Source: a virus. Taken from it: 64,000 nt of DNA. Below are positions 1 to 64,000 of this stretch, in pieces. Position 1 is the first letter of the stretch, and the number at the start of each line of letters is the position of its first letter. The notes under the pieces were generated by a model. The model saw nothing but the letters and a program-made list of their open reading frames with translations. It was not told the DNA's origin and did no database searches. The stretch lies in the IMG/VR virus record IMGVR_UViG_3300032236_000765, positions 1 through 64,000 of that record; one strand, written 5' to 3'. Both the position numbers and the translations under genes were made by a program.

Positions 1-1
1 A

Positions 2-736
2 TTAGCAGGAGTATCCATAGGTTCAGGAATCACACTAGGAGCTGGTATTGGTATTAATACAAGTATAGTTCAATCTGGCTTGTTATTGAATTTTGATGCT
101 GCAACTTATTCAGGATCAGGCGATTGGATAGATGGTCATGCAGGGGTTCATGCAACTCCCTATAATAACCCGATATGGAGTTCAGCTAATGGGGGAACGT
201 TTGTATTAAGTGCTCCGTCAGTACAGTATTTCACTGTGCCCTGGCCTACATTCCAACCTACATACACTATAGATATTTGGTTCAATTATACGGGTAATCA
301 ACCAGGAGCAGCCTGTTTAATATCAGATGAATTCATCGGGGCTCCGTTTAATTTTGCCATACAAGCTGCTAGTAATGGAATAAAAACAGGCTGGTATACG
401 ACTAACTGGGACGGGCAATGGGTTCCTAATAATACTTATACACAATATCCGATCGATGGATCTACGTGGTATAACATTATCATGTCCGTAGGCACTACAG
501 AATACAATGACTATCTTAATGGCGCATTAAGCTATGGCCCGGGTAGATACGGTATTGAAATTAATGGGGCACCTAACGGTAGTAGCCCTACTCAGCGATT
601 CTTTATAGGACATCGATGGGATTTACCAGACACAGTAAATGCTAAAATCGCCGTAGTTAACATCTATGATCGTGCTTTGTCACAAGCTGAAGTGATGCAA
701 AACTTTAATTATTATCGCAGAAGGTTCAACGTATGA
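2..736 (+). CDS. LamG/concanavalin-A-like domain virion protein (5'-truncated by window edge)
   Basis: Frame is open from nt 2 (LAGVSIGSGITLG...IVQSGLLLNFDAA); C-terminal KIAVVNIYDRALSQAEVMQNF is typical of phage LamG-like domains. Confidence 0.7.
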   Translation, partial: LAGVSIGSGITLGAGIGINTSIVQSGLLLNFDAATYSGSGDWIDGHAGVHATPYNNPIWSSANGGTFVLSAPSVQYFTVPWPTFQPTYTIDIWFNYTGNQPGAACLISDEFIGAPFNFAIQAASNGIKTGWYTTNWDGQWVPNNTYTQYPIDGSTWYNIIMSVGTTEYNDYLNGALSYGPGRYGIEINGAPNGSSPTQRFFIGHRWDLPDTVNAKIAVVNIYDRALSQAEVMQNFNYYRRRFNV

Positions 737-1569
737 TTAAACAACCATATATCGATGAGACTCAAGATCCAGGTGTATCACATAAAATCACACCCACACC
801 TAGCAATCCTACTATTAGTATTCCTAAATATCATTGGGTAACAGATAAACCTGATTCACGCGATTATGCATATGTACCAAATGCTATCACCCCACCTTCA
901 GTAGTTGATCTCAGGAGTCTATATGGTACTCCTGTAGAAAATCAAGGAAATCTAGGAAGCTGCACTGGTAATGCTATCGCAGAAGCAATCGAAATGATTG
1001 ATCGAAAGAACGGTAAGAACACTGAAGTCAGCAGACTGTTCATCTACTATTATGAACGCCTGCTAGAGGGCACAGTGAGCTATGACAGCGGTGCTTATAT
1101 CAGAGACGGTATCAAAGCATGTTACACCTACGGTGCGCCCCTAGAGTCATTGTGGCCATACAATATATCTAGATTCAGAACTCCTCCTTCAAGTGCAGCA
1201 GTGCAAGATGCTGCTAGACGCAAGGTAACGCTCTATGAACGTGCAGCAGATTTTAATGCATGTATCAATGCTTTAGCTAACGGATACCCTGTTGTCATCG
1301 GCTTTACGGTTTACAGCAGCTTTGAAAGCGGCAATTGGTGGTACACATCTGCTAACATGCCCTATCCTAATACACGTACTGAAAGGATCCTAGGAGGACA
1401 TGCTGTGCTTCTAGTGGGATATAACAACAATACACAAAGATTCATCGTGAAGAACAGTTGGGGAACTAACTGGGGAGATAATGGATACTTTTACATGCCG
1501 TACCAGGTGATTCAGAATACTAACATGAGTAGTGACTTCTGGGTGATAAAGAATGTCAATAACCCATAA
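733..1569 (+). CDS. Papain-like (C1A) cysteine peptidase
   Basis: QGNLGSCTGNA (oxyanion Gln, catalytic Cys), GGHAVLLVGY (His), KNSWG (Asn). Confidence 0.93.
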   Translation: MIKQPYIDETQDPGVSHKITPTPSNPTISIPKYHWVTDKPDSRDYAYVPNAITPPSVVDLRSLYGTPVENQGNLGSCTGNAIAEAIEMIDRKNGKNTEVSRLFIYYYERLLEGTVSYDSGAYIRDGIKACYTYGAPLESLWPYNISRFRTPPSSAAVQDAARRKVTLYERAADFNACINALANGYPVVIGFTVYSSFESGNWWYTSANMPYPNTRTERILGGHAVLLVGYNNNTQRFIVKNSWGTNWGDNGYFYMPYQVIQNTNMSSDFWVIKNVNNP

Positions 1570-1577
1570 CGCTTATG

Positions 1578-1607
1578 AAAAAGTCCCCATTGCAGGGGAC
1601 TTTTTTT
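1578..1607. terminator. Bidirectional intrinsic terminator
   Basis: AAAAAGTCCCC-ATTGCA-GGGGACTTTTTTT between convergent genes. Confidence 0.85.
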
Positions 1608-1806
1608 ATTCTTTTGGAATTGTTTCGATTTCTTGTAACATAGTCAAGACCTCAGTCAATTCTTTTGCAACGAGTTTGACCCTAGTCCATTCATCAGTCA
1701 CATCACGACCGGTCACCTCTACCATGTAGGCGTTATCATAGAAATAGATAGTGACAGAATCAGCTACCTTTACCACCTTATCGCCGAATTTAGTAATCTT
1801 AGCCAT
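1606..1806 (-). CDS. Hypothetical protein
   Basis: 66-aa ORF overlapping the stop of the upstream gene. Confidence 0.7.
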   Translation of the reverse strand: MAKITKFGDKVVKVADSVTIYFYDNAYMVEVTGRDVTDEWTRVKLVAKELTEVLTMLQEIETIPKE

Positions 1807-2161
1807 TCACAGCCTCAAGCACATCTTCTACCGTGATGTCCTTGCGAGCGCGAGACTTGATTTCCTCAAGCGATAGCTTGGCTTTGACACGAACCTGACC
1901 CTTGCTAGCTTCATATTCCTTATCAACTAGCGTATCTTCAATGGTAGCTTGATCCGCAGCAGATGAGTATTCCTTGCAAGTAAGCATATACTTGAGAGCT
2001 TCGATCTTGGTCATCTCATTCGGCAACTCAATGAAATCACACCGAGTAGCTCCACCCTTTGTAAACTGCTTTACACGGCGAACCATGTCATCAGTAAAAC
2101 GAACCTTAGCATTTCCATTATGGACAGTAATACCAACAACCTTAAAAGTCTGTGCAGTCAT
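1799..2161 (-). CDS. Hypothetical phage protein (start revised to MTAQTF)
   Basis: AGGAGA Shine-Dalgarno before ATG at 2161; promoter at 2202-2230 lies inside the longer predicted ORF. Confidence 0.75.
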   Translation of the reverse strand: MTAQTFKVVGITVHNGNAKVRFTDDMVRRVKQFTKGGATRCDFIELPNEMTKIEALKYMLTCKEYSSAADQATIEDTLVDKEYEASKGQVRVKAKLSLEEIKSRARKDITVEDVLEAVNG

Positions 2162-2201
2162 AATAGTCTCCTTTAAACAACGTGCGAAATTGCACAATAA
2201 C

Positions 2202-2230
2202 AATATAGCAAAAGCGGGCACCTAAGTCAA
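2202..2230 (-). promoter_or_regulatory. Sigma70-type early promoter
   Basis: TTGACT-N17-TATATT. Confidence 0.8.
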
Positions 2231-2252
2231 AGACTTAGATACCCTAACCGCT

Positions 2253-2399
2253 TTAGCAGGCGTTTGCCCCTTCAGAAATCAAAGCCGAACCGTATATAGC
2301 TCGTGCTTGCTGATACGCAATAAAAGGATTCGGTGCTTGGATAGTTACCTTCATAGGATATCCACCCGAATTCTTAATAAAGACCCAATACATATTCAT
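2253..2399 (-). CDS. Small hypothetical protein (48 aa, MNMYWVFIKNSGG...)
   Basis: Below the ORF-track cut-off; GGAGA SD; fills the gap between genes. Confidence 0.6.
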   Translation of the reverse strand: MNMYWVFIKNSGGYPMKVTIQAPNPFIAYQQARAIYGSALISEGANAC

Positions 2400-2410
2400 C
2401 GTGTTTCTCC

Positions 2411-2764
2411 TTACTTTGCTTCGACGACATAGTGGTTATTCCACTTACCAATGTTGACATCAACATAGTAAGCGATATCAAAATAATCAATCTCAGAGCG
2501 GGTATTGTTGTACCAACCAGCGCTCCTGAGAGCAGCAAACGCTTCGGTCAGGAAGTCCTTAGCGACACCTTCGTAGTGTTCGTGGAACCAGTAGGGGTTG
2601 ACCTGGTCACGAGTAGAACCAAAGTCAATCTTGCCTGACTTGAGAGTCAGAACGATAACAGAATTATCCCGAACCCGAAGGGTGCCCTTGACACCGTACT
2701 TCTTGAGGACCGGCTTCAGATTAGCCGCGATGATCGACTTGCGCTCTTGATCCATATAAGCCAT
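2411..2764 (-). CDS. Early hypothetical protein
   Basis: ACGGAGA SD, own early promoter, GC-richer codon usage. Confidence 0.8.
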   Translation of the reverse strand: MAYMDQERKSIIAANLKPVLKKYGVKGTLRVRDNSVIVLTLKSGKIDFGSTRDQVNPYWFHEHYEGVAKDFLTEAFAALRSAGWYNNTRSEIDYFDIAYYVDVNIGKWNNHYVVEAK

Positions 2765-2796
2765 TTTGTGTCTCCGTTGATTCAGTTTATGTTTGT

Positions 2797-2825
2797 AATG
2801 TAGCGGAAAGGGTATCCGAAGTCAA
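2797..2825 (-). promoter_or_regulatory. Early promoter (conserved-spacer class)
   Basis: TTGACT-tcggataccctttccgc-TACATT. Confidence 0.85.
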
Positions 2826-2840
2826 CCGGTTTTTTACCGA

Positions 2841-3275
2841 TTATGCTGCCTTTTCCATATATTCGCAGACATAATCTTCACGCCCGCCGTTCAAAAGCAT
2901 AGTGTATCCTTCATGCTTACCTTCATAGCCCGGCTGCCAGTAATCCTCAGCCTTCACGTACCGCTTGGCGGTCCACTTGCCGTCTACATAAGCCAGTTCG
3001 AACGGGGTCTCCCACTCTTCGCCGGCTTGGGCATCGTCCTCAACCACGCGGTAATCGACAATATATTCCTTAGAATAGTCGCTGCTGTATTCGAGCAGAC
3101 CGGTGAGGGTAGGAATACCATCCCGTTCAATACGGGCCTGCTGAGCAGGAGTAATGCCGGGGACAACATAGGTGCTGCCGCCCTTGAACTTCCAACGCTG
3201 CGGGCATTCGTCCTTACCGTCCCAAGTATGAGCGCCGTAGTTTTCGCAGTACTGAGTGTCGATCACGAGCTTCAT
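2841..3275 (-). CDS. Early hypothetical protein
   Basis: ACGGAGA SD, own early promoter; ENYGAH...WKFKGG motif. Confidence 0.8.
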   Translation of the reverse strand: MKLVIDTQYCENYGAHTWDGKDECPQRWKFKGGSTYVVPGITPAQQARIERDGIPTLTGLLEYSSDYSKEYIVDYRVVEDDAQAGEEWETPFELAYVDGKWTAKRYVKAEDYWQPGYEGKHEGYTMLLNGGREDYVCEYMEKAA

Positions 3276-3307
3276 AGTTTTGTCTCCGTTTCATCAGCTT
3301 ATGATTC

Positions 3308-3336
3308 ATAATAGCGGAATGGGTAACCGAAGTCAA
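3308..3336 (-). promoter_or_regulatory. Early promoter (conserved-spacer class)
   Basis: TTGACT-tcggttacccattccgc-TATTAT. Confidence 0.85.
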
Positions 3337-3384
3337 TCCTTTTTTTGCCAAAAAATCATTTTTCTTTCCAGGCTTTCCATAGGA

Positions 3385-3415
3385 ATCTCCCGATTCAGAG
3401 ACTGAATCGGGAGAT
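3385..3415. terminator. Strong hairpin/terminator after the cell-wall hydrolase gene
   Basis: 14-bp perfect stem ATCTCCCGATTCAG/CTGAATCGGGAGAT. Confidence 0.65.
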
Positions 3416-3438
3416 ATTTTTATATGGATTTTACGTGT

Positions 3439-4077
3439 TTATATACTCACGTAAAAGATATGAGCCCCAATACGGGCTAAACGCTCAACGTGTCTCCAAT
3501 GAGGATTTACGTAATCTGCGTGATAGTAGAGAGCATCTTCCATTCCCTTGACACGTTTGCCATTTAACATATCAAGTGCGATCTGTTTGGCTTTTCTCCA
3601 TTCAGGTCCGCTTGGAATTGACCATCTGATATCCTGATCGTTAGCCCAAGAAAATTGATTTTCGGCTAACACAACATCACAGATGCTACCTTCAAACTTA
3701 GGATCTTTTGTTCGGTTAAGAGTAACCTGCGCAACAGCATATCTACCCTTTATCGGTTCGGAGCCCGCTTCATGGTAAATATTTTTTGCTAAACAAAATA
3801 AGTCTGTTTTTTTATAATTAATTTTTTCTCCGGTATCGACAACTTCTAAGAATTTAGCCTTATCATATGCTATCTTTAGTTGTTGTTCTCTAGTGAGAAC
3901 CGGAGTACTCGTAATTGGTTTTTTTACGATTCTAATCTCAGGGTTGGCTTTCGGTGAAACGTTAGCATGAGTCCCTGTTGTTACTACATCCCATATAAAA
4001 ACCATAAAAAGAATTACGGATAAGACTTTCCATGTCTTGGATACTATATTGGTATCCATCAAATGAGAATTATACAT
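3439..4077 (-). CDS. Cell wall hydrolase, SleB/Hydrolase_2 family, N-terminal membrane anchor
   Basis: CLAKNIYHEA..E..G..AVAQVTLNR, ICDVV..QFSW, ALYYHADYVNPHW, IGAHIFY. Confidence 0.9.
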   Translation of the reverse strand: MYNSHLMDTNIVSKTWKVLSVILFMVFIWDVVTTGTHANVSPKANPEIRIVKKPITSTPVLTREQQLKIAYDKAKFLEVVDTGEKINYKKTDLFCLAKNIYHEAGSEPIKGRYAVAQVTLNRTKDPKFEGSICDVVLAENQFSWANDQDIRWSIPSGPEWRKAKQIALDMLNGKRVKGMEDALYYHADYVNPHWRHVERLARIGAHIFYVSI

Positions 4078-4379
4078 TTTATTTCCTTAATTAGGCCGCC
4101 TCACGATTCTCTAAGTAGTGTTGCCTCAAGATTGAGATACTTAGAAATCTGCTAAAGTAGCACTTCCGATAAAATGCTCTTAAAAGGAAAAACCGCAAGT
4201 GAATGCGGTTCACGTTTCTTTTGATTGCATACTATCAGCAATTAACTGAAATATCAGTTAATAAAGACCTTCAGTGAGCAAGCTCAAATCTGATCTCTTT
4301 TGTCAGAATTCTCACAACTGACAATGTATTTAGCAAGGAATGACCCTGCAAAAATACTTATATTTAAAACCTCAATTCG

Positions 4380-4679
4380 TTACATCGTAAATTCTACACG
4401 ATTCACCGAACGAAGCGTGAAGCTACGCCAAGCCTTTGCTTCCAGATCATATACAGCTATAATATTATCATTGGTTGCTTTCTTGCGTTTGGATTCCGTG
4501 CCCTCTGAGATAGGAGTCGGAGGAAGCATATCTGGATTCAATGTACAATTCATGATCCGTTCAGTACCATCCTTCTTAGTGAAAGTGACGGTCACTGTCC
4601 CGAGCTTTAGTGTGTCCTTCAACCAAGGACCGAATGCTTCCCAATCCTTTTCAGTCATGTTAGTCTTTAGCTGGTTCAT
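4380..4679 (-). CDS. SH3/WYL-like beta-barrel protein (T4 gp30.3-like)
   Basis: VTFTKKDGTERIMNCTL...VYDLEAKAWRSF motif; start revised because the longer ORF overlaps the upstream gene. Confidence 0.7.
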   Translation of the reverse strand: MNQLKTNMTEKDWEAFGPWLKDTLKLGTVTVTFTKKDGTERIMNCTLNPDMLPPTPISEGTESKRKKATNDNIIAVYDLEAKAWRSFTLRSVNRVEFTM

Positions 4680-4980
4680 TGATTTGTTCTTCCCAAATTG
4701 TAAAAAAGTTTTTGATCTTCTTTTCTTCAGACCAAATTGCACCATATTCGTTGAGTTCATCACAAAGGGCAAGAGCTTCTTCCTTAGACACCACACGGTG
4801 ACTGAGGACAATATCAGTAGGACGTAAGTGTTCCTGACTGAATTCTTTAGCCTCTTCCATTGCAATACTGTCTAGTGCATATTCAGTTTTACCTTTAGGC
4901 ACTTCTACTACATAGCTTATTTTGAATTGAGAGAGGGTTTCAACTAATACCCATTCAGTTTCTTCAGTTTGTGCTTCCAT
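4660..4980 (-). CDS. Hypothetical phage protein
   Basis: Acidic 106-aa ORF in operon. Confidence 0.75.
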   Translation of the reverse strand: MEAQTEETEWVLVETLSQFKISYVVEVPKGKTEYALDSIAMEEAKEFSQEHLRPTDIVLSHRVVSKEEALALCDELNEYGAIWSEEKKIKNFFTIWEEQINEPAKD

Positions 4981-5008
4981 ATCTCAGTATCCTAACAAAA
5001 GTGATCTT

Positions 5009-5302
5009 TTACATCGAATGCTTGAAAAAGTCGTGGTTGATTTCTGCCAAGGTGTCATCAATGCTGAACTTGTAAACATACCTAAACATTAGATATAGAA
5101 TCGGTAGTTGTACAAACACATAGAATATCATATAGAAAGCATACAATGCACAAATCCACCAGGCCCATCCTACCACAGAAACCAAAGTGCCTTCGATAAA
5201 AATCTTAGCCCAAAGAACATTATGCATGGCTTCACTGATTATAAACACTGTGATCAAAAGACACAGCAAAGATAAGCAGAAATGTTGAATGATTGATTTC
5301 AC
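5009..5302 (-). CDS. Small membrane protein
   Basis: Two to three hydrophobic segments; GTGA overlap with upstream stop. Confidence 0.65.
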   Translation of the reverse strand: MKSIIQHFCLSLLCLLITVFIISEAMHNVLWAKIFIEGTLVSVVGWAWWICALYAFYMIFYVFVQLPILYLMFRYVYKFSIDDTLAEINHDFFKHSM

Positions 5303-5748
5303 GGCTTATCTCCAGGCGTTAAGCGGACATAGAGAGGTTCAATACGACAATCTGTCATGACTTCTGCAATCTCCTCAGCACGGTGCAGACTATCGACTAC
5401 ATCCGTTCCCTCTCGACCTTCATAGATACCAGTGACACGGTACCCGGCAATCTCAAATCCATCAAGGTTATTACATTCAGCAAGCTGGGCCTCAAGCTGA
5501 TTGACCCGCGCTCTGAAGGCGTAGTGCGTGTCGATTTTGTTGAACCGCATGCGGTCTTCGGTCTCGCCAAGCTGGGCAGTCAGGCGGGCGACCTCCTCGC
5601 GGTAGGCATTGACCACGCGCTCAGCCTTTATGGGGCCAAGGCGGAAGCACCGGCACCCGCCGTTGGTGTGCATCCCCGGTCGGACATAGACCTTGCAGTT
5701 GCCGTCCCCGCAGCCACCAATCTGTTCTAGGTGTTCGTTTAAGGTCAT
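5299..5748 (-). CDS. Hypothetical protein with Cys/His cluster (GC-rich)
   Basis: GCGDGNC...GMHTNGGCRC; ATGA overlap with upstream gene. Confidence 0.7.
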   Translation of the reverse strand: MTLNEHLEQIGGCGDGNCKVYVRPGMHTNGGCRCFRLGPIKAERVVNAYREEVARLTAQLGETEDRMRFNKIDTHYAFRARVNQLEAQLAECNNLDGFEIAGYRVTGIYEGREGTDVVDSLHRAEEIAEVMTDCRIEPLYVRLTPGDKP

Positions 5749-6008
5749 TCTGTACCTCCAAGGGCACGGCGGGCGACGCTGTAGGCGTTTGTGACAGGTG
5801 CCGGATAATCCTCGCCGGGAACGCCAAGTTCGTTCATCACTATGGTCAGCGCCTCCCGCAGCCTTGCGTTCTCAGCCTCTGCTTCACGGAGAGCGTCGAT
5901 GAGCTGCCCAATAAGTGCCCCACATTTGTTCATGCCCGTGGTTTCATCAGGGTCCATCATGAATGCTGCGACTTTAGTGGCGTCAGCAATAAGTTCTTCG
6001 TTAGTCAT
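5745..6008 (-). CDS. Hypothetical coiled-coil protein (GC-rich)
   Basis: GGAGG SD; EAENARLREAL. Confidence 0.7.
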   Translation of the reverse strand: MTNEELIADATKVAAFMMDPDETTGMNKCGALIGQLIDALREAEAENARLREALTIVMNELGVPGEDYPAPVTNAYSVARRALGGTE

Positions 6009-6081
6009 TGCATGTTTCCTCCGTTTTCGTAATTTATAATAGCATATTCGCTATCGATGTCAACCGAAATATATTGATTTC

Positions 6082-6684
6082 TTACATTGCAACCGGACCG
6101 TTGCCGTTTCTAAAACCAACTTTACCGCCCTGTTCTTCAATTCGCTTGATAACTTCTTCGAATAGAATAGGCTTGAAGTCAGTGTGCTCAACACACACTG
6201 AGAAATAGTCAGGATCGATTTTGTCACTGTATAGTATTTCTCCGGTCTCATCATCAACACCGCATATCAAACGAACACGATTACCATGAGTATGACCGTG
6301 AATATTGCACCCGAAACGGGCGATACTGTCCTTGCTCACAGGAATGTGAGACAGGATACATCCGTTCATGACATGGTACGCACGGATATCACGGAAGTAC
6401 TTCATGTAGTCAGCCAAGCTAAAGATATCATGATTGCCCTTGATCAGGACTTTGTCACCATTCAGCCGGTCTAGGATTTGTAGGCTCTTGCGGTTGATGA
6501 CAACATCACCGAGATGGTAGACCTTGTCCTTAGGACCGACAGTCTCGTTCCATCGCTTCACCATTTCTTCATCCATCTCTTCAACATCATCCCATGGACG
6601 TACAGGAGTTCCATCATAATTGGTGAACTTGCAGATATTAGCGTGACCGAAATGGGTATCACTTGTTAGAAAAACGGATGGCAT
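6082..6684 (-). CDS. Calcineurin-like metallophosphoesterase
   Basis: SDTHFGH, HLGD, GNHD, SHIP, HGHTH motifs; AGGAG SD before ATG 6684. Confidence 0.92.
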   Translation of the reverse strand: MPSVFLTSDTHFGHANICKFTNYDGTPVRPWDDVEEMDEEMVKRWNETVGPKDKVYHLGDVVINRKSLQILDRLNGDKVLIKGNHDIFSLADYMKYFRDIRAYHVMNGCILSHIPVSKDSIARFGCNIHGHTHGNRVRLICGVDDETGEILYSDKIDPDYFSVCVEHTDFKPILFEEVIKRIEEQGGKVGFRNGNGPVAM

Positions 6685-6755
6685 ACAAAACTCCTTATGT
6701 TTCATATTATATATATCTTGAATAATTGTCAAGTGTTTTCTGCATAAATATTTGA

Positions 6756-7196
6756 ATGATGAGATTGATTACCTTTGAACAAATCTATCCCATATGGGCA
6801 AATCATCTATGGCCTGATAGAAAGAGTGAGATCACGCCTAACAGCGCAATGTGCTTTCTAGAAGGATATGACCTAGTCAATATGGAAATGACTCCTATAT
6901 TCTTCGCGTACCTGATCGACGGGGAGATTGCAGGAGTCAATAGCGGTCATATGTGCAAGGACCTCGAATACCGCTCAAGAGGTCTATTTGTGTTCGAACA
7001 GTTTAGGGGAATGGGAATTGGTAAAGCATTGCTTCTTGCAACGATAGATCAAGCAAGGCAAGAGGATGCTAAATTCTGTTGGAGCTATCCAAGAGAGACA
7101 AGCTGGAAGACATATGAGAGTGCAGGGTTCTTTTTAGTATCTGACTTCAAGCCCGATGAGAATGGCAATAATGCCTTCTGCAAGATTAATCTTTAG
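6756..7196 (+). CDS. GNAT-family acetyltransferase
   Basis: LFVFEQFRGMGIGKALL acetyl-CoA motif A; YESAGF. Confidence 0.85.
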   Translation: MMRLITFEQIYPIWANHLWPDRKSEITPNSAMCFLEGYDLVNMEMTPIFFAYLIDGEIAGVNSGHMCKDLEYRSRGLFVFEQFRGMGIGKALLLATIDQARQEDAKFCWSYPRETSWKTYESAGFFLVSDFKPDENGNNAFCKINL

Positions 7197-7681
7197 TACC
7201 AGATACCTTCGAATCTCATTCGCTTGATGAATGAGAGATAATTGCTGATCACTCCGTAGCAACGAAACTTCACTGTACTCAGCAATCCTCTATCTGGATT
7301 CTCAGGAATAAACATGATACTGTTCGTGTCGATAGGCACATTACCTGGTACAATGGTTTGCCCACCGCTTGTAGTAGGAGTGTTTGATTCAGTATCGTTA
7401 GAAAATTGGAAATAGTTCGGATATGATTTAAGAGGTTGACCCTGCAACCATGTATACATATCATCATTTCTAGCATTGATCCAAAAGCGATTGCCTTGCA
7501 AATATACATCTGTCACCGGTGTGACAGGTTCATCATTTCCTAGATAGATTTGACCATTGATACGCCATGCATCAACCATACATGAAAAGCCGTGGTTGAA
7601 TGCAGTCCCGATTTGGTCAGGGGTGTTGGCACCTTGAAAATTTGTGCCATCATAGATTCCTCTGTACGATATGTAGATCAT
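7193..7681 (-). CDS. Glycerophosphodiesterase/PLC-like fold protein, catalytic His apparently lost
   Basis: ISYRG...NTP...MVD.W...LGND aligns by eye to the ISHRG..EN.P..EVD.W..LGHD pattern. Confidence 0.55.
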   Translation of the reverse strand: MIYISYRGIYDGTNFQGANTPDQIGTAFNHGFSCMVDAWRINGQIYLGNDEPVTPVTDVYLQGNRFWINARNDDMYTWLQGQPLKSYPNYFQFSNDTESNTPTTSGGQTIVPGNVPIDTNSIMFIPENPDRGLLSTVKFRCYGVISNYLSFIKRMRFEGIWY

Positions 7682-7693
7682 AACGTATTTATC

Positions 7694-7808
7694 TTATAGA
7701 CGCATGAGTCCTGCAAAGCTGGATAGGCATTTATCGGTTTTACCAGCAGTTCATCATGCATAACACTATATGCCGTCCCCGGATTATTCCATATAATGTT
7801 GTCTATAA
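7694..7808 (-). ncRNA. Candidate structured RNA (three-way junction) 3' of tRNA-Gly
   Basis: Stems TTATAGAC/GTCTATAA, AACATTATATG/CATATAGTGTT, GCATGA/TCATGC, GCTGG/CCAGC. Confidence 0.5.
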
Positions 7809-7811
7809 CTT

Positions 7812-7885
7812 TGGAGCGGATAACGAGAATCGAACTCGTGCGTAAACCTTGGCAAGGTTTCAGGCTACCATTACATCATATCCGC
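7812..7885 (-). tRNA. tRNA-Gly(GCC)
   Basis: Cloverleaf, loop TTGCCAA, U73, encoded CCA. Confidence 0.95.
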
Positions 7886-7893
7886 ATTAATTT

Positions 7894-7967
7894 TGGAGCG
7901 GCATAAGGGAATCGAACCCTTCTAATCAGCTTGGAAGGCTGGAGCATTACCACTATGCTAATGCCGC
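7894..7967 (-). tRNA. tRNA-Gly(TCC)
   Basis: Loop CTTCCAA, U73, CCA. Confidence 0.95.
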
Positions 7968-7974
7968 ATTTAAC

Positions 7975-8052
7975 TGGGAGCAGGGGATGGATTTGAACCA
8001 CCGTCCTCTTGGGTATGAACCAAGCAAGCTGACCTAACTGCTCCACCCTGCT
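7975..8052 (-). tRNA. tRNA-Met(CAT), initiator-like
   Basis: Loop TTCATAC; A11-U24 and TTCAAAT T-loop as in fMet tRNA; A1-U72, C73. Confidence 0.85.
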
Positions 8053-8118
8053 ACTATTTTCTTACTATATATAGTCCTTTATACAATGTCAAGAACTTTT
8101 TGTTTATTCTCAAAATAT

Positions 8119-8194
8119 TGGCGACTCCTACGGGTTTCGATCCCGTTGCCTCTGACGTGACAGGCCAGTGTTCTCCCGATTGAACTAAGGAGCC
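8119..8194 (-). tRNA. tRNA-Asp(GTC)
   Basis: Loop CTGTCAC, G73, CCA; T-loop ATCGAAA. Confidence 0.93.
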
Positions 8195-8199
8195 GTTAT

Positions 8200-8276
8200 T
8201 GGTAGCAGCAAGAGGATTCGAACCTCTGACATCCAGAATATGAGTCTAGTGCTCTAACCAGCTGAGCTATGCTGCC
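8200..8276 (-). tRNA. tRNA-Met(CAT), probably elongator
   Basis: Loop CTCATAT, A73, CCA. Confidence 0.9.
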
Positions 8277-8283
8277 TCAATAA

Positions 8284-8679
8284 TCAATTCAAATGGTTGA
8301 TTAGTGCTTCCTTGCGACAGTCTACGCTTTCGCTATAGTACCCGTTTGAGGTACCGTAAAAACGAATAGTCACATATCCCTTGTATGTTGCGAAGTTGTA
8401 GAAGGTCCATGTATAGCTATCTTCACTTTCACTCAGCGGGTCTTCGTCTGCATTATGGACTTCATTAGCGATCAGCAACGGCCAACCTTCTAAATCTTCC
8501 AGGTCACCTGTGATATCCTCTACATATACACTTTCACAACAATCTCGCCGATGATAAAGTACATACCGTACCTCATCATTTTCAAAGATGACTTCATCTT
8601 TTTCTTCTGTCATCCAGACACGTTTGAAAGTCTGGCCGAACATTTCTGATACTTCAACATGTGTGTCTTGCCAACCCAT
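8284..8679 (-). CDS. Conserved hypothetical phage protein
   Basis: YH..DCCESV.VEDI.GDL...YTWTFY..AT.KGYVTIR.YGTSNGYYSE. Confidence 0.85.
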   Translation of the reverse strand: MGWQDTHVEVSEMFGQTFKRVWMTEEKDEVIFENDEVRYVLYHRRDCCESVYVEDITGDLEDLEGWPLLIANEVHNADEDPLSESEDSYTWTFYNFATYKGYVTIRFYGTSNGYYSESVDCRKEALINHLN

Positions 8680-8701
8680 CGTCTTTACTCTTGCTAGTGT
8701 T

Positions 8702-8777
8702 TGGTAGGCGAAGCCGGACTCGAACCGACAACTATTCTGTTATGAGCAGAAGGTTCCACCAATTGAACTATTCGCCT
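8702..8777 (-). tRNA. tRNA(CAT), Ile2 (lysidine) or Met
   Basis: Loop CTCATAA, A73, CCA; third CAT tRNA in the cluster. Confidence 0.85.
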
Positions 8778-8783
8778 TTAATT

Positions 8784-8874
8784 TGGAGCACCAGGTAGGA
8801 TTCGAACCTACGATTCGCCTTTTGGGCTTAACGGATTTGCAGTCCGCTGCATTTGGCCACTCTGCCACCGGTGC
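8784..8874 (-). tRNA. tRNA-Cys(GCA) with long variable arm
   Basis: Loop CTGCAAA, U73, CCA; 91 nt with GCC-CAAAA-GGC variable hairpin. Confidence 0.88.
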
Positions 8875-8892
8875 GTTAAACTTCATATAGTG

Positions 8893-8921
8893 AATATAAC
8901 AATAAGATGGCTGAATGTCAA
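8893..8921 (-). promoter_or_regulatory. Sigma70-type promoter for tRNA block
   Basis: TTGACA-N17-TATATT. Confidence 0.8.
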
Positions 8922-8953
8922 CCTTTATCTTCCGTAGAAAATCAATAATTTTA

Positions 8954-9466
8954 TCAGGCGACTTTATCTTCTGCTTGATCGGCTAAATCCTTCGGATCAA
9001 TTCCGTATTTTTCCATCTTCTCTCGACTACTGAATAGGTTGTCTGTTAATCTTTTAGAATTAAAGTCTGCCAACATTTTGACTTGAGAATCATTGAGTTT
9101 ACCTTCATCCTTCAAGTCAACAATAGCTGTAAAATAATCTCCAATCGTGGAGTTGTTATCTAATCCTGCATACTTACATATTTTTGTAGCGAGATTTTCT
9201 GCTTCCGGAGAAGCTCCTACACTTTCATTTCTATTTTTATCATTAAGCTGAAGTAAACCTAAGATAACAAGAGGTAATCCAAAAACAATAGGTAAAATTA
9301 CTCCAGGAGCACATATTCCTGTCAATCTTACTCCCCACCCCACAATAGCAGTCCCACTTAGTGCTATAAGCAATCTATCCTGCATATCTCTTAGGTCTTC
9401 ATTTGTTTGACCATGCTCAACTGCTTCTAAGAGATTGATAAGCTTTCTAATCTGATCTGAACTCAC
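8954..9466 (-). CDS. Putative head-packaged membrane protein
   Basis: IRKLINLLEAVE leader, two hydrophobic helices, C-terminus resembles 18934..19533. Confidence 0.65.
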   Translation of the reverse strand: MSSDQIRKLINLLEAVEHGQTNEDLRDMQDRLLIALSGTAIVGWGVRLTGICAPGVILPIVFGLPLVILGLLQLNDKNRNESVGASPEAENLATKICKYAGLDNNSTIGDYFTAIVDLKDEGKLNDSQVKMLADFNSKRLTDNLFSSREKMEKYGIDPKDLADQAEDKVA

Positions 9467-9534
9467 TGTAAATATCCTTTATTGTTTGATATTTTTATTT
9501 ATCATTGTTCTCAAATTATTTGTCTTTAAATAGT

Positions 9535-9624
9535 TGGCGGTGAGAGTGGGATTCGAACCCACGGTACCCTTTCGAGTACGACGATTTAGCAAACCGTTGC
9601 TTTAGGCCGCTCAGCCATCTCACC
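9535..9624 (-). tRNA. tRNA-Ser(GCT)
   Basis: Loop TTGCTAA, long V-arm, G73. Confidence 0.95.
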
Positions 9625-9625
9625 T

Positions 9626-10027
9626 TTATCCGGCATATGGATCAGTTTGTTCAGGTCTTAGATTCTCATAATAGTCATATACTAAATCGAAAAGACTGTT
9701 TATCTCTGCTGAAGTTAGTCCGCTAACTGCGGCCTCTCCTTCGACAGCATCAACAATAGCTGAGTCGCTAGGATTATCCCCTAGAAAGCTGACAATATCC
9801 CGTGCAATACGGGCTAGTGTTCTACCACTATGCCAATCACTTTCTTTAATAGTTTTTACCTTCTCAGCCCGTCGAACACTTTCTGATGCACCTACAAGAT
9901 CACCAACCCTTGCCGGGCGTTTCATGTTACCTTTTAGTTGTCCTGCTGGTCCTAGCTTGTTCTTTTTTGAACCCGCAAACGCACTCTTGGGAAGCATTGA
10001 TTCTGAGATTATTTCATTTATTCGCAT
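9626..10027 (-). CDS. Putative internal head protein
   Basis: MRINEIISE leader; TATAAATA late promoter at ~10061-10068. Confidence 0.65.
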   Translation of the reverse strand: MRINEIISESMLPKSAFAGSKKNKLGPAGQLKGNMKRPARVGDLVGASESVRRAEKVKTIKESDWHSGRTLARIARDIVSFLGDNPSDSAIVDAVEGEAAVSGLTSAEINSLFDLVYDYYENLRPEQTDPYAG

Positions 10028-10071
10028 TATACTAAACTCCCGAAAATCACGTTCCCTAAGTATTTATATTT

Positions 10072-10455
10072 TTATATTTCCAGATGCTTCCTAGCATTTT
10101 CAATATATGAAATAATGCGTTCTTTACCTGCAGGATTCATAGAATGAACAACATACTTGGGAAACTTGCGCCCGTTCTGATGACAGTATTCTACCAACCA
10201 CTTAGCTGCATCAAAACCCGTCTTTTCATTACCATAATCGATCTGACGACCTTCTGATTCTGCGAGCATAGCTTCATAATGCTGGTCTGCGAGATCATGA
10301 TCAAAGCAGACAAATGCAGGTATACCGGACAGTTTGATCTGCGCTACAAAGCTATCGTAGTCACGCAGAATGAACGTGACCAAATCACGCGGAAATCGTT
10401 CCCACGTAACTTGGTCTGGATGACGTACATCGTCTAAAAATAAAAGATATGACAC
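10072..10455 (-). CDS. Cyclic-phosphate-processing receiver-domain protein
   Basis: LFLDDVR.P, FDHDL, TGFD.AKWL, VHSMNP.G motifs. Confidence 0.8.
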   Translation of the reverse strand: MSYLLFLDDVRHPDQVTWERFPRDLVTFILRDYDSFVAQIKLSGIPAFVCFDHDLADQHYEAMLAESEGRQIDYGNEKTGFDAAKWLVEYCHQNGRKFPKYVVHSMNPAGKERIISYIENARKHLEI

Positions 10456-10481
10456 CTTTTGCTCCTATTTCTTAATTTATG

Positions 10482-10510
10482 AATATAGCAAATATGAAGG
10501 TGCTTGTCAA
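10482..10510 (-). promoter_or_regulatory. Sigma70-type early promoter
   Basis: TTGACA-N17-TATATT. Confidence 0.8.
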
Positions 10511-10516
10511 CTATTT

Positions 10517-10777
10517 TTATGCGTAGTGATGATGGTGATGATGACCTGGACGATTGATAGCTTCGCTGAACTCTTCTAGCAATTCATCGAATGGATTATA
10601 TACCTTAACTTCATGACCGTATGTCTTGTGTTTTTCTTTTGCAAATTCGACAGCTTCGGCATGAGAATCAAAAGTGAATGATCCTACGTATAGTTCACCG
10701 TCTTGCCAACCGCGCACTCTCACAGTGTGTGGCTTTGGTGAACTATGGCGATTAAATTCTCCGTGGTAGTGTGTCAT
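10517..10777 (-). CDS. Small His-rich hypothetical protein
   Basis: AGGAGA SD; C-terminal HHHHHH. Confidence 0.75.
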   Translation of the reverse strand: MTHYHGEFNRHSSPKPHTVRVRGWQDGELYVGSFTFDSHAEAVEFAKEKHKTYGHEVKVYNPFDELLEEFSEAINRPGHHHHHHYA

Positions 10778-10795
10778 TGATTTCTCCTGTTTGCA

Positions 10796-11851
10796 TTAAC
10801 GACTGAACCACTTGTACCAAATGAGCGCAGTCTTGCTTGTATATTTAGTCAAACTTTTCTGATTTAGCTTGACGTTGAGCCAAGGAAGGCGATATGCAAA
10901 CTCAAGCTCATCTCTGATACGGTCACTATCAGTCGGGTCTGACTTTCCCATCTTCAACCAAGGAATTTCAGAAGTACCGATCAAGGGAACGCCTTGACTG
11001 ATCAAATCAGCTCCTACGATGTTGAATGTCTCACTGAAGTTACACTGCATACCGAGGTCCATCTTAGCACAGGTCTTGAGGAATTCCTCTCTAGGAGCCC
11101 ATGTATGATTCACTAGGCGATGGCCTCTTTCATATAGATGGGTGAAAAACGCTGTTACGTTTTGCGCAACAGGTTGCCCTTGCATTTCAATTCTGCCTGA
11201 ATTGATATGAAAGCGCACTCGCTTATTCTGACTCTCTGCAAAATCTACCGCTGCAATAGCTTGAAGCAAGTGATTCTTCAACGGACGAACTGCACCGAAG
11301 CAACCGATATCGATATAGTCCTTGTTACGATTTAACTTCTTTCGTTGATATTCTTGTGGATAGTAATTCGGTAGATAAATCACTTTTTGATTTACCTGCT
11401 TTTCGGTCCAGCCATGCATGGATTTTAGATAGACCTGTGTTTCACGTAGCATTCTAGGTGCATTGACTGCAATTACAACTTTGTCCTGTCGTGAATATTC
11501 CCCGATCCAGTTCATTGCCGAACCTTCACCAGCCATGAATGGCATTTCACTATGTAGACGGATGATCCAGGTTACATCAGGATGCAACTTTCTTAGGATA
11601 TTAAACTTAGTAGGAACGACCCATAGTGCTTCAACAATGGCATGTGTGGGTCTATATTTTGTAACTACTCTATCAATACAATTATTATCTATTACGACTT
11701 CTAGATGGGATTCGATTCCCATGTCATTTAGCATATGATGCACGAATGAAGCAGAATTATATAGACCTGTACTCAGCCCTATATGACTGCTATCTCTTGC
11801 AATGTTGTAGTCATCTTTTCTTTTTAATATAAACAATACACGTGTTTTCAC
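10796..11851 (-). CDS. GT-B fold glycosyltransferase (GT4-like)
   Basis: IGCFGAVRPLKN, SETFNIVGAD...GVP. Confidence 0.8.
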   Translation of the reverse strand: MKTRVLFILKRKDDYNIARDSSHIGLSTGLYNSASFVHHMLNDMGIESHLEVVIDNNCIDRVVTKYRPTHAIVEALWVVPTKFNILRKLHPDVTWIIRLHSEMPFMAGEGSAMNWIGEYSRQDKVVIAVNAPRMLRETQVYLKSMHGWTEKQVNQKVIYLPNYYPQEYQRKKLNRNKDYIDIGCFGAVRPLKNHLLQAIAAVDFAESQNKRVRFHINSGRIEMQGQPVAQNVTAFFTHLYERGHRLVNHTWAPREEFLKTCAKMDLGMQCNFSETFNIVGADLISQGVPLIGTSEIPWLKMGKSDPTDSDRIRDELEFAYRLPWLNVKLNQKSLTKYTSKTALIWYKWFSR

Positions 11852-11876
11852 CGGTGGGCCCTTGAGTTAATGTGTG

Positions 11877-11967
11877 TGGCGGAAGCGGTGAGATTCGAAC
11901 TCACGGTACCCTTCCAGGTACGTCGCATTTCAAGTGCGGTGCCATAAACCAACTCGACCACGCTTCC
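11877..11967 (-). tRNA. tRNA-Ser(TGA)
   Basis: Loop CTTGAAA, long V-arm, G73. Confidence 0.95.
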
Positions 11968-11977
11968 ATATAAATAT

Positions 11978-12478
11978 TTATGAAACTAGTTTGGTAACAG
12001 ATTTTTTCTGTCTATACTCTCGGTCATAGTCTCTTCCTTTACCTCTATTTTTGCTCTTAAAGGTAGGTAATTGAGCATCACAGTTGCAACAGACTAATCT
12101 AAAGTTTTCAATTCTATTATCTGTACTGTCACCTGAAATATGATCACACACTAACGGTACAGGTTCACCCATCCATTCAGTAATACCACATCGACTACAT
12201 GCATTACCGGTAGTTTCAATTAAATATGCTCTAGCATATCGTCTAGCAACTACTTCGCAATACTGACCCAATTTACCATTTTCAACTATGTCTTTTCTAC
12301 GAGAAGAAATCTTGTCTGCATCATGCTTTCCCTTATTCCAAGTCACGTTACCTTTTTGTGCACCAGCTTTCGGTGAACGCTTGTGTGTTATTCTATTTGG
12401 GTTATCCTTACAACTCATTTGATGAGCAGTTAAAGATCCTTTATTTTTTATTTCTCTATTACAGTATACACAATTCAT
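11978..12478 (-). mobile_element. Free-standing HNH homing endonuclease
   Basis: N-terminal CxxC..H..C finger; CSRCG..W..LVCDHISGD..DN...N.RLVCCNC; CATAAATA late promoter upstream. Confidence 0.88.
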
Positions 12479-12549
12479 AGTAATGACTCCTCATTACTAT
12501 TTATGCTTTATCGCAGAAATTCACAGAATAAATGCAATAAGTCAAGAAT

Positions 12550-12624
12550 TGGTGCGCCCGGGAGGATTTGAACCTCCGACCCTCGCGTTATCAGCACGAT
12601 GCTCTTCCCCTGAGCTACAAGCGC
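12550..12624 (-). tRNA. tRNA-Ile(GAT)
   Basis: Loop CTGATAA, CCA. Confidence 0.95.
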
Positions 12625-12631
12625 ATGAGAT

Positions 12632-12716
12632 TGGTGGGGCATCCCGGGATCGAACCAGGCGTGTCATAAGACGGCGGATTTACAGTCCGCTGCATCACCG
12701 TTGATGCTTCTACCCC
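12632..12716 (-). tRNA. tRNA-Tyr(GTA)
   Basis: Loop CTGTAAA, V-arm, A73; G7-A66 mismatch. Confidence 0.9.
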
Positions 12717-12724
12717 GTTAATCT

Positions 12725-12931
12725 TTACTTAAACTTGTTGAACCACCCATCTGCAAACTTCTGAACAACTTCGTCTGCATCAAAATAATGATCCTTGTTA
12801 AGAATTGCATCCTGAACATCAAGGACATCATCTTCATCCAAACCGATCTCTCGCAGATAATTTAGATATATGGCAAGTCCGTCGTCATGTGGATTCTTCT
12901 TAGCGAAGTTTACGTGAATAACTTGTCCCAT
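12725..12931 (-). CDS. Hypothetical protein
   Basis: AAGGA SD; 68 aa. Confidence 0.7.
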   Translation of the reverse strand: MGQVIHVNFAKKNPHDDGLAIYLNYLREIGLDEDDVLDVQDAILNKDHYFDADEVVQKFADGWFNKFK

Positions 12932-12958
12932 TGATGATGTCCTTTTTGTTCGGGTTAA

Positions 12959-13141
12959 TTACGGTTGTACAGTATGAGTACCGGTGTCACGGACACTTCC
13001 GTTACCGACACTACGAGGTTCGACTACATTATCAGCCGCAGTCGTATTATCCATGGCAGGTGCAGCAGGAGTAGGCTTTTGGCTACATGCAGCAAGAGCA
13101 AGTACGCTAGCTAGGCTAGCAAGTGTGATAATCTTCATCAT
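12959..13141 (-). CDS. Small lipoprotein
   Basis: Signal peptide with lipobox LAAC. Confidence 0.75.
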   Translation of the reverse strand: MMKIITLASLASVLALAACSQKPTPAAPAMDNTTAADNVVEPRSVGNGSVRDTGTHTVQP

Positions 13142-13166
13142 TTAGTTTCTCCTTTGTAAATGAACT

Positions 13167-13243
13167 TGGTACACCCGACGTGTGTCGATCCCGTTCCTCC
13201 GCCTTGAAAGGGCAGTGATCTAGCCATCGTAATCTATGGGTGC
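13167..13243 (-). tRNA. tRNA-Glu(TTC)
   Basis: Loop CTTTCAA; atypical T-arm (ATCGACA loop, one mismatch). Confidence 0.85.
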
Positions 13244-13249
13244 GTATAT

Positions 13250-13333
13250 TGGTGCGGGCAGTCGGACTCGAACCGACACGGAATACTCCGAGGGATTTTA
13301 AATCCCTTGCGTCTACCATTTCGCCATGCCCGC
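13250..13333 (-). tRNA. tRNA-Leu(TAA)
   Basis: Loop TTTAAAA, V-arm, A73. Confidence 0.95.
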
Positions 13334-13353
13334 ATAACAAACTTCATGTATGT

Positions 13354-13382
13354 AATATACTAAAGCTACAAACGAATGTCAA
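13354..13382 (-). promoter_or_regulatory. Sigma70-type promoter for tRNA block
   Basis: TTGACA-N17-TATATT. Confidence 0.8.
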
Positions 13383-13405
13383 CCGAATTTTTTAAAAAAC
13401 TCAGA

Positions 13406-13479
13406 TGGCACCAGTGCAGGGAGTTGAACCCCGGCTTGCGGTTTTGGAGACCGTCGTGCTACCGTAACACTTCACTGGT
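13406..13479 (-). tRNA. tRNA-Trp(CCA)
   Basis: Loop CTCCAAA, G73. Confidence 0.92.
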
Positions 13480-13480
13480 A

Positions 13481-13876
13481 TTATTCGTCGTCAAACTCAG
13501 CAGGAACAGGAAGATCGATTAGATCGTGTTCACGATCAAGATACTTCATGTCAATATGAATCGGGTCCATTTCCTTGAGCGACTCTACCACATCATATGG
13601 GTCTAGAGGACCGCATGTATAGACATCCAACTGTACCATTGCAGGTTCGTCCTCATCCCAGATGTGCATCACGATGTGACTAGTTTCGATAATTGTAGCA
13701 CATGTAAGACCACGATTACCTTCCATTTCGCTATAGACAGCATAGGGTCCCATAAGGATCTTCATACCAATGCGCTCAATCAGCGCGGGCATCCACTCTT
13801 TGGATACCTTATCCGGACAAACCAGAGGATTCCTTACCTCGGCACGGACAATAAGATGTTTGTGAAATAGAGCCAA
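13481..13876 (-). CDS. speD: S-adenosylmethionine decarboxylase proenzyme
   Basis: HKHLI, IETSHIVMHIW.E, LDVYTCG; probable TTG start after AAGGGA. Confidence 0.85.
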   Translation of the reverse strand: MALFHKHLIVRAEVRNPLVCPDKVSKEWMPALIERIGMKILMGPYAVYSEMEGNRGLTCATIIETSHIVMHIWDEDEPAMVQLDVYTCGPLDPYDVVESLKEMDPIHIDMKYLDREHDLIDLPVPAEFDDE

Positions 13877-13955
13877 CTCATAAATTCCCTTTGTTAAAAG
13901 CCGACATAAGAGTCGGATCATATATTTATCATATGACCCGACTCCTGTTGAAAAA

Positions 13956-14030
13956 TGGTACTCGGGGCCAGGATCGAACTGGCGACCTTCGCTGTGTAAA
14001 AGCGTTGCGCTACCGCTGCGCCACCCGAGC
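13956..14030 (-). tRNA. tRNA-Val(TAC)
   Basis: Loop TTTACAC, A73; 5' 21 nt overlap the end of the HNH gene. Confidence 0.93.
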
Positions 14031-14540
14031 ATTATTTTTATATTCTCTCAGATATGCATTACGCTTAGTATGCTTTTTATAGCGATTACCTTTGCCTGCA
14101 TTACCGAAAGTTTCAGTTTGAGTGTGACAATTAGGACAAAGCAGTCTAAGATTGCTCAAATCGTTATTATCACTATTACCGTCTATGTGATCTAATTGTA
14201 GACTAAGCGGCTTGTTATTCCAAGTACTTTCTTGTCCACATTCAGAACATTTATCTCCTACTTTTTCTTTAAGATATCTCTTAAAATTTCCTCCCAATCC
14301 TTGTTCAATGCGAGGAATTGAAATGTATTCCCAAGTGTATTTAGATGAACAATCAACTGAACAAAACTTATTTTTAGTTCCTGCACTCGTGCGAAACTCT
14401 ATTCCGCAGTACATGCATTCACACAACGGTTTTTTTGTTCGTGAGACTGAATATCTGCCTTCCGGACGATGAACACTCTTATGTCCATTCAACTTTCTGA
14501 CTGAATCAAACTCTTTACCGCATTCACATTTATACATCAT
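14010..14540 (-). mobile_element. Free-standing HNH homing endonuclease
   Basis: Zn fingers; LQLDHIDGN..NN.LSNLRLLCPNCH; TATAAATA late promoter at 14561-14568. Confidence 0.92.
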
Positions 14541-14584
14541 AAGTTCCTTTTGCTCAACTGTATTTATACCAGTTGCACAAAAAG

Positions 14585-14609
14585 CACTCTTTACCTGAGC
14601 TAACCGGGC
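14585..14609 (-). pseudogene. 5' stub of a tRNA gene
   Basis: GCCCGGT-TA-GCTC-AGGTAAA-GAGT = acceptor 5' strand plus D-arm, then breaks off into the HNH promoter region. Confidence 0.6.
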
Positions 14610-14615
14610 ATAAAA

Positions 14616-14692
14616 TGGTCGGAGTACTAGGATTCGAACCTAGGACCCTCTGCTCCCAAAGCAGATGCGCTACCAGACTGCGCTATACTCCG
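14616..14692 (-). tRNA. tRNA-Pro(TGG)
   Basis: Loop TTTGGGA, C1-G72, A73. Confidence 0.96.
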
Positions 14693-14700
14693 TCATATGT

Positions 14701-14774
14701 TGGTGGAGATGAAGGGAATCGAACCCTTAAGTGCGCCTTGCAAAGGCGCCAGTTTACCGTTAGCTTACATCCCC
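14701..14774 (-). tRNA. tRNA-Ala(TGC)
   Basis: Loop TTTGCAA, G3-U70. Confidence 0.93.
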
Positions 14775-14822
14775 GAAAACTTTATTATACTTATCACCTT
14801 CTTGTACTAGACAATTATATTT

Positions 14823-14899
14823 TGGCGTCCCCAGAGGGACTTGAACCCCCGACCCACAGATTAGAAGTCTGTTGCTCTATCCAACTGAGCTATGGAGAC
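14823..14899 (-). tRNA. tRNA-Arg(TCT)
   Basis: Loop CTTCTAA, A20. Confidence 0.95.
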
Positions 14900-14968
14900 A
14901 TTACTTTCTGAATATAGCTATGAATAAAAAAGAAAGCAAGAGTTTTGGGTGACCCTTGCCTTCAATCC

Positions 14969-15361
14969 TTACAATTCTGCTTTAGTCACAACTTCTACGT
15001 TATCAACCGGAACAGATACCGGTGTGGTAATTTGACTTGCTTGCGCCTTCAAATCAGAAGTATGCGCAACCACAGCAGATTTAAATTTGATCAAGTCTTC
15101 TTCAGCAGACTTGATAGCTGTATTTGCAGCATCAATAGCTTGTTGATGGAGATCGCGTGATCTAGCAAGCGCATCCTGCAAGTCTGCTTTAAGCTTGTTT
15201 ACTGTTGCGTTGCCTACCAAAGCTGCTGCCTTAGCTTGCTCAAAAATAGTTTTTACATCTGATACAATCTCTTGCTCAAGTTGCACAAACTTTTGTCCTA
15301 CCTGTTCTACTTGTACTACTTCGTCTATGAACATTTTCTTAATAGTTTCTAGAAACCCCAT
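14969..15361 (-). CDS. Helical coiled-coil hypothetical protein
   Basis: AGGAGA SD, GATAAATA late promoter upstream. Confidence 0.75.
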   Translation of the reverse strand: MGFLETIKKMFIDEVVQVEQVGQKFVQLEQEIVSDVKTIFEQAKAAALVGNATVNKLKADLQDALARSRDLHQQAIDAANTAIKSAEEDLIKFKSAVVAHTSDLKAQASQITTPVSVPVDNVEVVTKAEL

Positions 15362-15408
15362 ACGGTTCTCCTTTGTCTGTATGTGATAATATTATTTATC
15401 AACTGAAC

Positions 15409-15484
15409 TGGTGCTCTAAGCGAGAATCGAACTCACTATCTCCGGGTTACAAATCCGGCGCATCGCCAGCAATGCTTTTAGAGC
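15409..15484 (-). tRNA. tRNA-Thr(TGT)
   Basis: Loop TTTGTAA, CCA. Confidence 0.9.
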
Positions 15485-15490
15485 AATAAT

Positions 15491-15566
15491 TGGCTCCCCA
15501 GGTTCGATTCGAACGAACGACATTTCGGTTAACAGCCGAACGCAACTACCACTGTGCTACTGGGGA
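15491..15566 (-). tRNA. tRNA-Asn(GTT)
   Basis: Loop CTGTTAA, U1-A72, G73. Confidence 0.93.
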
Positions 15567-15619
15567 ATAAAATCATTATCGATGATATTTAATGTTCGAA
15601 AAAGAGTCGGATTATTTTC

Positions 15620-16180
15620 CTAATTAAGGTCAATAATCCGACTATGCTTAGGAACACCTGTGAGCAAGTATTCCATCTGATCTGCGAGAATGTGACGATT
15701 CTGCAAGATCAAGTTTTCGAAGTGATTAGGTTCATACGGAACATAGAGAAGTTCCATACCTGCTTGTCTCAAAGTCTTGCAACCCTTTTTCTGATTGCAA
15801 TCAAAGCAAGCTGTGACTACGTTAGTCCATTCATCAAGACCGCCGTGGAATCTAGAAATGATATGGTCTCTGCTCAACTTTGAATGTCCAAAGTGACCAC
15901 CACAGTAAGCACAGATATTACGATCACGTGCAAACAATGTTCTATTGGTCAACACGACACGGTTGTGTCGCGTGAAATCAAAGCCGGATCCCCGAACAGC
16001 AATGATGCTGGGTGTTTCAAGATAGCTTTGCCGTCCGTCTTTTTGAATCCCCCCGCGATATTTAGCGATGACATCACCTAGGGTCCAGACAACTAAGTTT
16101 TTAGCATGATAGCTAATTGCTTCGTCATTGGTAATCCATGATCTTGGAGTACCCGCAACGTCTAAGGCTAATACCGCCAT
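15620..16180 (-). CDS. HNH endonuclease (McrA/HNH_5-like)
   Basis: LFARDRNICAYCG, LSRDHI...GG.D.WTNVVTAC..CN.KKG. Confidence 0.9.
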   Translation of the reverse strand: MAVLALDVAGTPRSWITNDEAISYHAKNLVVWTLGDVIAKYRGGIQKDGRQSYLETPSIIAVRGSGFDFTRHNRVVLTNRTLFARDRNICAYCGGHFGHSKLSRDHIISRFHGGLDEWTNVVTACFDCNQKKGCKTLRQAGMELLYVPYEPNHFENLILQNRHILADQMEYLLTGVPKHSRIIDLN

Positions 16181-16304
16181 AGTTTACTCCTATTTCTATT
16201 CATATTTAGACTCTAAAACATTATACATTAGAAATGCTCTTTGTGCATTGGGTAATGTATAAATACAGAATCATCCTTGACTAATATAGTAAAGGATTCA
16301 AGAT

Positions 16305-16398
16305 TGGTAGTCCCGCCCGGATTCGAACCGAGATCGTGCGCTAATCTGGCGCTTACACGAGGTATAAGCTCGTCGCTCTACCGTTGAGCTACAGGACC
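16305..16398 (-). tRNA. tRNA-Ile(TAT) with long variable arm
   Basis: Loop CTTATAC; GCGC-CAGATTA-GCGC variable hairpin; 94 nt; A73. Confidence 0.88.
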
Positions 16399-16409
16399 GT
16401 AAATTTTAT

Positions 16410-16483
16410 TGGTGCCCTATGACAGAATCGAACTGCCGCTCACTGATTACGAAACAGTTGTTCTACCATTTAACTAATCATGG
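16410..16483 (-). pseudogene. Degenerate tRNA-Thr(CGT)
   Basis: Loop TTCGTAA, T-arm and CCA intact, but 5' acceptor strand CCATGAT does not pair with ATAGGGC. Confidence 0.75.
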
Positions 16484-16504
16484 TTCAATATAATTGATGC
16501 GAAA

Positions 16505-16581
16505 TGGTGGGTTATCTGGGAATCGAACCCAGTCCATAATACGATTAAAAGTCGTATGCTCAGCCGGAGAGCCTATAACCC
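16505..16581 (-). tRNA. tRNA-Lys(TTT)
   Basis: Loop CTTTTAA; atypical D-loop. Confidence 0.88.
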
Positions 16582-16588
16582 GTATAAT

Positions 16589-16672
16589 TGGTGCCCCAAG
16601 CCGGACTCGAACCAGCACGCCTCGCGGCAGTAGATTTTGAGTCTACCGCGTCTACCATTCCACCATTGGGGC
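16589..16672 (-). tRNA. tRNA-Leu(CAA)
   Basis: Loop CTCAAAA, V-arm. Confidence 0.95.
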
Positions 16673-16677
16673 ATTAA

Positions 16678-16851
16678 CTAGAATAAAGGGTTTAGAACGA
16701 ATTTTCCAATTGGTTCATTGTCGAACAAAAACGTCACTGTGATTTGATCGGGATTTCCACCGAACAAATTATCAGGAAGTTGTTCAAGAGTGATCGTCAA
16801 TTTTTCTTTCAATGCTGTCTTTAGCATTTCGTCGAATGTAGCTTGGTCCAT
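16678..16851 (-). CDS. Small hypothetical protein (57 aa, MDQATFDEML...)
   Basis: AGGAGA SD; below the ORF-track cut-off. Confidence 0.65.
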   Translation of the reverse strand: MDQATFDEMLKTALKEKLTITLEQLPDNLFGGNPDQITVTFLFDNEPIGKFVLNPLF

Positions 16852-16895
16852 TGTATTCTCCTATGAGAGTATTCACTTGTTACTCTTGATAATAA

Positions 16896-16980
16896 TGGTG
16901 CGGATGAAGGGACTCGAACCCCCACACCTTTCGGTACTGGTACCTAAAACCAGGGCGTCTACCAATTCCGCCACATCCGC
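16896..16980 (-). tRNA. tRNA-Leu(TAG)
   Basis: Loop TTTAGGT, V-arm. Confidence 0.96.
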
Positions 16981-16985
16981 ATGTT

Positions 16986-17109
16986 CTGATATTCTTAGGA
17001 AGAGAGTTTGGAAGAATTGCACTTCCCTAGGATACTGACCTATCCTCTTTGCACTGGTCAGAGTGCAGAGTTCGCCACTTAACAGGAACTCCCTACCTAA
17101 GAATATCAG
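16986..17109 (-). ncRNA. Candidate 124-nt structured RNA with complementary hairpin loops
   Basis: 14-bp perfect closing stem; hairpin loops CTGACC and GGTCAG. Confidence 0.7.
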
Positions 17110-17212
17110 GTATAGATTTAGAATCTAAACTGCGACGGTGAGAACCGGCTTCGTCTTTAATCTTGTGCACCAGGAAACGACACAAGAACCGCTAGACCTA
17201 ATATTTTCTAAC

Positions 17213-17245
17213 AATGTCAAAGAACAAGAGCGTCTTTCGTCGCTC
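17213..17245 (-). promoter_or_regulatory. rrn-like boxB hairpin plus boxA antitermination element
   Basis: GAGCG-ACGAAAGA-CGCTC followed by TGTTCTTTGACATT just downstream of a promoter. Confidence 0.6.
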
Positions 17246-17258
17246 TCTCTATGTTCTA

Positions 17259-17287
17259 AATATAGCGCAGGTCCAATTCAGAGTCAA
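17259..17287 (-). promoter_or_regulatory. Sigma70-type promoter for tRNA operon
   Basis: TTGACT-N17-TATATT. Confidence 0.85.
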
Positions 17288-17323
17288 CCGAAAAACGACC
17301 TAGATGCGAAATATTTTTTAATA

Positions 17324-17398
<75 letters not shown>

Positions 17399-17558
17399 AA
17401 AATACGGTTTTTATCTACTTCACGAAGACTCGGGCGAATAGCGTATGCAACTCAATCATGCCTTACTCGCTTGCTCTTGGTAGCCCGGGCGTAACCGAAA
17501 ACCGGTAAATTGCTAGCCTAATACAAGACTAGCAAACTGAAAATATTTATATAGGTAT

Positions 17559-17611
17559 GCCAGCGAAAGATAATCTTTCATCCTTAATATGAGTAAGGAT
17601 CTTTCGCTGGC
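17559..17611. other. Long hairpin immediately 3' of small ORF
   Basis: GCCAGCGAAAGAT/ATCTTTCGCTGGC 13-bp stem with inner ATCCTTA/TAAGGAT. Confidence 0.55.
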
Positions 17612-17799
17612 TATATACCGATGATCTTTACTATGAGATTGAAAGGCCAAACATGTTCCCACAGAAAATGCTCTAGTGGATAGCTGATTGTTATACCTAT
17701 CCAGAACCTATAATCAGTGATTAGATTAGTACAATGATTGTAACATGTGGTCAAGAAGCCTGTTCTACTATAATGGTAGTGTGGTTCATTATTTTTCAT
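17611..17799 (-). CDS. Small membrane-associated hypothetical protein
   Basis: Start revised to MKNNEPH because the longer ORF overlaps RNA genes. Confidence 0.6.
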   Translation of the reverse strand: MKNNEPHYHYSRTGFLTTCYNHCTNLITDYRFWIGITISYPLEHFLWEHVWPFNLIVKIIGI

Positions 17800-17820
17800 G
17801 TTTTCTCTCTTTTTAATAGA

Positions 17821-17892
17821 TGGCGGCCCTGATGATTTTTCTCTCGTTGACACACTACCCATGATTGGAAGATGGTGGTGCGAGACAGGGCC
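17821..17892 (-). ncRNA. CCA-ended non-cloverleaf tRNA-like RNA
   Basis: Perfect acceptor stem GGCCCTG/CAGGGCC plus GCCA; no D- or T-arm. Confidence 0.6.
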
Positions 17893-17900
17893 ATAAACTT

Positions 17901-17975
17901 TGGTGCGCGATGCAGGAGTTGAACCTACCACCTCTTCCATGTCAAGGAAGCGTTCTACCGATGAACTAATCGCGC
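17901..17975 (-). tRNA. tRNA-Val(GAC)
   Basis: Loop TTGACAT, A73. Confidence 0.95.
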
Positions 17976-17981
17976 ATTGTC

Positions 17982-18057
17982 TGGTACTAGGTATTGGATT
18001 CGAACCAATCCACTGAGTTCCACAAACTCATGTGCTGACCGCTAACACTAACCTAGC
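17982..18057 (-). tRNA. tRNA-His(GTG), alphaproteobacterial type
   Basis: Loop TTGTGGA; no G-1; G1-U72; A73. Confidence 0.9.
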
Positions 18058-18124
18058 ATGAATTGCGGTAAAGGATATGGATCAAGCCTTTGAGGCTTTG
18101 TTACCGACACTATATATTAAGTGT

Positions 18125-18595
18125 TTAGTTCTTCACATACTTGTTGTATGCAGCGATCCAATCAGTTGAGATTTCTTTCTGAGCAGTTGCCATATCGATC
18201 TGACCTGAACAAATCATCTTGTGTAACTTGTTTTCTAATGCATCTTTCAAGTGTGCATTATAAGGAGATGATGTGTATGACTGTGGCCAGAGATTCTTGA
18301 CATCATTTGCACCGCCTAGTTCAAGTGAGATCAAGTGATCTATCTCAAACTTGTCAGACTTAGGATCGATCTTGTATTCAGCAAAAACTTGCTTCTTCAC
18401 AGATTCAGGTACGTTACGGACCTTCTTGCCCTGTGCGTCTGTGCCGCTGGTGTAATTCGGTACACATACTACTGCTTTTGTTGCAGCAGGATTGACTACA
18501 CCAGGGGTCAACACAGGATCAGGCTTCTGAGGAATGTCAGCAGCATATGCAGAAACAGAAATTGATAGTAAAGCTAATGTTAATAATTTTTTCAT
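18125..18595 (-). CDS. Secreted His-Me finger (HNH-like) protein
   Basis: Sec signal peptide (AYA/AD); EIDHLISLELGGAND.KNLWPQ. Confidence 0.75.
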   Translation of the reverse strand: MKKLLTLALLSISVSAYAADIPQKPDPVLTPGVVNPAATKAVVCVPNYTSGTDAQGKKVRNVPESVKKQVFAEYKIDPKSDKFEIDHLISLELGGANDVKNLWPQSYTSSPYNAHLKDALENKLHKMICSGQIDMATAQKEISTDWIAAYNKYVKN

Positions 18596-18621
18596 GATTA
18601 CATCCTTTACTATATTTATCT

Positions 18622-18699
18622 TGGCAGCTCCTGAGGGATTCGAACCCCCGACTTCTACGTTCGAAGCGTAGCACTCTAAATCCGCTGAGTTAAGGAGCC
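18622..18699 (-). tRNA. tRNA-Arg(TCG)
   Basis: Loop CTTCGAA, A20, G73. Confidence 0.92.
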
Positions 18700-18702
18700 T
18701 AA

Positions 18703-18776
18703 TGGCTGGGGAACTAGGACTCGAACCTAGAATAACGGTACCAAAAACCGCTGTGTTACCATTACACCATTCCCCA
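18703..18776 (-). tRNA. tRNA-Gln(TTG)
   Basis: Loop TTTTGGT, U1-A72, G73. Confidence 0.95.
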
Positions 18777-18782
18777 ATGAAA

Positions 18783-18858
18783 TGGTGCCGCTTGCAGGAT
18801 TCGAACCTGCCACCTACTGATTACTAATCAGTTGCTCTACCAAATGAGCTAAAGCGGC
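18783..18858 (-). tRNA. tRNA-Thr(AGT)
   Basis: Stem ACTGA/TCAGT, loop TTAGTAA. Confidence 0.93.
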
Positions 18859-18933
18859 ATTAAAACATATGTGTATTTATTTCGTGAAAAATTTTAATTA
18901 AGAATAAATAAGATATAACAAGGGATTATTAAA

Positions 18934-19533
18934 ATGAGAAGCAGAATATACAACAGAATTCATCGTGTTCAAAACATGATTGTTATGATTGAAAATGAAG
19001 TGAAGACGATCAAGAGAATGCAACGTCGTTTACTTGAATCTGTTAAACAAGTTCCTCCCGAGGAAGATCGAAGAACATCAGATGTTGAATTTATCATAGC
19101 ACAGATGCCTTTAATTTTAGGAGGTTCATTACTCTTAGGTGCTTTGGAATATCTGTTAGATGTCGTTCAAAGAGGAGGAATTCATCACAGTGCAGCATTC
19201 TGGGCAGTTCACTCTTTTCTAGGTGAACTTATTGCATTGCCAATTATAGTACTTTTCATTTTTGTGGAAGAAAGTGAAGGGAGCGAAGGAAATGCTCGCT
19301 TAAGTGAAAATGCTAACAAAATTAAAAAGTTTGCTGATGATCATGAAATGGATCCAAAGAAAAACAACATAGGAGACCTCATTATTGCTCTCCTCAATGA
19401 TACTAAAAACGGAAATTATACGGTTGTCCAAGGAAAAAATATGTTTTCCAGGATTATACAGAATCTTAAACATAGCCATGATCCTAGAGTCCAAGCTGCA
19501 ATAAACAAGGAAAAGCGAAAGATAGCAGCATAA
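18934..19533 (+). CDS. Putative head-packaged membrane protein
   Basis: Leader ending LLES; two hydrophobic helices; ATAAATA upstream. Confidence 0.7.
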   Translation: MRSRIYNRIHRVQNMIVMIENEVKTIKRMQRRLLESVKQVPPEEDRRTSDVEFIIAQMPLILGGSLLLGALEYLLDVVQRGGIHHSAAFWAVHSFLGELIALPIIVLFIFVEESEGSEGNARLSENANKIKKFADDHEMDPKKNNIGDLIIALLNDTKNGNYTVVQGKNMFSRIIQNLKHSHDPRVQAAINKEKRKIAA

Positions 19534-19558
19534 AACATATTATATAAGAAAATATAAA

Positions 19559-20104
19559 ATGAATCAGATGCCGCATAACAAACTTCGTAAAATCCAAAAC
19601 AAGATCACAATGCTTGAATATGAAATAAGAACAATCAAGCAAGTGCAGCAACAATTGTATGAGGCAAAAAAAGTTGGAAATGCATTAAAAGTTAATCGTC
19701 CTAGAGTAACACCTAGAAAAATATTAATGTTACTTTCTGCTATAGTGTCGGCTGCTTCCATGGTAGGTGCTGCTACCGCAGTTGTTCCAGGTTTAGCTAT
19801 TTTTTCAAATTTATTTGTTAGAATTTTTATGAGTATTGCTATTAATGTTCCAGCACTCAATGAGCTTAGAAATGAAGTACAACATAATAAAAAGCTCAAA
19901 GATATTATTGATAAAATAGATCCTAATGCTTTGAAAATGAATATGTTAGATTTCTTAACCAAATTCCAAGAAGCAATTGATGCTAAAACACTAACCCCAG
20001 AAGAAATAGAGTATTTAAAAGTGGCAATAGGAAATTCCAAAGATTTCCAAAATGCTATCAAGCAAGCAGATAAACAGACCAAGCAACAATCAACTGCACA
20101 ATGA
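19559..20104 (+). CDS. Paralog of 18934..19533
   Basis: Shared N-terminal leader ending LYEA; hydrophobic segment. Confidence 0.7.
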   Translation: MNQMPHNKLRKIQNKITMLEYEIRTIKQVQQQLYEAKKVGNALKVNRPRVTPRKILMLLSAIVSAASMVGAATAVVPGLAIFSNLFVRIFMSIAINVPALNELRNEVQHNKKLKDIIDKIDPNALKMNMLDFLTKFQEAIDAKTLTPEEIEYLKVAIGNSKDFQNAIKQADKQTKQQSTAQ

Positions 20105-20120
20105 TCATAAAATAAATAGA

Positions 20121-20295
20121 TAGCCTTTTGTTTTGACAAGCGAGGCTATGTTATCCGGCATTTCGGACTTGCCCGCTTGTGAGGAATATTCCTCACTGCT
20201 AGATTTTACTCTCTGCGTTATCGCCGCAGATTTCATCCCTAACACCGCCCCTTCTTTTTTTATAGTGCTTTGCAGGCTCGTTCCGACATGCACTT
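20121..20295 (-). ncRNA. Candidate pseudoknotted structured RNA
   Basis: Several hairpins plus crossing pairings; GC-richer than its flanks; no credible ORF. Confidence 0.45.
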
Positions 20296-20303
20296 CTAAA
20301 TGG

Positions 20304-20333
20304 AAAACCCCGAGAGTCTTTTGATTCCCAGGG
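20304..20333 (-). terminator. Intrinsic terminator/attenuator
   Basis: CCCTGGGA...TCTCGGGG-TTTT. Confidence 0.6.
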
Positions 20334-20553
20334 CCTAAATAAACTAGTTATGATCTATGTTTACTTTTGCCCGGGCTCCAATGGTTGAATAAATTTGCCG
20401 CGGTTTGTTGGATATGCTGCCAACATTAATACCAAAGAGGTTTCTATTCCCCAATTCGTGGTATCATGTCTCAGCAATGTCGAACAATTAGTAATCATAA
20501 CAAGTTTATTTAGTCCTGCGAATAATTAATCTCTTTTTCTCATCATGTTTTTC

Positions 20554-20582
20554 ATTCTATATGCAGTAGAAAAGAATGTCAA
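20554..20582 (-). promoter_or_regulatory. Sigma70-type promoter facing the tRNA region
   Basis: TTGACA-N17-TAGAAT. Confidence 0.75.
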
Positions 20583-20607
20583 GAACTTTTTTCCTATAAA
20601 TAAAATC

Positions 20608-21168
20608 ATGGACTTCGACGCATTCTCTCATGGACAAATCCAAAGCAAGTTGTGGCTTTGCAAAGAACTTGAACGATTCATATACGCGAACATCAAGATC
20701 GTCATACTAGGAAGCTGGTATAACGTTCTTGCGTTTATGCTTCTTACACGAAACGCAGACCGATATCAACATATTTTGGGTGTAGACCTTGATCCGGAAG
20801 CAAAAGAGATTGCTGATAAAATCACTAATGCCTGGCGTATTGGTAAAGATTACAAGGTCGAGAACAAGATAGCTGATGCAAACCTTGAAAATTTGGATGG
20901 CTACGACCTTGTAATCAATTGCTCACCTGAGCATATGGAAGGTAATGATTGGTTTGAGAATCTTGAATACGGTACGATGGTGTGTATTCAATCTAGCAAC
21001 GTGCAGACTAAAGATGATGATGTTTGGAAATGTGTCAATCCAAACGAATCATTAGAGGATTTGGCAATAAAATACCCGTTATCAAAGTATCTTTACTCTG
21101 GGGAGAAAGAGATCAGATACAGTGATGATAACGGGTATAAACGTTTTATGATAATCGGAATCAAGTAA
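20608..21168 (+). CDS. Class I SAM-dependent methyltransferase-like protein
   Basis: SKLWL, VILGSWY, VDLDP, DLVINCS.EH, RFMIIG; TATAAATA 5 nt before ATG. Confidence 0.75.
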   Translation: MDFDAFSHGQIQSKLWLCKELERFIYANIKIVILGSWYNVLAFMLLTRNADRYQHILGVDLDPEAKEIADKITNAWRIGKDYKVENKIADANLENLDGYDLVINCSPEHMEGNDWFENLEYGTMVCIQSSNVQTKDDDVWKCVNPNESLEDLAIKYPLSKYLYSGEKEIRYSDDNGYKRFMIIGIK

Positions 21169-21682
21169 CTTTGATTATAGATGCAATAACAGCAGCAATG
21201 TTAGCAATATCTTGCACCTGTGCATCAGTATAATCTTTGCTCTTTATCATCTCTACTAGTGCAAATGCTCGACTGTGCTGAAGCACTATAGCAGCAGCAA
21301 ATGCATACATAGCAGTCTTGCCTGTCGCATCCTCTATGATAGGTTCAAACTTTTCTAGCTTATATGGAGGATTTCCTACAGATGCTTTATACGTCGCATC
21401 CAGATATCCTAGATACACGGTGTCTATGGCGATGCCGGTTACAGCTTGAGACACTAGTTCACGTTCTGATCTGCCGAACAGTGGGCCATTCATTGAGATT
21501 TCAAATGCGAGTTCCGAATTACCGGATGCAGTTGCTGCTGCTAATGCACAGGCGTGTGCATCAATCTCATCTAATTGATGCTGCGTCATCACAATCTGAA
21601 GATTTTTTTCTAGGTAGGATAGATGCTCAGGTAGGCTATTCTTAACAGCATCTATCCAATTGGTAGTTCCAAATTTATTCAT
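21161..21682 (-). CDS. AhpD-like protein lacking CxxC
   Basis: IDAVKNSLPE, ACALAAA.A.GN.EL, VQDIANIAAVIAS resemble AhpD. Confidence 0.65.
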   Translation of the reverse strand: MNKFGTTNWIDAVKNSLPEHLSYLEKNLQIVMTQHQLDEIDAHACALAAATASGNSELAFEISMNGPLFGRSERELVSQAVTGIAIDTVYLGYLDATYKASVGNPPYKLEKFEPIIEDATGKTAMYAFAAAIVLQHSRAFALVEMIKSKDYTDAQVQDIANIAAVIASIIKVT

Positions 21683-21729
21683 TTTGTTTTCTCTATACTA
21701 ATATATGTATGTAACAGATGAAATACAAC

Positions 21730-21900
21730 TCAAGATTTTTTTACTGCCACGTAACGATTCTTTTGGTAATCCTTGCGAATATCGTACAGGCTTTTGATGA
21801 CCTGTATAGTTTTGAGGCTATCACCTTCTGTACGGCTGATGCCTTCAATATCGCGGATCTTGTCGATAAGATCAGCCGGAGTTTTCGCAGTGATGATCAT
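21730..21900 (-). CDS. Small hypothetical protein (56 aa, MIITAKTPAD...)
   Basis: GAGGAGA SD; below the ORF-track cut-off. Confidence 0.65.
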   Translation of the reverse strand: MIITAKTPADLIDKIRDIEGISRTEGDSLKTIQVIKSLYDIRKDYQKNRYVAVKKS

Positions 21901-21918
21901 ACGTAGTCTCCTCGAATA

Positions 21919-22266
21919 CTATGCAGCGAGAGTGTTGCAGGCGCATTGGCCCCGCCGGATCATCATCTGAAGACCAGCTTGAGTCTGGGGCAGACCGCGC
22001 TCCTTCAGCCACTTCTTGATGTGCGGCAGAAGATAGCCCTTGGTCTCGGCGATGCGAAGCGGAGCCATTCCCGCATCCTGCATTGCAAAATATTCTTCGA
22101 CGGTGAAGTTCTTGATCAGGAAAGTGATGAACGTAGCCTTACCGCCACCGCGCTTGGAAAAGTTCGCAACGAACTTGCGCTCTGCATGAGGGGTAGACCA
22201 GCCTTGCGGGGCATACGAGAGCCAACCGTTAGAGTCGATGAGAGTTTCTTTCGTGAACTTAGTCAT
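21919..22266 (-). CDS. Early hypothetical protein
   Basis: ACGGAGA SD, own promoter, GC-rich. Confidence 0.8.
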   Translation of the reverse strand: MTKFTKETLIDSNGWLSYAPQGWSTPHAERKFVANFSKRGGGKATFITFLIKNFTVEEYFAMQDAGMAPLRIAETKGYLLPHIKKWLKERGLPQTQAGLQMMIRRGQCACNTLAA

Positions 22267-22301
22267 GTGTATCTCCGTTCGCTCGTTTCTGTCTATGATT
22301 C

Positions 22302-22330
22302 AATATAGCAAAATGGGTAACCGAAGTCAA
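22302..22330 (-). promoter_or_regulatory. Early promoter (conserved-spacer class)
   Basis: TTGACT-tcggttacccattttgc-TATATT. Confidence 0.88.
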
Positions 22331-22334
22331 GCCT

Positions 22335-22520
22335 TTATTTCGGATAAATCACATATTGTTCATCGATATAGATGGTGTTACCGTCTTCATCGCGGATGAC
22401 GATATCCTGAATGTACTCCTCAGGGTCATCCGTGCGGAACATGAAAGTTCCAGTGACGAGTTCGTCCTCGCCCCGAGCGTTGACAACGTAACCCTGAACA
22501 ATTTCGCCGACCTTGAACAT
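22335..22520 (-). CDS. Small acidic early protein
   Basis: MFKVGEIV start; own promoter. Confidence 0.75.
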   Translation of the reverse strand: MFKVGEIVQGYVVNARGEDELVTGTFMFRTDDPEEYIQDIVIRDEDGNTIYIDEQYVIYPK

Positions 22521-22551
22521 GATGTCTCTCTCGCTCGCTGCTTACATTGTT

Positions 22552-22580
22552 AATATAGCGGAATGGGTAACTCATGTCAA
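22552..22580 (-). promoter_or_regulatory. Early promoter (conserved-spacer class)
   Basis: TTGACA-tgagttacccattccgc-TATATT. Confidence 0.88.
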
Positions 22581-23593
22581 CCTTTTTGTACCAAAAAAAG
22601 CGGTCCGTCGATAAATTTATTTCTATCCTGATTCATCATTCCAGCTTGCATTTCTTTGATCATCTCAGGAGTCAGATGTCTAGCTCTCATCTGTGAATCA
22701 TGAAAGAATATATGAACTTCTACAAAAGCATCACCCTCTAACCGTTGGATAGCTATCATACGATGACGCCCTTCATGTCCTGTGACCCTAGCAGGTTGGA
22801 TGAAGTCTCCGTCTTCCCACTGAGCAGGAATCTTAACAATCAAGAAAGGGGCGCCCAGCCCGCCACCATTTTGTAGATGGTCGATGATATCATTTATCGT
22901 TTTTTGATTAGGATGTTTAATTGGTGCAGCTAATTGGAAGAATGTCGAAGGACGCATCAGCACACGCAATCCTAGGTAGTCTACGTTTTCATTGTTTGGA
23001 GTCTGTCCCCATCCATTCGCGTTGTCTACCTTGTATTCATCTAGCTCATTTTCTCTAGATGTAACAGCGAGTTTGTTCTTTATTCCTTCATCAACTGGAC
23101 TCTTGCTGATAGGAACTTTCTTACGATTGGTGAGAAAATAGGTATTGAACCAAGCTGTGCTTTCAACATCCCATTTACTCATAAACGTATTATTCCGGCG
23201 TTCCATGCCCTCTGGATTATGATGTATAGCATCATAATCTTTCTCTAACAATTGCCAGGGCATCTTAGTGAATAATTCTGCAGGATCTTTGATTTGGACA
23301 CCATATTTTCTAGCAATCATCATGGCATCACTGTCTGTGTTAATGACTAGTATTCGTGCACCTGGTCTGACATCCATCAATGTGCCTTCATCACTTACCC
23401 ATTCAGGCATCTCACCATAACACCAGTCTACCCAATCACTCGTATAACCATTCTTGACTTTTATAGCAGTGCTAGTCCATAACGCAGCATCAGGCTTCAG
23501 TGATGCTTCATTAGTCTTTACAGGACGTGGAACATATAACTGCGGACCTAAACTCACATTTTTGTCCTCAGCTACTAAATCAGATGCTCTCAT
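22577..23593 (-). CDS. Putative head-packaged two-domain protein (ART-like plus ParB/Srx-like)
   Basis: MRASDLVAE leader; LWTS...WDVES; GHEGRHRM. Confidence 0.55.
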   Translation of the reverse strand: MRASDLVAEDKNVSLGPQLYVPRPVKTNEASLKPDAALWTSTAIKVKNGYTSDWVDWCYGEMPEWVSDEGTLMDVRPGARILVINTDSDAMMIARKYGVQIKDPAELFTKMPWQLLEKDYDAIHHNPEGMERRNNTFMSKWDVESTAWFNTYFLTNRKKVPISKSPVDEGIKNKLAVTSRENELDEYKVDNANGWGQTPNNENVDYLGLRVLMRPSTFFQLAAPIKHPNQKTINDIIDHLQNGGGLGAPFLIVKIPAQWEDGDFIQPARVTGHEGRHRMIAIQRLEGDAFVEVHIFFHDSQMRARHLTPEMIKEMQAGMMNQDRNKFIDGPLFLVQKG

Positions 23594-24879
23594 TTTGTCA
23601 CCCTATATGCAGCCCACTTGTCACGACCTTTCCTCATGCCGATATGTCTATCTATATAAAAAGACATACCGTGGTCACTTTCTCGTTTTGACGGGAATTC
23701 ATTCCCTACATTTATAGAAATAGCTTTTGGCAGATAGCTCAAATCATCACCGGAATCCATACCAAATTCCGGGGATAGCAATCCTTTTATAGTTTTAACA
23801 GTTGGACGGATAGCTTCATTCATATCAATCCTAAATCTGCGAGCTTCATCATTCCAGTTTAAATAATCATCCTTATTTTCGACTGCTTTATCCCAATCAA
23901 TATCACCATGTTCATCGGTGTATTTCTCTTGCATCTGTTGATAGTAGTACTCATCATTTATTTCCCATTCGGATAATACTTCCCAAAGATATTCTTCAGC
24001 AAGGTCTGCGATCTGGTTAATATAATTTTGCAATTCTTCATCAGGACACATGATAATCATGTCTTTAGTTTCAGGTTCATTTTGCAAAAAGAATTCATAT
24101 AGTTCTGGAAATCTCTTAGTGAGCAGGACATATAGATTTATCTCTTCATCCTCTTCATTCATGAATTGTCCCGAAGGGAAATGTAATTGATACTTCTCAC
24201 CTTCATGCCGTGGCTTCTTGGGAATGAGAATATACATCTTACCCTGATTGTTGTAGTAGTCGAAATAGTTTTTTCCTTGAGTAGCAGCAGTACACCAACG
24301 AGTACCCCTACCGTATCGACAAGCAGCAGCCTCATCTTCTGGTACGACAACTAATACGTTGCCATCTTCATAGACTTTTGAGGCTTTGCCTTTTTCTTCT
24401 TCTTTTTTCTTATCCCCACCTTCGATCTTATCTAGATCATATTGGTTGATCATAGTGTCTTCAAAGTCTTTATAAGTCTTGAATCGATTAATATCATTAT
24501 GCTCAGACTTGATCATTCTGCGTCTTTTACCGATATCATATATTCCGAGAAGATTTCTACGATTCATATCTTCCATCTTAAGGCCGCCCTTGGCATATAC
24601 TTTTGCTAACCAAGGAGTGTACGCTTTGTTTGGAGTAGGGTCCTTTTCTTCAATTGCACTTAATATCTTATCAATCATCTCTGCTCGTTGTGCAGGTGTG
24701 ATCACTGCATTTATCTGTTCAGGTGTTGCATTTGCTAGCAGTCGGAGCCTTGTCCAGATATTTGCCAATCCATATGCAGTGGCCCCTCTATCTTGAGCAA
24801 AAGCCGTTAATAAACGATTACCAACTTGATTGGCTGTGATCTGTCTATTATACTCAAGGAGAAATTCTCTGGCTCGCAT
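23590..24879 (-). CDS. Putative head-packaged protein
   Basis: MRAREFLLE leader; YG.GTRWCT, KYQLHF.SGQFM motifs. Confidence 0.65.
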   Translation of the reverse strand: MRAREFLLEYNRQITANQVGNRLLTAFAQDRGATAYGLANIWTRLRLLANATPEQINAVITPAQRAEMIDKILSAIEEKDPTPNKAYTPWLAKVYAKGGLKMEDMNRRNLLGIYDIGKRRRMIKSEHNDINRFKTYKDFEDTMINQYDLDKIEGGDKKKEEEKGKASKVYEDGNVLVVVPEDEAAACRYGRGTRWCTAATQGKNYFDYYNNQGKMYILIPKKPRHEGEKYQLHFPSGQFMNEEDEEINLYVLLTKRFPELYEFFLQNEPETKDMIIMCPDEELQNYINQIADLAEEYLWEVLSEWEINDEYYYQQMQEKYTDEHGDIDWDKAVENKDDYLNWNDEARRFRIDMNEAIRPTVKTIKGLLSPEFGMDSGDDLSYLPKAISINVGNEFPSKRESDHGMSFYIDRHIGMRKGRDKWAAYRVTK

Positions 24880-24888
24880 GGCTAATAA

Positions 24889-25884
24889 TTAGCCTCTATC
24901 ACGACCGAAAAGATGATTCATTTCTTCATCACTAGCAACATCTTCACTATGATATGCAGTAGGATAAAGTCTCTTGATTCGTGCTACTTCTTCTGGAATG
25001 TTCCAGCCGCCGCGGGAAATTCCCATATCAATAGAAGCATTTTTTAATTCTTCAGAACGGCTTTCAAGTTCAGATACAATATGTTTCATCAGTCCAGGAA
25101 ATAACTTAGTGAATTGTTCTTCACCTACGTTATAGTCCTGTGTTGCATTCTTTAACTGGCGGGTAGCTGAGTGCATCTGCCACTTGCCGTTTTTATTATT
25201 CATATTTTGTTTATCGATAATGCTAACGATAGGACCGTCTGATGAATAACGGTTGAACCAGTTCAACCCGCTACTACTTCCAGTACAGAATTGACCTTGA
25301 TGTCCTTCTGCGTTATTGAATGTATAGCAAGAGCCATAGTTTAATGGAACAATGACATAATATCTATCATTGTCAATAAGCACGATCTGTTTTGCATTCT
25401 TCTTCATTGCTGCTAGTTTTTCAGCATCAGCAATCTTTCTCAATGCATCACGATATTTGTCTTTGCGTATAACTTTTTGTAATTTTTCGATTGAAGAAAA
25501 TTTATTAAAGTCCTGATCATTAGGATCTAACAAACCACGAACACTAAGTGCTTTCCAAGAACCTAATGCATCTCCCCCTTCACCGTTGATTTCTTCATAA
25601 TTATTGATATGATTGACATACAGTTTTGTTAACCAAGCATCAAACTTGCCGTCTCTTGATAAGTCACCGTAGTTAGTAAGAGCCAGTGTACGGTCGATCA
25701 ATTTACTCCATAGCTTAACCACATCTTCATCACTTGGCTTAGGGCCTAGACTTGCTAGTGCTGGTGCCGGAAAGGTTGAATCATGTTTTACAGCCAAAGC
25801 CAGCATTTTAGTCATTCTTGGATCTTTAAGAATCTTTTCTGCATGGTTTGCTTCTGTTAATCTAGTTTTTATTAAGCGTCTCAT
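24889..25884 (-). CDS. Putative head-packaged protein, distant paralog of 23590..24879
   Basis: RLTEA leader; DFNKF, FCTG, KWQMH..T.Q motifs. Confidence 0.65.
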   Translation of the reverse strand: MRRLIKTRLTEANHAEKILKDPRMTKMLALAVKHDSTFPAPALASLGPKPSDEDVVKLWSKLIDRTLALTNYGDLSRDGKFDAWLTKLYVNHINNYEEINGEGGDALGSWKALSVRGLLDPNDQDFNKFSSIEKLQKVIRKDKYRDALRKIADAEKLAAMKKNAKQIVLIDNDRYYVIVPLNYGSCYTFNNAEGHQGQFCTGSSSGLNWFNRYSSDGPIVSIIDKQNMNNKNGKWQMHSATRQLKNATQDYNVGEEQFTKLFPGLMKHIVSELESRSEELKNASIDMGISRGGWNIPEEVARIKRLYPTAYHSEDVASDEEMNHLFGRDRG

Positions 25885-25895
25885 GATTGTCCTTC

Positions 25896-26888
25896 TTATA
25901 GGTGTAATAGTACGTGTTTTAAATAGTTCATCAGTGTGACTAATTTATTTTGGTCACCGTTTGCAATATCAGCGACGACTTTTTTCATGCCCTCACTTCT
26001 ATCAGGTGAGTTAGAACGATAGCCACTACCTAAAGTGAAATTGCCGGTATCATCTGGGTAGTAATGACTTGCGGTCATATATAGCGCAGGTCTTAATCTT
26101 GACTTTAACTCAGCAGGCACTGATGCAGGATCATCGATGAGTCTTTCTCTGATATCACTCAATTTTTTTAATATCTGTAGCTTAATTTCTACTTTATTGT
26201 AAGCATCATTCTTTAGGGCTATACCACTAACACCTTTAACATCAGCGATTGCTTGATCGACGTATTTTAAAAATAATGGACGTAATTTATTATATATTGC
26301 TTCTAGATTCGTACTCATACTAGCAGTTGGGTCTAGCATAGTAGGATTATCAATCCTTCTAGCGCGTTCACGTTCATCACGCTTTTTCTCGACTTCACCT
26401 CTTGAACTTCTGCCATAGCCACCGGTACCTACAGAAGACCAATACCCCATGACTTTTCCTAAGTCTTCTTTCATATCACCTACTAGTGCGTTGATACTAC
26501 TTGAACGGAGTTTGCGAATTCCGTTACCGGTCGCAACCATTGCACGCCATTCAGAACCATCCCATTTTATTGCAGCGGTTCCTCTACTACCAGCAATCAA
26601 CACATAGTTAGGAGAACGCTCTTTAATATCCTTCCATGTTATTTTAGTTTCAGGCTTCCATTGTACATTATCCGGAATAGAAAGTTCACTATGGACATGT
26701 TGAATGAGCAAATCTGCATATGGGCTATTACGAACAGTCGAACTGATTGATGAGTCCTCATCTAGAATCTCATGCAAAACGTGGGATATAGCCTTATGAA
26801 ACATCTTACGTGCCGGATCATTGTTAGAACGTCTTGACGGTTGTAATGGTATGAATCTATTTTCTTTAAGTAGGTCTGATCTTCTCAT
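25896..26888 (-). CDS. Putative head-packaged protein
   Basis: Start revised to MRRSDLLKE; internal ILDED. Confidence 0.65.
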   Translation of the reverse strand: MRRSDLLKENRFIPLQPSRRSNNDPARKMFHKAISHVLHEILDEDSSISSTVRNSPYADLLIQHVHSELSIPDNVQWKPETKITWKDIKERSPNYVLIAGSRGTAAIKWDGSEWRAMVATGNGIRKLRSSSINALVGDMKEDLGKVMGYWSSVGTGGYGRSSRGEVEKKRDERERARRIDNPTMLDPTASMSTNLEAIYNKLRPLFLKYVDQAIADVKGVSGIALKNDAYNKVEIKLQILKKLSDIRERLIDDPASVPAELKSRLRPALYMTASHYYPDDTGNFTLGSGYRSNSPDRSEGMKKVVADIANGDQNKLVTLMNYLKHVLLHL

Positions 26889-26890
26889 TA

Positions 26891-27334
26891 TTATGCTCTT
26901 GTTGTCTTTAGAATGCTTCTGAGCATCCAATTGTGTTTGCCGTGAGCATCAATACGCTCTGCAATAAAGTTAGCGATTCCCTGTTCATCTGCTTCTTCTG
27001 CGACATGAAAAGCCTGTTTCCACATATGCAAAATCTTTAGATTATCATCGTATAGTTCTTGCATCATGAGTTCAGCACGAGGAACTTTAAGTTGATCTTC
27101 AACATGACTTAGTTCTGAGAGACGGGCGAGACTGCCTGGAGTATATACATCAAGTTGACGAATTATCTCAGCAGTACGATCAATTGTATTTCCGTAAACT
27201 TCTTCATAAAGATTACCTAAAAATTCATGGTATTGAGGGAAATCCGGGCCTTCGACATTCCAATGGAAATATTGCGTCTTAATTGAAAACGCATATACGG
27301 TGGCCAACATTGTCTTAAGAGTATCTGCTAACAT
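26891..27334 (-). CDS. dps: Dps/ferritin-like DNA-protecting protein
   Basis: FHWNVEGPDF..YHEF...LYEE, D..AE.IR.L, H.KH.WML. Confidence 0.92.
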   Translation of the reverse strand: MLADTLKTMLATVYAFSIKTQYFHWNVEGPDFPQYHEFLGNLYEEVYGNTIDRTAEIIRQLDVYTPGSLARLSELSHVEDQLKVPRAELMMQELYDDNLKILHMWKQAFHVAEEADEQGIANFIAERIDAHGKHNWMLRSILKTTRA

Positions 27335-27351
27335 TTAAAATATCCTATGAA

Positions 27352-27720
27352 CTATTTATCGTTTTTACTATTATTTGGTTTCTTATTTTTATACAGATGT
27401 CTTAATATAACCGAATCAGTATCTTCGTAAGTCATTGCAGTTATTCTACGAGGACCCTTGCGTTTGAACATACCGTACTCTTGTTCATAAGTAGTTGGTC
27501 CGCCGACCATAGAACCACCGCTATTACCAGCAGAGCCACCTCCCTGGCCAGTACTAGCGGTTTCTACGATACCTTCTGCTTGCAACTCACGCATAGCTTG
27601 CACTAACGGATGCACAAAAGGTTCGGGTTCAGTGATTTCTTCCGCAATGGAGTCTGATGCTTCTAGCATCCTCATTTTCTCTATGAGTGTGCTAATTTCA
27701 TCCACATACATTTTTGCCAC
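27352..27720 (-). CDS. Putative internal head protein
   Basis: Multiple hydrophobic-x-E sites; Gly-rich segment. Confidence 0.55.
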   Translation of the reverse strand: MAKMYVDEISTLIEKMRMLEASDSIAEEITEPEPFVHPLVQAMRELQAEGIVETASTGQGGGSAGNSGGSMVGGPTTYEQEYGMFKRKGPRRITAMTYEDTDSVILRHLYKNKKPNNSKNDK

Positions 27721-27751
27721 TTTTCCCTAATAAACCTTACTATCTCAAAAA

Positions 27752-30208
27752 TTATTTTTTCTTTTTGGTTACAAAGTCAGCAAGAGCCTTTGTGAATGTT
27801 GCGAGTGTCATACCGCCGGCGCCAACAAATGCACCTGCTGCTACCAACCCTTGAAAAAATTGAAACCATTCGTCAGGTCTCATATAAGGTATAAGCTGGG
27901 TCCAAGGAATTGATTCATCTAACATTTCTTCATTAGTTGTACCAGCCATCTTTGGCTTGAACTTGCGATATGATTGACCTGCATTTCCACCTTGACCCAT
28001 ACCGCTTGCATAAGCAGTGTCTTCAAATGTTCTGCGATCTCTCCAACCACCTGGTTGAGTTCCTACCGGTCCTGAAGTGTCTGGCATCTCTCGCATGACA
28101 CCTCTATTTGTGCGTGACATTGAACTGTTGTATGAACCTTTTGTGGGAATGCGTGAAGGTTTATAATTCATATTTTCAGCGACTTTTTTCGTTTTTAAAC
28201 TATTTGCATACTTTAGTATTTCATCTATTACACCGACTACTTTTTTTAATGGTACCTTTGACGCAAAAACTGTCTGTATGAATTTCATTACATTAGGATT
28301 TTTGCTTTTAACGGCTGCTTCCATCACATACTGCTTCATTGAACTTCTAGATATAGAATATTCTTCATTCAAGCCTATTGCATTGCCTAATGTATTCTTT
28401 ATAAATTTCAATAAGTTTATGAAGTTGTCTCCTTGACCCAAGGCTATGATTGCTGAAGCTGCAACAGCTCCCAATACTGGAGTTACTTTTTCTTTTATAA
28501 AGTTTTTAAGTTTTTCCCCTGTGCTAAAATCTGTCTTATCAGGATGAAACTCTCCGTATTCTCTCAATCTAGCTTCTTTCACTTTATTCTTTATTTGTCC
28601 ACGACGCTGGACCCCTGAATTCATAGTAGACTTCGTGGATTTGGGATTCTTACTTTCTCTATACATTGTGTTAGTCTCTTTCCTTCTAATTGTTTTTCTA
28701 CTGTCAGATCGGGATTCAAACTGATCAGTTCCTGGTATAGGGTGAACGATTGGATGGCATCCCTGCCAATACTCATGATCAAGTGCAGGTGTCCATGCCA
28801 TGAATTGAGCAGTGTCACCCTCTGTGCATTGCCTGCTTCTCCAGCCCATTTGACTTGATACTCTTTTGACTAATAATTGATAAAGTTTTCGTCTGCTTTC
28901 ACCGCTACCTGTAAATGTAACCCAGGTAGTATTAGAATTTTTAACAAAGTTAACAACATGGTGCATCACTGTGGCCAATACTTGAGCAGCCGCAGGCCCT
29001 AGATCACCTGTTAGATCATATTCACTCTCATTATCATTTACCCAGCGACTAAAACTTATTATTAGACCATGATTTTTATGTTGTTTAATAAAGCTAGCCA
29101 TACGTGTTGGAGAAATTATTTCGTCATAATAATATATGTTACGGTTATTACTATATAGAATTGCTAGTTCATAATCATGAACTACTTCTTTACCGGTGTT
29201 AGGATCAGTTACAGTTATTGCAAAATCTCCTTGTTGACCGTCTCTGAAACGGGTCCATTTGATCGGCAAAGGTTTGTCAAACAATTCGTTCAGTTGGTTT
29301 TCTTTTACATGCTTAGGCTTTTGGTGATGTTTTTTCATATTGATAGCGATTGCAGCTTGTTGTGCTGCATTTGCTGCTTCTTTTACACTCTCACTCTTAG
29401 TGCCCCAGTTCTTTGCACCCTTCTTACGGCATTGAACTAACGCACCACTAGCATATGCGCTTGGCCATACCTTGTAGCGACTTTTGACTTTGTAGTAGCA
29501 GGCATCTTGCTTCTCATTGATCATCGATTCAGGATACATACTGCCACCACATTCTGGACATTTCTGTCTATCTTCATTTTTCTTTCGGCCAGCACAATGT
29601 GCTTTCTGACTGAAGCCTTTTGGGTGTGAGCAATCAATACTACGCTTGTATTTTTCACTCCATTTTTCTTCTAACTCTTGTCCTTCATTTTTTACACAGT
29701 TAGGAACAGTCTTGCCGAACATCTTCTTGTTACCCTCTTTGTGATAACCCTTCCAGCAATTCTCATCCATCTGTTCTTCATTAGTCTTTTTCTTGGTAGC
29801 AACATTCTTTGCTGCACCGCGACGATCAGGATTTGGGTCTTCTCTGCGCTTCTTACTAGCAGCATATTTGCGACCCTTCTTACCTAAGTTCTGTGCTTTC
29901 TTTTGCGGCAAGCATTTTGGTTTACCTTCACTGTCACTACCCCTTGCACAAGCACCACGAATCTTTCCGTCTGGGCCAAAACGAACCCACTTCTCTTTGA
30001 ACCACTTGTGAAGATTTTCGTCTAGTTCGACCTCTTCATGTGTTTCAGTTCTGAGTTCGATTTCTTTTCTTGGAAATTTTTTCTTCATCTGTCTAAGAGC
30101 ATCTTCTGCTTCTTTAGGATCGACATATTTTGTTGCAGCTACACCGTCGATATACAGAACAAGTACCTGCTCAGATTCGTCAACAATGCCTTTCATGATA
30201 CTTGACAT
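27752..30208 (-). CDS. Modular internal-head polyprotein
   Basis: Short basic Cys-containing modules separated by LDE/MDE/LEE/INE/VKE/LNE. Confidence 0.7.
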   Translation of the reverse strand: MSSIMKGIVDESEQVLVLYIDGVAATKYVDPKEAEDALRQMKKKFPRKEIELRTETHEEVELDENLHKWFKEKWVRFGPDGKIRGACARGSDSEGKPKCLPQKKAQNLGKKGRKYAASKKRREDPNPDRRGAAKNVATKKKTNEEQMDENCWKGYHKEGNKKMFGKTVPNCVKNEGQELEEKWSEKYKRSIDCSHPKGFSQKAHCAGRKKNEDRQKCPECGGSMYPESMINEKQDACYYKVKSRYKVWPSAYASGALVQCRKKGAKNWGTKSESVKEAANAAQQAAIAINMKKHHQKPKHVKENQLNELFDKPLPIKWTRFRDGQQGDFAITVTDPNTGKEVVHDYELAILYSNNRNIYYYDEIISPTRMASFIKQHKNHGLIISFSRWVNDNESEYDLTGDLGPAAAQVLATVMHHVVNFVKNSNTTWVTFTGSGESRRKLYQLLVKRVSSQMGWRSRQCTEGDTAQFMAWTPALDHEYWQGCHPIVHPIPGTDQFESRSDSRKTIRRKETNTMYRESKNPKSTKSTMNSGVQRRGQIKNKVKEARLREYGEFHPDKTDFSTGEKLKNFIKEKVTPVLGAVAASAIIALGQGDNFINLLKFIKNTLGNAIGLNEEYSISRSSMKQYVMEAAVKSKNPNVMKFIQTVFASKVPLKKVVGVIDEILKYANSLKTKKVAENMNYKPSRIPTKGSYNSSMSRTNRGVMREMPDTSGPVGTQPGGWRDRRTFEDTAYASGMGQGGNAGQSYRKFKPKMAGTTNEEMLDESIPWTQLIPYMRPDEWFQFFQGLVAAGAFVGAGGMTLATFTKALADFVTKKKK

Positions 30209-31369
30209 TTATCTGTTCCTTAATCTGCGGTAGTTCTTATTATATAATTGTGCTTCATTTAACATTTTATTCCAAAAACGTTTTAAGCTTTCAGCAGTGA
30301 ATGATGGATAATCATCACCGTACATTACTTTCGTGTCTCTAGCTATAAAAGTCTTTATTTGACGTAGAACCGCATCCTCATCACCGCGCATACGAATCAA
30401 AAGTTGTAGTGTTAAAATAGGATCAAGAGGAACTGGGGCTTCGTTACGAATATAATAGTAAAGATTTGGAGCAAATTCTTTTATTTGTTGATAAGCATCA
30501 TCATGCTCGGAAGTGATAAATCCACCGGTTTGGTTCACGTTTGTGTTAGTATCACTGATTCTATGAGAATGACTTTCACCTACACCGCCACCTGCGATTA
30601 CACCTTCATGTGCATTATTATTTTCTTGTGCACTGATGAGATATTCAGTGACTCCGGTCATCATACCCTTGATCTGCCCGATCTTTTCTGAGACCCATTC
30701 AGGAAAATGATCACTGTTCTCTAATCTATTATGTAGCTCTTTGGCATTGCGAGCGATAGTTCTTAGGCTATTCTTTAGAGTCTCACCCTCGCGGTCTGAT
30801 TTATCTGGGTCAAATGAATGGAAGCCAGTCTTTAATCTACGACCTTGTCCTGGTACAAGAATCAATTCGTCTTCTTCTAGACGAGCTTCATGTACTTCTT
30901 TTTTGATTTCACACTTACTATTAGGATGCTTATTCTGCATGATTGTTACTTGATCTTGTGCATCTTTTATATTCACGGACTTAGTTACTGGCTTACCATT
31001 AATATAGACAACATAAACTTGTTCGCTCTCTTTCAAGCGTTGAGCTTCATGTACTTCTTTTTTGATTTCATACTTACGGTCAGGATGCTCTTTCCTCATT
31101 ATAGAAATCTGTTCTTGTGCATCTTTTTCAGTCGTAGATTTAGTTGCTGGTTTACCATTAATATATATTACGTGAACCTCTTCGCTTTCTTTCAAGCTAT
31201 TAACAAACGGCTTACTTGTCTTCTTACCGGTAAATAGATTACCGACTTTCTTACCACTGTACACACCTTTACCCACAGCAGAACGCTTCATTGGTCCTCC
31301 GTTCATAGGAGCTGCTACAGTAGCGACACTACCGGATGTTGTTGACTCACAGATTTCAGTAATTCTCAT
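30209..31369 (-). CDS. Modular internal-head polyprotein
   Basis: MRITEICES leader; tandem ~50-aa repeat. Confidence 0.7.
   Translation of the reverse strand: MRITEICESTTSGSVATVAAPMNGGPMKRSAVGKGVYSGKKVGNLFTGKKTSKPFVNSLKESEEVHVIYINGKPATKSTTEKDAQEQISIMRKEHPDRKYEIKKEVHEAQRLKESEQVYVVYINGKPVTKSVNIKDAQDQVTIMQNKHPNSKCEIKKEVHEARLEEDELILVPGQGRRLKTGFHSFDPDKSDREGETLKNSLRTIARNAKELHNRLENSDHFPEWVSEKIGQIKGMMTGVTEYLISAQENNNAHEGVIAGGGVGESHSHRISDTNTNVNQTGGFITSEHDDAYQQIKEFAPNLYYYIRNEAPVPLDPILTLQLLIRMRGDEDAVLRQIKTFIARDTKVMYGDDYPSFTAESLKRFWNKMLNEAQLYNKNYRRLRNR
30885..31195 (-). repeat. Tandem duplication of a ~50-codon module (third copy at ~30030-30180)
   Basis: ESE.V.V.YI.G..ATK....K.A....M.K..P..K.EI..E.HE, three copies. 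Confidence 0.85.
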
Positions 31370-31415
31370 AAATAATCATCCATTTATTTTATATAGAGTA
31401 TTTATCTCAACAAAT

Positions 31416-31443
31416 AAAAAGAGGTCCCATTTCTGGGACCTCT
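31416..31443 (-). terminator. Intrinsic terminator
   Basis: AGAGGTCCCA-GAAA-TGGGACCTCT-TTTT. Confidence 0.85.
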
Positions 31444-31468
31444 GGATGTTTCAAAAAGAAACTTCCTT

Positions 31469-32374
31469 TTATTGAGCAGAACCTTCAGGTGGTTGATTTT
31501 CTGCTGCTGCCTTAGCTGCTTGAGCTTCAACATACATCGGACCAACAGTGCTGAGAAGATGCTCTTGATTCTCCATGCAGAACACATAAGAACCGGAGTG
31601 ACGTAGAAGAACACGCTTATCGATCCAAATCTTACCACCAAGGTCACGCCAGTTTTCACAGAACGTCCAGTCTTCTGAGTAATAACGATTCTGACGAACT
31701 GCTGTGTCGAAGTAAGTCTTCAAGTATTGATCGTACTTCGGATCAAGACCAATGTCGTTCTTGTACTGCTTGACTGCTGGATGAGCATTCATCTTTTCAA
31801 AGACATGCTTCTTCATGAGAAGGAAGCCGGTGCCTGCCTTCGAAACTTCTTGAAGACCGTCTGGACCTTCTTCAGCACCATCAAAGCCGTTGACAACCCA
31901 CTTGATCGGCATCGTCTTCATCGGATACAAACCACCGATAACATCAACGTCTCTATTCAAGAGAACTAGCAAGTGCCAGGGTTCCCAACCGATATCAGCG
32001 TCAACGAAGAACAAGTGTGTTGCTTCAGGCATGTCAAGGAACTTAGCGGTGAGCGTATTTCTAGCTCTGCTGATTAGTGATTCATTCACCATTGTTTCAA
32101 GAGTCCAATCAATGCCCAACTGACGAGCAGTGTTTGCCCACTTGATGAAACTCATAAATGTAGATTCAGTCAACATACCGCCGTAGCAAGGCATTGCGAT
32201 ATGAACCTTAGTAGTACGTAGATAGTCTACGTTAACTTGAACTTGGTTCTGCTGCGGTTGTTGTTCTTGTGCTTCCTGTTCATTGATTTCTTGAACAGCC
32301 TCTTGCACTGCTTCGACTGGGATAGTTGCTTCTTCAGTTGAAGCAGTAGTATTCTTTGATTTCTTAGTTGCCAT
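31469..32374 (-). CDS. GT-A fold glycosyltransferase-like protein
   Basis: IAMPCYGG, ESLISRARN, FVDADI, GTGFLL, SEDW.FC. Confidence 0.85.
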   Translation of the reverse strand: MATKKSKNTTASTEEATIPVEAVQEAVQEINEQEAQEQQPQQNQVQVNVDYLRTTKVHIAMPCYGGMLTESTFMSFIKWANTARQLGIDWTLETMVNESLISRARNTLTAKFLDMPEATHLFFVDADIGWEPWHLLVLLNRDVDVIGGLYPMKTMPIKWVVNGFDGAEEGPDGLQEVSKAGTGFLLMKKHVFEKMNAHPAVKQYKNDIGLDPKYDQYLKTYFDTAVRQNRYYSEDWTFCENWRDLGGKIWIDKRVLLRHSGSYVFCMENQEHLLSTVGPMYVEAQAAKAAAENQPPEGSAQ

Positions 32375-32436
32375 ACAGTCCTCTTTTTGTGTAAACTAAC
32401 TAGTAGTAATATTTACACGGAAGAAGGGTAGTGGAA

Positions 32437-35400
32437 TTATTTTTCTTCTAAGTAATCTGTATTTTCGGATAATTTTTTAGTTACTTGTTTCTTTATCCAT
32501 TTATCCGGAATCATATGATGCTTCTTAACAAAATCATCATGCAGTTTGTCACCAGTCAAGTGGTATTCTTTGCAGATCAATTGCATCATCTTATCGATCT
32601 TATCATAATTGAGCTTTATACCTCGATCTTTAGCTTTCAATAATGCTTTCTCTAGTTGTTCAACACTACCGGATTTTTCTTTACCAGTAACATGTGTTGG
32701 CTTCATCTTACCTTTTAGTTTAACTTTCGCTTCACTTAGTAATCTGACAAACTTAGCTTTTTGCCTTAGAGTAGCTTCTCCCAGCAGAGGTTTAATACGA
32801 TCAATGAACTCTTTGATTTCTTGTTGCTTCATACCTGCTGCGGCAGTATTCATCAATGTCTTGACCCAGTCGATACCTAATTTTTTAGTGTCAAATGCCT
32901 TTGACCATAGATTTAATTTATCATGTTCACTGGCATTTGGATCCTTCAGAATATCACGGAGCATAGTGAAACTAATACCAGTACCACCTTTGTCTGCTTC
33001 ACGTTCTGTTCTGACAGTCTCGAAGTCTACTTGATCTTGTGTACCGCCATACTTAGCAACAGCTTCCGGATCCTTCATTCTCTTTGAGAGAGAATCCATC
33101 CACTTCTTCATGCTTTCGTAGCGATCACTTCCTACAAGAAGAATGATCTTATTGTAAGGACTGTTTTCTGGAATAACAAGTTCCTTTTCGATCTTCTTCA
33201 TTGGAGTTCCACCTGGATTCCATATCTGTATATTATTGCTATAGTCAGGATATAGCTTACGAAGTGTCTTTAACTTCATATCAGGTGGAATAGGATCGTC
33301 TGGTCCAACTACAGGGCTAACAAAAATATAAGGGTCACCCTTTACACTATTTGCAAGAGCAATAGTTTGATTGATTAATTGTTGATGTCCTCTGTGACCA
33401 ACAAAGCTACCGATAGTCACAACAGCAGGTTTGGTACGATTGCTTGCTACTGTGCTGCTGGCTGTTTTCTTTGCAGCCATTTTATCTTTCATATCGCTGC
33501 TTGTTACTTTAACAAGCATACCGTTGGGTAGATTAATCACGAGACCTTCGATTATCTTACCTAACTGATCCTTGCCTTCTAGCCTTGGGCTATTGATAAT
33601 AGCATCACTTAATTCTTTACGAGCGTGGGTTAAAATCTCTTTTGCTTTAGCCTTTTGTGCAGACTCACCGCGTGACTTCACAGCAGCTAGTAATGCATCA
33701 GCATTATTAACGATAGGATCTACAATAGAACTCACATCTAGATCACGTTGCTTCAATTGATTATTAACAATCTTGATTTCTTTGGTGCTATCTCTTAACA
33801 ATTCATATTTGATCTTAGCTGCGTCGGGTCTTGGTTCACCAGTGCTATAAGTTTTCACACTGAATGGAACCAAAGTCATGATCGTACCTAGCTTCTTTTG
33901 ATCATATGGAATATTAACAAATACGATACCGTTATCAGATCGTTTACCCATAGGCATGAATAACATTTCTGCTTGTACGATAGTATCATTCGGTAATCGC
34001 TTGATGAAGTCAGAAGTCACGATAGTCTTCAAGGCTTCGTCATATAATTTTGTGAAAGAAAGGCGCTCGGGGTCTTGCCCCATGCTACGGCCATATTTTT
34101 CAAAGTCGCCGTAATTCTCAGCATACTTAGGATCAGTTACCTTTGAAGTCATGAAGAATGGCTTGCCTTGTTCATCCTTACCGAAACGAACGCCTGCACC
34201 GTCTACCTTGAGATTGATAGGAGCACCATCAAGTTTACCGCCCATACCTGCAATCTCTTGGCACATACGAATGAAGTCAGCATCCTTCATCTCAACACTG
34301 CTGCCTGGACTATAGATATGCGGAATTCCCTTGCGTTTATAATCAGGTGCAGCTTCGTCAAGTGCTCTCTTTGCCATATTCTTGACGATCTCATTAGTGT
34401 TTTCACTATCATCTGTCGATGTCATCTTGTATCCAGCATAATAATCCTTCATCATCTGATCAAGATTACTAGGCTTAGGCATCTTTAGCATATTAAACAT
34501 ATGATTGATAGCTGTAGTTTTTTCTGCTCGGTCTTTACCGGGGTTATTCTTATACATTCCCTGAGCACCTGGACCAACTACTTTCAACAAGAATGCATGT
34601 ACAACGTGCTGTTTTTCTTCAGGTGAAAGTAGATGGTTCATTACATCAAGCAAGCCGGAGAATGACCAGAATTTATTTGATATCTCTCGTGCTTGCTTTG
34701 GGTCTAATCTCTTACCGAGAATAGTTTGAAAAATCTTACCGATATCTTGAATATAACCCGAGGTCGGTGCTGCTCGCATGACTGGTTTACCATCTTTATA
34801 TTCTGGTTTTCCAGTCATTCCATCCATAACAGGTTCATACTTTGCTCTTAATCCACCGCCTTCTTTAGACGATACTGCAAAGCTATACATATTGTCTACT
34901 GTGAGTACATCTTCTTCTTTTCGTGCTTTACCACGACCGACCAACTTACGCAAGTAAAATTCTTGACGAGTCAAAGAGGTAAATGCTTGAATCAATAGTT
35001 TATGGAATACACCTTTGACTCCTGATTGCAAATCATCCCAAGATGAGCTATGGCTGAATCTTGCCCAATCAGTTGGTTTATTATTTACGAATTCTACAAA
35101 CTCAAAGTCAATCTGAACTTTTATAGGAGGATCCTGTAGTTCCCACAAAGAACTGAACTGTTCATTGCCGCGTTGAAATCCGCGAAGAATTGAAGGGCCG
35201 ATCTGCTTATCTTCATTCTCGGTTAGGAATTCTCTTAATTCTAATTCTAATTCTTTGTCTACCATCGTATCCATATCGCCGACGGTTGGCTTCTTGGCTA
35301 CGAATGTTTCGTCAGGAATACCCTTGACATTGAAGAAGTGCAAACTAGAACCACTCAGGAATTCTCCGCTACTTAATAATTCAGGACTCCATAATGGTTT

Positions 35401-35583
35401 TCTAAATTTTCTAGCAAATGCAGCATCAATGGACATGAGCAGGTTATTGAGAATAGGTACGATATATTTTCTATTCGTTACCTTAAGATCGAGGTGTTGC
35501 GCCTCATGGCCGCGAATAGCGAGATTGCCACCTTCTAGCAAACGACGTTTACGATTTTCTGCAATACCCCTTGAAGTCTTCAT
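32437..35583 (-). CDS. Three-domain protein: Pol-beta-type nucleotidyltransferase, RNA-ligase-like and HIGH cytidylyl/adenylyltransferase
   Basis: SGSS..GDMD..QID; KVDG..QAEML..EGLV..VK; GHRGH..VGSDR..GIS.T.LR. Confidence 0.7.
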   Translation of the reverse strand: MKTSRGIAENRKRRLLEGGNLAIRGHEAQHLDLKVTNRKYIVPILNNLLMSIDAAFARKFRKPLWSPELLSSGEFLSGSSLHFFNVKGIPDETFVAKKPTVGDMDTMVDKELELELREFLTENEDKQIGPSILRGFQRGNEQFSSLWELQDPPIKVQIDFEFVEFVNNKPTDWARFSHSSSWDDLQSGVKGVFHKLLIQAFTSLTRQEFYLRKLVGRGKARKEEDVLTVDNMYSFAVSSKEGGGLRAKYEPVMDGMTGKPEYKDGKPVMRAAPTSGYIQDIGKIFQTILGKRLDPKQAREISNKFWSFSGLLDVMNHLLSPEEKQHVVHAFLLKVVGPGAQGMYKNNPGKDRAEKTTAINHMFNMLKMPKPSNLDQMMKDYYAGYKMTSTDDSENTNEIVKNMAKRALDEAAPDYKRKGIPHIYSPGSSVEMKDADFIRMCQEIAGMGGKLDGAPINLKVDGAGVRFGKDEQGKPFFMTSKVTDPKYAENYGDFEKYGRSMGQDPERLSFTKLYDEALKTIVTSDFIKRLPNDTIVQAEMLFMPMGKRSDNGIVFVNIPYDQKKLGTIMTLVPFSVKTYSTGEPRPDAAKIKYELLRDSTKEIKIVNNQLKQRDLDVSSIVDPIVNNADALLAAVKSRGESAQKAKAKEILTHARKELSDAIINSPRLEGKDQLGKIIEGLVINLPNGMLVKVTSSDMKDKMAAKKTASSTVASNRTKPAVVTIGSFVGHRGHQQLINQTIALANSVKGDPYIFVSPVVGPDDPIPPDMKLKTLRKLYPDYSNNIQIWNPGGTPMKKIEKELVIPENSPYNKIILLVGSDRYESMKKWMDSLSKRMKDPEAVAKYGGTQDQVDFETVRTEREADKGGTGISFTMLRDILKDPNASEHDKLNLWSKAFDTKKLGIDWVKTLMNTAAAGMKQQEIKEFIDRIKPLLGEATLRQKAKFVRLLSEAKVKLKGKMKPTHVTGKEKSGSVEQLEKALLKAKDRGIKLNYDKIDKMMQLICKEYHLTGDKLHDDFVKKHHMIPDKWIKKQVTKKLSENTDYLEEK

Positions 35584-35585
35584 GA

Positions 35586-35972
35586 TTAATAACTAAGCTT
35601 TACGTAATTAACTCCGCCGTTTTGGAAATCTACAATTTTAGCTCTCATATAAACGAAGTTACCTTCAATGTTGGTATACATTGAAGCATTGGATGCGATC
35701 TGTGGGGCAGAATTAGCAGGAGCATATGCATTAGCATCTAGCTCATATACTTTAAACCAATCAGTATCTGCTGGAGTAGTAGCTAATGTAGCTTCGATCA
35801 CGATATTACCTACACAGCTTGTTAGACTGATGTTTACAGTCTGCAAGTCTCTGTTGCCTAGATAATATGCTGCGGCAGGTTGTGAATTACCTACGACTGT
35901 GTAGGGTGCACCGTTGCCTGGATTATTATACGCTGTTTGCGGAAGAAGGATCAGAGTAGTACCTTGAGACAT
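35586..35972 (-). CDS. Hypothetical beta-rich structural protein
   Basis: G.IVIEATLA..P...DWF...GNFVYMRAK. Confidence 0.65.
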   Translation of the reverse strand: MSQGTTLILLPQTAYNNPGNGAPYTVVGNSQPAAAYYLGNRDLQTVNISLTSCVGNIVIEATLATTPADTDWFKVYELDANAYAPANSAPQIASNASMYTNIEGNFVYMRAKIVDFQNGGVNYVKLSY

Positions 35973-36136
35973 TATGCTCTCTCGACCTCTACTAAGACAC
36001 CTTCTCCTGCGAGTTCTTGTGCTACCTGCTCTAATGCAGCTTGCACATCTTCTGTGACAATTGCATCTGTCGGATCGTTGTCCTTTACAAGTTTCGACAA
36101 CTTGATGACAACCACATCCTCAATCATTTTAGCCAT
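35972..36136 (-). CDS. Small hypothetical protein (54 aa, MAKMIEDVVV...)
   Basis: GGAG SD, GATAAATA upstream, TAATG coupling to next gene. Confidence 0.7.
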   Translation of the reverse strand: MAKMIEDVVVIKLSKLVKDNDPTDAIVTEDVQAALEQVAQELAGEGVLVEVERA

Positions 36137-36172
36137 AAAATACTCCGTTATTACAGAGTATTTATCTTAGTC

Positions 36173-36856
36173 CTATTTCTTTTCTAATTTGTAGGATTTG
36201 CCAAGTATCCCCGGAAACATCAGATGCATCATAGTCAAGTTCTTCTCATCATTGTAGTTGAAATACTGACCAGTATGAAACCATGCCTTCTTGAATTCTC
36301 TACGCAGCGCCATTTTAAGTGCATCGCTAGGAGAAACATCAGGAGTACGGTTTAGATAATCAAGAATATCTTTTCTGATTGATCCTTCTCTATTTACATT
36401 CCTACAATAAACCCTATATACGGCAGGAGGATCCTTTTTAAAATAGATCACTCCTGCCGGCATGGGTGTTACATGGGTAATCGTAGCAGCAGGATAAAAG
36501 GATAGCAGTTCGTTTATAATACTGATATCATTCGTGAATACACCAGCACTGTCTCGTTCATGCCGCAGACAAACCCTACTATCATTCTTATACTTGTTTC
36601 GGAAATTAATATATTTCTCAATCAGATCATAATTTATTTTAGCTACGTTTATTTTTCTACCTTCATACCATCTAGGATTCTCAGCTTCTTCCTCAATACG
36701 AGCCTTGATACGTTCATTGTATCCTTGAAAATCACTCACATAAGAAGCCCAGTACAACTCTGGAATTTCCAGAGTTGCTCTATAAGCGAACTTCTTATAG
36801 AAGAGTGTTAATCTGTCTTTGCTCTTAATTTTCGAGTTGGATAATGCCGTCATCAC
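36173..36856 (-). CDS. Hypothetical protein
   Basis: 227-aa ORF downstream of clpA; start uncertain. Confidence 0.65.
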   Translation of the reverse strand: MMTALSNSKIKSKDRLTLFYKKFAYRATLEIPELYWASYVSDFQGYNERIKARIEEEAENPRWYEGRKINVAKINYDLIEKYINFRNKYKNDSRVCLRHERDSAGVFTNDISIINELLSFYPAATITHVTPMPAGVIYFKKDPPAVYRVYCRNVNREGSIRKDILDYLNRTPDVSPSDALKMALRREFKKAWFHTGQYFNYNDEKNLTMMHLMFPGILGKSYKLEKK

Positions 36857-39095
36857 CGATCCTTGCAGCCTGTTTTTGAGTCACATTAAATACAATCTCA
36901 CCGTTTTCCATAACTGCCATGATATTTGCGTTATTGATACGTTCAAACAAAATCTTCTTAGAGAGCGGCACACGAACAACCTCATCGATCTTTCGTGCTA
37001 GAGGACGTGCACCCATCTTGCTATCATATCCAATTTCTGCAAGGTGATCAACCACTGACTCAGCTAGATTGAGAGTGATATTATGCTTGTCTAGTAGCGG
37101 CTTCTTGAGTTCTTCCACAAACTTGATAACAATCTTCTTGATAGAAAGATGATCCAGCTTGTTGAACTTGCAGACCATATCAAGGCGATTTCGGAACTCA
37201 GGCTTGAAGAACTGCTTGAGAGCCTTATCATCTTCACCTGTTCGTTCAAGGCTACCGAATCCGATATTGTTTCGTTCGTTGTCAGCCGAACCTAGATTTG
37301 AAGTCAGGATGATGAGGGTATTCTTCATCGAAACCTGCTTACCATTCGATCCAGTGATGACACCTTCATCCAACATCTGCAAGAAGATGTTAAAGATATC
37401 TGGGTGAGCCTTTTCAACTTCATCGAACAGCAGGATTGAGTGCGGGTTCTTGCTCAGGTCTGAAATTAGGCGTCCACCTTGTACTTGTGAATCACCAAAG
37501 CCCACATAACCCGGGGGAGGACCAATCAAGCTGCTTACGCTATGCTTCTCACTGTACTCAGACATATCGTACTTGAGAAGCGGCATATCCAAATTCTTAG
37601 ACAGCAGCTTGGCCAATTCTGTTTTACCCGTGCCCGTCGGGCCCAAGAACAAGAAGCTCGCAATCGGTTTCTTATCGTTACCGATTCCCGCAAACGAGAC
37701 ATACACACGTTCAAGAACCTTATCCACAGTCTCATCCTGACCGTAGAGCTTGTTCTTGACATTCATTTCAAGGTGATTGATGCGATCATAATTATCACCG
37801 CTCAACTTGTCAGCAGGAACACCAGTGAACTTCTCCACCTGTTCATGAATGAGTTCTTTGGTGATCATCGCATCCTTGTTTTCGAGCACCCGCTGCTTTG
37901 CACATGCAGCATCGATCAGGTCAATAGACTTGTCAGGATTCTTACGATCATGAATATAACGATCTGCATTGTCAACCGCAGCTTCGATTGCTTCCTCAGT
38001 GATGTTCACTTCATGGAATTCGCTCAGACGAGCTGCGAGACCATTGAGAATGCGAATCGTAGAATCACGAGAAGGTTCATCAATCGTTACCTTGTAGAAT
38101 CGACGCATCAATGCACGATCCTTCTCAAACGATTCATAGAACTCTTCCCAAGTTGTAGAAGCAATCACCTTGAGATTACCCTTAGTAATAGCAGGCTTCA
38201 ACATGTTTGCGAAGTCTGTTCCACCGCCGTTACCTGTATTGCCTGCACCCTGCATTGTATGTGCTTCGTCGATGAACAGAATCGCTTTCTTCTTTACAGA
38301 AAGTGCTTCAAGGACATTCTTGACCTTTTCTTCAAAGTCACCGCGATAGCGAGACCCTGCTAGCAGCGAACCAATCTCAAGTGAATAGAGTTCGTAGCCT
38401 GATAAGAATTCAGGAACTTCATCATCCACGATTGCATTAGCGATTCCTTCTGCGATTGCAGTCTTACCGACACCCGGGTCACCGACCATCAATACGTTGG
38501 ACTTGAAACGCTTTGCGAGAACATTAATGATATCATTGATCTCTGACGCACGACCAATGACCGGCTCAAGCTTGCCCTTACGAGCAAGGTCGGTGAGATT
38601 GATCGTGTATTCTTCGAGGATCTCGTCAGCTTGATTATCAGAAATATTACCAACAAAGTCACCGCCCTTGTAATGGCGCTGCCAGTGAACGAGGAACTCA
38701 CTTTTGGTGACACCATACTTCAGAAGGAAGTAATGACCGTGGCTGTTATTCTCATGGATGATGCTCATATACAAGTCAATCGTTGTGACTTGTCGGCGAC
38801 CGCTGAACAGAACCTGCGTGACACTGCGATTCATCACACGTTCAAGCGTGTTGGTTCGCTTAGGAAGGATATTAGGATCCTTGCTTTCGATAGCATGGAG
38901 ACCATTCAAGTATGCTTCTACTTCTTGAATCATTAGTTCGATTTCAACACCGAAACTATTCAGGCATTTCTTGAACGGTGGGTGAGAGATGAGTGACCAT
39001 AGTAGATGTTCTACTGTGCAATATTCATGCTGGCGTTCCTTTGCAGAACCTATTGCACGTTCAATGATATTTTCAATCTCAGGGGAAGGTTGCAA
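36825..39095 (-). CDS. clpA: ClpA-like AAA+ unfoldase
   Basis: Clp-N domain, two Walker A motifs (GDPGVGKT, GPTGTGKT), GYVG pore loop, IGF loop, no M-domain. Confidence 0.93.
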   Translation of the reverse strand: MQPSPEIENIIERAIGSAKERQHEYCTVEHLLWSLISHPPFKKCLNSFGVEIELMIQEVEAYLNGLHAIESKDPNILPKRTNTLERVMNRSVTQVLFSGRRQVTTIDLYMSIIHENNSHGHYFLLKYGVTKSEFLVHWQRHYKGGDFVGNISDNQADEILEEYTINLTDLARKGKLEPVIGRASEINDIINVLAKRFKSNVLMVGDPGVGKTAIAEGIANAIVDDEVPEFLSGYELYSLEIGSLLAGSRYRGDFEEKVKNVLEALSVKKKAILFIDEAHTMQGAGNTGNGGGTDFANMLKPAITKGNLKVIASTTWEEFYESFEKDRALMRRFYKVTIDEPSRDSTIRILNGLAARLSEFHEVNITEEAIEAAVDNADRYIHDRKNPDKSIDLIDAACAKQRVLENKDAMITKELIHEQVEKFTGVPADKLSGDNYDRINHLEMNVKNKLYGQDETVDKVLERVYVSFAGIGNDKKPIASFLFLGPTGTGKTELAKLLSKNLDMPLLKYDMSEYSEKHSVSSLIGPPPGYVGFGDSQVQGGRLISDLSKNPHSILLFDEVEKAHPDIFNIFLQMLDEGVITGSNGKQVSMKNTLIILTSNLGSADNERNNIGFGSLERTGEDDKALKQFFKPEFRNRLDMVCKFNKLDHLSIKKIVIKFVEELKKPLLDKHNITLNLAESVVDHLAEIGYDSKMGARPLARKIDEVVRVPLSKKILFERINNANIMAVMENGEIVFNVTQKQAARIGDDGIIQLEN

Positions 39096-39119
39096 TCTTT
39101 AAATCCTTTTCAATTTTAT

Positions 39120-39926
39120 TTAGTTTGAGGTATTCTGATGTTGCTTGATAGTATCTATGATGTCAGAGTTTATATTAGCAGGGATGAATGGCTTAAGCAA
39201 GAGTATTTGGTCTCCTCGCATACCATTTCCTGCAGGCATACCATATCCACCTAATCTAATCTGTTGATATGGTTGCGTTCCTGCAGGTATGTTGACTTCT
39301 AAGGTACTTCCACTTAATGTCGTAAATTCTACCTTAGTACCTACAATCAAATCAAGCACCGATATAGAGACATTTGAATATAGATTATCGCCTTCACGGT
39401 TAAACTTGAGATCAGGCTGGATAACAAATTCGATTATGAGTGAAGCTTCATCCAATACATTATCATAACGCACGTTTTGACCTGATTGAATTCCTTCAGG
39501 TATCTTTATGGTAATCGCTTTCATACCCATAGGGGTACCTAGCTGTAGTATCTGTTCTGCCCCATTATAAACATCAAGCAATGATATGGATACGCGGGTG
39601 CGATAAACCTGTCGCTGTGAGGTTTGAGATTGGTGAAATGGATTGTTTTGTCCAAATGCTTGAGAGAACAATCCATTTAAATCAAATCCATTAATATTAA
39701 ATGAAAAACCTCCCGGATGATTCATAAATTGTTGTGGAGCAGGATTATCATACGCAGCACGTTTCTGAGGATCGCTCAGTGTATCATATGCTGTTTGGAT
39801 TTCTTGGAATTTGTTTTGATCGCCGCCCCTATCAGGATGGTGCTGCATCGCAAGTTTGCGATATGCTTTTTTGATTTCTTCTGCTGAGGCGGTACGCTGT
39901 ATGCCTAGAGTATTATAATGATCCAT
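39120..39926 (-). CDS. dnaJ: DnaJ/CbpA-type co-chaperone
   Basis: J-domain HPD, G/F region, C-terminal domain, no Zn finger. Confidence 0.92.
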
Positions 39927-39932
39927 TGTCAT

Positions 39933-39961
39933 AATATAACACCCAGAGAATTATTTGTCAA
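39933..39961 (-). promoter_or_regulatory. Sigma70-type promoter (dnaJ-clpA)
   Basis: TTGACA-N17-TATATT. Confidence 0.8.
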
Positions 39962-39965
39962 GTGT

Positions 39966-40535
39966 TTACTTACCTGGAACTGCCGCCCCTACCGCAGTCG
40001 ATACTGTTGATGCACCTTGAATCTTCTCTTGAGTACGACCATATGCAGCAATACCTAAAACAGCACCCATTGCGATATGGAATAGACCAGCACCCTGAAG
40101 TGATAGTGGTTGCCATGGTGTAGTGACACTACCCTTGCTCATTGCTTGAAGTACAGACCAAGCGACAGGGAAAATGATAAAGTCACATACACAAACTGCC
40201 ATGTACATCCAACCCATCATTGGGCGCCACTTCTTATTGATGAAGTCTTCATTTGTATTTGCGACTAGTACATCTGCACCTTGTGCAGCATTGCTTCCGG
40301 CTTGGGTTAATGCGGCATTATTAAGATTCATCAACTGATTTGCTTGTTCATTTTTTTGTTGCATATCTTTATAAAACTCCTTATCAGTTACCATACTTTG
40401 TGTATGCTCGTCATTCTTACCTATGACTTGTAATTCAGGACTAGCATTCTTTTCTGGAAGAATCAAGGTAGTACTGGATGCAGTGTTATCGGTTGAGGAG
40501 ACATCATTATCGTCGTTGTCAGTATCGTCCGCCAT
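39966..40535 (-). CDS. 3TM holin-like membrane protein
   Basis: KWRPMMGWMY..VC..DF.IFP, MGAVLG..AYGRT.EK. Confidence 0.7.
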   Translation of the reverse strand: MADDTDNDDNDVSSTDNTASSTTLILPEKNASPELQVIGKNDEHTQSMVTDKEFYKDMQQKNEQANQLMNLNNAALTQAGSNAAQGADVLVANTNEDFINKKWRPMMGWMYMAVCVCDFIIFPVAWSVLQAMSKGSVTTPWQPLSLQGAGLFHIAMGAVLGIAAYGRTQEKIQGASTVSTAVGAAVPGK

Positions 40536-40538
40536 AAA

Positions 40539-41081
40539 TTAAATCCTTGCCATGTCTTTTATATTTTTGATATACTCATCTTCTGAATAAGTTGGTTTAG
40601 TTTTCAACCCTGCAATAGTGCGAAATTCATTGAGTTCTTCTTCTGATTCTTTTCTAGCTTTATATTCATTTGGGTTAAGAATCATATTCTTTGCGATGAT
40701 AATCGGATCAGCCGGAACTACTGTACCTTCGATATTTATTTTCCAATTTTTTAATTTTATTCCAGTCAATGTTTCTAGATCAGAGAGTAAATCACAGATA
40801 CGTGTTGGAACTTTAGAACGACGATCCATTTCAACGAATACTAGATATTTTCCTGGTTCCAATTCACCGTCACTGATGCTCGCATCTAGTACCCAGTCAT
40901 AACCTCTCTCAAACCATGTAACTAAATCTGTTCCTGCTAGCTTAGAATTTACCATGAAAGTTAAGGTGACTATATCCTTATCGGGGCCCATCTTAGCTGC
41001 ATATTCATCAACTGTGATTGTATTCTTCAGTTGATCTTTCATATCCATATATTCAAGGCCTTCGTTTAATGTTCTCATCAT
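40539..41081 (-). CDS. Conserved hypothetical phage protein
   Basis: LNEG leader; VDEY.AKMG, FERGYDWVLDA. Confidence 0.75.
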   Translation of the reverse strand: MMRTLNEGLEYMDMKDQLKNTITVDEYAAKMGPDKDIVTLTFMVNSKLAGTDLVTWFERGYDWVLDASISDGELEPGKYLVFVEMDRRSKVPTRICDLLSDLETLTGIKLKNWKINIEGTVVPADPIIIAKNMILNPNEYKARKESEEELNEFRTIAGLKTKPTYSEDEYIKNIKDMARI

Positions 41082-41086
41082 TGCAC

Positions 41087-41677
41087 CTATATTTGTAAGC
41101 CCTGGCCTGCTGGGTTAGGTTGACCTTGTGCTACATTTGGATTCTGATCACCTGTCTTAGTTGTATCATCCAAATCTTCATTGTATGCATCTTCGATTTC
41201 ACTTAGGTCAATCGTAGCATCAGCAATATCAATACTACCTTCTTTGATATCATCCATGAGTTCTAGCGGAATCTCGATTTCAACAAACCATACTTTACGT
41301 TTTTGCATCTTAGGATATCTAGTGCTTGGAACAAAATCTTCATAATCTTTTACTTCGACCGGAACCTCAAGTTCTGATTTTCCAAAACGTACATTGCATC
41401 CTATATTTGTCAAGCGCAATGCTCCCTTAGGATCAGGCATTAGCTTATATGGCCACATGAATATACATTTACAAGAATATCGTCCTAAGACAGGACCTTG
41501 TACTAGTTCTCCTATTATCCAGTTTTTATATGCATACAAATCTGCTTCATCAAGAACACGCTCGAAATCAAGCAAGCTGGAAATAGACCCGTCACTCATA
41601 TAGACGCCTCGGATGGTATCTACGATGCTGACGAAGTTAATATCATTAAAGAATGAATCTGCTGGTAAACTTTTCAT
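41087..41677 (-). CDS. Conserved hypothetical phage protein
   Basis: DFERVLD..DLYAYKNW..GELV.GP, MPDP.GA.RL; start revised after GATAAATA. Confidence 0.75.
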   Translation of the reverse strand: MKSLPADSFFNDINFVSIVDTIRGVYMSDGSISSLLDFERVLDEADLYAYKNWIIGELVQGPVLGRYSCKCIFMWPYKLMPDPKGALRLTNIGCNVRFGKSELEVPVEVKDYEDFVPSTRYPKMQKRKVWFVEIEIPLELMDDIKEGSIDIADATIDLSEIEDAYNEDLDDTTKTGDQNPNVAQGQPNPAGQGLQI

Positions 41678-41857
41678 GATTGTATTTATCTTTGGTAAGA
41701 CCAAAATGAGGAAAGGGTTAAACTTCCAGTAATCAAGTACTGTATTTATCACCGGAAACTATTTAACACGTACTCATAGATTACTCAATATGCCGTTTTT
41801 AAATACATCTGAGAACAAAAGTTCTCCAGTAAAATATAATATCTTAGGAGATCAAAC

Positions 41858-42637
41858 TTGCCTAAAAGAAGATCAAACGCACAACCAAGAGACAGAGACA
41901 GAGAATATAACAGAAAGAGATATTCAGACGAGAAGACGTTCTACATGAAAGAGTCCAAGACAATCGACTTTAATCAAACCCAACCCAAGAAAGTCCGAAA
42001 ACCAGTCGAGCTAGTGCCTCAGAGCATAAATCAGGAAAAATACATCATCGCATTGACCGACCCTGAAACAGATATCGTAGTGGTAAGTGGACCTGCGGGA
42101 ACAGGTAAGACATATCTAGCAATGCTAGCAGCCATCAAAGCGATGAGACAAGGAGACTGTAATAAAATTTTACTAACAAGACCGGCCGTAGCCGTCGATG
42201 ATGAGAAGCATGGATTCTTACCTGGCGACCTAAATTCTAAAATGGAACCGTGGGTAAGACCTCTATTCGACGTACTAAAAGAGTTCTATACTACAACAGA
42301 ACTCGAATATATGGTCAAAGAACAAGTTATCGAAATTGTTCCACTAGCATTCTGCCGTGGACGCAATTTTAAACATAGTTGGATCATACTAGATGAAGCT
42401 CAGAACGCTACACCTAGCCAGATGAAAATGTTGATGACTAGAATCGGTGAAGGGAGTAAGATAGTCATTACTGGAGATGTGGAACAGACTGATCGTAGAA
42501 CACCTGAAAATGGACTTTTGGACCTAAAGTACAAGATTGAAAATTATCGTGTACCTGGAATGAAAGCGTGTGAGTTTGACGTTAAGGATATTAGAAGACA
42601 TGAAATTATCGAACATGTCTTGAAAATGTATTCATGA
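41858..42637 (+). CDS. phoH: PhoH-family ATPase
   Basis: GPAGTGKTYLA, LTRPAV, GFLPGD, RGR.F, DEAQN, TGD..Q.D. Confidence 0.95.
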   Translation: MPKRRSNAQPRDRDREYNRKRYSDEKTFYMKESKTIDFNQTQPKKVRKPVELVPQSINQEKYIIALTDPETDIVVVSGPAGTGKTYLAMLAAIKAMRQGDCNKILLTRPAVAVDDEKHGFLPGDLNSKMEPWVRPLFDVLKEFYTTTELEYMVKEQVIEIVPLAFCRGRNFKHSWIILDEAQNATPSQMKMLMTRIGEGSKIVITGDVEQTDRRTPENGLLDLKYKIENYRVPGMKACEFDVKDIRRHEIIEHVLKMYS

Positions 42638-42645
42638 GAATACGG

Positions 42646-42676
42646 TAAACGGGGCTAATGCCCCGTTTACTTTTTT
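42646..42676. terminator. Terminator between convergent genes
   Basis: TAAACGGGGC-TAAT-GCCCCGTTTA followed by a T-run. Confidence 0.8.
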
Positions 42677-42969
42677 AGCGTCTGTTGTAGACTAGCACGT
42701 TGTTTCTCTACTGTAGCAGTGAGCGGAGCTTCACGCTCTAACTGTTCCACTAGTGTAGGATAAACCTTAGCATAATAGTCACGCATTAGTTCAAATGTAG
42801 TAGGATGTTCCTTACCTTCAATGACACATTTGACTACCTTATTCTCAGCAAAGTCAAGAATAACACTATGCGAGTTCATATCAGAGGTGCGAACTCGCTT
42901 ACCGACAGTGACCATTTCGTCAATCTGTCCATTTTCTTTTCTAGCAAAAGTGATCAATAGGTATCTCAT
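42667..42969 (-). CDS. Hypothetical protein
   Basis: ATGA-coupled ORF. Confidence 0.75.
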   Translation of the reverse strand: MRYLLITFARKENGQIDEMVTVGKRVRTSDMNSHSVILDFAENKVVKCVIEGKEHPTTFELMRDYYAKVYPTLVEQLEREAPLTATVEKQRASLQQTLKK

Positions 42970-43424
42970 TCATGTTCCTCCCAATCATTATATTCAACTT
43001 CAAACTGTTCTTTGAATCTATCTCTATAAATTTCTTTAGCGTGTTCTAAAAAAGTTTCATACAAATCATTTATATAATCTTCTTTGCTCATAAAATTCAA
43101 AGGATCAATTGCTTGCGTAAAGCAAATATTAGATGCATAAGTGAAATAGCTGTATTCTAATTTACTTTCTCTATCATAAATCTCATCAACTATAGATTTT
43201 TGAATAGGATTGTTTTTAGCATATTCTGATTTGACTTTTTTATCTTCTTGTTCAACTTCTTGACAGTAGATTTTATATTCAGCTAAAGTCATCTTTGAAA
43301 TCATTTCCTCAGTTTCGATTATGATGTCAGGAAGCTTTAGTTCTTTAAATCGTTTTACTCTCTGCTTTCTTTCTTCTTGAAATTTTTTATTTCTAGTAAT
43401 AGTATCTTCAATAATTTCAGTCAT
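42966..43424 (-). CDS. Hypothetical protein (very AT-rich)
   Basis: GGAG SD; composition differs from neighbours. Confidence 0.7.
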   Translation of the reverse strand: MTEIIEDTITRNKKFQEERKQRVKRFKELKLPDIIIETEEMISKMTLAEYKIYCQEVEQEDKKVKSEYAKNNPIQKSIVDEIYDRESKLEYSYFTYASNICFTQAIDPLNFMSKEDYINDLYETFLEHAKEIYRDRFKEQFEVEYNDWEEHE

Positions 43425-43443
43425 TTTTCAACTCCAAAATAGA

Positions 43444-44367
43444 TCATGACGTTAGTTCAACTAGTGTTGCTGCAAGACTGATTTCAGGGATACCGACGAG
43501 CGGCAGATTCGCAAGACCATTACGAATGATAATGATTGCAGCATCCTTCTTCTCTTGCGACTTGCCCCAGAGATCAAGATTGTCATACATGAATCGATAA
43601 CAATCTTCGATGCGGGTTGGATACAAACTGATGTACTGCATCAACTGCTGACGCCCTTCAAGAATATTTCCTGCTTTGAAAAGCTCAGTAGCAGCGATAA
43701 GAATCTCGTCCTCACTGGAACCTTGTGCTTGTGCAGGATGCAACTTGCCTGAAGTTGAGTTATGTTGTAACTGATTTAGGCACTTGCGAAGATCAGGATA
43801 AGTTGCACGAACATATGTGTCAAGGTCATCCAACTCAAATTCGATATTCTCTGTGATTAGCACCGTGGCTGCACGAGCAGTGAAGTCAGTCATATCAGGC
43901 TTTGCGATATGAAACTCATGGCAGCGAGACTTGAGTGCTGGAATGATCTTATGCTGATAGTTACAAGTCAGAATGTATCGCACCGTCTGATGATACGCTT
44001 CCATATCATTACGCAATGCTGCCTGAGCTGGCTGAGTCAGATAGTCAGCTTCGTCTAGAAGAACTACCTTGAACTTACCAAACGGCATAGTCTGAACGAA
44101 GCTATTGATACGTTCACGCAGATTGTCGATGCCATTCTCACGTGAAGCATTGATCTCTAGAACATCGAATTCTTCTACTCCCAGCTCATGAATGAGAACC
44201 TTAGCGAGCGTAGTCTTACCTGTACCCGGATCACCGCTCAACAGAAGATGGGGAATAGAACCATCACGAATCCAGAACTCGACTTGTTCCTTCTGACGGT
44301 CATTCACGAATACGTAGTCGCTCACCTTTTTAGGGCGATGCGCTTCTACCCAGAGTTTATTTTTCAC
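43444..44367 (-). CDS. Sliding-clamp loader subunit (T4 gp44/RFC-small-like)
   Basis: LWVE.HRP, GDPGTGKTT, INAS, LDEAD, SRC. Confidence 0.93.
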   Translation of the reverse strand: MKNKLWVEAHRPKKVSDYVFVNDRQKEQVEFWIRDGSIPHLLLSGDPGTGKTTLAKVLIHELGVEEFDVLEINASRENGIDNLRERINSFVQTMPFGKFKVVLLDEADYLTQPAQAALRNDMEAYHQTVRYILTCNYQHKIIPALKSRCHEFHIAKPDMTDFTARAATVLITENIEFELDDLDTYVRATYPDLRKCLNQLQHNSTSGKLHPAQAQGSSEDEILIAATELFKAGNILEGRQQLMQYISLYPTRIEDCYRFMYDNLDLWGKSQEKKDAAIIIIRNGLANLPLVGIPEISLAATLVELTS

Positions 44368-44370
44368 AGC

Positions 44371-44547
44371 TTAATCCTTCGGTTCATCAAACATCATTTT
44401 TAGCATAGGATCATCATTTGTGTCAACGTCTAATTTGTCCGATTGCTTGACTTCTTTATACATGGAATAGGCTAATGCGCCCATACCGATAAAGCCCATT
44501 ATGAATGGAATAGCCTTGACGAATCTATGCTTAAAATCTTCGTTCAT
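44371..44547 (-). CDS. Small single-TM protein (58 aa)
   Basis: MNEDFKHRFVKAIPFIMGFIGMGALAY; directly after promoter. Confidence 0.6.
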   Translation of the reverse strand: MNEDFKHRFVKAIPFIMGFIGMGALAYSMYKEVKQSDKLDVDTNDDPMLKMMFDEPKD

Positions 44548-44552
44548 GATGA

Positions 44553-44581
44553 ATTGTAGCTTTCTGAAGGGTAGGAGTCAA
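44553..44581 (-). promoter_or_regulatory. Sigma70-type promoter (clamp loader operon)
   Basis: TTGACT-N17-TACAAT. Confidence 0.8.
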
Positions 44582-44584
44582 GAT

Positions 44585-44614
44585 AAAAGTTGAGGGGAAT
44601 TTCTTCCCCTCAAC
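44585..44614 (-). terminator. Intrinsic terminator after groES
   Basis: GTTGAGGGGA...TCCCCTCAAC-TTTT. Confidence 0.85.
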
Positions 44615-44618
44615 CCAT

Positions 44619-44984
44619 TTAACTTACTTTGTCACTCATTGTATAATCGTTTACTTTTTCGTCACTTATTAATAAAATATCATTTGGATCTACCTTACGG
44701 ATTACTTTCTCGCCTTCATCGTCTTCAATAGTTTGTCCACGACTCCAACGACCGTGTGCTATCATAATATATTGACCAACTTCAACATCTTTTACATCAG
44801 GACCGATTGCATAGACTTGTGCCCAGCGCGGACGGATACCTGAACTTTTCATGTCATCATCGGGAAGTATAAGTCCACCCCGACTCAGACGCTCCTTAAA
44901 TTCCATTCCGTGGACTAGAATGGTATCCTTTAATGGTCTAATCTTTTTTACGCTAGTTACTGTTAAGTTTCGTCTATTTGACAT
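44619..44984 (-). CDS. groES: GroES-like co-chaperonin
   Basis: IRPLKD.ILV, GGLILP, VYAIGP, VEVG, DIL. Confidence 0.88.
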   Translation of the reverse strand: MSNRRNLTVTSVKKIRPLKDTILVHGMEFKERLSRGGLILPDDDMKSSGIRPRWAQVYAIGPDVKDVEVGQYIMIAHGRWSRGQTIEDDEGEKVIRKVDPNDILLISDEKVNDYTMSDKVS

Positions 44985-44986
44985 GT

Positions 44987-45391
44987 TTATTTAGTTTTCT
45001 TAGTTTGTTCATCCGGGATCACGAAATCAGGAGCTTCACTCGCAGGTTTGACTACTACCTTTTGTGCTTCTGCTGCCTTGATCATTTCAATCTCTGCATC
45101 AGCATGATCGTCTTCCAATTCTAACTCATCTGGATGGAGTTCTTCATTGGATACTGAATCGACCGTTGCTACATTTTCAGGTTTCATCACATTAGTAGCA
45201 CGATTAGATACTGTGCGTTGATATCCTTCTCCTACCTTTCTAGTCACAGGAACTATAACCTTTCCTTGACTATCAATGGTATCACCGCGAGCGTTGACTT
45301 TCATATTTCCTACTGCGCGTACATTTTCATTTTTTGAAGCTAGCTTGGTCATATCGACCATCTTGCCTAGTGCTGAACGATACTGTGGCAT
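44987..45391 (-). CDS. Hypothetical phage protein
   Basis: YRS..GK.VDM, AVGNMKVNARGD. Confidence 0.75.
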   Translation of the reverse strand: MPQYRSALGKMVDMTKLASKNENVRAVGNMKVNARGDTIDSQGKVIVPVTRKVGEGYQRTVSNRATNVMKPENVATVDSVSNEELHPDELELEDDHADAEIEMIKAAEAQKVVVKPASEAPDFVIPDEQTKKTK

Positions 45392-45434
45392 ATTGTTCTC
45401 CTTTATTCTTCTATTTATACTCGTATAACATCGA

Positions 45435-45944
45435 CTATTTTAAAAATTCATCAATAGACAGATCATAATAGAGCGAGTTAATACGATGTATTCCGATTAG
45501 GTACAATACGAAACTGCTAACACTGCTTCCCCTACCTACTCCCCAGATGATATTATGTTTTCGCATAATATCAACTAGGTATTTAAGGTATTTCAATAGC
45601 ATGAACATATCACGTTCTTGAAATAAGAGTAATTCTTCTCCGGCTCTTTGTAGTTCTGCTTCAGATTTACATTGATCTAGAACAAATTTAGCGATATCAA
45701 AATCTAGATATTCTTCGGGGAGGTACCAATTTTCTTTGCATTTAGTATCAAATTCTTCAACCGTCAAATCCTCATTGATTACATACTGAATCAGTTTTGG
45801 TATTTCATTTAGATTTAGAGATGGATCGAAGTTTACCCTATCATGGATAAGTACATTCTTTAGTACAATGTTAGGATTTTTCAGATATAGATCACACAAA
45901 TCTTTTTCTGAATATATTTGCTGTCCATACTTATCTGTAATCAT
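45435..45944 (-). CDS. Stand-alone fragment of family C DNA polymerase (DnaE)
   Basis: R..EEL..F, WGVGRGSSVSSFVLYLIGIHRIN...YDL....FLK*. Confidence 0.85.
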   Translation of the reverse strand: MITDKYGQQIYSEKDLCDLYLKNPNIVLKNVLIHDRVNFDPSLNLNEIPKLIQYVINEDLTVEEFDTKCKENWYLPEEYLDFDIAKFVLDQCKSEAELQRAGEELLLFQERDMFMLLKYLKYLVDIMRKHNIIWGVGRGSSVSSFVLYLIGIHRINSLYYDLSIDEFLK

Positions 45945-45975
45945 CTATATACTATGTCATGAAATAAAGAAATTG

Positions 45976-46539
45976 TCAATTTATTTGGATATTTTTTTCT
46001 TTCCAAGCAAGTCCTAATTCAGTCCAACTATTATCATCAAACAGTTTTACTACATTATCACGTTTTTTCACAGAGACATGTTCTTTACAGATGCCAATGC
46101 AGGGTCTGTTCCACCAGTGATCTCCGCTCATCACGTTCTCAGAAACTTCAGCTACGATATGATATCTTATTCCTTCACTCATCAACGATCCCATAGTCAT
46201 ATCTGTGATGACTATCCTATTTTCCATGATCGCATTTAATTTTTGTAATATCACCATAGCGATGATTTGATCAACGGGTTCTTGTGGAAGCTCGCAAATT
46301 TTGATTCCTGCTTTTTTGTATTTCTTGATGCTAGCTGTTTCAGCATCATGTATCAATAGTGAGTTTTGCAAGATTGATTCAAGGAAATGATTGATTCTCT
46401 CTAATGCGATTGATTGTTCTCTGACGGAGGCGGTCTCGACTAGCATAGATGCAGTTGCCTCATAGGTATTCACATAGAAATTGCCATTGAGATGAACGGC
46501 TGCTTGAAAGAAAAAGTCTTTATCAATTCTTGTGGTCAT
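45976..46539 (-). CDS. Hypothetical protein
   Basis: 187-aa ORF in operon. Confidence 0.7.
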   Translation of the reverse strand: MTTRIDKDFFFQAAVHLNGNFYVNTYEATASMLVETASVREQSIALERINHFLESILQNSLLIHDAETASIKKYKKAGIKICELPQEPVDQIIAMVILQKLNAIMENRIVITDMTMGSLMSEGIRYHIVAEVSENVMSGDHWWNRPCIGICKEHVSVKKRDNVVKLFDDNSWTELGLAWKEKNIQIN

Positions 46540-46774
46540 TTTCAGATTGAATATTGATCTTGTTATTTAGTTTCTGCTTTTCAAATATCTCATCCATTTT
46601 TTTACGATACTGATTCTTATATGTTTCAAGAATCAATTGAAGCTGCTGAATCATTGGACCATTACCGGTTCTATACGCAAATGTTAATTTATTTGTTAGC
46701 TCAGAAACAGTCTCTTGTAATTCTTCTAGAGTTTTTTTATCTAGCTCAACTTTATTTACGAATGGATGTTCCAT
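46523..46774 (-). CDS. Small helical hypothetical protein
   Basis: MEHPF start; coupled to upstream gene. Confidence 0.7.
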   Translation of the reverse strand: MEHPFVNKVELDKKTLEELQETVSELTNKLTFAYRTGNGPMIQQLQLILETYKNQYRKKMDEIFEKQKLNNKINIQSENDHKN

Positions 46775-46775
46775 A

Positions 46776-47816
46776 TTACCAACCGGTTAAGCTAACTCTA
46801 GTCCAGATATTAGAACCAATATATGCAGTTAATACAGCATTTACGTTAGATTTATTATTTGGAGTAAAAACTGCCCCTGCTGTACCGCCTGTTCTAGTCG
46901 TGCTAATCGTGATATTAGGCGATGAGATAGTCTTGATATAATACACAGTATTCGCTACTAGATTAGTATTAGCTGTATCAACACTACCGCTAAAGATTAT
47001 AGGAGCATTAGTTGCTAGACTGGTTGTATTGTTCAATGTGATGACATTGCCGGTCGCATATGTATTAATTACTGTCTTGTTATATACCGTAGAATTGAAT
47101 GAAGAGGTACAAACATAGAAGTAGTTTGCGTCAACTGCTACTGTACCTTCTACATCTCCAGGAAGTCCAGTAGGAGGAGGAGTTCTCTGTTGAATTTCAG
47201 TAGATTGAAAAGGACGATTGATTGGTTCTACTGTGATTGTGTTACCGCAATCAATCGTAGAGAACCGAAGCTCAATGATATTCACATTAGCCGGAGCACT
47301 AATCGTTGCAACTCCGCCTACGTTAGCATAATTTTCGAGTAGCGTGACTCCGAAATTGTTGTTAGAACTGATGCAACTACTAGGAAGGGAAATGTATGCA
47401 GGATTGCTATTTGCGAAAGTCAACCTCAGTACAACATTGCTCTGTGTGTTCGTAGGAGCCCAGTTACCGAACTGAAGCACGATGTTTCCTTGCAGCGCAC
47501 CGAATTGAACGTCTGCCCTGTTCACATCAACTAACACTGTACCAGCTAACGCATTACCTAGATTATATGTAGTCGCTCTGAATCCGCTCGTAGATGCATT
47601 ACTGATCAGAGCATTACCCATATCATTGTTGAGGTTGCTATTATTCAGCGCAGCCTTGAGAACTGCCTTAGATTGTAAGTCAGTGATTTCTCCTGCACCC
47701 GTGTTTAGCTGGGTTGCGATTTGAGCAAAATTATCTCTGAATCCCTGAGAACTATTATTCTGTCCCGGGATTGGATAGTTTACGTTGATTCCGTTTGTAT
47801 TGATCTGGCTAGTCAT
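46776..47816 (-). CDS. Virion tail/baseplate structural protein
   Basis: YP.PGQNN.SQGFRDNF; C-terminal D.NYFYVC...IWTRV.L..W; CTAAATA promoter. Confidence 0.75.
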   Translation of the reverse strand: MTSQINTNGINVNYPIPGQNNSSQGFRDNFAQIATQLNTGAGEITDLQSKAVLKAALNNSNLNNDMGNALISNASTSGFRATTYNLGNALAGTVLVDVNRADVQFGALQGNIVLQFGNWAPTNTQSNVVLRLTFANSNPAYISLPSSCISSNNNFGVTLLENYANVGGVATISAPANVNIIELRFSTIDCGNTITVEPINRPFQSTEIQQRTPPPTGLPGDVEGTVAVDANYFYVCTSSFNSTVYNKTVINTYATGNVITLNNTTSLATNAPIIFSGSVDTANTNLVANTVYYIKTISSPNITISTTRTGGTAGAVFTPNNKSNVNAVLTAYIGSNIWTRVSLTGW

Positions 47817-47838
47817 ATTTCCCTATTCCGTAATGTAT

Positions 47839-50490
47839 TTAGTATTGTGTAGTACCGGGCAAAATTGTTTGCTGTTCAAACAATACATAGAAATCTTTAG
47901 CATCGACTGGTGTGGGTGTTGGATCAGCACTAGGCAATGCAGTCCAAGCCGGAGGACTAAGGGTGTTATCAAAGTTATAAGTAGCACTCTTGTTCACGCT
48001 GAATCTGTCGATCTTAAAATTGATCAGATTTAATGCCTGCTTCTCGCCTATCGGATTTAACCAATTATTCTGAATCTGATACTGAATGTATTGCGCATAA
48101 CTCACTTCAGTTCCATCAGGTAATGTAGTCAATCCTGGCTTGCAATAAGCGATGACCCAAGCCGGAGTGAATCCTAATGTAGATCCATTTCTCTGTTGAC
48201 TCGTCATCCAGAGGGGCAATATTTCATAATTCTGATTTTGTCCTAATACATCTACAACTTGTTGGCGCATATTTGGAAGTGAGTTTGGATATACTGTTCT
48301 TACATAACCAGGTGTTCTACTAGTATAAAGCAATTCACCATTTGGAGTATTATTCCAAGAAGTAAAGATCGTATCTTCACTATCATACCAAGGACCTAAA
48401 TATAGGGGTATCGGGCGTTGCCAGTATATTTGTTTAGCGACGCTCTCACCTTGCGGAATGATAATATTAGACTGAGATTCATATTCATACTTACCCTCAA
48501 TCTCATTGTAGTTCACGAGATTATCATAGACTTCACTGTAAACAACTTCATACAAAATCTCTCCGGTATAATCATTACGTGCAATAGCAGTCTTGATCTC
48601 TCCTAAAGTGAGTTGTCTCCAATAATGATTCTTTGTGATAGCTGCAAGATACTGATCTATGCCACTCGCATTGATACCATATGCATGTTCATATATGACG
48701 CTAGTCGCTTTACCAAAGAAAATATCATCTGAACGATACAGATAATCAGGTGGAATAAGCGTATCATTATCCAGAAGTGTAGCAAGTAAGTTTCTATCTG
48801 CTATACTAGGAGTGCATTTGATATAGAGAATGTCAGTAGGATTTGGAAACTGTTGATACACAGTCAATGTAAATGTCTGTGATGATGAGATTGAAGCAAA
48901 TTGCGTCGAAAAAGCCTGAACTGTAAATGTAAAGGTTGCAGATGCATCTGGATTCTGAAAAGTATTCTCAGGTTGAAAGGCTACAATTCCTGATAATTCC
49001 CCGTTTGGTAATAGGGTTAGATTGGGAGGAAGTGTACCGGATGTCAATCTATATTGCAAGTCTATATCACTTGTTGCTTTTACATAAGCCATACTAGGTA
49101 AACCGTTAAAAACAGTTCCTAGGTCAGCAGGACTTATCCAAACGATGTCACCGTTTATATTAGTGATCACCCTGAATACAAAAGTAAAGGTGGGAGAAGA
49201 TATATTAGTCACTGTTCCTAATACGACTTTAGTTACTGATACGCTAAAAGTAAATTCACTAACTGTATTAGGACTGATGACAGGATTACCTGTGATCCAT
49301 CCAGTAGTAGCATTTCCTGTCAACCCTAGCGGCAAAGAACTAAAATTATATTGTAAGTCATTACCATCAAAATCATGACCTAATATACTAAAATTAAATT
49401 TATTATTGCTGCTTATAGTACCAATGAATGCAGGTTGATTAGGTGGATAAGTTGTTCCATTGCCGTTAGCTGGCAATACATAATATCCAAATTCTGTGAT
49501 ATTGCGATCTAGTTGAAAAGTCTCAGGGCGAGTATTATAGATTGCAGGAATTCTGGTATTTGGTCCGTATCCAGGACCACCCTGTTGTACTGGAGTATTT
49601 TGATTTACTACAGAGATAGAATAGCTTTGAATATCACTACCTAATGCACTATCTAATTTAAGCACGAAGTTAAAAGTTTTACTAGTAGGTTGTCCTTGGG
49701 TTATACTAGGTAATAGTATAGGCATATAACCTGAACTATCAATGAATGTAACGATCGGACCATTCACAGTATTTGATACAGTAAATTGTGTTCCGTTGAT
49801 CACAGAAGCAATATAGTATGTTTGATTGGGGACGATTCCTCCGAAGGAAGTACCTGAAAAAACGATAGGTCTTCCAGCAATAAAATTTGCCGTATTCAGA
49901 CAAGTGATAATGTTACTGCTGACTGCGGTAGCAACAGTAGATACAGGTGATAGATTCACGTTGACGAGAGGCGGCTGAGCATATCCCCTTATCAATCCAT
50001 ATTCATTTATTTCTAATCCGGGTGGTAGTTCACCCGCAACTACTCTAATTATGACAGGATTCGTAGAGATAGGATTGTTATACTCGATTGGAATCTCGAC
50101 CCAAGTACTATCTAGAAAACTATTAGGCTGTGTGTTAGACCATGGATTAGGATTAGGAATAGGACCCGGAGTTGTAGTGAAAGTAGGATGAGCGATGCCT
50201 GATATGGTCATACTAAATGTATTATCTCGAATATTCTGATAGTTATCAGTTGCTCGTACTACAAAGGTATATGTTGTTGCTGCGACTACCGCTGCTGGAA
50301 CTCCAGATATCAATCCATTGACATTCATCGTCACGCCTGAAGGTAAACCTCCGCTAATGATTTGATATGATATCGATACTGCTGGTAAAACCGCAGATGC
50401 AGATAATTGGAAAACAACAGGCTTCAATGAGTTTCCTGATGGAAACGATCCGATAGAGCCAGTTGGTGTATTCCAGATTGGTTGTGCCAT
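47839..50490 (-). CDS. Structural protein with repeated Ig-like domains (baseplate-associated)
   Basis: Repeated SG.LP.G.T....G.ISG.P...YTF.V.A. Confidence 0.75.
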   Translation of the reverse strand: MAQPIWNTPTGSIGSFPSGNSLKPVVFQLSASAVLPAVSISYQIISGGLPSGVTMNVNGLISGVPAAVVAATTYTFVVRATDNYQNIRDNTFSMTISGIAHPTFTTTPGPIPNPNPWSNTQPNSFLDSTWVEIPIEYNNPISTNPVIIRVVAGELPPGLEINEYGLIRGYAQPPLVNVNLSPVSTVATAVSSNIITCLNTANFIAGRPIVFSGTSFGGIVPNQTYYIASVINGTQFTVSNTVNGPIVTFIDSSGYMPILLPSITQGQPTSKTFNFVLKLDSALGSDIQSYSISVVNQNTPVQQGGPGYGPNTRIPAIYNTRPETFQLDRNITEFGYYVLPANGNGTTYPPNQPAFIGTISSNNKFNFSILGHDFDGNDLQYNFSSLPLGLTGNATTGWITGNPVISPNTVSEFTFSVSVTKVVLGTVTNISSPTFTFVFRVITNINGDIVWISPADLGTVFNGLPSMAYVKATSDIDLQYRLTSGTLPPNLTLLPNGELSGIVAFQPENTFQNPDASATFTFTVQAFSTQFASISSSQTFTLTVYQQFPNPTDILYIKCTPSIADRNLLATLLDNDTLIPPDYLYRSDDIFFGKATSVIYEHAYGINASGIDQYLAAITKNHYWRQLTLGEIKTAIARNDYTGEILYEVVYSEVYDNLVNYNEIEGKYEYESQSNIIIPQGESVAKQIYWQRPIPLYLGPWYDSEDTIFTSWNNTPNGELLYTSRTPGYVRTVYPNSLPNMRQQVVDVLGQNQNYEILPLWMTSQQRNGSTLGFTPAWVIAYCKPGLTTLPDGTEVSYAQYIQYQIQNNWLNPIGEKQALNLINFKIDRFSVNKSATYNFDNTLSPPAWTALPSADPTPTPVDAKDFYVLFEQQTILPGTTQY

Positions 50491-50502
50491 AATATTTTTC
50501 TT

Positions 50503-51123
50503 TTAGCTAAGTGCTCTCAGTGCTATCGCATAGTGAGCTTTTCTATCTTCTAGTCCAATCGTACCGCCGTTGATGCGTTTAGTCAAACCTACAAAATCAT
50601 CCTTATCAGCGTATATACTTAATTTATTTGCATCCCAGAACCAACCGGCACTCGCAACAGCACCTTCGGGCGTCTCTAGGTAGGTTACTGCTTCATCAAG
50701 TGTCTTATGGATTGAGTTTGCAAACTTAGTGTAATTTGATTTACCAGTCAACTGTATCAAGCCACGACCACAAAACTTATAGCCATCTCCTGATGCTTCA
50801 TCACCATTACCCATACGATTTGCATATACCTTGTTTGCGATTTTCTGTGGATTGCGGGCATAAGGTTGTGCAGATGCTACTGTAGGAAAATACTTTTTGA
50901 ATATGCGATTCAATGCTTCTGCGCTATAATTAAGTCCTTCTTTAGTGAAGTTGAATCCACCTGATTCATGTGCTACTTGTGCAAGAAATGCAGCCATGCG
51001 TTTTGTGTTTTCATATAGACCGAAGTGCTCTCCTACAGTATTGAGGGGATCAACATACTTTTGAAGAATAGGTTGTTTGGTTGTTGGACAAAGATGTCTT
51101 AATAAATCTATAGTTACTTCCAT
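50503..51123 (-). CDS. Glycoside hydrolase family 19 endolysin
   Basis: FLAQVAHESGG, GRGLIQLTG, TKRINGG..GL.DR. Confidence 0.93.
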   Translation of the reverse strand: MEVTIDLLRHLCPTTKQPILQKYVDPLNTVGEHFGLYENTKRMAAFLAQVAHESGGFNFTKEGLNYSAEALNRIFKKYFPTVASAQPYARNPQKIANKVYANRMGNGDEASGDGYKFCGRGLIQLTGKSNYTKFANSIHKTLDEAVTYLETPEGAVASAGWFWDANKLSIYADKDDFVGLTKRINGGTIGLEDRKAHYAIALRALS

Positions 51124-51144
51124 GTATACTTCCTTTTTTATTTC

Positions 51145-54100
51145 TTATGCGTAAGTTGCGCCGACTGTATACCACTGACTTGTAGTTGGGGCAATGAATT
51201 GTAATGTTGCTCCTCCCGGAATAGATAGGGAAGAATTTGTAGCTAAAGAGTTGATTATTCCTCCTGAAGCCGGATAAACATTCAATGCATTGGCAGTAGT
51301 ATTTGTGATGTAAACTACAGCACCAGCTACTGCTGGTAATTGTACTCCATTAGCACCAGATGTCACTGTGCTTACCACATTGATTTCTTTAGTGAGAATA
51401 GTTGCTGTTCCTTGAGTAGAACCAGCTGCTGTGATACCTGTACCTGTAGAACGAATAACATAACTGCTAGCAGAAAAATTGTTAGCATACACATTTGACC
51501 ATCTATTACCTGAACCGCCTAATGTGACTGTGTTATCAACTAATGGGAATAAGTTTCCTGAACTATCTATAACTATTCTACCTGGAACACTAGTAGCACT
51601 AGTGGTATTAGTACCGGTACCAAATGTAATTCCACCTTGAACAGCACCATTAAACTGAATGAAGCCCATCCATGTACTGTCAACTTTTTGTTGTAAACGA
51701 CTACCGGCTGTTGTCCAATCAGCACCGGCAGCATACCTAGTGTTAGTTATTTCAAGATAGTCTGCATTACTATCTGTGCTATAATATGTAGTATGTAATA
51801 TTTGGTTTCCGACAGATGTTCCTAATGAACCGCCGGTTTGACTAAACTTAAAGCTGTTAACTTGTGAAGTACTACCTACAGCAACATAGCCACTAGACGA
51901 TGCTAAGTTACTAGTACCTGATATAGTCACTGCACTGAGTGTACCAACAGATGTGATATTTGGTTGAGAAGCAGTTGTTACTGTACCAGCATTAGTTGCG
52001 CTTGTTACAGCACCAGTTACATTACTACCTTGAATGTTACTCAAGTTATTACCTGAACCAATAAAGTAATTTGCAGTTACCGCATTACCTAAGTTAGCAT
52101 TTCCAGCAGTAATGTTACCAGTAGCAGTGAATATTCCATTTCCGAATGTAGTATTTGCGGTGGAATTTCCTACAATCAATGAAGTTAGATTGCCAACTGA
52201 TGTAATATTTGGTTGAGATGAGGAACCTGTAGTCAATGTACCTGCTAAGTATGAAGCTGATACTAGATTTGCACCAGACAACTGAGATGCAGCCCCGCTC
52301 ATAGTAATGGTGCCATTTGCTACAAATGTCAAGCCAGTAAATGAGCTACTCACCGATGTAATATTTGGTTGAGAAGCAGTTGTTAGAGTACCAGTCAAAT
52401 AAGTAGCACTCAACAAGTTACCACCTGTAATGTTACCTGCACTTGTTAGTATAATTATTCCATTTCCAAATGTAGCGTTTGCAGTAGCATTACCTACAGT
52501 CAAATTAGAGAGTGTACCAACTGATGTGATATTTGGTTGAGTTGAGGAACCTGTAGTCAGTGTACCTGCCAAGTAAGGAGCACTCAACAAGTTACCACCT
52601 GTAATGTTACCTGCACTTGGTAGCGTAATCGTTCCATTTCCAAATGTAGAATTTGCAGTAGTATTACCTACAACCAATGAAGTGAGTGTACCAACAGATG
52701 TGATATTTGGTTGAGAAGCAGTCGTTACTGTACCGGCAAAATTTGCAGTGTTAGAAGATGCTACAGTACCTGATACATTACCGCCTTGAATGTTGCTGAT
52801 ATTTCCACCTTCACCCTGCAACTGTCCTGCATTCACTTTATTAGTTACACTCAATGAACCGAGTGTACCTATAGAAGTAATATTTGGTTGAGATGAGGAA
52901 CCTGTAGTCAGTGTACCTGCTAAGTAAGTAGCTGATACTAGATTTGCACCAGACAACTGAGATGCGGCACCACTCATAGTAATGTTGCCATTTGCTACAA
53001 ATGTCAAGCCAGTAAATGAACTACTTACTGATGTAATATTTGATTGTGAACTTGCAGTTACTGTACCTGCTGTACCTGCGGTAGCTGCTGCCAAGTTAGC
53101 AACAGTCGTAGTCGAATACACGACTAATGGAGCACCCGTTGATGCAGTAGAAATTAGCTGTCCAGTTACGTTAGCATTACCAGCATTAACATTACCAGTA
53201 CCATTAACTACACCTGAACCAAAATTCAGATTACCTACGTTAGCATTACTGGTAACACCGAGATTACCGAGTGTACCTATAGAAGTGATGTTCGGCTGAG
53301 AAGCAGTCGTTAATGTACCGCCCAACAGTGTAGCATTTAGTGTACCTGATGCAACTGCTACGTTGATATTCGTGTTTGCAGCTATAGCGATATTGCCACT
53401 AGTAGCACTCATCAGTCCGAGATAATATGTTCCTGTGCTTGTAGCAGCAGTTACTGCATAATTTGCTACGTTAGCATTTGGTACCCAACCTGTTACATTA
53501 GCACCGACAATAGAACTTAGTCCATTGCCGTTACCAGAGAATATACCTGTATTAGCAATGATATTGGGTGCTGTGATATTTCCGCTCACTCCTAACGAAG
53601 TTAGCGTACCAACTGATGTGATATTTGCTTGAGAAGCAGTTGTTAGAGTACCAGTCAAGTAAGTAGCACTCAACAAGTTACCACCGGTGATAGTACCTGC
53701 ACTTGGTAGCGTAATCGTTCCATTTCCGAATGTAGTATTTGCAGTGGAATTTCCTACAGTCAAGTTAGAGAGTGTACCAACTGATGTAATATTTGATTGT
53801 GAACTTGCAGTTACTGTACCAGCAGTTGTTGCAGCACCACTCAATGCACCAACGAAAGTAGTTGCAGTGATAGAGTTGTTTGATAGGTTGGCACTAATAC
53901 CTGTATTGATTACTGCTGATGAATACCCGTTAGCTGCTGAAGTAGTAAATGTTGGATAAACTGTAGCAGCAGTTGAAGTATTTTGTAGTAGAGCAGCAGC
54001 ACTTGCAGCATAGTTTGCATTTGCTACAGCACCGGTTACACTGCTAGCTTGAAGATTACTCAAGTTGTTACCTGAACCAATGAAGTAATTTGCAGTTACC

Positions 54101-57100
54101 GCATTACCTAAGTTAGCATTACCACCAGTGATATTGCCAGTACCATTAACTACACCTGAACCAAAATTCAAATTACCTACGTTAGCATTACCGGTAACTG
54201 CTAGAGAACTGAGTGTACCAACTGATGTTAGATTCGAACTAATGACTGATGAATTAAGTGATGTACCAGTCAAGTTAGCAGCATTTGCTGTGATCACTGT
54301 ATTAGATGCTGATGTTAATTGACCCTGTGAGTTAACAGTAAATGTTGCAACACGGTCACCGCTACCATATGTACCAGAAGATACACCTGTATTGTTGATA
54401 TTGAATGTAGTTCCAGATAATGATAGTCCAGTTCCAGCAGTATATGTACCTGCTTGTGAGAACTGTGCGAAGTTTATTCCAGTTGTTCCGATGGTGATCG
54501 GAGCAGGAGTATTACATACCCAACCGGTATTAATATTTACTGTGCCTGTTTGCACCAGAACGAATGCGTTTACTAGATTAGATCCAGTATTAGCATCGGT
54601 CGAACGGGTTAATACAGTAGAACTCGTGTAGGTGTAGATGCCATTCCAAGCAGTATTTGCTTCGTTCTTGACAAGGATTCTAGTTCCTAAGGTAGCAATA
54701 TTAACACCATCTATAGAGAGATAAGTTCCGGTAGTCGTGAGAGTAGCTCCTACTCCACTTGTTCCGTTGTTATAAGTAACAGTACCGCTTGAAGTAGCAG
54801 CAAGGGTATCAGTCGTTGCTGCTGCGACCGGATTCAATACTTTCAATCCTTGTGCAACAGTATCAACATAATTTTTAGTTGCAGCGTCTTGTGCATTTAC
54901 TGGGTTAGAAACATTAGTGATATATGCACTGTTGGCATCGATATTACCGGTGCCATTTGGTTTCAAGTTAATATTTGTATTGGTTCCAGCTGAAGTGATT
55001 GTGAGTGCGCCGGTTTTACCTAGAATATTATCAGTGATAACATAGGATGATGATGTGATATTACCTGTCGCAGTAATCGAAGAAAAACTACCTGTCACAT
55101 TAGCAGCATTCAGTGAAGCTAGATTTGCGCCAGATAGACCTGCTGCAAATGTAGCAGATGCACCAACTAGTGAATTCCAAGTACCGACAGTCACAGTTCC
55201 TATATTTGAAATAGCATTTGTAACTGATACGGGAAGAGTTCCAGAAATATTGCCTGCTGGTATATAAGTTATTGCTTGACCGTTACCAATAATATTACCA
55301 CCGGTGATATTACCAGCAGCAGTGATTGTTCCATTTCCGAATGTAGTATTTGCAGTGGAATTTCCTACAGTCAAGTTAGAGAGTGTACCAACTGATGTAA
55401 TATTTGATTGTGAACTTGCAGTCACTGTACCAGCAATAGTTGCTGTATTGGCATAAGTTGCATTTGCCACAGCACCGGTTACACTGCTACCTTGAATGTT
55501 ACTTAAGTTATTACCTGAACCAATGAAGTAATTTGCAGTTGCTGCATTACCTAGGTTAGCATTGCCGGCAGTAATGTTACCAGTACCAGTGACTACACCT
55601 GAACCAAAATTCAGATTACCTACATTAGCATTGCCGGTAGTAGTGATTGTATTAGCTCCGGCTGCGATGATGCCGATAATATTACCACCAGTGATATTAC
55701 CAGCAGTAGTGATTGTTCCATTTCCGAATGTAGTATTTGCAGTGGAATTTCCTACAGTCAAGTTAGAGAGTGTACCAACCGATGTTAGATTTGATCCAAT
55801 GATCGATGAGTTAAGCGATGTACCAGTCAAATTAGCTGCGTTTGCTGCGCTAACAATAGAAGCCGCAAAAGTCAATTGACCTTGTGGGTTGACAGTGAAC
55901 TGTGCGATTCTATCGCTGTTACCGTACGTACCGGAAGATACACTCGTATTATTAATACTAAATGTAGTTCCAGATAGAGTTAATCCAGTTCCAGCAGCAT
56001 AGGATCCTGCTTGTGAGAACTGTGCGAAAGAAATCGAAGTAGAACCTAATGTGATTGGAGCAGGAGTATTACATACCCAACCGGTATTGATATTTACTGT
56101 GCCTCCTTGCACTAGGACGAATGCATTTACTAGATTAGATCCAGTATTAGCATCGGTCGAACGAGTGAGGGTCGTAGAATTAGTATAGGTATAAATACCA
56201 TTCCATGCACCGGTAGCTTCATTCTTGACAAGGATTCTAGTTCCTGCAGATGCTATATTAACACCATCAATAGTAGTAAATGTTCCGGTAGTAGTTAATG
56301 TTGCTCCTACACCAGAAGAACCGTTATTATAAGAAATCGTTCCGCCTGATGCAGTAGCAAGTGTTCCTGTTGTTGCTGCGGCAACTGGGCTCAATACTTT
56401 TAGACCCGAAGCTAATGAATCTACGTAACCTTTAGTTGCAGCGTCTTGTGCATTTACTGGGTTAGAAACATTGGTGATATATGCACTGTTGGCATCGATA
56501 TTACCGGTACCATTAGGCTTTAGATTGATATTTGTATTAGTTCCGGCTGAAGTGATAGTGAGTGCGCCGGTTCTACCTAAAATACTATCAGTGATAACAT
56601 AGGATGATGATGTGATATTACCCGATGAAATCAATGAGGTTAGTGTACCGACTGAAGTGATATTTGATTGTGAACTTGCAGTTACTGTACCTGCATTATT
56701 AGCATAAGTTGCATTTGCTACAGCACCAGTTACATTACTACCTTGAATGTTACTCAAGTTGTTACCTGAACCAGAGAAGAAGTTTGCAATTACCAAGTTA
56801 CCTAGGTTAGCATTGCCAGCAATGACATTGCCAGTTCCAGTGACTATGCCCGAACCAAAATTCAGATTACCTACGTTAGCATTTCCAGTAACTGCTAGAG
56901 AACTGAGTGTACCGACATTAGTGATGTTTGGTTGATTAGCTGTTGTCAATGTACCGGTAAGTAGTGAAGCTCCGATTGTTCCGCTGTTAGCATAAACATT
57001 ACCGGCAGTAATATTACCATTAACTGCTAGAGAAGTGAGTGTACCAACTGAAGTGATATTTGATTGTGCACTTGCGGTTACAGTACCGGCAGTAGTTGCA

Positions 57101-58449
57101 GAAGATGCAGTACCACTCAGCGCACCAACGAAAGTAGTTGCAGAGATAGACGCATTTGCTAAGTTAGCACTGATACCTGAATTGATTACTGCTTGTGAAT
57201 TACCATTAGCTGATGACGTAGTGAATGTCAGATAAGCTGTAGCAGCAGATGATGTATTTTGTAATAGAGCAGCAGCATTAGTTGCACTTGTTACAGTACC
57301 ACTGACATTAGAACCGGCTACTGAGTTTGCAGTCGTTGCATATGCAACAGCACCTGAGACATTAGAACCAGCTACTGAGTTTGCAGTAGCAGCATAGGTT
57401 ACTTGTCCACTGACATTAGAACCGGCTACTGAGTTTGCAACACTTGCATATGCAACAGCACCCGAGACATTAGAACCAGCTACTGAATTAGCAACGTTTG
57501 CATATGCAATAGCACCTGATACATTTGCCCCTGTAATATTGCTTAAGTTTCCACCATCACCCTTTACAGTTGTGAACACACCTGTAGCTGCACCGATATT
57601 ACCAACATTAGCATTACCATTTGCATTCAATGTGCCGGTAATATTAGCACCAGTTGAGGTTACAACGATTACATTAGAATTACCTGCAACTGAGACAGTA
57701 ACATTGCCGCCTGAACTAGCTATTTTAACATTTGAGGTACCATTAGAAATAGAGTTTCCGCCGCCACCTCCGGAAATTCCTGTAATGTTAGAACCATCAC
57801 CATACAAGTACTGTGCTTTGACTATTCCACTATTTGCATACACGTTTGCAGCAGTCACATCACCGCTATAAGCTCCATTACCTGCACTAACATTGCCTAA
57901 TGTCGCAGTTCCTGTTACGTTTAATGCACCGGTCAATACACCATTAGTTGCTCCGATGTTGCCAACATTAGCATTACCAGTAGCAGCAATTGCACCTGCA
58001 GTAGTTAGATTACCACCAGATATATTTCCTGTAGCAGTGATAGTATTAGATGAGTTGATATTTGTATTAGCAGTGACATAGTTCGCAACTACACCATTCG
58101 CTAAAGAAATATTATTAGAACCGGTGATGTTTGATGGCAAATCAATGAATAAAGTTTGAGTAGAACCGGTAAGTGTGGCATATTGAGCACCATTGGAATT
58201 AATACCAATGCTTAGTGTATTAGTATATACCTGCACATTAGAAATATTCGCATTAACAATGACATTCCCGTATGGAGAGTTGACAGTGATGCCTACTCCG
58301 GGAGTCTTATTAATCGAAGTTACGGTCTGTGCAGATAGACCGGTATATAATTCAGTAAAATTCTCTTGTACTTTTTGGAACGCTGTTCTAATTGCATCCG
58401 CATTTGGATCATTAGGAAACGTACCGAAATCGATATTTTGTTGTGCCAT
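51145..58449 (-). CDS. Very long G/N/T/S/A-rich tail fibre or fibre-like protein
   Basis: ID.GT.PND..AD.IRTAFQK..ENFTELY attachment motif; DAATK.YVD; many NITSVGTL repeats. Confidence 0.8.
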   Translation of the reverse strand: MAQQNIDFGTFPNDPNADAIRTAFQKVQENFTELYTGLSAQTVTSINKTPGVGITVNSPYGNVIVNANISNVQVYTNTLSIGINSNGAQYATLTGSTQTLFIDLPSNITGSNNISLANGVVANYVTANTNINSSNTITATGNISGGNLTTAGAIAATGNANVGNIGATNGVLTGALNVTGTATLGNVSAGNGAYSGDVTAANVYANSGIVKAQYLYGDGSNITGISGGGGGNSISNGTSNVKIASSGGNVTVSVAGNSNVIVVTSTGANITGTLNANGNANVGNIGAATGVFTTVKGDGGNLSNITGANVSGAIAYANVANSVAGSNVSGAVAYASVANSVAGSNVSGQVTYAATANSVAGSNVSGAVAYATTANSVAGSNVSGTVTSATNAAALLQNTSSAATAYLTFTTSSANGNSQAVINSGISANLANASISATTFVGALSGTASSATTAGTVTASAQSNITSVGTLTSLAVNGNITAGNVYANSGTIGASLLTGTLTTANQPNITNVGTLSSLAVTGNANVGNLNFGSGIVTGTGNVIAGNANLGNLVIANFFSGSGNNLSNIQGSNVTGAVANATYANNAGTVTASSQSNITSVGTLTSLISSGNITSSSYVITDSILGRTGALTITSAGTNTNINLKPNGTGNIDANSAYITNVSNPVNAQDAATKGYVDSLASGLKVLSPVAAATTGTLATASGGTISYNNGSSGVGATLTTTGTFTTIDGVNIASAGTRILVKNEATGAWNGIYTYTNSTTLTRSTDANTGSNLVNAFVLVQGGTVNINTGWVCNTPAPITLGSTSISFAQFSQAGSYAAGTGLTLSGTTFSINNTSVSSGTYGNSDRIAQFTVNPQGQLTFAASIVSAANAANLTGTSLNSSIIGSNLTSVGTLSNLTVGNSTANTTFGNGTITTAGNITGGNIIGIIAAGANTITTTGNANVGNLNFGSGVVTGTGNITAGNANLGNAATANYFIGSGNNLSNIQGSSVTGAVANATYANTATIAGTVTASSQSNITSVGTLSNLTVGNSTANTTFGNGTITAAGNITGGNIIGNGQAITYIPAGNISGTLPVSVTNAISNIGTVTVGTWNSLVGASATFAAGLSGANLASLNAANVTGSFSSITATGNITSSSYVITDNILGKTGALTITSAGTNTNINLKPNGTGNIDANSAYITNVSNPVNAQDAATKNYVDTVAQGLKVLNPVAAATTDTLAATSSGTVTYNNGTSGVGATLTTTGTYLSIDGVNIATLGTRILVKNEANTAWNGIYTYTSSTVLTRSTDANTGSNLVNAFVLVQTGTVNINTGWVCNTPAPITIGTTGINFAQFSQAGTYTAGTGLSLSGTTFNINNTGVSSGTYGSGDRVATFTVNSQGQLTSASNTVITANAANLTGTSLNSSVISSNLTSVGTLSSLAVTGNANVGNLNFGSGVVNGTGNITGGNANLGNAVTANYFIGSGNNLSNLQASSVTGAVANANYAASAAALLQNTSTAATVYPTFTTSAANGYSSAVINTGISANLSNNSITATTFVGALSGAATTAGTVTASSQSNITSVGTLSNLTVGNSTANTTFGNGTITLPSAGTITGGNLLSATYLTGTLTTASQANITSVGTLTSLGVSGNITAPNIIANTGIFSGNGNGLSSIVGANVTGWVPNANVANYAVTAATSTGTYYLGLMSATSGNIAIAANTNINVAVASGTLNATLLGGTLTTASQPNITSIGTLGNLGVTSNANVGNLNFGSGVVNGTGNVNAGNANVTGQLISTASTGAPLVVYSTTTVANLAAATAGTAGTVTASSQSNITSVSSSFTGLTFVANGNITMSGAASQLSGANLVSATYLAGTLTTGSSSQPNITSIGTLGSLSVTNKVNAGQLQGEGGNISNIQGGNVSGTVASSNTANFAGTVTTASQPNITSVGTLTSLVVGNTTANSTFGNGTITLPSAGNITGGNLLSAPYLAGTLTTGSSTQPNITSVGTLSNLTVGNATANATFGNGIIILTSAGNITGGNLLSATYLTGTLTTASQPNITSVSSSFTGLTFVANGTITMSGAASQLSGANLVSASYLAGTLTTGSSSQPNITSVGNLTSLIVGNSTANTTFGNGIFTATGNITAGNANLGNAVTANYFIGSGNNLSNIQGSNVTGAVTSATNAGTVTTASQPNITSVGTLSAVTISGTSNLASSSGYVAVGSTSQVNSFKFSQTGGSLGTSVGNQILHTTYYSTDSNADYLEITNTRYAAGADWTTAGSRLQQKVDSTWMGFIQFNGAVQGGITFGTGTNTTSATSVPGRIVIDSSGNLFPLVDNTVTLGGSGNRWSNVYANNFSASSYVIRSTGTGITAAGSTQGTATILTKEINVVSTVTSGANGVQLPAVAGAVVYITNTTANALNVYPASGGIINSLATNSSLSIPGGATLQFIAPTTSQWYTVGATYA
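54200..56620 (-). repeat. Two copies of a ~285-codon module inside the fibre gene (~55760-56620 and ~54200-55065)
   Basis: GNITSSSYVITD.ILG.TGALTITSAGTNTNINLKPNG...SNLTSVGTLS nearly identical twice. Confidence 0.88.
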
Positions 58450-58502
58450 CGTTATTATCACCCTATAACTGTATTTATCATTTAGGATAAGATGTATTAG
58501 CC

Positions 58503-58533
58503 AAAAAAATAGCCGGGATTAATCCCGGCTATT
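58503..58533 (-). terminator. Intrinsic terminator
   Basis: AATAGCCGGGA-TTAA-TCCCGGCTATT-TTTTT. Confidence 0.85.
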
Positions 58534-58550
58534 ATAGTTATATGTCGAAA

Positions 58551-61499
58551 TTACTTTTTGATTCCTGCTAACTTCATCAAATCACTTACTGATTCATTGA
58601 TATCAGTCGTGTTTGGTGACATTAAGCGACCTCTTTCACCTGCAATGATCGGAGCAGTAGTCTGACCAGTTGACTTAGGCTTGTTTAATCCACCTGAAAT
58701 AGTCTTGGTCATGAAGTCAATATCTTGTTCAAATGTAGTATCTGATACTGAATTACCCGGACCTGCCTTGTTTGCCCACTCATCTATTTTTTTAGAATTA
58801 TCACACTTGCATTTATATGAGTGGCACTTGTTGCACTTTCCTTCAGCAACCTGATAAGTCATTTGATCTTCTGATTCTACTTCATCAAGCATACGATCTC
58901 TGCTGTTGTTGCAACCGCACTTTGATTCCATCATACCGCATTCATCACATCTTGCTTCTGACATTTCATCATCATGGCAAGCGCAAGGACTGTGTCCGCA
59001 TTCTTCGCAACTTCCTTCATCTTCATAATCAGATGCAGAACCTTCGATTCCTGATAGCTTCTTCATGAGACCCATCATGTCACCGTGATCTCCGACAACT
59101 TCAATTTCACCGGATGTTTTGATCGGAGATGAATTCTTCATTGCATGTAGATGCGGCATTGCTGATTCTTCATCACCGAATACTCCTAGACCAGCCTGCT
59201 TAGCTAGAGAAAGTAATTTATCGGCGTCAGCATCTGTTGCACTGATATTAACTGAATCAGGTGCATGTTGATTTCCCTTAGAAATAGAAACTGAAAATCC
59301 TTCGTTGAGTAGAGAATTTAATTGTCTATCCCATGCTTCAAATGCAAAGTCTGTTTCACTCAATGATGAATTGTAGCTTGAAGTATCTCTGTATGTTCTG
59401 CCGCCCAACTTGAATGTTCCGCCCTTTGGGGTTCTAGCAAGAGCAGCAGTGAAGGCATTACCCTCATCTACGTCTTGATCTCGTTGTCCAAAATCAGCAT
59501 CTCTATCATTCCAACCACCGTGAAGACCTGGTTGTGTCTCAGGGTCATATGGATTGGTTGTTCCTGGAACAACTGATCTATGCAAAATTCCTACACCGTG
59601 TGCGATTTCATGTCCGAACTCATCAAAAAAGCCTTCATCCAGATCACTGTTGAACATTTCATCAAGTGGCGTATCTAATGCATCTTGTGCCATAGTACGC
59701 GGTCTAGCTGGAACACGAGGTGCTCTGACTAAGCCTACGATCGGAGCCATACCGTGGCATTCGTCAAGGCCTTCTTTGTATCCATCGTGATATGCTCTGC
59801 ATTCTTCCATATCATCATAGTTTTTACCACAGTGCGGATGTCCCTTGAGACCGTGTGCTTTACCTTCTAGGCGAGCAGCTTGAATGCGAGAACTCATACT
59901 TTCTTTCAGTCTACCGCTGAATTTTCTGGATCTATTCATTCTTCTTTCTTTTACCGGCTTCTCATCTTCATCATCTTTATCTTTGACCTGTCTGAGTGCT
60001 GGGCCACCGGTAGCTTGTTTCATGCTATCATGCCAATCATCTTTACGCTGGAAAGCTGGTTCTTCTACATCTTGCCCCATCCAAGGTTCTAAGGCTTCAT
60101 GAACTTCATTCTTTTTGAACTTGTCTATAAATGCCTTAACTAATTCATCGATATTAGCAAGTCCTGCTCTCTTGCTTTGTTCACGGAAGTTTTGATCTCT
60201 ATTCCATAATGTTGTAGCTATATTTCTAACTACGAATTCACTGATACTTGATATAGGGCCCAACAATTTTCTGATTTGACTAAAAATTGTATCAGTTGGC
60301 GCTGCATCCCCGAATCCTTGTGCATCGCGTCCTTCAAATTCATAGCTTTCCAGTGTTCCAAGTTTCTCAGCCCATCCAGCTGCTCTGTGACCAATTTTGC
60401 GCTGTCTGGTTGCCTCTGGATCACGAGCATCTTCTTCTCTATCTCTTTCTCGTGCCCGCTTTAAACGTTCTTTTCCAGTTTCGTCCTTGAATGCGCCTTC
60501 ATAAAATTCATAATTTTCTCTCGTGGTCTTGCGAGTAGTACCGGCAAGCTTCTTTGGTTCTCTACGTGTTGTTGACATGTTATTCCTTTTATTTTCTAGA
60601 GTAGTCGCGCTACGACCGGCACCTAATCCTGCACCTCTGGTATCTATTCCAGAAGTAGGAGCAATGTCGCCTTCTTTAACTTTTTTCTTATTCTTGTTAT
60701 CTAGCATACCACGCTTATTCGCAGTAGCCCATGCAATGCTTTCAGCATCCTTCTTTGACTTTCCTGCTTCACGTTCAGACTTGGCAATGTGCTTGACCAT
60801 GCGATCAACCTTTGCACCTTCTTCTAGGGTATCATCATCACCGTGTAGCTTCTGCCACATGATTTTATATGCGGCATCTTTAGCTTGTCTAGCTCTCTTT
60901 TGCTTATGTGCATCACCTGGCTTAGCTCTGCCATATGCTCTGTCTAGCATATAATCAAGCTCTTGTGCATTATACTTATTGAATTTCTTCTCAGCTTCAT
61001 GACCGGTGTGTGCTTCTTCTAACTTGCCTTGCTTTGCCAACTTAGCACGAACTGCACCTGCTACTCGCTCACCTGCTTTTTTGGAACCATAACGCTTTGC
61101 TGCCGACTTAGCAATCTTAGCAAAGTTCTTGCCTGGCTTGCCCTCATCACGCTCATCAAGATCATCTTCTTTCATTGTTTGCTGTCCTTGAAGATTGTTA
61201 GATGCTCCTCCGCCAGTCGCTGTTGCGCCGCCTGAAGTTTGCTGCTGTGATTGTTGCGTTGGTTGTGATTGCTGTTGACCAGGTGCTTGAATGATCTGAA
61301 CATCCTTAGGATCAAGATTCTTTAGCATGTTTTGCACAGCAGGATTGTTGCTTGTTACAAAGCCCATACCTGCTTGCTGGTTTTGTGGATTTAATACTGG
61401 AAGAGGCTTTTGACCAGGTGCGATAGCTTCCTTGAGCACTCTTTTATTTTCGGTTGCAGACGATTCGATCTGGCTCAATTTGTTCAATAAGTCTTTCAT
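58551..61499 (-). CDS. Modular internal-head/scaffold-like polyprotein
   Basis: MKDLLNKLSQIES leader; over 20 hydrophobic-x-E sites; C-terminal LMKLAGIKK. Confidence 0.7.
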   Translation of the reverse strand: MKDLLNKLSQIESSATENKRVLKEAIAPGQKPLPVLNPQNQQAGMGFVTSNNPAVQNMLKNLDPKDVQIIQAPGQQQSQPTQQSQQQTSGGATATGGGASNNLQGQQTMKEDDLDERDEGKPGKNFAKIAKSAAKRYGSKKAGERVAGAVRAKLAKQGKLEEAHTGHEAEKKFNKYNAQELDYMLDRAYGRAKPGDAHKQKRARQAKDAAYKIMWQKLHGDDDTLEEGAKVDRMVKHIAKSEREAGKSKKDAESIAWATANKRGMLDNKNKKKVKEGDIAPTSGIDTRGAGLGAGRSATTLENKRNNMSTTRREPKKLAGTTRKTTRENYEFYEGAFKDETGKERLKRARERDREEDARDPEATRQRKIGHRAAGWAEKLGTLESYEFEGRDAQGFGDAAPTDTIFSQIRKLLGPISSISEFVVRNIATTLWNRDQNFREQSKRAGLANIDELVKAFIDKFKKNEVHEALEPWMGQDVEEPAFQRKDDWHDSMKQATGGPALRQVKDKDDEDEKPVKERRMNRSRKFSGRLKESMSSRIQAARLEGKAHGLKGHPHCGKNYDDMEECRAYHDGYKEGLDECHGMAPIVGLVRAPRVPARPRTMAQDALDTPLDEMFNSDLDEGFFDEFGHEIAHGVGILHRSVVPGTTNPYDPETQPGLHGGWNDRDADFGQRDQDVDEGNAFTAALARTPKGGTFKLGGRTYRDTSSYNSSLSETDFAFEAWDRQLNSLLNEGFSVSISKGNQHAPDSVNISATDADADKLLSLAKQAGLGVFGDEESAMPHLHAMKNSSPIKTSGEIEVVGDHGDMMGLMKKLSGIEGSASDYEDEGSCEECGHSPCACHDDEMSEARCDECGMMESKCGCNNSRDRMLDEVESEDQMTYQVAEGKCNKCHSYKCKCDNSKKIDEWANKAGPGNSVSDTTFEQDIDFMTKTISGGLNKPKSTGQTTAPIIAGERGRLMSPNTTDINESVSDLMKLAGIKK

Positions 61500-61501
61500 G
61501 A

Positions 61502-62128
61502 TTATCCTCTATGAGCGCCAGTCTGTGGTTTAGCAGGTCTGCTAATTTTTGACATTGGACTTTTATTGCCTAACTTTGCATCTTCTAGATGAGGCTTGAA
61601 TGGATCGAATGCTGCAGGAGTTTTTTTACCAGCATAAGGAATATCCATGATGTCATCTTTTGACTGTTCCTTGATGCTATCTAAATATTGATTACCATAT
61701 GCTTTCGATGCTGCCTTTGCACCCTTCTCTTCTTCCATCTCTTCATGGGTGAGAACAGGGCTATGATTCATTTGATTTTCGTAGCCTTCTAACTCATCGA
61801 CAATGCTATCATCATATGAAGTTTTAACAACACGAATAAAGTCTACGTTGTGCCCTAGTAACTGTGCCATTTGCTGAATCATTGGTTCAGTTGCTGGATA
61901 GCGAAATTTACCCTTGATGATTGTCACAGGTTGATTAGATAGATTCGGAAAGCCATAAGGAGCTTTCTGAATTGGTGTTGATTTTGGTTCTGAAATTTCA
62001 ATTGGATCAAACTTCTTAAGATTGAAGACGAAGAGTTCTAAGAAGTTCTTACTCACATCTCCAGCAACCTTAATCGTGTAATCATATGTATGAACACTTT
62101 CAGCAATATAATGTCTTAAACTACGCAT
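61502..62128 (-). CDS. Conserved head-associated protein
   Basis: Start revised to MRSLRHYIAES after GATAAATA. Confidence 0.7.
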   Translation of the reverse strand: MRSLRHYIAESVHTYDYTIKVAGDVSKNFLELFVFNLKKFDPIEISEPKSTPIQKAPYGFPNLSNQPVTIIKGKFRYPATEPMIQQMAQLLGHNVDFIRVVKTSYDDSIVDELEGYENQMNHSPVLTHEEMEEEKGAKAASKAYGNQYLDSIKEQSKDDIMDIPYAGKKTPAAFDPFKPHLEDAKLGNKSPMSKISRPAKPQTGAHRG

Positions 62129-62159
62129 ATGGATCCCTGCCGTTCTTATAATATATTTA

Positions 62160-62645
62160 TCATTCTTTATTATTTTTGTTGCTGAAGGCTTTAAGTAATT
62201 CATTGCGATCAAGAGATTGCCCTTCTCCTAATGGAAGATTATCAAGCTCTTCAACCTTTGCCGCATTCTTCATATCTAGCTGTGCCTTCTTCATCTGCAA
62301 ATCAAGCATCTTAAGTTTCTTGTTGATCTTAGCTGTTTTAGCAGTAATAGCATGACCTAACATGCTACTAGCAGAATTGAAGATTTCTGAACTAAAACGG
62401 GCTTCGACTTGCATACCAAGATCCATTAAGTCTTTATAGCTTGAGGTAGCCATTGCAGCAAGCTCATCCATTTCGACATCTGCTGCTTCCAGTCCTCTAA
62501 CCTGAGGTAATGCATTTTCGATTTTTTCTAAGGTAGTCAATGCAGTCTCAGTAACTTCCTGTGTTTGATCAGGAAGAGGTTCCATGAGTTCATTACTCTC
62601 AGATGAGGAAGCTAAATCAAATAATTCTTCAAGTTTTTTATTCAT
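62160..62645 (-). CDS. Helical protein, possible terminase small subunit
   Basis: Coiled-coil core and C-terminal DRNELLK reminiscent of gp16-like proteins; adjacent to gp4-like gene. Confidence 0.45.
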   Translation of the reverse strand: MNKKLEELFDLASSSESNELMEPLPDQTQEVTETALTTLEKIENALPQVRGLEAADVEMDELAAMATSSYKDLMDLGMQVEARFSSEIFNSASSMLGHAITAKTAKINKKLKMLDLQMKKAQLDMKNAAKVEELDNLPLGEGQSLDRNELLKAFSNKNNKE

Positions 62646-62660
62646 GCAGATATTTAGTTT

Positions 62661-63095
62661 TTATCTGCGCCCATTATAAAACAAATCGTCTTCTGTGATT
62701 ACGCGAAAGGCAATCCCATGAGCTTTACAGTATGCATTAGCTGCGGCCCATTTAGCATGATTGATCGCTACGACTGCCCTATCTCTTGCGCTTGCTGTTT
62801 TGCTTTCGATAAGGCTTTGCTTTTTAGGTTTAATTTCTACTACTTCAGCAATCTGCTGTCCATGCTTGTTTTGATAGACTACTAGAAAGTCAGGAACATA
62901 CATAGTGGGTTTTCCAGTCAACGGATGGCGATATGGAATTCTGATTGATTCACTCGCCCATTGTAATACACTCTCATTGCAGTCACAGAAAGTCATAAAT
63001 GTCAACTCCCATCCTGAACGATACCTAGGTTTATGCTTACCTACATATTTTTGAGGATTCTTGGGAGTAAATATGCCCTGTGCCCACTTAGCCAT
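62661..63095 (-). CDS. Head completion nuclease (T4 gp4/TnsA-like)
   Basis: PKNPQKYVG, YRSGWE..FM..CD, W.SE...IPY, Y.PDF, EIKP, AKW.AA. Confidence 0.9.
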   Translation of the reverse strand: MAKWAQGIFTPKNPQKYVGKHKPRYRSGWELTFMTFCDCNESVLQWASESIRIPYRHPLTGKPTMYVPDFLVVYQNKHGQQIAEVVEIKPKKQSLIESKTASARDRAVVAINHAKWAAANAYCKAHGIAFRVITEDDLFYNGRR

Positions 63096-63452
63096 TTACA
63101 ATACTACATTTCGTTGCACTGCTTGATTAGGATTGGGAATCTGGCTTATACCATATAATGATACTTTTGACTTGAATGTGTTTAGATAATAGCACATCAC
63201 AGAATTCATCTGAAGTTTGTTATTGACTCCCTTCAAATTCTCTAACATATCAATGACATTATACTTACCTTCCTGTGCAATTCTAAAAAGAACTGCGGTG
63301 AAGTTAGCAGCGATATTAGGATTGTCACAGACTCCCTCAAAATATGAGTATACTACATCATATTCGGTTGCATTGACAACAAGGTTTATATTATAAAAAC
63401 TATCAAATACAAAGACAGTTTGATTTGTTGGGTTTGGTGTTATAGTAGCCAT
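63096..63452 (-). CDS. Hypothetical late protein
   Basis: TATAAATA 5 nt before ATG. Confidence 0.75.
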   Translation of the reverse strand: MATITPNPTNQTVFVFDSFYNINLVVNATEYDVVYSYFEGVCDNPNIAANFTAVLFRIAQEGKYNVIDMLENLKGVNNKLQMNSVMCYYLNTFKSKVSLYGISQIPNPNQAVQRNVVL

Positions 63453-63460
63453 AACATTAT

Positions 63461-64000
63461 TTATACTATAGTTTGTTGCGGAGCAAAAGGATTATCTGCA
63501 GCCAGTCCAGTACCAAATGGAGCTATCAAGCTTTCTCCTGCATATTGTGATCCTACTGGAGTATTAATCTCATTTTGTTGTGTAGGATCAGGAGTAACGG
63601 GAGCACCTGCCGGAGTAGTAGCAGCATAATTTATATTATTAACAGTTGTTGTTGCTTGTGAATTAACTACTGGAGGAGCAGCTAATGCACCGATAGTAGG
63701 ACTTGATGCAAGTCCAGCAGAACTAGGTGTAGATGCTGCAACCGGAACATTAAACATAGTATTTCTATTAATGGGTGCAGTTTGAATAGAAGACCGCAAT
63801 AATGCATTCAGTGCTGTTGTTGCTATACCATTATTATTGATAGAAGCTGCTACCTCATTTATGGAGTTGTAAGCTGCACTTGCATTTGCTATTGCACCTA
63901 AGATATTTCCTTTCTCTAAGGAATTAATTGCTCCGCCTGCTGCATCTATGAGTCCGCCCCTGCCCAATACAGTACCATTCGCACCTGGATTCATGATAGG
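63461..64000 (-). CDS. C-terminal part of a structural protein (5'-truncated by window edge)
   Basis: Frame is open to the window end; Ala/Asn/Pro-rich. Confidence 0.6.
   Translation of the reverse strand, partial: PIMNPGANGTVLGRGGLIDAAGGAINSLEKGNILGAIANASAAYNSINEVAASINNNGIATTALNALLRSSIQTAPINRNTMFNVPVAASTPSSAGLASSPTIGALAAPPVVNSQATTTVNNINYAATTPAGAPVTPDPTQQNEINTPVGSQYAGESLIAPFGTGLAADNPFAPQQTIV

Follow-up and report, generated by a model that had tools for sequence, protein, structure and literature searches.

The window analysed here is a stretch of 64,000 nucleotides from an IMG/VR virus record of 75 kb (estimated completeness 22%), and it carries a large tRNA array on the minus strand, with HNH endonuclease genes and small ORFs interspersed among the tRNAs (Table 1). 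CCA is encoded in all 31 tRNAs of the array, and most of these genes are preceded by T at position -1. On the tRNA strand and in the tRNA register, 8 nt after the tRNA-Val(GAC) gene, lies a 72-nt minus-strand unit with the same T at -1, referred to below as the rod element. Its sequence reads as a preliminary description had claimed: GGCCCTG opens the unit, CAGGGCC-G-CCA closes it, and the interior contains all the described pairings (TCTCG/CGAGA, CAC/GTG and CCAT/ATGG) around the loop CTTCCAATC. A coding reading of this region was rejected, as the candidate 109-aa ORF (17611-17940) overlaps tRNA-Val and the members of the family described below differ in length by 6, 7 or 9 nt; a terminator reading was likewise rejected, as the element is not followed by a T run. 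Of ten large ORFs examined in the window, none encodes a tRNA-related enzyme. A sigma-70-like site is found at 18972-18945, upstream of tRNA-Thr; such sites occur in the region at chance frequency.

Table 1. The rod element, its parts and its immediate setting (window coordinates)
Feature	Position	Strand	Remarks
tRNA array	18858 down to 7812	minus	29 tRNAs by ARAGORN, 2 more via Rfam
tRNA-Val(GAC)	17901..17975	minus	ARAGORN; Rfam 63.6 bits; context, outside the rod element
Spacer AAGTTTAT, 8 nt	17893..17900	minus	separates the CCA of tRNA-Val(GAC) from G1 of the element; last base T (-1)
Rod-shaped tRNA-like gene, 72 nt	17821..17892	minus	nt n of the RNA lies at window 17893 - n
Acceptor stem, 5' strand, nt 1-7 GGCCCTG	17886..17892	minus	pairs with 17825-17831
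Stem 2, 5' strand, nt 8-12 TCTCG	17881..17885	minus	pairs with 17842-17846
5' middle segment, nt 13-17 CACCA	17876..17880	minus	potential pairing of CAC with a GTG in 17847-17858
Apical stem, 5' strand, nt 18-21 CCAT	17872..17875	minus	pairs with 17859-17862
Apical loop CTTCCAATC, 9 nt	17863..17871	minus	core TCCAA at 17865-17869
Apical stem, 3' strand, nt 31-34 ATGG	17859..17862	minus	covariation in the MAFFT alignment
3' middle segment, nt 35-46, 12 nt	17847..17858	minus	alignments; 5-7 nt in relatives
Stem 2, 3' strand, nt 47-51 CGAGA	17842..17846	minus	CM alignment
A-rich bulge, nt 52-61 GAAAAATCAT	17832..17841	minus	separates stem 2 from the 3' strand of the acceptor stem
Acceptor stem, 3' strand, nt 62-68 CAGGGCC	17825..17831	minus	CM and MAFFT alignments
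Discriminator G and encoded CCA	17821..17824	minus	G at 17824, CCA at 17823-17821

At minimum energy, the element folds into a bulged rod (-24.4 kcal/mol, z = -2.69), and 3 of 200 shuffled sequences fold equally well. Since the 5' strand of stem 2 directly abuts that of the acceptor stem, the two stems (7+5 bp) make up a contiguous 12-bp helix. The continuous strand of this helix is the 5' strand and the interruption, in the form of the A-rich bulge, falls on the 3' strand, which is the mirror image of the arrangement in tRNA; furthermore, the anticodon-like hairpin departs from the far end of the helix and not from its middle. The overall shape may be either a straight rod or a rod bent at the bulge. 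Hairpins corresponding to the D arm and the T arm are absent from the folds of every member of the family, in which positions 8-12 pair with positions 47-51 instead. The 5' middle segment is variable across the family, without conserved column-wise pairing, and the 3' middle segment accounts for the difference in length between the 72-nt and the 63-66-nt members. Bacterial RNase P measures its substrates by a terminal helix of some 12 stacked bp and by a 3' RCCA, with U preferred at -1, and such features are present in the element, namely the contiguous helix of 7+5 bp, the GCCA 3' end and T at -1.

As had been predicted in the preliminary description, standard annotation passes over the element. 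ARAGORN, which reports 29 tRNAs in the window, does not call it; the mitochondrial modes of this program (-mt, -mtx) make no call on it at normal thresholds, and the calls obtained at a lowered threshold were discarded as inconsistent in their anticodon assignments. In Rfam searches, 31 tRNAs are found at the gathering score and the element remains unmatched even at E <= 10 (501-nt slice); the Tymo_tRNA-like and YrlA matches reported in this slice fall outside the element, on tRNA-Val and tRNA-His. The extent to which an acceptor-like stem with a CCA end can arise by chance depends on how strictly it is defined. A loose pattern (a 7-bp stem with at most one G-U pair, then N-CCA, span 45-100) was counted 31 times in the non-tRNA part of the window versus 27.6 times in shuffles, and is thus uninformative by itself. 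Under a strict pattern (all pairs Watson-Crick, at least five of them G-C), the only occurrence in the window is the rod element, with 0.25 occurrences expected per shuffled window.

Exact and near-exact pattern scans of IMG/VR with the rod element and the 3' end of tRNA-Val returned nothing, a near-identical relative being absent there. The neighbouring 156-aa ORF (18125-18595) was tried as a synteny anchor and rejected: none of its 12 loci is a syntenic tRNA array, and it is a mobile small gene. A 351-aa protein encoded within the array (10796-11851) led to 80 loci in related phage contigs, several of 330-360 kb, and the arrays at the closest of these loci share the gene order of the window. 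Searches of the 80 loci with the rod element by blastn and nhmmer produced noise only, and the family was recognised through a reading by eye of the array of G001 (complete, 360,683 bp), followed by the covariance models R1 and R2, under which the window element scores 90.1 and 85.5 bits, respectively. In G001, tRNA-Val(GAC) is followed, with tRNA-like spacing, by four tandem CCA-ending mini-genes, the third of which (L104:4012-4077) possesses the loop motif of the window element, the block AGAGAAAAAT and the GCCA end, and differs from the window element by double changes in 4/7 acceptor pairs.

Application of R1, R2 and pattern scans to IMG/VR, JGI metagenomes and 185,579 prokaryote genomes (pattern-preselected loci) yielded eight distinct orthologues and one tandem paralogue in syntenic arrays of related phage contigs of ~330-360 kb. 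Members other than those already mentioned include the elements of L120 (72 nt, identical to the window element at 69/72 positions), G018 and its identical copy L150 (66 nt), L174 (66 nt), L167 (65 nt), L136 = L141 = L171 (65 nt, 3' end GCTA), L199 = L235 (63 nt) and the G001 paralogue, el4 (62 nt). The upstream partner is tRNA-Val(GAC) in 6/8 element lineages; in L199, the element is separated by 7 nt from another mini-RNA upstream and by a further 7 nt from tRNA-Pro(GGG) downstream. The spacer AAGTTTAT is identical in the window, L120, G018/L150, L136/L141, L167 and L174, despite the differing acceptor stems on either side of it. About 100 other related phage records contain no sequence that passes the model, and the prokaryote genomes contain 12 pattern matches, none of which passes R2. 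Among cultured phages (INPHARED), matches to the query are confined to its tRNA-Val half, and the complete sequences of two alphaproteobacterial jumbo phages, Sinorhizobium phage Phosso and Agrobacterium phage Atu_ph07, gave no R2 match. A match in L108 from the first strict motif scan was rejected as a chance match, and R2 matches in G038, G070 and G012 (E 0.02-0.6) as noise, the one in G038 lying in coding sequence without nearby tRNAs. As far as databases can be searched for it, the family seems limited to one clade of uncultured jumbo phages, whose habitat is probably freshwater. Other short genes occur as well: G001 and L199 contain clusters of several different CCA-ending mini-RNAs, and several other non-cloverleaf CCA-ending genes are found among the related loci. 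The motif of one such 'type A' mini-RNA (AGTGACGAA) occurs in the window at chance level only.

The orthologues share a common architecture that combines conserved unpaired sequence with stems of changing sequence. Common to all of them are T at -1 and the 7-bp acceptor stem, which is followed on the 5' strand by the second stem of 4-6 bp (UCUYG/CRAGA). The A-rich bulge on the 3' strand is likewise present in all orthologues, with a length of 8-10 nt and the composition G, A5-7, N2-3. The bulge and the bases that end stem 2 make up the block AGAGAAAAA, which does not vary among the orthologues in the CM alignment. Beyond a variable middle part, an apical stem of 4-5 bp carries, in all orthologues, a 9-nt loop of the form N-W-U-C-C-A-A-W-N, the UCCAA core of which is invariant in 8/8. 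The first and last bases of the loop (positions 31/39) are C/C, A/A or C/A in every member and never a standard pair. The discriminator is G in 8/8 orthologues, and the end is GCCA in 7/8, the exception being the L136/L141/L171 lineage with GCTA, whose close kin L167 and L174 have GCCA. In the paralogue el4, the discriminator is A and the end ACCA; it has lost the loop motif and has kept the ends and the bulge.

In the CM-guided alignment of nine sequences, 98.6% of the cells are paired (100% in the acceptor stem) and double changes are observed in 11/16 pairs; when the partners are slid by 1-3 columns as a control, pairing falls to 37-58%. An alignment guided by the covariance model leans towards that model, so the eight orthologues were also aligned with MAFFT, blind to structure, and the count was repeated. 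Here, the acceptor and apical stems are 100% paired, with double compensatory changes in 10/11 pairs (6/7 in the acceptor stem and 4/4 in the apical stem), and 0/500 shuffles are as good, although these statistics are inflated by the fact that the eight orthologues come from one phage clade and several are closely related, and they should not be read as probabilities. Stem 2 is off by one column in the MAFFT alignment, so that its support comes from the CM alignment, in which 95% of its cells are paired, and from single-sequence folds, in which the same architecture, including stem 2, is obtained for 7/9 members; its fourth pair is C-G or U-A and, by reading of the sequence, A-U in L199. RNAalifold applied to the plain MAFFT alignment recovered the acceptor stem alone. 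The differences at 6/7 acceptor pairs imply that the orthologues are not recent copies of a single sequence, and the invariance of the unpaired blocks (UCCAA and AGAGAAAAA) implies that the sequence is under selection as well. The evidence from these alignments thus says that the fold of the element is under selection, and the covariation named in the preliminary description as a check is indeed observed among its relatives.

These observations bear directly on the possibility that the element is a non-functional relic, either a decayed tRNA or a chance hairpin beside a tRNA. An RNA that escapes tRNA finders and Rfam, has lost its CCA in one lineage (GCTA) and is restricted to a single phage clade might be expected of a relic, but a relic would accumulate neither compensatory changes in its acceptor and apical stems nor invariant unpaired blocks. 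Furthermore, the elements of the window and L120 differ at 3/72 positions only, while the acceptor stems of their tRNA-Val genes differ throughout and the downstream DNA is unalignable, that is, near-identical elements are retained within replaced flanks. Nor is there detectable similarity to any tRNA of the array: in comparisons with all 31, the best local alignment scores (14-16) are below the shuffled mean (18.1), and descent from a particular array tRNA was rejected. The array itself offers an instructive example of tRNA decay, the tRNA-Thr(CGU) gene at 16410-16483, which still matches the Rfam cloverleaf with 41.8 bits and in which the acceptor pairing is broken; this gene keeps the cloverleaf and loses the acceptor stem, whereas the rod element does the opposite. 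An ordinary tRNA in the corresponding slot of relatives, which would have pointed to random decay, was not found, and the occupied slots hold the same rod. The argument of the preliminary description that a decayed tRNA is unlikely is thereby strengthened, since relatives preserve the same rod via compensatory changes. Together with the low expectation for the strict pattern, these data make a relic very improbable; the covarying conservation in relatives can be considered the decisive argument against chance, and both chance and decay are effectively excluded as the origin of the element. The best explanation is that of a functional small-RNA gene of this phage clade, the design of which descends from, or was modelled on, that of a tRNA. 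As tRNA-type ends are kept and the D and T arms are absent, 'tRNA mimic', the term used in the preliminary description, is a fair class name for this conserved gene.

Several known RNAs resemble the rod element in part. The T4 RNAs RNAC and RNAD (species 1 and 2 RNA), the function of which is still unknown (PMC9697503), are likewise encoded by small non-tRNA genes that lie within the tRNA cluster of a phage, immediately beside a tRNA gene and on the same strand. However, they are 139 and 119 nt long, with a T-arm-like hairpin in rnaC, whereas the rod elements are 63-72 nt long, lack a T arm and, in contrast to the T4 RNAs, have an encoded GCCA and an anticodon-like loop. Homology to rnaC and rnaD was rejected, as the best R2 score in the T4 region is 9.6 bits (E 0.49, filters off) and the folds and sizes differ. 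The wider class to which the rod element belongs, the stable tRNA-like RNAs of phage tRNA clusters, is already known. The armless mitochondrial tRNAs of Romanomermis culicivorax and other Enoplea are 42-50 nt long; their stems are joined on either strand by short connectors, and their anticodon loops have 7 nt; their CCA is added post-transcriptionally, and they require a co-evolved EF-Tu and CCA enzyme. The rod element differs from them in its 0-nt 5' connector, the conserved A-rich bulge of 9-10 nt on the 3' side, the extra 5-bp stem, the 9-nt loop, the encoded CCA and the coexistence with canonical tRNAs. The Y RNAs of the YrlA type (bacterial and phage) and viral tRNA-like structures are, similarly, non-decoding partial imitations of tRNA, but what is copied by YrlA and the tRNA-like structure of Tymovirus is the L-shape or the T-arm/elbow, and the rod element matches neither of the respective Rfam models. 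The precursor of 4.5S RNA, a rod-like RNA known to be an RNase P substrate, and the phage phi80 M3 RNA also form long irregular hairpins, the paired ends of which are recognised in an acceptor-like manner (PMC4919913). These RNAs are encoded outside tRNA arrays and have no sequence or family relation to the rod element. They are not known to have an anticodon-like loop or a discriminator-CCA design.

Further parallels are with canonical tRNA-Trp(CCA) (RF00005), which shares with the rod element the 7-bp acceptor stem, G73, the CCA end and its encoding in the gene, the U-CCA-A core of the loop and the spacing. Bacterial tRNA-Trp is identified chiefly by G73 and by its CCA anticodon, and the combination of G73 with a loop core that can be read as U33-C34-C35-A36-A37 leads us to propose that the element is a non-decoding look-alike of tRNA(Trp). 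The differences from the canonical molecule are nevertheless substantial: the D and T arms are absent, the sequence gives no RF00005 match at E <= 10, and a canonical anticodon arm consists of 5 bp and a 7-nt loop, whereas the stem common to the rod elements has 4 bp (several members could form a fifth pair) and the loop 9 nt. The terminal pair also differs, A1-U72 in the tRNA-Trp of the phage and G1-C72 in the rod element. The Trp reading is based on five invariant loop bases and G73, in a loop of 9 nt vs 7 in tRNA, and UCCAA also fits a generic T-loop or U-turn (U..RA), so that the loop need not be an anticodon mimic. With these points taken into account, we estimate as about even the chances that the element is a selected small RNA with tRNA-like maturation that acts as a non-decoding mimic bearing tRNA-Trp-like marks (the U-CCA-A loop and G73).

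Under this proposal, the element would be co-transcribed with the tRNA operon, RNase P would generate its 5' end by cleavage after U-1, with the spacer AAGTTTAT as the likely 5' leader removed in this step, and the 3' end would be trimmed to the encoded GCCA, as in the neighbouring tRNAs. The mature look-alike could then engage a tRNA-binding factor, most plausibly a host defence nuclease that targets tRNA or the machinery of Trp charging and sensing, and the outcome would be the protection or tuning of the pool of real tRNAs. T4 Rnl1 repairs tRNAs whose anticodon loops have been cleaved by a nuclease of the host, and an RNA ligase of this type is encoded in 2/2 near-complete element-bearing genomes vs 1/5 related genomes without the element, a comparison of few, related genomes that we regard as weak context. 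The specific functions suggested in the preliminary description (a decoy for toxins that target tRNA, an aminoacylated minihelix or a primer) are thus putative, and the analysis gave no pointer to a role as a primer.

The same tRNA-Trp marks could also be read as those of a working tRNA, that is, an aminoacylated hairpin-type tRNA-Trp that decodes UGG or, by virtue of its odd body, UGA on host ribosomes. In addition to G73, the U-CCA-A loop, the acceptor stem and the CCA end, all of which are present, the terminal helix, at 12 bp, is as long as the acceptor/T stack measured by EF-Tu and RNase P. Truncated tRNAs can be functional, as exemplified by a D-armless mini-tRNA that is accepted, without adaptation, by E. 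coli HisRS, EF-Tu and the ribosome (PMC11551756) and by the armless hairpin-like tRNAs that function in nematode mitochondria, although the T-armless and armless tRNAs of nematodes depend on a co-evolved EF-Tu (PMC12221289). The rod element, for its part, lacks the T arm and elbow and has a 9-nt loop in which positions 31/39 are never paired. Moreover, canonical tRNA-Trp(CCA) with G73 is encoded in the window (13406-13479) and two such genes are present in L199, and no TrpRS/TyrRS-class synthetase or CCA-adding enzyme (PF01743) was found in G000, G001 and G018; a decoding role would accordingly be redundant. RtcB was not found in these three genomes either. Recoding of UGA is not seen either, the long ORFs of the window being open under table 11. 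A working tRNA is, therefore, unlikely in our assessment.

Alternatively, the element could be a regulatory or structural sRNA unrelated to tRNA function, which borrowed tRNA ends for excision and stability in the manner of T4 RNAC/RNAD and which would act through pairing of the loop, for instance with a UUGGA-containing target, or through binding of a protein to the A-rich bulge. The occurrence of stable non-tRNA RNAs, rnaC and rnaD, in the tRNA cluster of T4 (PMC9697503) is a precedent for such an RNA, and the clustering of different CCA-ending mini-RNAs in G001 and L199 is compatible with it. The best-conserved parts of the rod element, the loop core and AGAGAAAAA, are single-stranded, as would be expected of a seed or a protein-binding site, but no pairing target was identified, and the paralogue el4 retains the ends and the bulge without the loop motif. 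In addition, the presence of G73 together with a CCA triplet exactly at U33-NNN-A37 would have to be a coincidence. These considerations make an sRNA unrelated to tRNA function rather doubtful in our view, though less so than a working tRNA.

Beyond the non-decoding tRNA(Trp) look-alike proposed above, a more specific and more far-reaching statement can be made only tentatively, namely that the element is either a natural non-cloverleaf tRNA, charged by TrpRS and used by bacterial ribosomes, or an RNA decoy that traps a host defence nuclease aimed at tRNA-Trp. In the latter version, the enlarged anticodon-like loop and the GCCA end would serve as the nuclease trap, and the gene would be an RNA-only anti-defence element within a tRNA array.

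A full-text search of the published literature returned no description of such a rod-shaped tRNA look-alike; a survey of structured RNAs in IMG/VR mentions tRNA-like candidates only where they overlap ARAGORN calls (PMC10690425), and all known bacterial tRNAs are cloverleaves according to a 2024 paper (PMC11551756). The rod-shaped look-alike is real and apparently undescribed, and the family shows that phage tRNA arrays also contain conserved genes that keep only the tRNA ends and an anticodon-like loop and are skipped by standard annotators. The current interpretation of such arrays is mostly that of a store of spare parts, of use against codon mismatch and against host defences that cleave tRNA. 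If the element is a decoy, it would represent a new type of counter-defence based on RNA and could be used to find the nuclease that it targets. If it is charged, it would break the rule that bacterial-type translation uses cloverleaf tRNAs only, being a non-cloverleaf adaptor outside mitochondria, and would be a natural scaffold of small size on which orthogonal tRNAs could be designed. In both cases, with a strand break on the 'wrong' side of its 12-bp helix, it offers a small and well-defined test substrate for the requirements of RNase P, CCA-end enzymes, TrpRS and EF-Tu, and the family may inform the 50-year-old question of the roles of RNAs of the T4 RNAC/RNAD type.

The rod element, a 72-nt CCA-ending tRNA look-alike gene of the minus-strand array, is accompanied in some relatives by a second family of CCA-ending genes, the "type A" mini-RNAs, which are 56-65 nt long, have U or C as discriminator and share the block AGTGACGAA. 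In the complete genome G001 and at locus L199, these genes are located immediately upstream of the rod orthologue with tRNA-like spacing; a search of the window for the family found no member. Both near-complete genomes having the rod element (G001 and G018) also encode an RNA ligase of the T4 Rnl1 type, which is missing from four of five related genomes that lack the element. The closest cultured-phage matches of the neighboring tRNA-Val(GAC) (window 17901-17975) are the tRNA-Val genes (76-77% identity) of Sinorhizobium phage Phosso and Agrobacterium phage Atu_ph07, which are alphaproteobacterial jumbo phages.

Coordinates of features in the window and in related phages (L, loci; G, genomes or contigs)
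Feature	Position	Strand	Details
Type A mini-RNA	L104:3838-3904		G001
Type A mini-RNA	L104:3949-4004		G001
Type A mini-RNA	L199, ~70 nt upstream of 13317	minus	
Large inverted repeat	window 17540-17610	minus	arms about 16 bp, nearly perfect, ...TATAGCCAGCGAAAGAT / ATCTTTCGCTGGCATA...
Sigma-70-like promoter	L112:1430-1480		G018; TTGACA, 17 nt, TACATT
tRNA-Thr(CGU)-like gene	window 16410-16483	minus	Rfam, 41.8 bits
tRNA-Tyr(GTA), long variable arm	window 12632-12716	minus	Rfam, weak, 32.1 bits
Stretch of ~150 nt	L104:4440-4590		G001; between tRNA-Ser(GGA) and tRNA-Pro(TGG)
Short CCA-ending genes, 66-69 nt	L057:4212-4278, L028:8092-8157, L091:1643-1711		related phage arrays
Non-cloverleaf CCA-ending 73-nt rod	L055:9581-9653		ahead of tRNA-Thr(CGT), 353-kb phage
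Non-cloverleaf CCA-ending element, 95 nt	L050:8551-8645 = L076:12236-12330	minus (L050)	
T4 Rnl1-type RNA ligase	G001:48956-49552		PF09511, 120.9 bits
T4 Rnl1-type RNA ligase	G018:289451-290032		PF09511, 108.5 bits

Two tRNA genes of the window array were detected with Rfam and not called by ARAGORN. The Thr(CGU)-like gene retains four of the seven acceptor-stem pairs, with the 5' strand CCATGAT mismatched to the 3' strand ATAGGGC, and relatives have an intact Thr(CGT) ahead of Ile(TAT); the window gene is probably a decaying tRNA. The other, tRNA-Tyr(GTA), is the only Tyr tRNA of the array.

Further candidate elements are found in related arrays. The ~150-nt stretch of G001, called by neither ARAGORN nor Rfam, is closed by a 9-bp helix (GCAGTTTAG/CTAAACTGC) and contains a perfect T arm (GCGGGTTCGAGTCCCGC) without CCA, and may represent a tRNA-like RNA carrying a large insert. 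The short genes of L057, L028 and L091, also lacking an ARAGORN call, comprise a family distinct from the rod. Their ends are of the Gly type (GCGG.../GCAG...), their discriminator is U, and they combine a long anticodon-type hairpin with a D arm that is shortened or missing. The 95-nt element is kept, with substitutions, across two phage lineages.

Downstream of the rod element, an ORF-poor 420 nt separates it from tRNA-Phe and contains the large inverted repeat, a possible processing site, terminator or further RNA. In G018, the orthologue is followed after about 40 nt by a well-conserved sigma-70-like promoter, which has a matching position at loci L136, L150, L167 and L174. In this lineage a new transcription unit seems to begin directly after the rod element.

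Follow-up and report, generated by a model that had tools for sequence, protein, structure and literature searches.

Two genes that abut with zero gap in a viral genome fragment encode proteins of 818 and 386 aa that read as strings of small modules, raising the question of whether these chains are cut at their junctions, by which protease and to what end. The DNA analysed (the window, positions 1 to 64,000 of IMG/VR record IMGVR_UViG_3300032236_000765) belongs to an uncultured giant T4-related phage with an estimated genome of ~340 kb. Judged from sequence, both gene products probably enter the capsid and are processed to small basic peptides. The principle is already known from T4, and the unusually modular scale is what is new here.

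The features of the locus are collected in Table 1. Both ORFs are as described in the initial annotation, and all of the beads that it listed (LDE|NLHKWF, MDE|NCWKGY, LEE|KWSEKYK, INE|KQDACYY, VKE|AANAAQ and LNE|LFDKP) are found in the translation, as are two moderately hydrophobic, Gly/Ala-rich segments (residues ~574-595 and ~784-806). The small basic Cys-bearing pieces that it envisaged agree with the predicted pieces B to G, which have a pI of 8-10.2 and two Cys apiece (module B has a net charge of +14). The ~50-aa module that it saw once here and twice in the neighbour is module A, residues 12-58 of the 818-aa ORF being 40-45% identical to residues 61-115 and 114-168 of the 386-aa ORF.

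Table 1. Coordinates of the module locus and its surroundings in the window (res, residues)
Feature	Position	Strand	Details
818-aa mosaic polyprotein	27752..30208	-	leader, modules A-G, GNAT-like DUF6934 domain, hydrophobic segments, K1/K2
N-terminal leader MSSIMKGIVDE, res 1-11	30176..30208	-	V-D-E at end
Module A, res 12-64	30017..30175	-	beta-beta-alpha-beta mini-domain, ELDE at end; AF2 pLDDT 86-97
Module B, res 65-149	29762..30016	-	NLHKWFKEKWV...C...KPKC and basic tail
Module C, res 150-181	29666..29761	-	NCWKGY...VPNCVK beta-hairpin, 2 Cys; AF2 pLDDT ~81
Modules D and E, res 182-232	29513..29665	-	KWSEKYKRSIDC...AHC, then CPECGG
Module F, res 233-277	29378..29512	-	KQDACYYKVKSRYKVWPSAYASGALVQCRKKG, 2 Cys, two helices
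Module G, res 278-308	29285..29377	-	AANAAQQAAIAINMKKHH..., then VKE and LNE sites
DUF6934 / GNAT-like globular domain, res 309-495	28724..29284	-	Pfam PF22028, AF2
Hydrophobic Gly/Ala-rich segment 1, res ~574-595	28424..28489	-	Kyte-Doolittle mean <=1.6 over 19 residues
Modules K1 and K2, res 708-765	27914..28087	-	MPDTSGPVG..GGWR.. and DTAYASGMGQGGNAGQSYRKFKPK
C-terminal segment after LDE, res 766-818	27755..27913	-	holds hydrophobic stretch 2
386-aa ORF	30209..31369	-	leader MRITEICE, basic segment, two A modules, domain X
Module A copy 1 in 386-aa ORF, res 62-108	31046..31186	-	LKE in front
Module A copy 2 in 386-aa ORF, res 115-161	30887..31027	-	LKE in front
122-aa ORF with module Z	27352..27720	-	GQGGGSAG..GPTTYEQEYGMFKRKGPRRITAMT
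T4-late-promoter-like GATAAATAC	31398..31406	-	~30 nt before 386-aa ORF
Terminator-like hairpin and T run	31416..31444	-	parts upstream unit from 386/818 unit; read from sequence
Four downstream genes with T4 CTS-like leaders	22577..26930	-	MRASDLVAE, MRAREFLLE, MRRLIKTRLTE, MRRSDLLKE
1048-aa gene	32437..35583	-	leader MKTSRGIAE, cytidylyltransferase/NMNAT-like domain

Domain searches add one recognizable fold. The globular domain anticipated after LNE matches DUF6934 (residues 407-453, 34.7 bits, above the threshold of 27), and its region is modelled confidently by AF2 (pLDDT 77, pTM 0.76). The best PDB matches are nearly all GNAT enzymes, at weak significance (E 2e-3 to 6e-2), and its viral predicted-structure relatives include Alt-family proteins. 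No sequence kinship with T4 Alt was detected (hhalign negative, probability 0.1), so the link to Alt is one of predicted-structure likeness only. In homologs the domain comes after VNE, LNE, MAE or IDE, and a search for short homologs of residues 304-500 returned none. Otherwise, Pfam gave just a sub-threshold AntA match for the 818- and 386-aa ORFs, and the PHROGs matches were all to families without an assigned function; neither scan detected a peptidase domain in either ORF. A fold search with the model of residues 1-310 gave no convincing fold (top match Z 5.1, with generic matches for module A), and a BFVD search returned sequence relatives only.

The modules are exchanged freely between phages. 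Homologs of the 818-aa ORF align over part of its length and in shuffled order: 344 homologs represent 187 distinct module orders, every pairwise order of modules B, C, D and F occurs among them, and >5,500 clusters at 50% identity match, each partially. Pieces of the neighbouring ORFs take part in the same exchange. Domain X of the 386-aa ORF (C-terminal, residues 266-372) is fused to polyproteins elsewhere (P0005, P0013, P0053), and module Z forms the C-terminal end of polyproteins in other phages (P0003, P0004, P0015, P0017), so the 122-aa ORF is part of the same locus. Each genome carries essentially one such locus, with hypervariable gene content; the diversity therefore lies between phages and not inside one virion. 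Of the initial annotation, module exchange with order-independent reuse is thus borne out, and its ‘library’ of peptides holds as diversity between phages and fails as diversity within a virion.

The junctions are far more constant than the order of the modules. Glu stands immediately before modules B, C, D, F, G, K1 and K2 in ~1,437 of 1,440 instances, mostly as [L/V/I/M]-x-E: 345/345 for B (P3 L/V/I/M/F in 92%), 350/351 for C (as [LVIM]-x-E), 220/220 for D (P3 hydrophobic in 99%), 341/343 for F (as [MIL]-x-E), 67/67 for G, 37/37 for K1 and 77/77 for K2. P3 is L/V/I/M/F in 66-100%, depending on the module and irrespective of the module upstream. Across hundreds of homologs the x-x-E sites thus coincide exactly with the module boundaries, the opposite of colinear proteins with boundaries unrelated to such sites. 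In sequence terms, the junction motif is that of the T4 gp21 prohead protease, which cleaves after L/I-x-E (PMC9026906).

The motif is also more frequent than composition predicts. In the 818-aa ORF, [LIVM][DNE]E occurs 9 times against 1.8 expected (z 5.6, 1000 shuffles) and [LIVM]xE 17 times against 10.3 expected (z 2.4, shuffles); in the 386-aa ORF by itself the enrichment is not significant (z 1.8). As a positive control, [LIVM]xE is enriched in T4 gp22 (z 3.8), gp21 (z 3.8) and inh (z 3.3), and when the 218 ORFs of a related genome (G001) are ranked by this measure, gp22 comes first and gp21 fourth, with the two bead-string proteins third and fifth. Such enrichment is a mark of multiply cleaved core proteins.

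The same junctions could belong to a chain that is packaged or virion-associated intact, with removal of the leader at most, and that coats DNA as a multivalent basic bead string, the acidic ...E-x-L-D-E serving as flexible linker and recombination joint. Each module inherits its Phi-x-E, and because the motif travels with the module it could be a structural cap. HSP breakpoints show no more than a modest excess directly upstream of the sites (23% versus 16% at random). Module E, moreover, is followed by F in 188/188 cases and never parted from it despite the INE site between them. In T4, cutting is limited to accessible L/I-x-E sites, and LEE (residues 179-181) is helical in the AF2 model. 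However, the majority of junction motifs sit in low-pLDDT linkers of that model, the P1 Glu hardly ever changes, in contrast to positions -4 to -8, the multiply cut T4 core proteins show such enrichment too, and the irrelevance of module order fits independent pieces. Module F also exists on its own, as a 56-aa gene with neither leader nor Phi-x-E in front, in Roseobacter phage CRP-902, for which a search for Peptidase_S77 gave no match. We therefore regard an intact chain as unlikely, and cleavage at the junctions as the better reading.

A protease of the required type is encoded in the lineage. The source contig (75 kb, 22% complete) and the five closest fragments lack gp21 and gp23, so the link to the protease goes via more distant relatives carrying the module gene. 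Near-complete relatives of this kind (250-352 kb) encode gp21, gp22 and gp23, Peptidase_S77 (gp21) and Gp23 being found in 5/5; the protease-type sites proposed at the outset thus fit the L/I-x-E specificity of a T4-type enzyme that module-gene relatives possess. One of these relatives, G001, has the same flanking genes in the same order, with 47% identity over modules A-G, and G002-G005 share 55-81% identity over their best-matching module segments. The major capsid protein of G001 has L-A-E|S at the site where T4 gp23 is cut after L-T-E65.

Two homologs are on record as virion proteins. The T4-GC119 proteins of cyanophages (P-SSM2 PSSM2_123, Syn19_101, S-CREM2 gp160, S-SCSM1 ORF29) show genuine homology to modules B, C and F (32-42% identity, x-x-E before each), although they are shorter (270-520 aa), with fewer modules and a less regular P3; their annotations are hypothetical or virion protein, nothing further. 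S-CREM2 gp160 is represented by seven peptides in the virion proteome (PMC10665884), and S-SCSM1 ORF29 is annotated in GenBank as ‘virion protein’, the paper for that record reporting a 45-protein virion proteome. S-SCSM1 ORF92 was also considered as the homolog and was dropped for lack of a BLAST match. Both T4-like cyanophages encode gp21. These records establish presence only, and in that respect suit an intact chain as well.

The N-termini and the surroundings point to the prohead. In T4, propeptides 10-19 residues long serve as capsid-targeting sequences (CTS; PMC9026906), and the T4 record has MKTYQEFIAE|A for ipII and ipIII and MAKINELLRE|S for gp24. The two ORFs start in the same way, with leaders within ~7-19 residues that end in L/I(/V)-x-E (MSSIMKGIVDE|S and MRITEICE|S), and an M..Phi-x-E start is found in 8 of 10 consecutive genes from 22577 to 35583. 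Orthologs of the four downstream leader genes have the same order in G001, where M-x(2-4)-[DEN]-Phi-Phi-x-E begins 12 ORFs against 1.14 expected (p 3e-9), three of the 12 adjoining gp23/gp22/gp21. The 1048-aa gene has weak homology to virion proteins S-CREM2 gp154 (E 8e-6) and S-SCSM1 ORF91 (E 3e-8), and its C-terminal module reappears in polyprotein homologs. Upstream of the 386-aa ORF, GATAAATAC is one of six copies against 0.74 expected, every one on the minus strand; the exact T4 late promoter TATAAATA has 9 copies against 5.7 expected, which is not significant. The 386-, 818- and 122-aa ORFs are best explained as one hypervariable cargo locus in an island of head-targeted genes.

Alternatively, the 818-aa protein might act in the infected cell as a multidomain protein that never enters the virion, or be cut by a host enzyme or by the phage peptidase encoded in the window (733-1569, phrog_16701). 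Such a role would suit the island genes that lack a leader (Dps at 26891-27334 and the 301-aa ORF), and the virion records come from homologs of other phages. Yet two cyanophages have such homologs on record as virion proteins, CTS-like leaders occur far above chance, a late-promoter-like motif precedes the operon, and the site motif is that of gp21, all of which makes this explanation very improbable.

Head cargo that is cut could also be disposable filler of the core, like T4 gp22, gp67 and gp68, with fragments that are expelled or just neutralise DNA charge and a diversity that reflects neutral drift under weak constraint. Those T4 proteins are cut at many L/I-x-E sites to small internal peptides, and they resemble the chains described here in their many Phi-x-E sites, in the same enrichment and, as predicted for these chains, in small peptide products; the enrichment profile of the chains matches that of gp22, gp21 and inh. 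The predicted fragments are basic, and T4 internal proteins touch DNA phosphates via lysines (PMC3012670). The T4 core proteins are, however, conserved acidic coiled-coil scaffolds, whereas the present chains are basic, Cys-paired, mosaic and enzyme-fused. Weak constraint sits poorly with modules that keep 60-90% identity and invariant Cys pairs across thousands of variants and that are fused in homologs to GNAT, ParB, cytidylyltransferase or pterin dehydratase (PCD) domains, and a single hypervariable locus is the pattern of conflict genes, as at the T4 IP loci (PMC3012670). A role as mere filler is thus unlikely.

We favour, with moderate confidence, a reading in which the polyprotein is late head cargo. 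The operon would be transcribed late from the T4-late-like promoter, and the N-terminal leader, with its Phi-x-E end like that of a T4 CTS, would dock the precursor in the prohead scaffolding core. A gp21-type serine protease would then cleave after the Glu that ends the leader and after that of the [L/V/I/M]-x-E before each module, to give module A, basic two-Cys peptides of 3-10 kDa, the GNAT-like domain and a hydrophobic C-terminal piece. Inside the head these products would stay alongside the DNA, which some or all of them would accompany into the host. We infer rather than observe that the 818-aa protein is packaged and that each site is cut, as well as where the fragments end up and what they do.

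Several known systems are similar in part. T4 internal proteins (IPs) and Alt share with this locus a short N-terminal leader with a Phi-x-E end, basic lysine-rich products (predicted here), a hypervariable non-core locus, and a lineage with a T4-type prohead protease, scaffold and major capsid protein, to which may be added the predicted-structure relatives of the DUF6934-like domain. In contrast to the IPs, which are single proteins with one cut, 8-15 modules are chained here with a site before each, and no sequence homology to T4 IPI, IPII, IPIII or Alt was found beyond the leader (tblastn against T4, hhalign against Alt). The inner-body and ejection proteins of phiKZ, 201phi2-1 and SPN3US likewise comprise many head-internal proteins, and in phiKZ-type giants a gp21-related protease cuts after Glu, with redundant propeptide sites and, for phiKZ and SPN3US, a separate cleavage logo (PMC9026906). 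They differ in cleavage motif and lineage and consist of paralog families of separate genes, with no shuffled micro-module chains. The phiKZ/SPN3US cleavage motif is S/A/G-x-E.

Polyvalent proteins (Iyer et al. 2017, PMC5512222) also join many unrelated domains in one polypeptide and are predicted to be packaged, injected and freed by proteolysis, and the present chain has the same multi-domain character (at least 10 modules and the GNAT-like domain, with the enzyme fusions of its homologs). Embedded peptidases (zincin-like MPTase, assemblin-like and others) are common in them, though not universal (PMC5512222). They differ in that the peptidase domains are built in and most of the domains are large enzymes, whereas peptides of 25-85 aa predominate here and cutting would fall to the head protease, working in trans.

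Should the cuts prove real, the T4-like head protease would be a trans-acting polyprotein processor, beyond trimming single internal proteins; one leader could load a whole cargo chain, and recombination at junctions could re-deal the cargo set. Such chains are possible natural multi-cargo designs for T4 capsid-delivery engineering.

The leader peptide is not confined to the N-terminus. Among 246 homologs the SSIMKG-type motif is seen 38 times at the N-terminus, 90 times inside the chain and 93 times at the C-terminal end, unlike the leaders of T4 IPs. Its synonymous positions vary freely, which indicates selection on the peptide and speaks against a sequence conserved solely for recombination of the DNA. 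Much like the cargo-loading peptides of encapsulins, S-S-I-M-K-G-(I/L) may serve to dock proteins inside the prohead irrespective of its place in the chain, whether N-terminal, internal or C-terminal. The locus may then be a cassette in which recombination deals a different set of small basic two-Cys peptides to each strain, which the head protease frees and which are injected as anti-defence or takeover effectors. We offer this combined proposal only tentatively, as a speculative extension. Environmental variants of the locus number in the thousands and records of cultured T4-like cyanophages that carry it in the hundreds, and the module family includes Pfam DUF5872 and DUF6321 (families of unknown function).

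The 64-kb window comes from a 75-kb viral contig with a CheckV completeness of 22%, which implies a genome of ∼340 kb. All of the beads quoted in the initial annotation are present in the translation of the 818-aa ORF, together with the two hydrophobic segments (Gly/Ala-rich stretches at residues ∼574-595 and ∼784-806) and the globular domain after LNE, in a region that matches Pfam DUF6934 above threshold. The ∼50-aa module (module A, residues 12-58) occurs once here and twice in tandem in the 386-aa ORF, as described, with 40-45% identity to those copies. In other phages, polyproteins incorporate both the 386-aa ORF's C-terminal domain and the Gly-rich module encoded by the 122-aa ORF downstream, so that the three ORFs are considered one locus. 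Near-complete genomes carry essentially one such locus each, and the diversity is therefore between phages.

Coordinates of the features discussed
Feature	Positions	Strand	Remarks
133-aa ORF	9626-10027		
Ten consecutive genes, eight with leaders	22577-35583		
Dps/ferritin-like gene	26891-27334	minus	
122-aa ORF	27352-27720		
818-aa ORF	27752-30208	minus	abuts 386-aa ORF
386-aa ORF	30209-31369	minus	abuts 818-aa ORF
1048-aa gene	32437-35583	minus	CTS-like leader MKTSRGIAE; cytidylyltransferase/NMNAT-like domain
ClpB/ClpA-like ATPase	36825-39932	minus	
982-aa ORF	58551-61499	minus	
GATAAATAC copies	7685, 31398, 36158, 41682, 41742, 58471	all minus	each just upstream of a gene start
Tandem ∼190-aa paralogs	G001 174187-175903	minus	
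Tandem ∼190-aa paralogs	L088:19-594		
Likely counterpart of 982-aa ORF	G001 329380-331683		
CRP-902 gp70 (free module F)	L117:2980-3150		

A whole-library HMMER search returns 5,503 50%-identity clusters at E <= 0.001, and a word-index search, in which 8,000 candidates were scored each for similar-length and shorter proteins, returns >2,700 of the former and 7,975 of the latter. Each library match covers 10-37% of the query. Mapping of thirteen modules onto 344 retrieved homologs gives 187 distinct architectures, in which modules B, C, D and F are found in every pairwise order (e.g. B first 82 times and F first 80 times; C first 33 times and D first 57 times), bearing out the proposed order-independent reuse. 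The only module of fixed position is E, always directly before F. Elsewhere the modules are fused to GNAT, ParB, cytidylyltransferase, pterin dehydratase, DUF5872 and DUF6321 domains. A literature search found no paper that describes these modules as polyproteins.

The 818-aa ORF has 9 matches to the motif [LIVM][DNE]E versus 1.8 expected (z 5.6; 0 of 1000 shuffles reach 9), and 17 to the looser [LIVM]xE versus 10.3. Module boundaries could have been unrelated to the x-x-E sites; instead, the Glu immediately before the module is near-invariant (B 345/345, C 350/351, D 220/220, F 341/343, G 67/67, K1 37/37, K2 77/77). Two residues upstream, L, V, I, M or F is found in 84-100% of junctions, except for G (66%), where Thr is likewise common, while positions -4 to -8 are variable and context-dependent. 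The DUF6934 domain is preceded by VNE, LNE, MAE or IDE in 30%-identical homologs. In an AlphaFold model of residues 1-310, module A is modelled at pLDDT 86-97, C forms a hairpin and F a pair of helices, and most junction motifs lie in low-confidence linkers, with the exception of LEE(179-181), placed in a helix. Module F is a free-standing basic protein of 56 aa (gp70), without hydrophobic-x-Glu in front, in the Roseobacter phage CRP-902 (52 kb), in which no match to Peptidase_S77 or a T4-type prohead protease was found; judging by this one example, the module can stand alone, and the motif is a property of the junction rather than of the fold.

The T4 prohead protease gp21 cleaves after L/I-x-E, and internal proteins carry capsid-targeting propeptides of 10-19 residues (PMC9026906; PMC3012670). 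In T4, processing is blocked when this Glu is replaced by Asp (PMC9026906). All five contigs of 250-352 kb that carry a module-gene homolog encode Peptidase_S77 (T4 gp21) and Gp23 (Pfam). One of these, the near-complete relative G001 (333 kb), matches the window in the gene order of the island (82% identity for the 128-aa ORF; 40-59% for the 429-, 331- and 330-aa genes), groups gp23, gp22 and gp21 (the last at 179119-179757) together, and has QLLAE/SSAG in its major capsid protein, in the region aligning with the T4 gp23 cut site after FLTE65. As a positive control, [LIVM]xE enrichment against shuffles was tested on T4 proteins and 218 G001 ORFs. In T4, the scaffold gp22 (z 3.8), gp21 (z 3.8) and inh (z 3.3) stand out, the other tested proteins having z <= 2 save gp68 (z 2.3); in G001, gp22 ranks 1st (z 4.5) and gp21 4th, with two bead-string proteins 3rd and 5th. 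Such enrichment is a mark of multiply cut head-core proteins.

Eight of the ten consecutive genes around the feature start with M..hydrophobic-x-Glu at residues 5-11 (MRASDLVAE, MRAREFLLE, MRRLIKTRLTE, MRRSDLLKE, MYVDE, MSSIMKGIVDE, MRITEICE and MKTSRGIAE). The T4 records have MKTYQEFIAE/A (ipII and ipIII), MAKINELLRE/S (gp24) and MLKEQLIAE/A (gp22). In G001, M-x(2-4)-[DEN]-Phi-Phi-x-E (Phi, hydrophobic) starts 12 ORFs versus 1.14 expected (p 3e-9). Three tandem ∼190-aa paralogs, in G001 directly beside gp23, gp22 and gp21, have the leaders MRINELLNE, MRITEIITE and MRINEIINE. The 133-aa ORF of the window has the same leader (MRINEIISE), with an exact TATAAATA 34 nt upstream.

The leader peptide of the 818-aa ORF is N-terminal 38 times, internal 90 times (...NESSIMKGIVDE/...) and within 6 residues of the C-terminus 93 times (...ESAIMKGLKR*) in 246 homologs. 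Its synonymous positions vary freely, which rules out a DNA recombination site and indicates selection on the peptide. Speculatively, SSIMKG may be a position-independent docking tag.

The sequence GATAAATAC, which includes the T4 late-promoter core, occurs six times in the window versus 0.74 expected, on the gene strand every time. A terminator-like hairpin immediately precedes one copy, which lies ∼30 nt upstream of the 386-aa ORF; another is in front of a 2434-aa ORF, probably a structural gene.

T4-like cyanophages also carry the modules (366 records; gene cluster T4-GC119). S-CREM2 gp160, which aligns with modules B to F at 42% identity (E 5e-37) and has the candidate junction ...LEE/KKNCWPGY, is represented by 7 peptides in the published virion proteome (PMC10665884). 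S-SCSM1 ORF29, with 32% identity over 86% of residues 60-300, carries the annotation 'virion protein'; the paper belonging to that record describes a virion proteome of 45 proteins obtained by mass spectrometry. Both phages encode gp21, and their virion-packaged cytidylyltransferase/NMNAT proteins, to which the 1048-aa gene is weakly homologous, start MKNFSSFLTE/ and MKSFLQFLKE/. A ∼70-aa C-terminal module of the 1048-aa gene (...LNYDKIDKMMQLICKEYHLTGDKLHDDFVKKHHMIPDKW...) recurs within two polyprotein homologs (P0012 and P0042).

These data are most economically read as a head-cargo system of the T4 kind, widened to take polyproteins. Their precursor would be made late, dock by its leader and be cleaved by gp21 at each junction, and the DNA-filled head would receive the released basic 3-10 kDa two-Cys peptides (pI 8-10.2) together with larger domains. 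The architecture, the statistics, the lineage and the records of homologs as virion proteins are shown here; from these we infer packaging of the 818-aa protein and the individual cuts, as well as any effector or DNA-condensing role.

The region at residues 300-505 is predicted to fold with pLDDT 77 and pTM 0.76, and almost all of its top PDB matches, though weak (E 2e-3 to 6e-2), are GNAT acyltransferases. Viral predicted structures also match (E 1e-7 to 4e-3), among them those of Alt-family ADP-ribosyltransferases and of multidomain proteins from Atu_ph07, a T4-like jumbo phage. Profile comparison of the DUF6934 region with T4 Alt was negative, and a possible Alt-family relation is a lead only. 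A metagenomic protein (P0061, 696 aa) has four tandem DUF6934/GNAT-like domains in one chain.

A second bead-string protein is encoded by the 982-aa ORF, which adjoins the 2434-aa ORF ([LIVM][DNE]E 14 versus 2.6 expected, z 7.1); it contains helical beads of basic character as well as C-terminal ones rich in Cys (CEECGH.., CDECG.., KCNKCHSYKCKC). Its likely G001 counterpart, assigned by similar leader and position, is 3rd genome-wide in motif enrichment. The leader-bearing island also contains a Dps/ferritin-like gene (Pfam Ferritin, E 1.6e-19) without its own leader, with ∼80% identity kept across many related loci. The double AAA+ ATPase related to ClpB/ClpA (phrog_4871, E 4.5e-232) is adjoined by a 270-aa ORF with an N-terminus that reads like a DnaJ J-domain, which suggests that the phage encodes a pair of chaperones next to the cargo genes.

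Follow-up and report, generated by a model that had tools for sequence, protein, structure and literature searches.

A three-domain nucleotidyl-transfer protein with a predicted capsid-targeting leader in a giant uncultured T4-like phage

A 1048-residue protein with three nucleotidyl-transfer domains, one Pol-X-like, one RNA-ligase-like and one cytidylyltransferase-like, is encoded by this phage. Its open reading frame is uninterrupted and was identified in the window, the whole 64,000-nt stretch of DNA that was analysed. The parts of the gene are as follows.

32437..35583, minus strand: whole open reading frame (P0001), 1048 aa, stop codon included
35533..35583, minus strand: leader, a predicted capsid-targeting propeptide, aa 1-17 (MKTSRGIAENRKRRLLE), with two x-E sites (IAE9 and LLE17) and predicted removal before G18
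34354..35532, minus strand: N domain, aa 18-410, a Pol X palm+thumb/TUTase-like nucleotidyltransferase (NTase) by prediction, with G78-S79, D103, D105 and D159/E161
34354..34362, minus strand: predicted prohead-protease site L408-D-E410/A411, in the disordered stretch that links the N and middle domains
33448..34353, minus strand: middle domain, aa 411-712, with motifs I (K459-V-D-G), III (AEM), IV (E679-G) and V (K693-V-T-S)
32809..33447, minus strand: third domain, aa 713-925, with G-H730-R-G-H733, VGSD and GGTGISFTMLR
32731..32817, minus strand: junction linker, aa 923-951, with candidate sites IKE925/F, LGE936/A and LSE951/A
32440..32730, minus strand: tail, aa 952-1048, a basic mobile module of 97 aa (PHROG 10346)

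Metagenome protein sets hold more than 1000 homologs, and in hundreds of metagenome proteins the three enzymes form one fused chain. The cultured phages BUDD (Xanthomonas) and Moby (Stenotrophomonas) encode them as adjacent separate genes of a leaderless operon. Because they occur both fused and side by side, we consider the three enzymes to be functionally linked.

All of the motifs quoted in a sequence-only reading of this gene are present in the translation. In the N-terminal part these are LLE/GG (residues 15-19), SGSS (77-80), GDMD (102-105) and QID (157-159); in the middle, LDE/AA (408-412), KVDG (459-462), QAEML (537-541), EGLV (679-682) and VKVTS (691-695); and in the C-terminal part, GHRGH (729-733), VGSDR (817-821), GISFTMLR (869-876), LGE/A (934-937) and LSE/A (949-952). 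Among 155 full-length homologs aligned with MAFFT, GSS, VGDxDT, QxD/E161, K459xDG, AEM, EG, KVTS, GHxGH, VGxD and GGTGxSxTxxR are conserved at 80-95% or more, and thus are not chance strings. The same reading assigned the domains to three distinct nucleotidyltransferase superfamilies. This agrees with fold matches of AF2 models for the N and middle domains, and with sequence comparison for the third.

The AF2 model of the N domain (pLDDT 92.1) has a Pol-beta-like nucleotidyltransferase fold. G78-S79 open a modelled helix (78-83), D103 and D105 open a strand (103-109), and D159/E161 lie on strand 155-163. These predicted catalytic motifs are at least 90% conserved among 64 solo and 155 full-length homologs. 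VIA aligned the domain with the palm and thumb of Pol mu (Z 8.3, rmsd 3.4, 169 residues) and with TUT7 (Z 8.2), values of about 8 falling in the range that VIA calls middling. Pol-beta NTases filled nearly all of the 50 rows of a wide structural search, and Foldseek matched Pol beta with a probability of up to 0.99 at E 2e-3 or weaker. No Pfam family, Pol X models included, matched this domain in any of 64 members. An identity with RlaP was considered and rejected: PF10127 matched none of 64 homologs at E<=0.1, and at E<=1 it did not match the window protein; proteins G000-G003 gave no match either.

The middle domain, modelled with a pLDDT of 95.8, has the fold of ATP-dependent RNA-ligase-type covalent nucleotidyltransferases. 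The best VIA match was the nick-sealing RNA ligase NgrRnl (Z 10.8, 192 aligned, rmsd 3.6), with T4 Rnl2 (Z 9.5), REL1 (9.3) and T4 Rnl1 (8.5) also found, and the top 43 rows belong to the ligase/capping superfamily throughout. Foldseek returned NgrRnl (E 5.7e-4, probability 1.00) and T4 Rnl1 (E 8.2e-4). The motifs K459-V-D-G, A-E539-M, F-V-x-I-x-Y-D, E679-G and K693-V-T-S, corresponding to motifs I, III, IIIa, IV and V, follow in this order and are 80-95% or more conserved. The window's own middle domain has no Pfam match.

Sequence matches support assignment of the third domain to the HIGH/cytidylyltransferase-like superfamily (PF01467, PF06574). PHROG 3041, annotated as cytidyltransferase, matches it at E 7.9e-16, and the ESM Atlas places it with CTP_transf_like clusters (score 0.93). 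Pfam FAD_syn reaches 20-22 bits against a cut-off of 27, with sub-threshold matches in 12 of 23 and 16 of 39 members. A PDB profile match to RibF (E 1e-4) is confined to the HxGH region. NCBIfam, run on the 1048-aa protein, gave only a weak FAD-synthetase motif match (E 8e-4). G-H730-R-G-H733 and G-G-T-G-I-S-F-T-M-L-R876 are at least 90% conserved.

The N-terminus and the linkers suggest that this protein is targeted to the head and cut there, in the manner of T4 CTS biology (PMC10229621, PMC5694885). The leader is disordered (pLDDT <50 at aa 1-16 in AF2), and E17-G18-G19-N20 is invariant among non-gap residues of the 155-homolog alignment. Leader statistics were drawn from the 218 homologs that have GGN close to the N-terminus. 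Their leaders show L, I, V or M at P3 in 172 of 177 and E at P1 in 170 of 176; [LIVM]-x-E/GGN closes the leader in 166 homologs, and 33 others begin exactly at M-GGN. The linker between the N and middle domains varies in length and is also disordered (pLDDT 46-53 at aa 390-405 in AF2). Its predicted site is well conserved, with L, I or V at 408 in 138 of 142 homologs, E at 410 in 148 of 150 and A at 411 in 113. In the junction linker, residue 923 is I, V or L in 136 homologs and E925 is found in 104, L934 in 84, E936 in 49, L949 in 95, E951 in 56 and A952 in 85.

A protease of the required type is encoded by relatives. Peptidase_S77, the T4 gp21 family, scored above the Pfam cut-off in four of the ten partial records in which a full-length homolog is encoded, as well as in two syntenic ones. 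At least six neighbouring genes bear the same kind of leader. Gene 1-56 of Campylobacter phage IBB_35, which matches the N-domain HMM at E 6e-90, has the leader MKLSELMFILE/GGN, and its product is among the proteins that ESI-MS/MS detected in purified virions, with 17% coverage (PMC3322345, supplementary tables). The conserved leader and linker sites, the protease of relatives and this virion protein together lend indirect support to the proposal, made from the sequence, of head targeting and protease release. We identified no cleavage site between the ligase-like and HIGH domains, so these two should remain joined.

The gene is the last in a run that comprises a small ORF (35972-36136), a 128-aa ORF and the three-enzyme gene, preceded by a promoter-like motif.

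36159..36165, minus strand: T4-late-promoter-like motif ATAAATA, 29 nt upstream of the small ORF

This is weak evidence for a late promoter, because exact copies of TATAAATA show no enrichment in the window.

Homology between family members stops at about aa 918-956, and the C-terminus past the core is hypervariable, with 44 unrelated tail types among the 94 homologs whose tails are at least 120 aa. The 97-aa tail of the window protein, described as basic in the sequence-only reading, has a pI of 9.6 over aa 952-1048. It is a mobile cassette: 33 proteins whose front parts are unrelated carry copies with 65-81% identity, in most cases at the very C-terminal end. Some homolog tails contain LysM, SLT or tail-lysozyme domains, which we count in favour of packaging because they are typical of ejected proteins. 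Others contain kinases, RelA/SpoT-type HD hydrolases, amidoligases, deaminases or ParB-like domains. It is possible, if doubtful, that the conserved core doubles as a delivery chassis, with a C-terminal slot for interchangeable effector cassettes that the prohead protease sets free. Such a system would be a phage equivalent of polymorphic toxin systems, with delivery starting inside the capsid. Among its cassettes would be kinases, HD hydrolases, amidoligases, deaminases, ParB-like domains, peptidoglycan hydrolases and small basic mobile modules such as that of the window protein. The core, for its part, would be an injected fill-and-seal machine for nucleic-acid repair, of a kind not recognised before.

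Overall, there is perhaps an almost even chance that the protein is a late-expressed polyprotein that is loaded into the head, cut by a gp21-type protease and injected with the DNA as a fill-and-seal nucleic-acid kit. The T4-type leader (aa 1-17) would load the polyprotein into the prohead, and a gp21-family prohead protease would cut after the Glu of [LIVM]-x-E motifs. The predicted products are a 45-kDa Pol X/TUTase-like nucleotidyltransferase (aa 18-410), a 57-kDa fusion of the RNA-ligase-like and HIGH-type domains (aa 411 to ~925-951) and an 11-kDa basic mobile module (aa 952-1048). These fragments would leave the capsid with the DNA and act ahead of any phage gene expression. The NTase would supply missing nucleotides at a 3'-OH end or gap, and the ligase would seal the nick through a Lys459-AMP intermediate. 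Candidate substrates are broken RNA, such as tRNA, and nicked or gapped phage DNA. The HIGH domain would make or use an adenylylated or cytidylylated small molecule, a role that does not follow from the fill-and-seal scheme.

The choice of substrate bears on the first alternative, which we regard as unlikely: that the packaged and processed polyprotein acts on the phage's own DNA, as a minimal BER/NHEJ-like kit for Pol mu-like gap filling and nick sealing of the entering genome (nicks, gaps, restriction damage). The protein would be beside DNA in the head, and some homolog tails carry the ParB-like and deaminase domains. The longest N-domain matches are family X polymerases (Pol mu, above, with Pol beta, Pol lambda, TdT and ASFV Pol X), which align on palm and thumb over 159-181 residues with Z of 6.4-8.3. 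However, TUTases tie with Pol mu, and in the structure comparison the domain is as near to RNA uridylyltransferases as to this polymerase. DNA ligases match the middle domain too (Z 7.1-8.2), but are outranked by RNA ligases (Z 10.8 to 8.3). The only Pfam match to the middle domain in the family is to RNA_ligase (PF09414), in one of 39 members and below the cut-off (E 5.9e-5). The OB or DNA-binding domain of DNA ligases is not evident. RNA is a slightly better candidate substrate than DNA. Genes conserved in the neighbourhood (ClpA-like, DnaJ-like, Dps-like, DNA polymerase B and GH19) are uninformative on RNA or DNA repair.

Less likely still is a cytoplasmic multi-enzyme that is no capsid cargo and keeps its leader and L-x-E linkers for folding or regulation. 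Vibrio phage phiKT1024 also encodes a leaderless homolog, and the leaderless versions in cultured phages, which lie in non-structural operons, indicate that the chemistry is not tied to injection and that the enzymes can work without packaging. Virion detection covers a homolog of the N domain and no fusion, and the authors of the S-CREM2 study warn that abundant enzymes may co-purify with virions (PMC10665884). The window's own record, a 75-kb fragment that is 22% complete, has no protease gene. Against this, the leader, though disordered and variable in sequence, closes with [LIVM]-x-E in ~97% of cases, and leaderless homologs start at this very point. The IBB_35 virion protein, the gp21-type protease of relatives, the like leaders of at least six neighbouring genes and the peptidoglycan hydrolase domains in some tails also argue for cargo.

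We find it very improbable that an NMNAT- or FMNAT-like HIGH domain, with the other two, regenerates NAD or some other cofactor, or synthesises or degrades nucleotide signals, against NAD-depleting or signal-based defences. In its favour, FAD synthetase and cytidylyltransferase-like families are the best sequence matches of the HIGH domain, the syntenic G001 protein (whose HIGH domain is of another type) weakly matches NMNAT models, some tails have RelA/SpoT-type HD hydrolase domains, and the Pol-beta superfamily includes cGAS/CD-NTases and alarmone synthetases, seen among the structural rows. Against it, these rows (Z 5.2-6.7) lie below those of Pol X and TUTases. With its full motif set, the middle domain is clearly of the ligase type, and such enzymes work on polynucleotide ends. 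A Nampt, Adps or Namat partner was looked for in vain in the window.

The fill-and-seal reading does not extend to the more specific functions proposed from the sequence: tRNA end repair linked to a tRNA cluster, NMNAT-type NAD regeneration and an anti-defence kit. These remain proposals: no RNA-repair partners were identified in the gene neighbourhoods, Pol mu and TUTases match the N domain alike, and leaderless operons exist. The cluster itself had been put at 31 tRNAs; ARAGORN counts 29 tRNA genes in the window (7812-18858).

A minimal palm-and-thumb Pol-beta enzyme is also paired with a nick-sealing ligase in ASFV Pol X and ASFV ligase, Pol mu and Lig4, and kinetoplastid TUTase and REL1. 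The structural comparisons of the N and middle domains place these proteins among the best matches. In the phage protein, by contrast, no fingers, no 8-kDa/HhH domain and no OB domain were identified, and identity is only 10-14%, so that the likeness is one of fold and pairing, not of family membership. RlaP (PF10127) is a Pol-beta NTase that operates beside RNA ligases (PMC7824862; bioRxiv 10.64898/2025.12.29.696909) and puts one or two nucleotides on damaged RNA 3' ends before ligation (bioRxiv 10.64898/2025.12.29.696909). As with RlaP, a Pol-beta NTase is here coupled genetically to an ATP-dependent RNA-ligase-type enzyme, by fusion and operon. Unlike RlaP, the N domain is structurally closer to Pol X and TUTases, and a HIGH NTase is always attached. 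In contrast to RlaP and T4 Pnk/Rnl tRNA repair, the core has no kinase or phosphatase healing enzyme, and the window's ligase-like domain falls outside Pfam RNA-ligase models.

Cytidyltransferases are reportedly frequent in cyanophage virion proteomes, which counts towards packaging, and HIGH-type NTases were repeatedly detected in virions of the T4-like cyanophages S-CREM2 and S-CRM01 and proposed to enter the host (PMC10665884). The third domain resembles these proteins in its match to PHROG 3041. They differ from the fusion in being separate proteins, with annotation resting on NMNAT similarity (PMC10665884), and a tblastn search of cultured phages with the whole 1048-aa protein gave no cyanophage match at E<=1e-5. 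Polyvalent proteins (Iyer et al. 2017, PMC5512222) likewise combine disparate enzymatic domains within a single polypeptide whose entry into the host together with the DNA is predicted, and share the variable accessory domains (ParB-like, Pol-beta NTase, zeta/P-loop kinase, HD, peptidoglycan hydrolases). Their hub domains (MPTase, ArdC-N, MuF and others) have no Pfam match in the 1048-aa protein, the survey names no link between its domains and RNA ligases (PMC5512222), and delivery here would, unlike theirs, use a T4 CTS and cutting by the prohead protease.

The delivery route is best compared with the T4 internal proteins IPI-III and Alt. None of the domains is related to these proteins or to the ADP-ribosyltransferase Alt, the cargo, of 118 kDa, joins three nucleotidyl-transfer enzymes and a module in one chain, and packaging is seen only for a homolog of one domain. 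As in T4, a short N-terminal leader ends in (I/L)-x-E, a gp21-family protease is encoded by relatives, and neighbouring genes with like leaders form a cluster. More x-E sites lie toward the C-terminus, a trait shared with Alt, in which ITE-6 and LTE-619 are the cut sites (PMC5694885). In the phage protein the predicted internal sites fall between domains, which would make it a polyprotein.

The gene under study lies on a 75-kb IMG/VR virus fragment with a CheckV completeness of 22%:

32437-35583, minus strand: single open frame encoding P0001, 1048 aa

The sequence-only reading had taken P0001 for a head-targeted triple nucleotidyl-transfer enzyme, and all of the motifs that it quoted are present where it placed them. 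The core conserved between P0001 and the retrieved homologs (BLAST) extends from about aa 15 to 918-956, and similarity ends beyond it. Stand-alone proteins exist for each of three blocks (aa 11-387, 411-709 and 715-920), the last of which is also frequently joined to the middle block in other proteins. The predicted catalytic motifs, whose conservation in homologs had been proposed as a check, are conserved columns in a 155-sequence alignment: FLSGSS, VGDxDT and QxDxE in the N block; LKxDGxGxRFG, AEM, FVxIxYD, EG and KVTS in the middle block; GHxGH, VGxD and GGTGxSxTxxR in the third. The family is large and restricted to big T4-like phages, and it contains two enzyme families that have no Pfam model. 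A word-indexed search identified 436 matching metagenome proteins at E 0.001 or better, and 1087 cluster representatives (50% clustering) fall within the same threshold, 215 of them below 1e-30. Cultured phages gave only partial matches to P0001 (<32% identity, tblastn). We did not find the family described within the searchable papers; the architecture is not included in a survey of polyvalent proteins, which reports no link between its domains and RNA ligases (PMC5512222).

No Pfam family is matched by the N domain (aa 18-410) or by any of 64 solo homologs, and a profile search of PDB sequences with this domain found no match. Membership in RlaP (PF10127) was ruled out, there being no profile match in P0001 or the 64 solo homologs. 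The AlphaFold2 model (64 sequences) has a pLDDT of 92.1 and a pTM of 0.88, with residues 1-16 and 390-405 disordered. Foldseek against the PDB returned Pol beta, Pol mu, Pol lambda, MenT, SpoT and FAM46, with probabilities up to 0.99 and weak E values (2e-3 or worse). VIA-align against 48,161 chains placed TUT7 first (Z 8.1), and nearly all of the 50 matches listed are nucleotidyltransferases of the Pol-beta superfamily. In a second VIA comparison, Pol mu (Z 8.3, rmsd 3.4 over 169 residues, with model residues 22-305 on palm and thumb) tied with TUT7 (8.2); all of these Z values fall in the tool's middling range. G78-S79 begin a helix, D103/D105 stand at the start of the strand after it, and a strand further on holds D159/E161, which is the signature order of the superfamily. 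Because the match list is uniform and the triad is conserved, we assign the N domain, as modelled, to the Pol-beta-superfamily nucleotidyltransferases, in line with the sequence-only reading.

The middle domain (aa 411-712; AlphaFold pLDDT 95.8) is likewise without a match in a profile search of PDB sequences, and a single family member matched Pfam RNA_ligase, at E 5.9e-5 (below the cut-off). Foldseek returned Naegleria RNA ligase (E 5.7e-4), followed by T4 Rnl1, archaeal DNA ligases, T4 Rnl2 and Trl1. The VIA-align ranking is headed by RNA ligases: NgrRnl (Z 10.8, 192 residues aligned), T4 Rnl2 (9.5 and 9.1), REL1 (9.3), T4 Rnl1 (8.5), and Rnl3 and Trl1 (8.3). DNA ligases scored 8.2 or below and capping enzymes 6.6 or below; the top 43 rows all belong to the ligase/capping superfamily. 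Given these structural matches and the conservation of K459xDG and the later motifs, the domain is predicted to be a ligase-type covalent nucleotidyltransferase closest to nick-sealing RNA ligases, as had been proposed from the motifs. It is followed by the HIGH domain; no OB or other known ligase C-terminal domain is present at that position. DUF6267, which follows the ligase-like domain in the family member P0213, was rejected as a relative of the N domain (hhalign probability 0.05).

PHROG 3041 ("cytidyltransferase") matches the third domain (aa 713-925) at E 7.9e-16. Pfam FAD_syn is matched below threshold in P0001 and in 12/23 and 16/39 relatives. RibF provides the sole PDB profile match of any P0001 domain (1e-4), confined to the HxGH stretch, and clusters of viral CTP_transf_like proteins neighbour the domain in the ESM Atlas (score 0.93). 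The HxGH and ISxT..R-like motifs are conserved among homologs. These sequence comparisons suggest a HIGH/cytidylyltransferase-like enzyme.

Counterparts of the three enzymes occur as adjacent genes in two cultured phages:

L017 6019-9368 (Xanthomonas phage BUDD): operon, head to tail, of an NTase homolog, a family-less 333-aa gene, a ligase-like gene and a CTP_transf_like gene
L107 3109-6226 (Stenotrophomonas phage Moby): CPT_Moby_048-051, repeating the BUDD order

In Moby the N-domain HMM matches at E 6e-32 and the ligase-like HMM at E 4e-20, and the cytidylyltransferase-like gene is next. The second gene (about 320 aa) has no family in either phage, and BLAST shows no likeness between the two versions. 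Both operon versions start at M-G-G-N and are leaderless. Fusion in P0001 and operon in these phages together indicate that the three predicted enzymes form a functional unit. In Vibrio phage phiKT1024, a 484-aa KTDG protein (L018 8501-9955) and an annotated tRNA nucleotidyltransferase lie <5 kb from a leaderless N-domain homolog; the KTDG protein was rejected as a member of the ligase-like family.

The N-terminal leader points to head targeting. Of 218 homologs with GGN close to the N-terminus, 33 begin directly at M-GGN, 166 carry a leader of at most 25 residues and 19 an N-terminal extension longer than that. In the leader-bearing sequences, P3 is L/I/V/M in 172/177 and P1 is Glu in 170/176 (typically MKKFKQFLKE↓GGN or MRAREFITE↓GGN). 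T4 internal proteins carry a 10-residue N-terminal capsid-targeting sequence that is removed by gp21 (PMC10229621); T4 Alt is cleaved at ITE-6 and LTE-619, and proteases of this kind all cut after Glu (PMC5694885). The P0001 leader and linker sites are x-E sites of like type, with cleavage predicted from sequence. The linker N-terminal to the ligase-like domain is length-variable and disordered, with L/I/V-x-E↓A in nearly all members, and the tail junction offers three partly conserved candidate sites (IKE925, LGE936 and LSE951). No (L/I/V/M)-x-E-type site was identified at the ligase-like/HIGH boundary of P0001.

P0001's own 22%-complete fragment contains no prohead protease gene. Peptidase_S77 is above the Pfam cut-off in two syntenic records (G001 and G002); because these share only linker and tail with P0001, the search was redone on records holding full-length homologs, where it is found in 4 of 10, all of these being partial IMG/VR entries of 27-62% completeness. 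Gene 1-56 of Campylobacter phage vB_CcoM-IBB_35 (39251-40417, 44,446 Da) encodes an N-domain homolog (HMM E 6e-90) whose leader reads MKLSELMFILE↓GGN, and its product is among 38 virion proteins detected by ESI-MS/MS, at 17% coverage (PMC3322345 supplementary tables). Cytidyltransferases were often detected in virion proteomes in a cyanophage study, whose authors caution that they may have co-purified (PMC10665884). Further candidate cargo genes are present in the window:

22577-31369 and 58551-61499, minus strand: six or more additional ORFs with leaders like capsid-targeting sequences, ending hydrophobic-x-E

Their leaders (MRASDLVAE, MRAREFLLE, MRRLIKTRLTE, MSSIMKGIVDE, MRITEICE and MKDLLNKLSQIE) suggest a large head-cargo gene set. 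The run that includes the P0001 gene is headed by a small ORF, and ATAAATA (36165) occurs 29 nt before its start. Together with this one, copies at 31405, 45418, 58478, 63464 and 27359 (minus strand) lie 12-36 nt before start codons and resemble T4-type late promoters; across the window, exact matches to the T4 late consensus TATAAATA show no enrichment (9, with 5.7 expected).

The C-terminal end of the family is highly variable. Greedy clustering gave 44 unrelated tail types among 94 homologs with ≥120 residues past the core. Some tails match Pfam Amidoligase_2, NTP_transf_2/Polbeta, HD_4/HD or Zeta_toxin/AAA_33, and others LysM+SLT+Phage_lysozyme2, PG_binding_1, GP88, DUF6321 or DUF6934; ParBc and dCMP deaminase were identified from precomputed domains.

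32440-32730, minus strand: P0001 tail (aa 952-1048), 97 aa, basic, pI 9.6

By its distribution, this tail is a mobile cassette. Copies 65-81% identical are found on 33 other proteins, at the C-terminal end in 25, and the fronts of these proteins are unrelated (leaderless HIGH NTases, DUF6267, DUF6934, GNAT and others without assignment). In a 259-kb relative, the syntenic slot (L012:9437-11071) encodes a HIGH NTase of 544 aa that ends in the same linker and tail, and no Pol-beta or ligase-like homolog was found in that record; the Pol-beta and ligase domains are not shared by G001 and G002. A Tox-SHH match in the P0001 tail was treated as noise (Pfam E 0.11, 22/96 profile positions covered). 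An 818-aa ORF (27752-30208, minus strand) combines DUF6934 with short modules (RREDPNPDR..., CWKGY) shared with the tails of other predicted cargo polyproteins.

Also present around the locus are:

7812-18858, minus strand: tRNA array of 29 genes including Ile(TAT), Arg(TCG) and Thr(AGT) (ARAGORN; the sequence-only reading gave 31)
26891-27334, minus strand: Dps/ferritin-like protein, PHROG "DNA binding protein"
51145-58461 and 47839-50490, minus strand: two ORFs of great length (2438 aa and 883 aa), the latter without a PHROG match

A GH19-type endolysin (50503-51123) lies beside the two large ORFs. Just upstream of the P0001 gene (36825-39932, minus strand) are genes for a 756-aa double AAA+ ATPase resembling ClpA/ClpB and for a 270-aa DnaJ-like protein, syntenic with the family gene in 54/80 and 44/80 IMG/VR loci; a Dps/ferritin-like homolog directly follows it in 22/80.

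In the best-fitting reading, the P0001 polyprotein would be loaded into the head via its leader, cleaved to give the NTase, ligase-HIGH and basic module as three products, and ejected along with the DNA. Action on DNA is a serious rival to action on RNA, as the Pol mu/beta palm and thumb matches align over more residues than any others. Conserved neighbours in the 80 loci (ClpA-like, DnaJ-like, Dps-like, DNA polymerase B, GH19 and deaminase) include no RNA-repair partners, so gene context does not decide the substrate. RNA is slightly favoured, because RNA ligases top the middle-domain ranking and because P-loop kinase and HD domains, potential end-healing activities, are found in some tails.

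If packaging holds, capsids would bring active nucleic-acid repair or modification enzymes and shuffled effector modules into play before any gene expression, and the concept of T4 internal proteins would extend beyond small inhibitors to entire enzyme pathways. Among cultured phages, CP220/IBB_35 give access to packaging, whereas the three-gene pathway can be approached in BUDD and Moby. Both the Pol X-like NTase, which is compact, and the minimal RNA-ligase-like enzyme may serve as reagents. RlaP with RNA ligases provides a precedent for a 3'-end-extending NTase paired with a nick-sealing ligase (PMC7824862; bioRxiv 10.64898/2025.12.29.696909), and the same type of pairing as that of the P0001 N and middle domains is seen in Pol X enzymes with DNA ligases and in TUTase with REL1.
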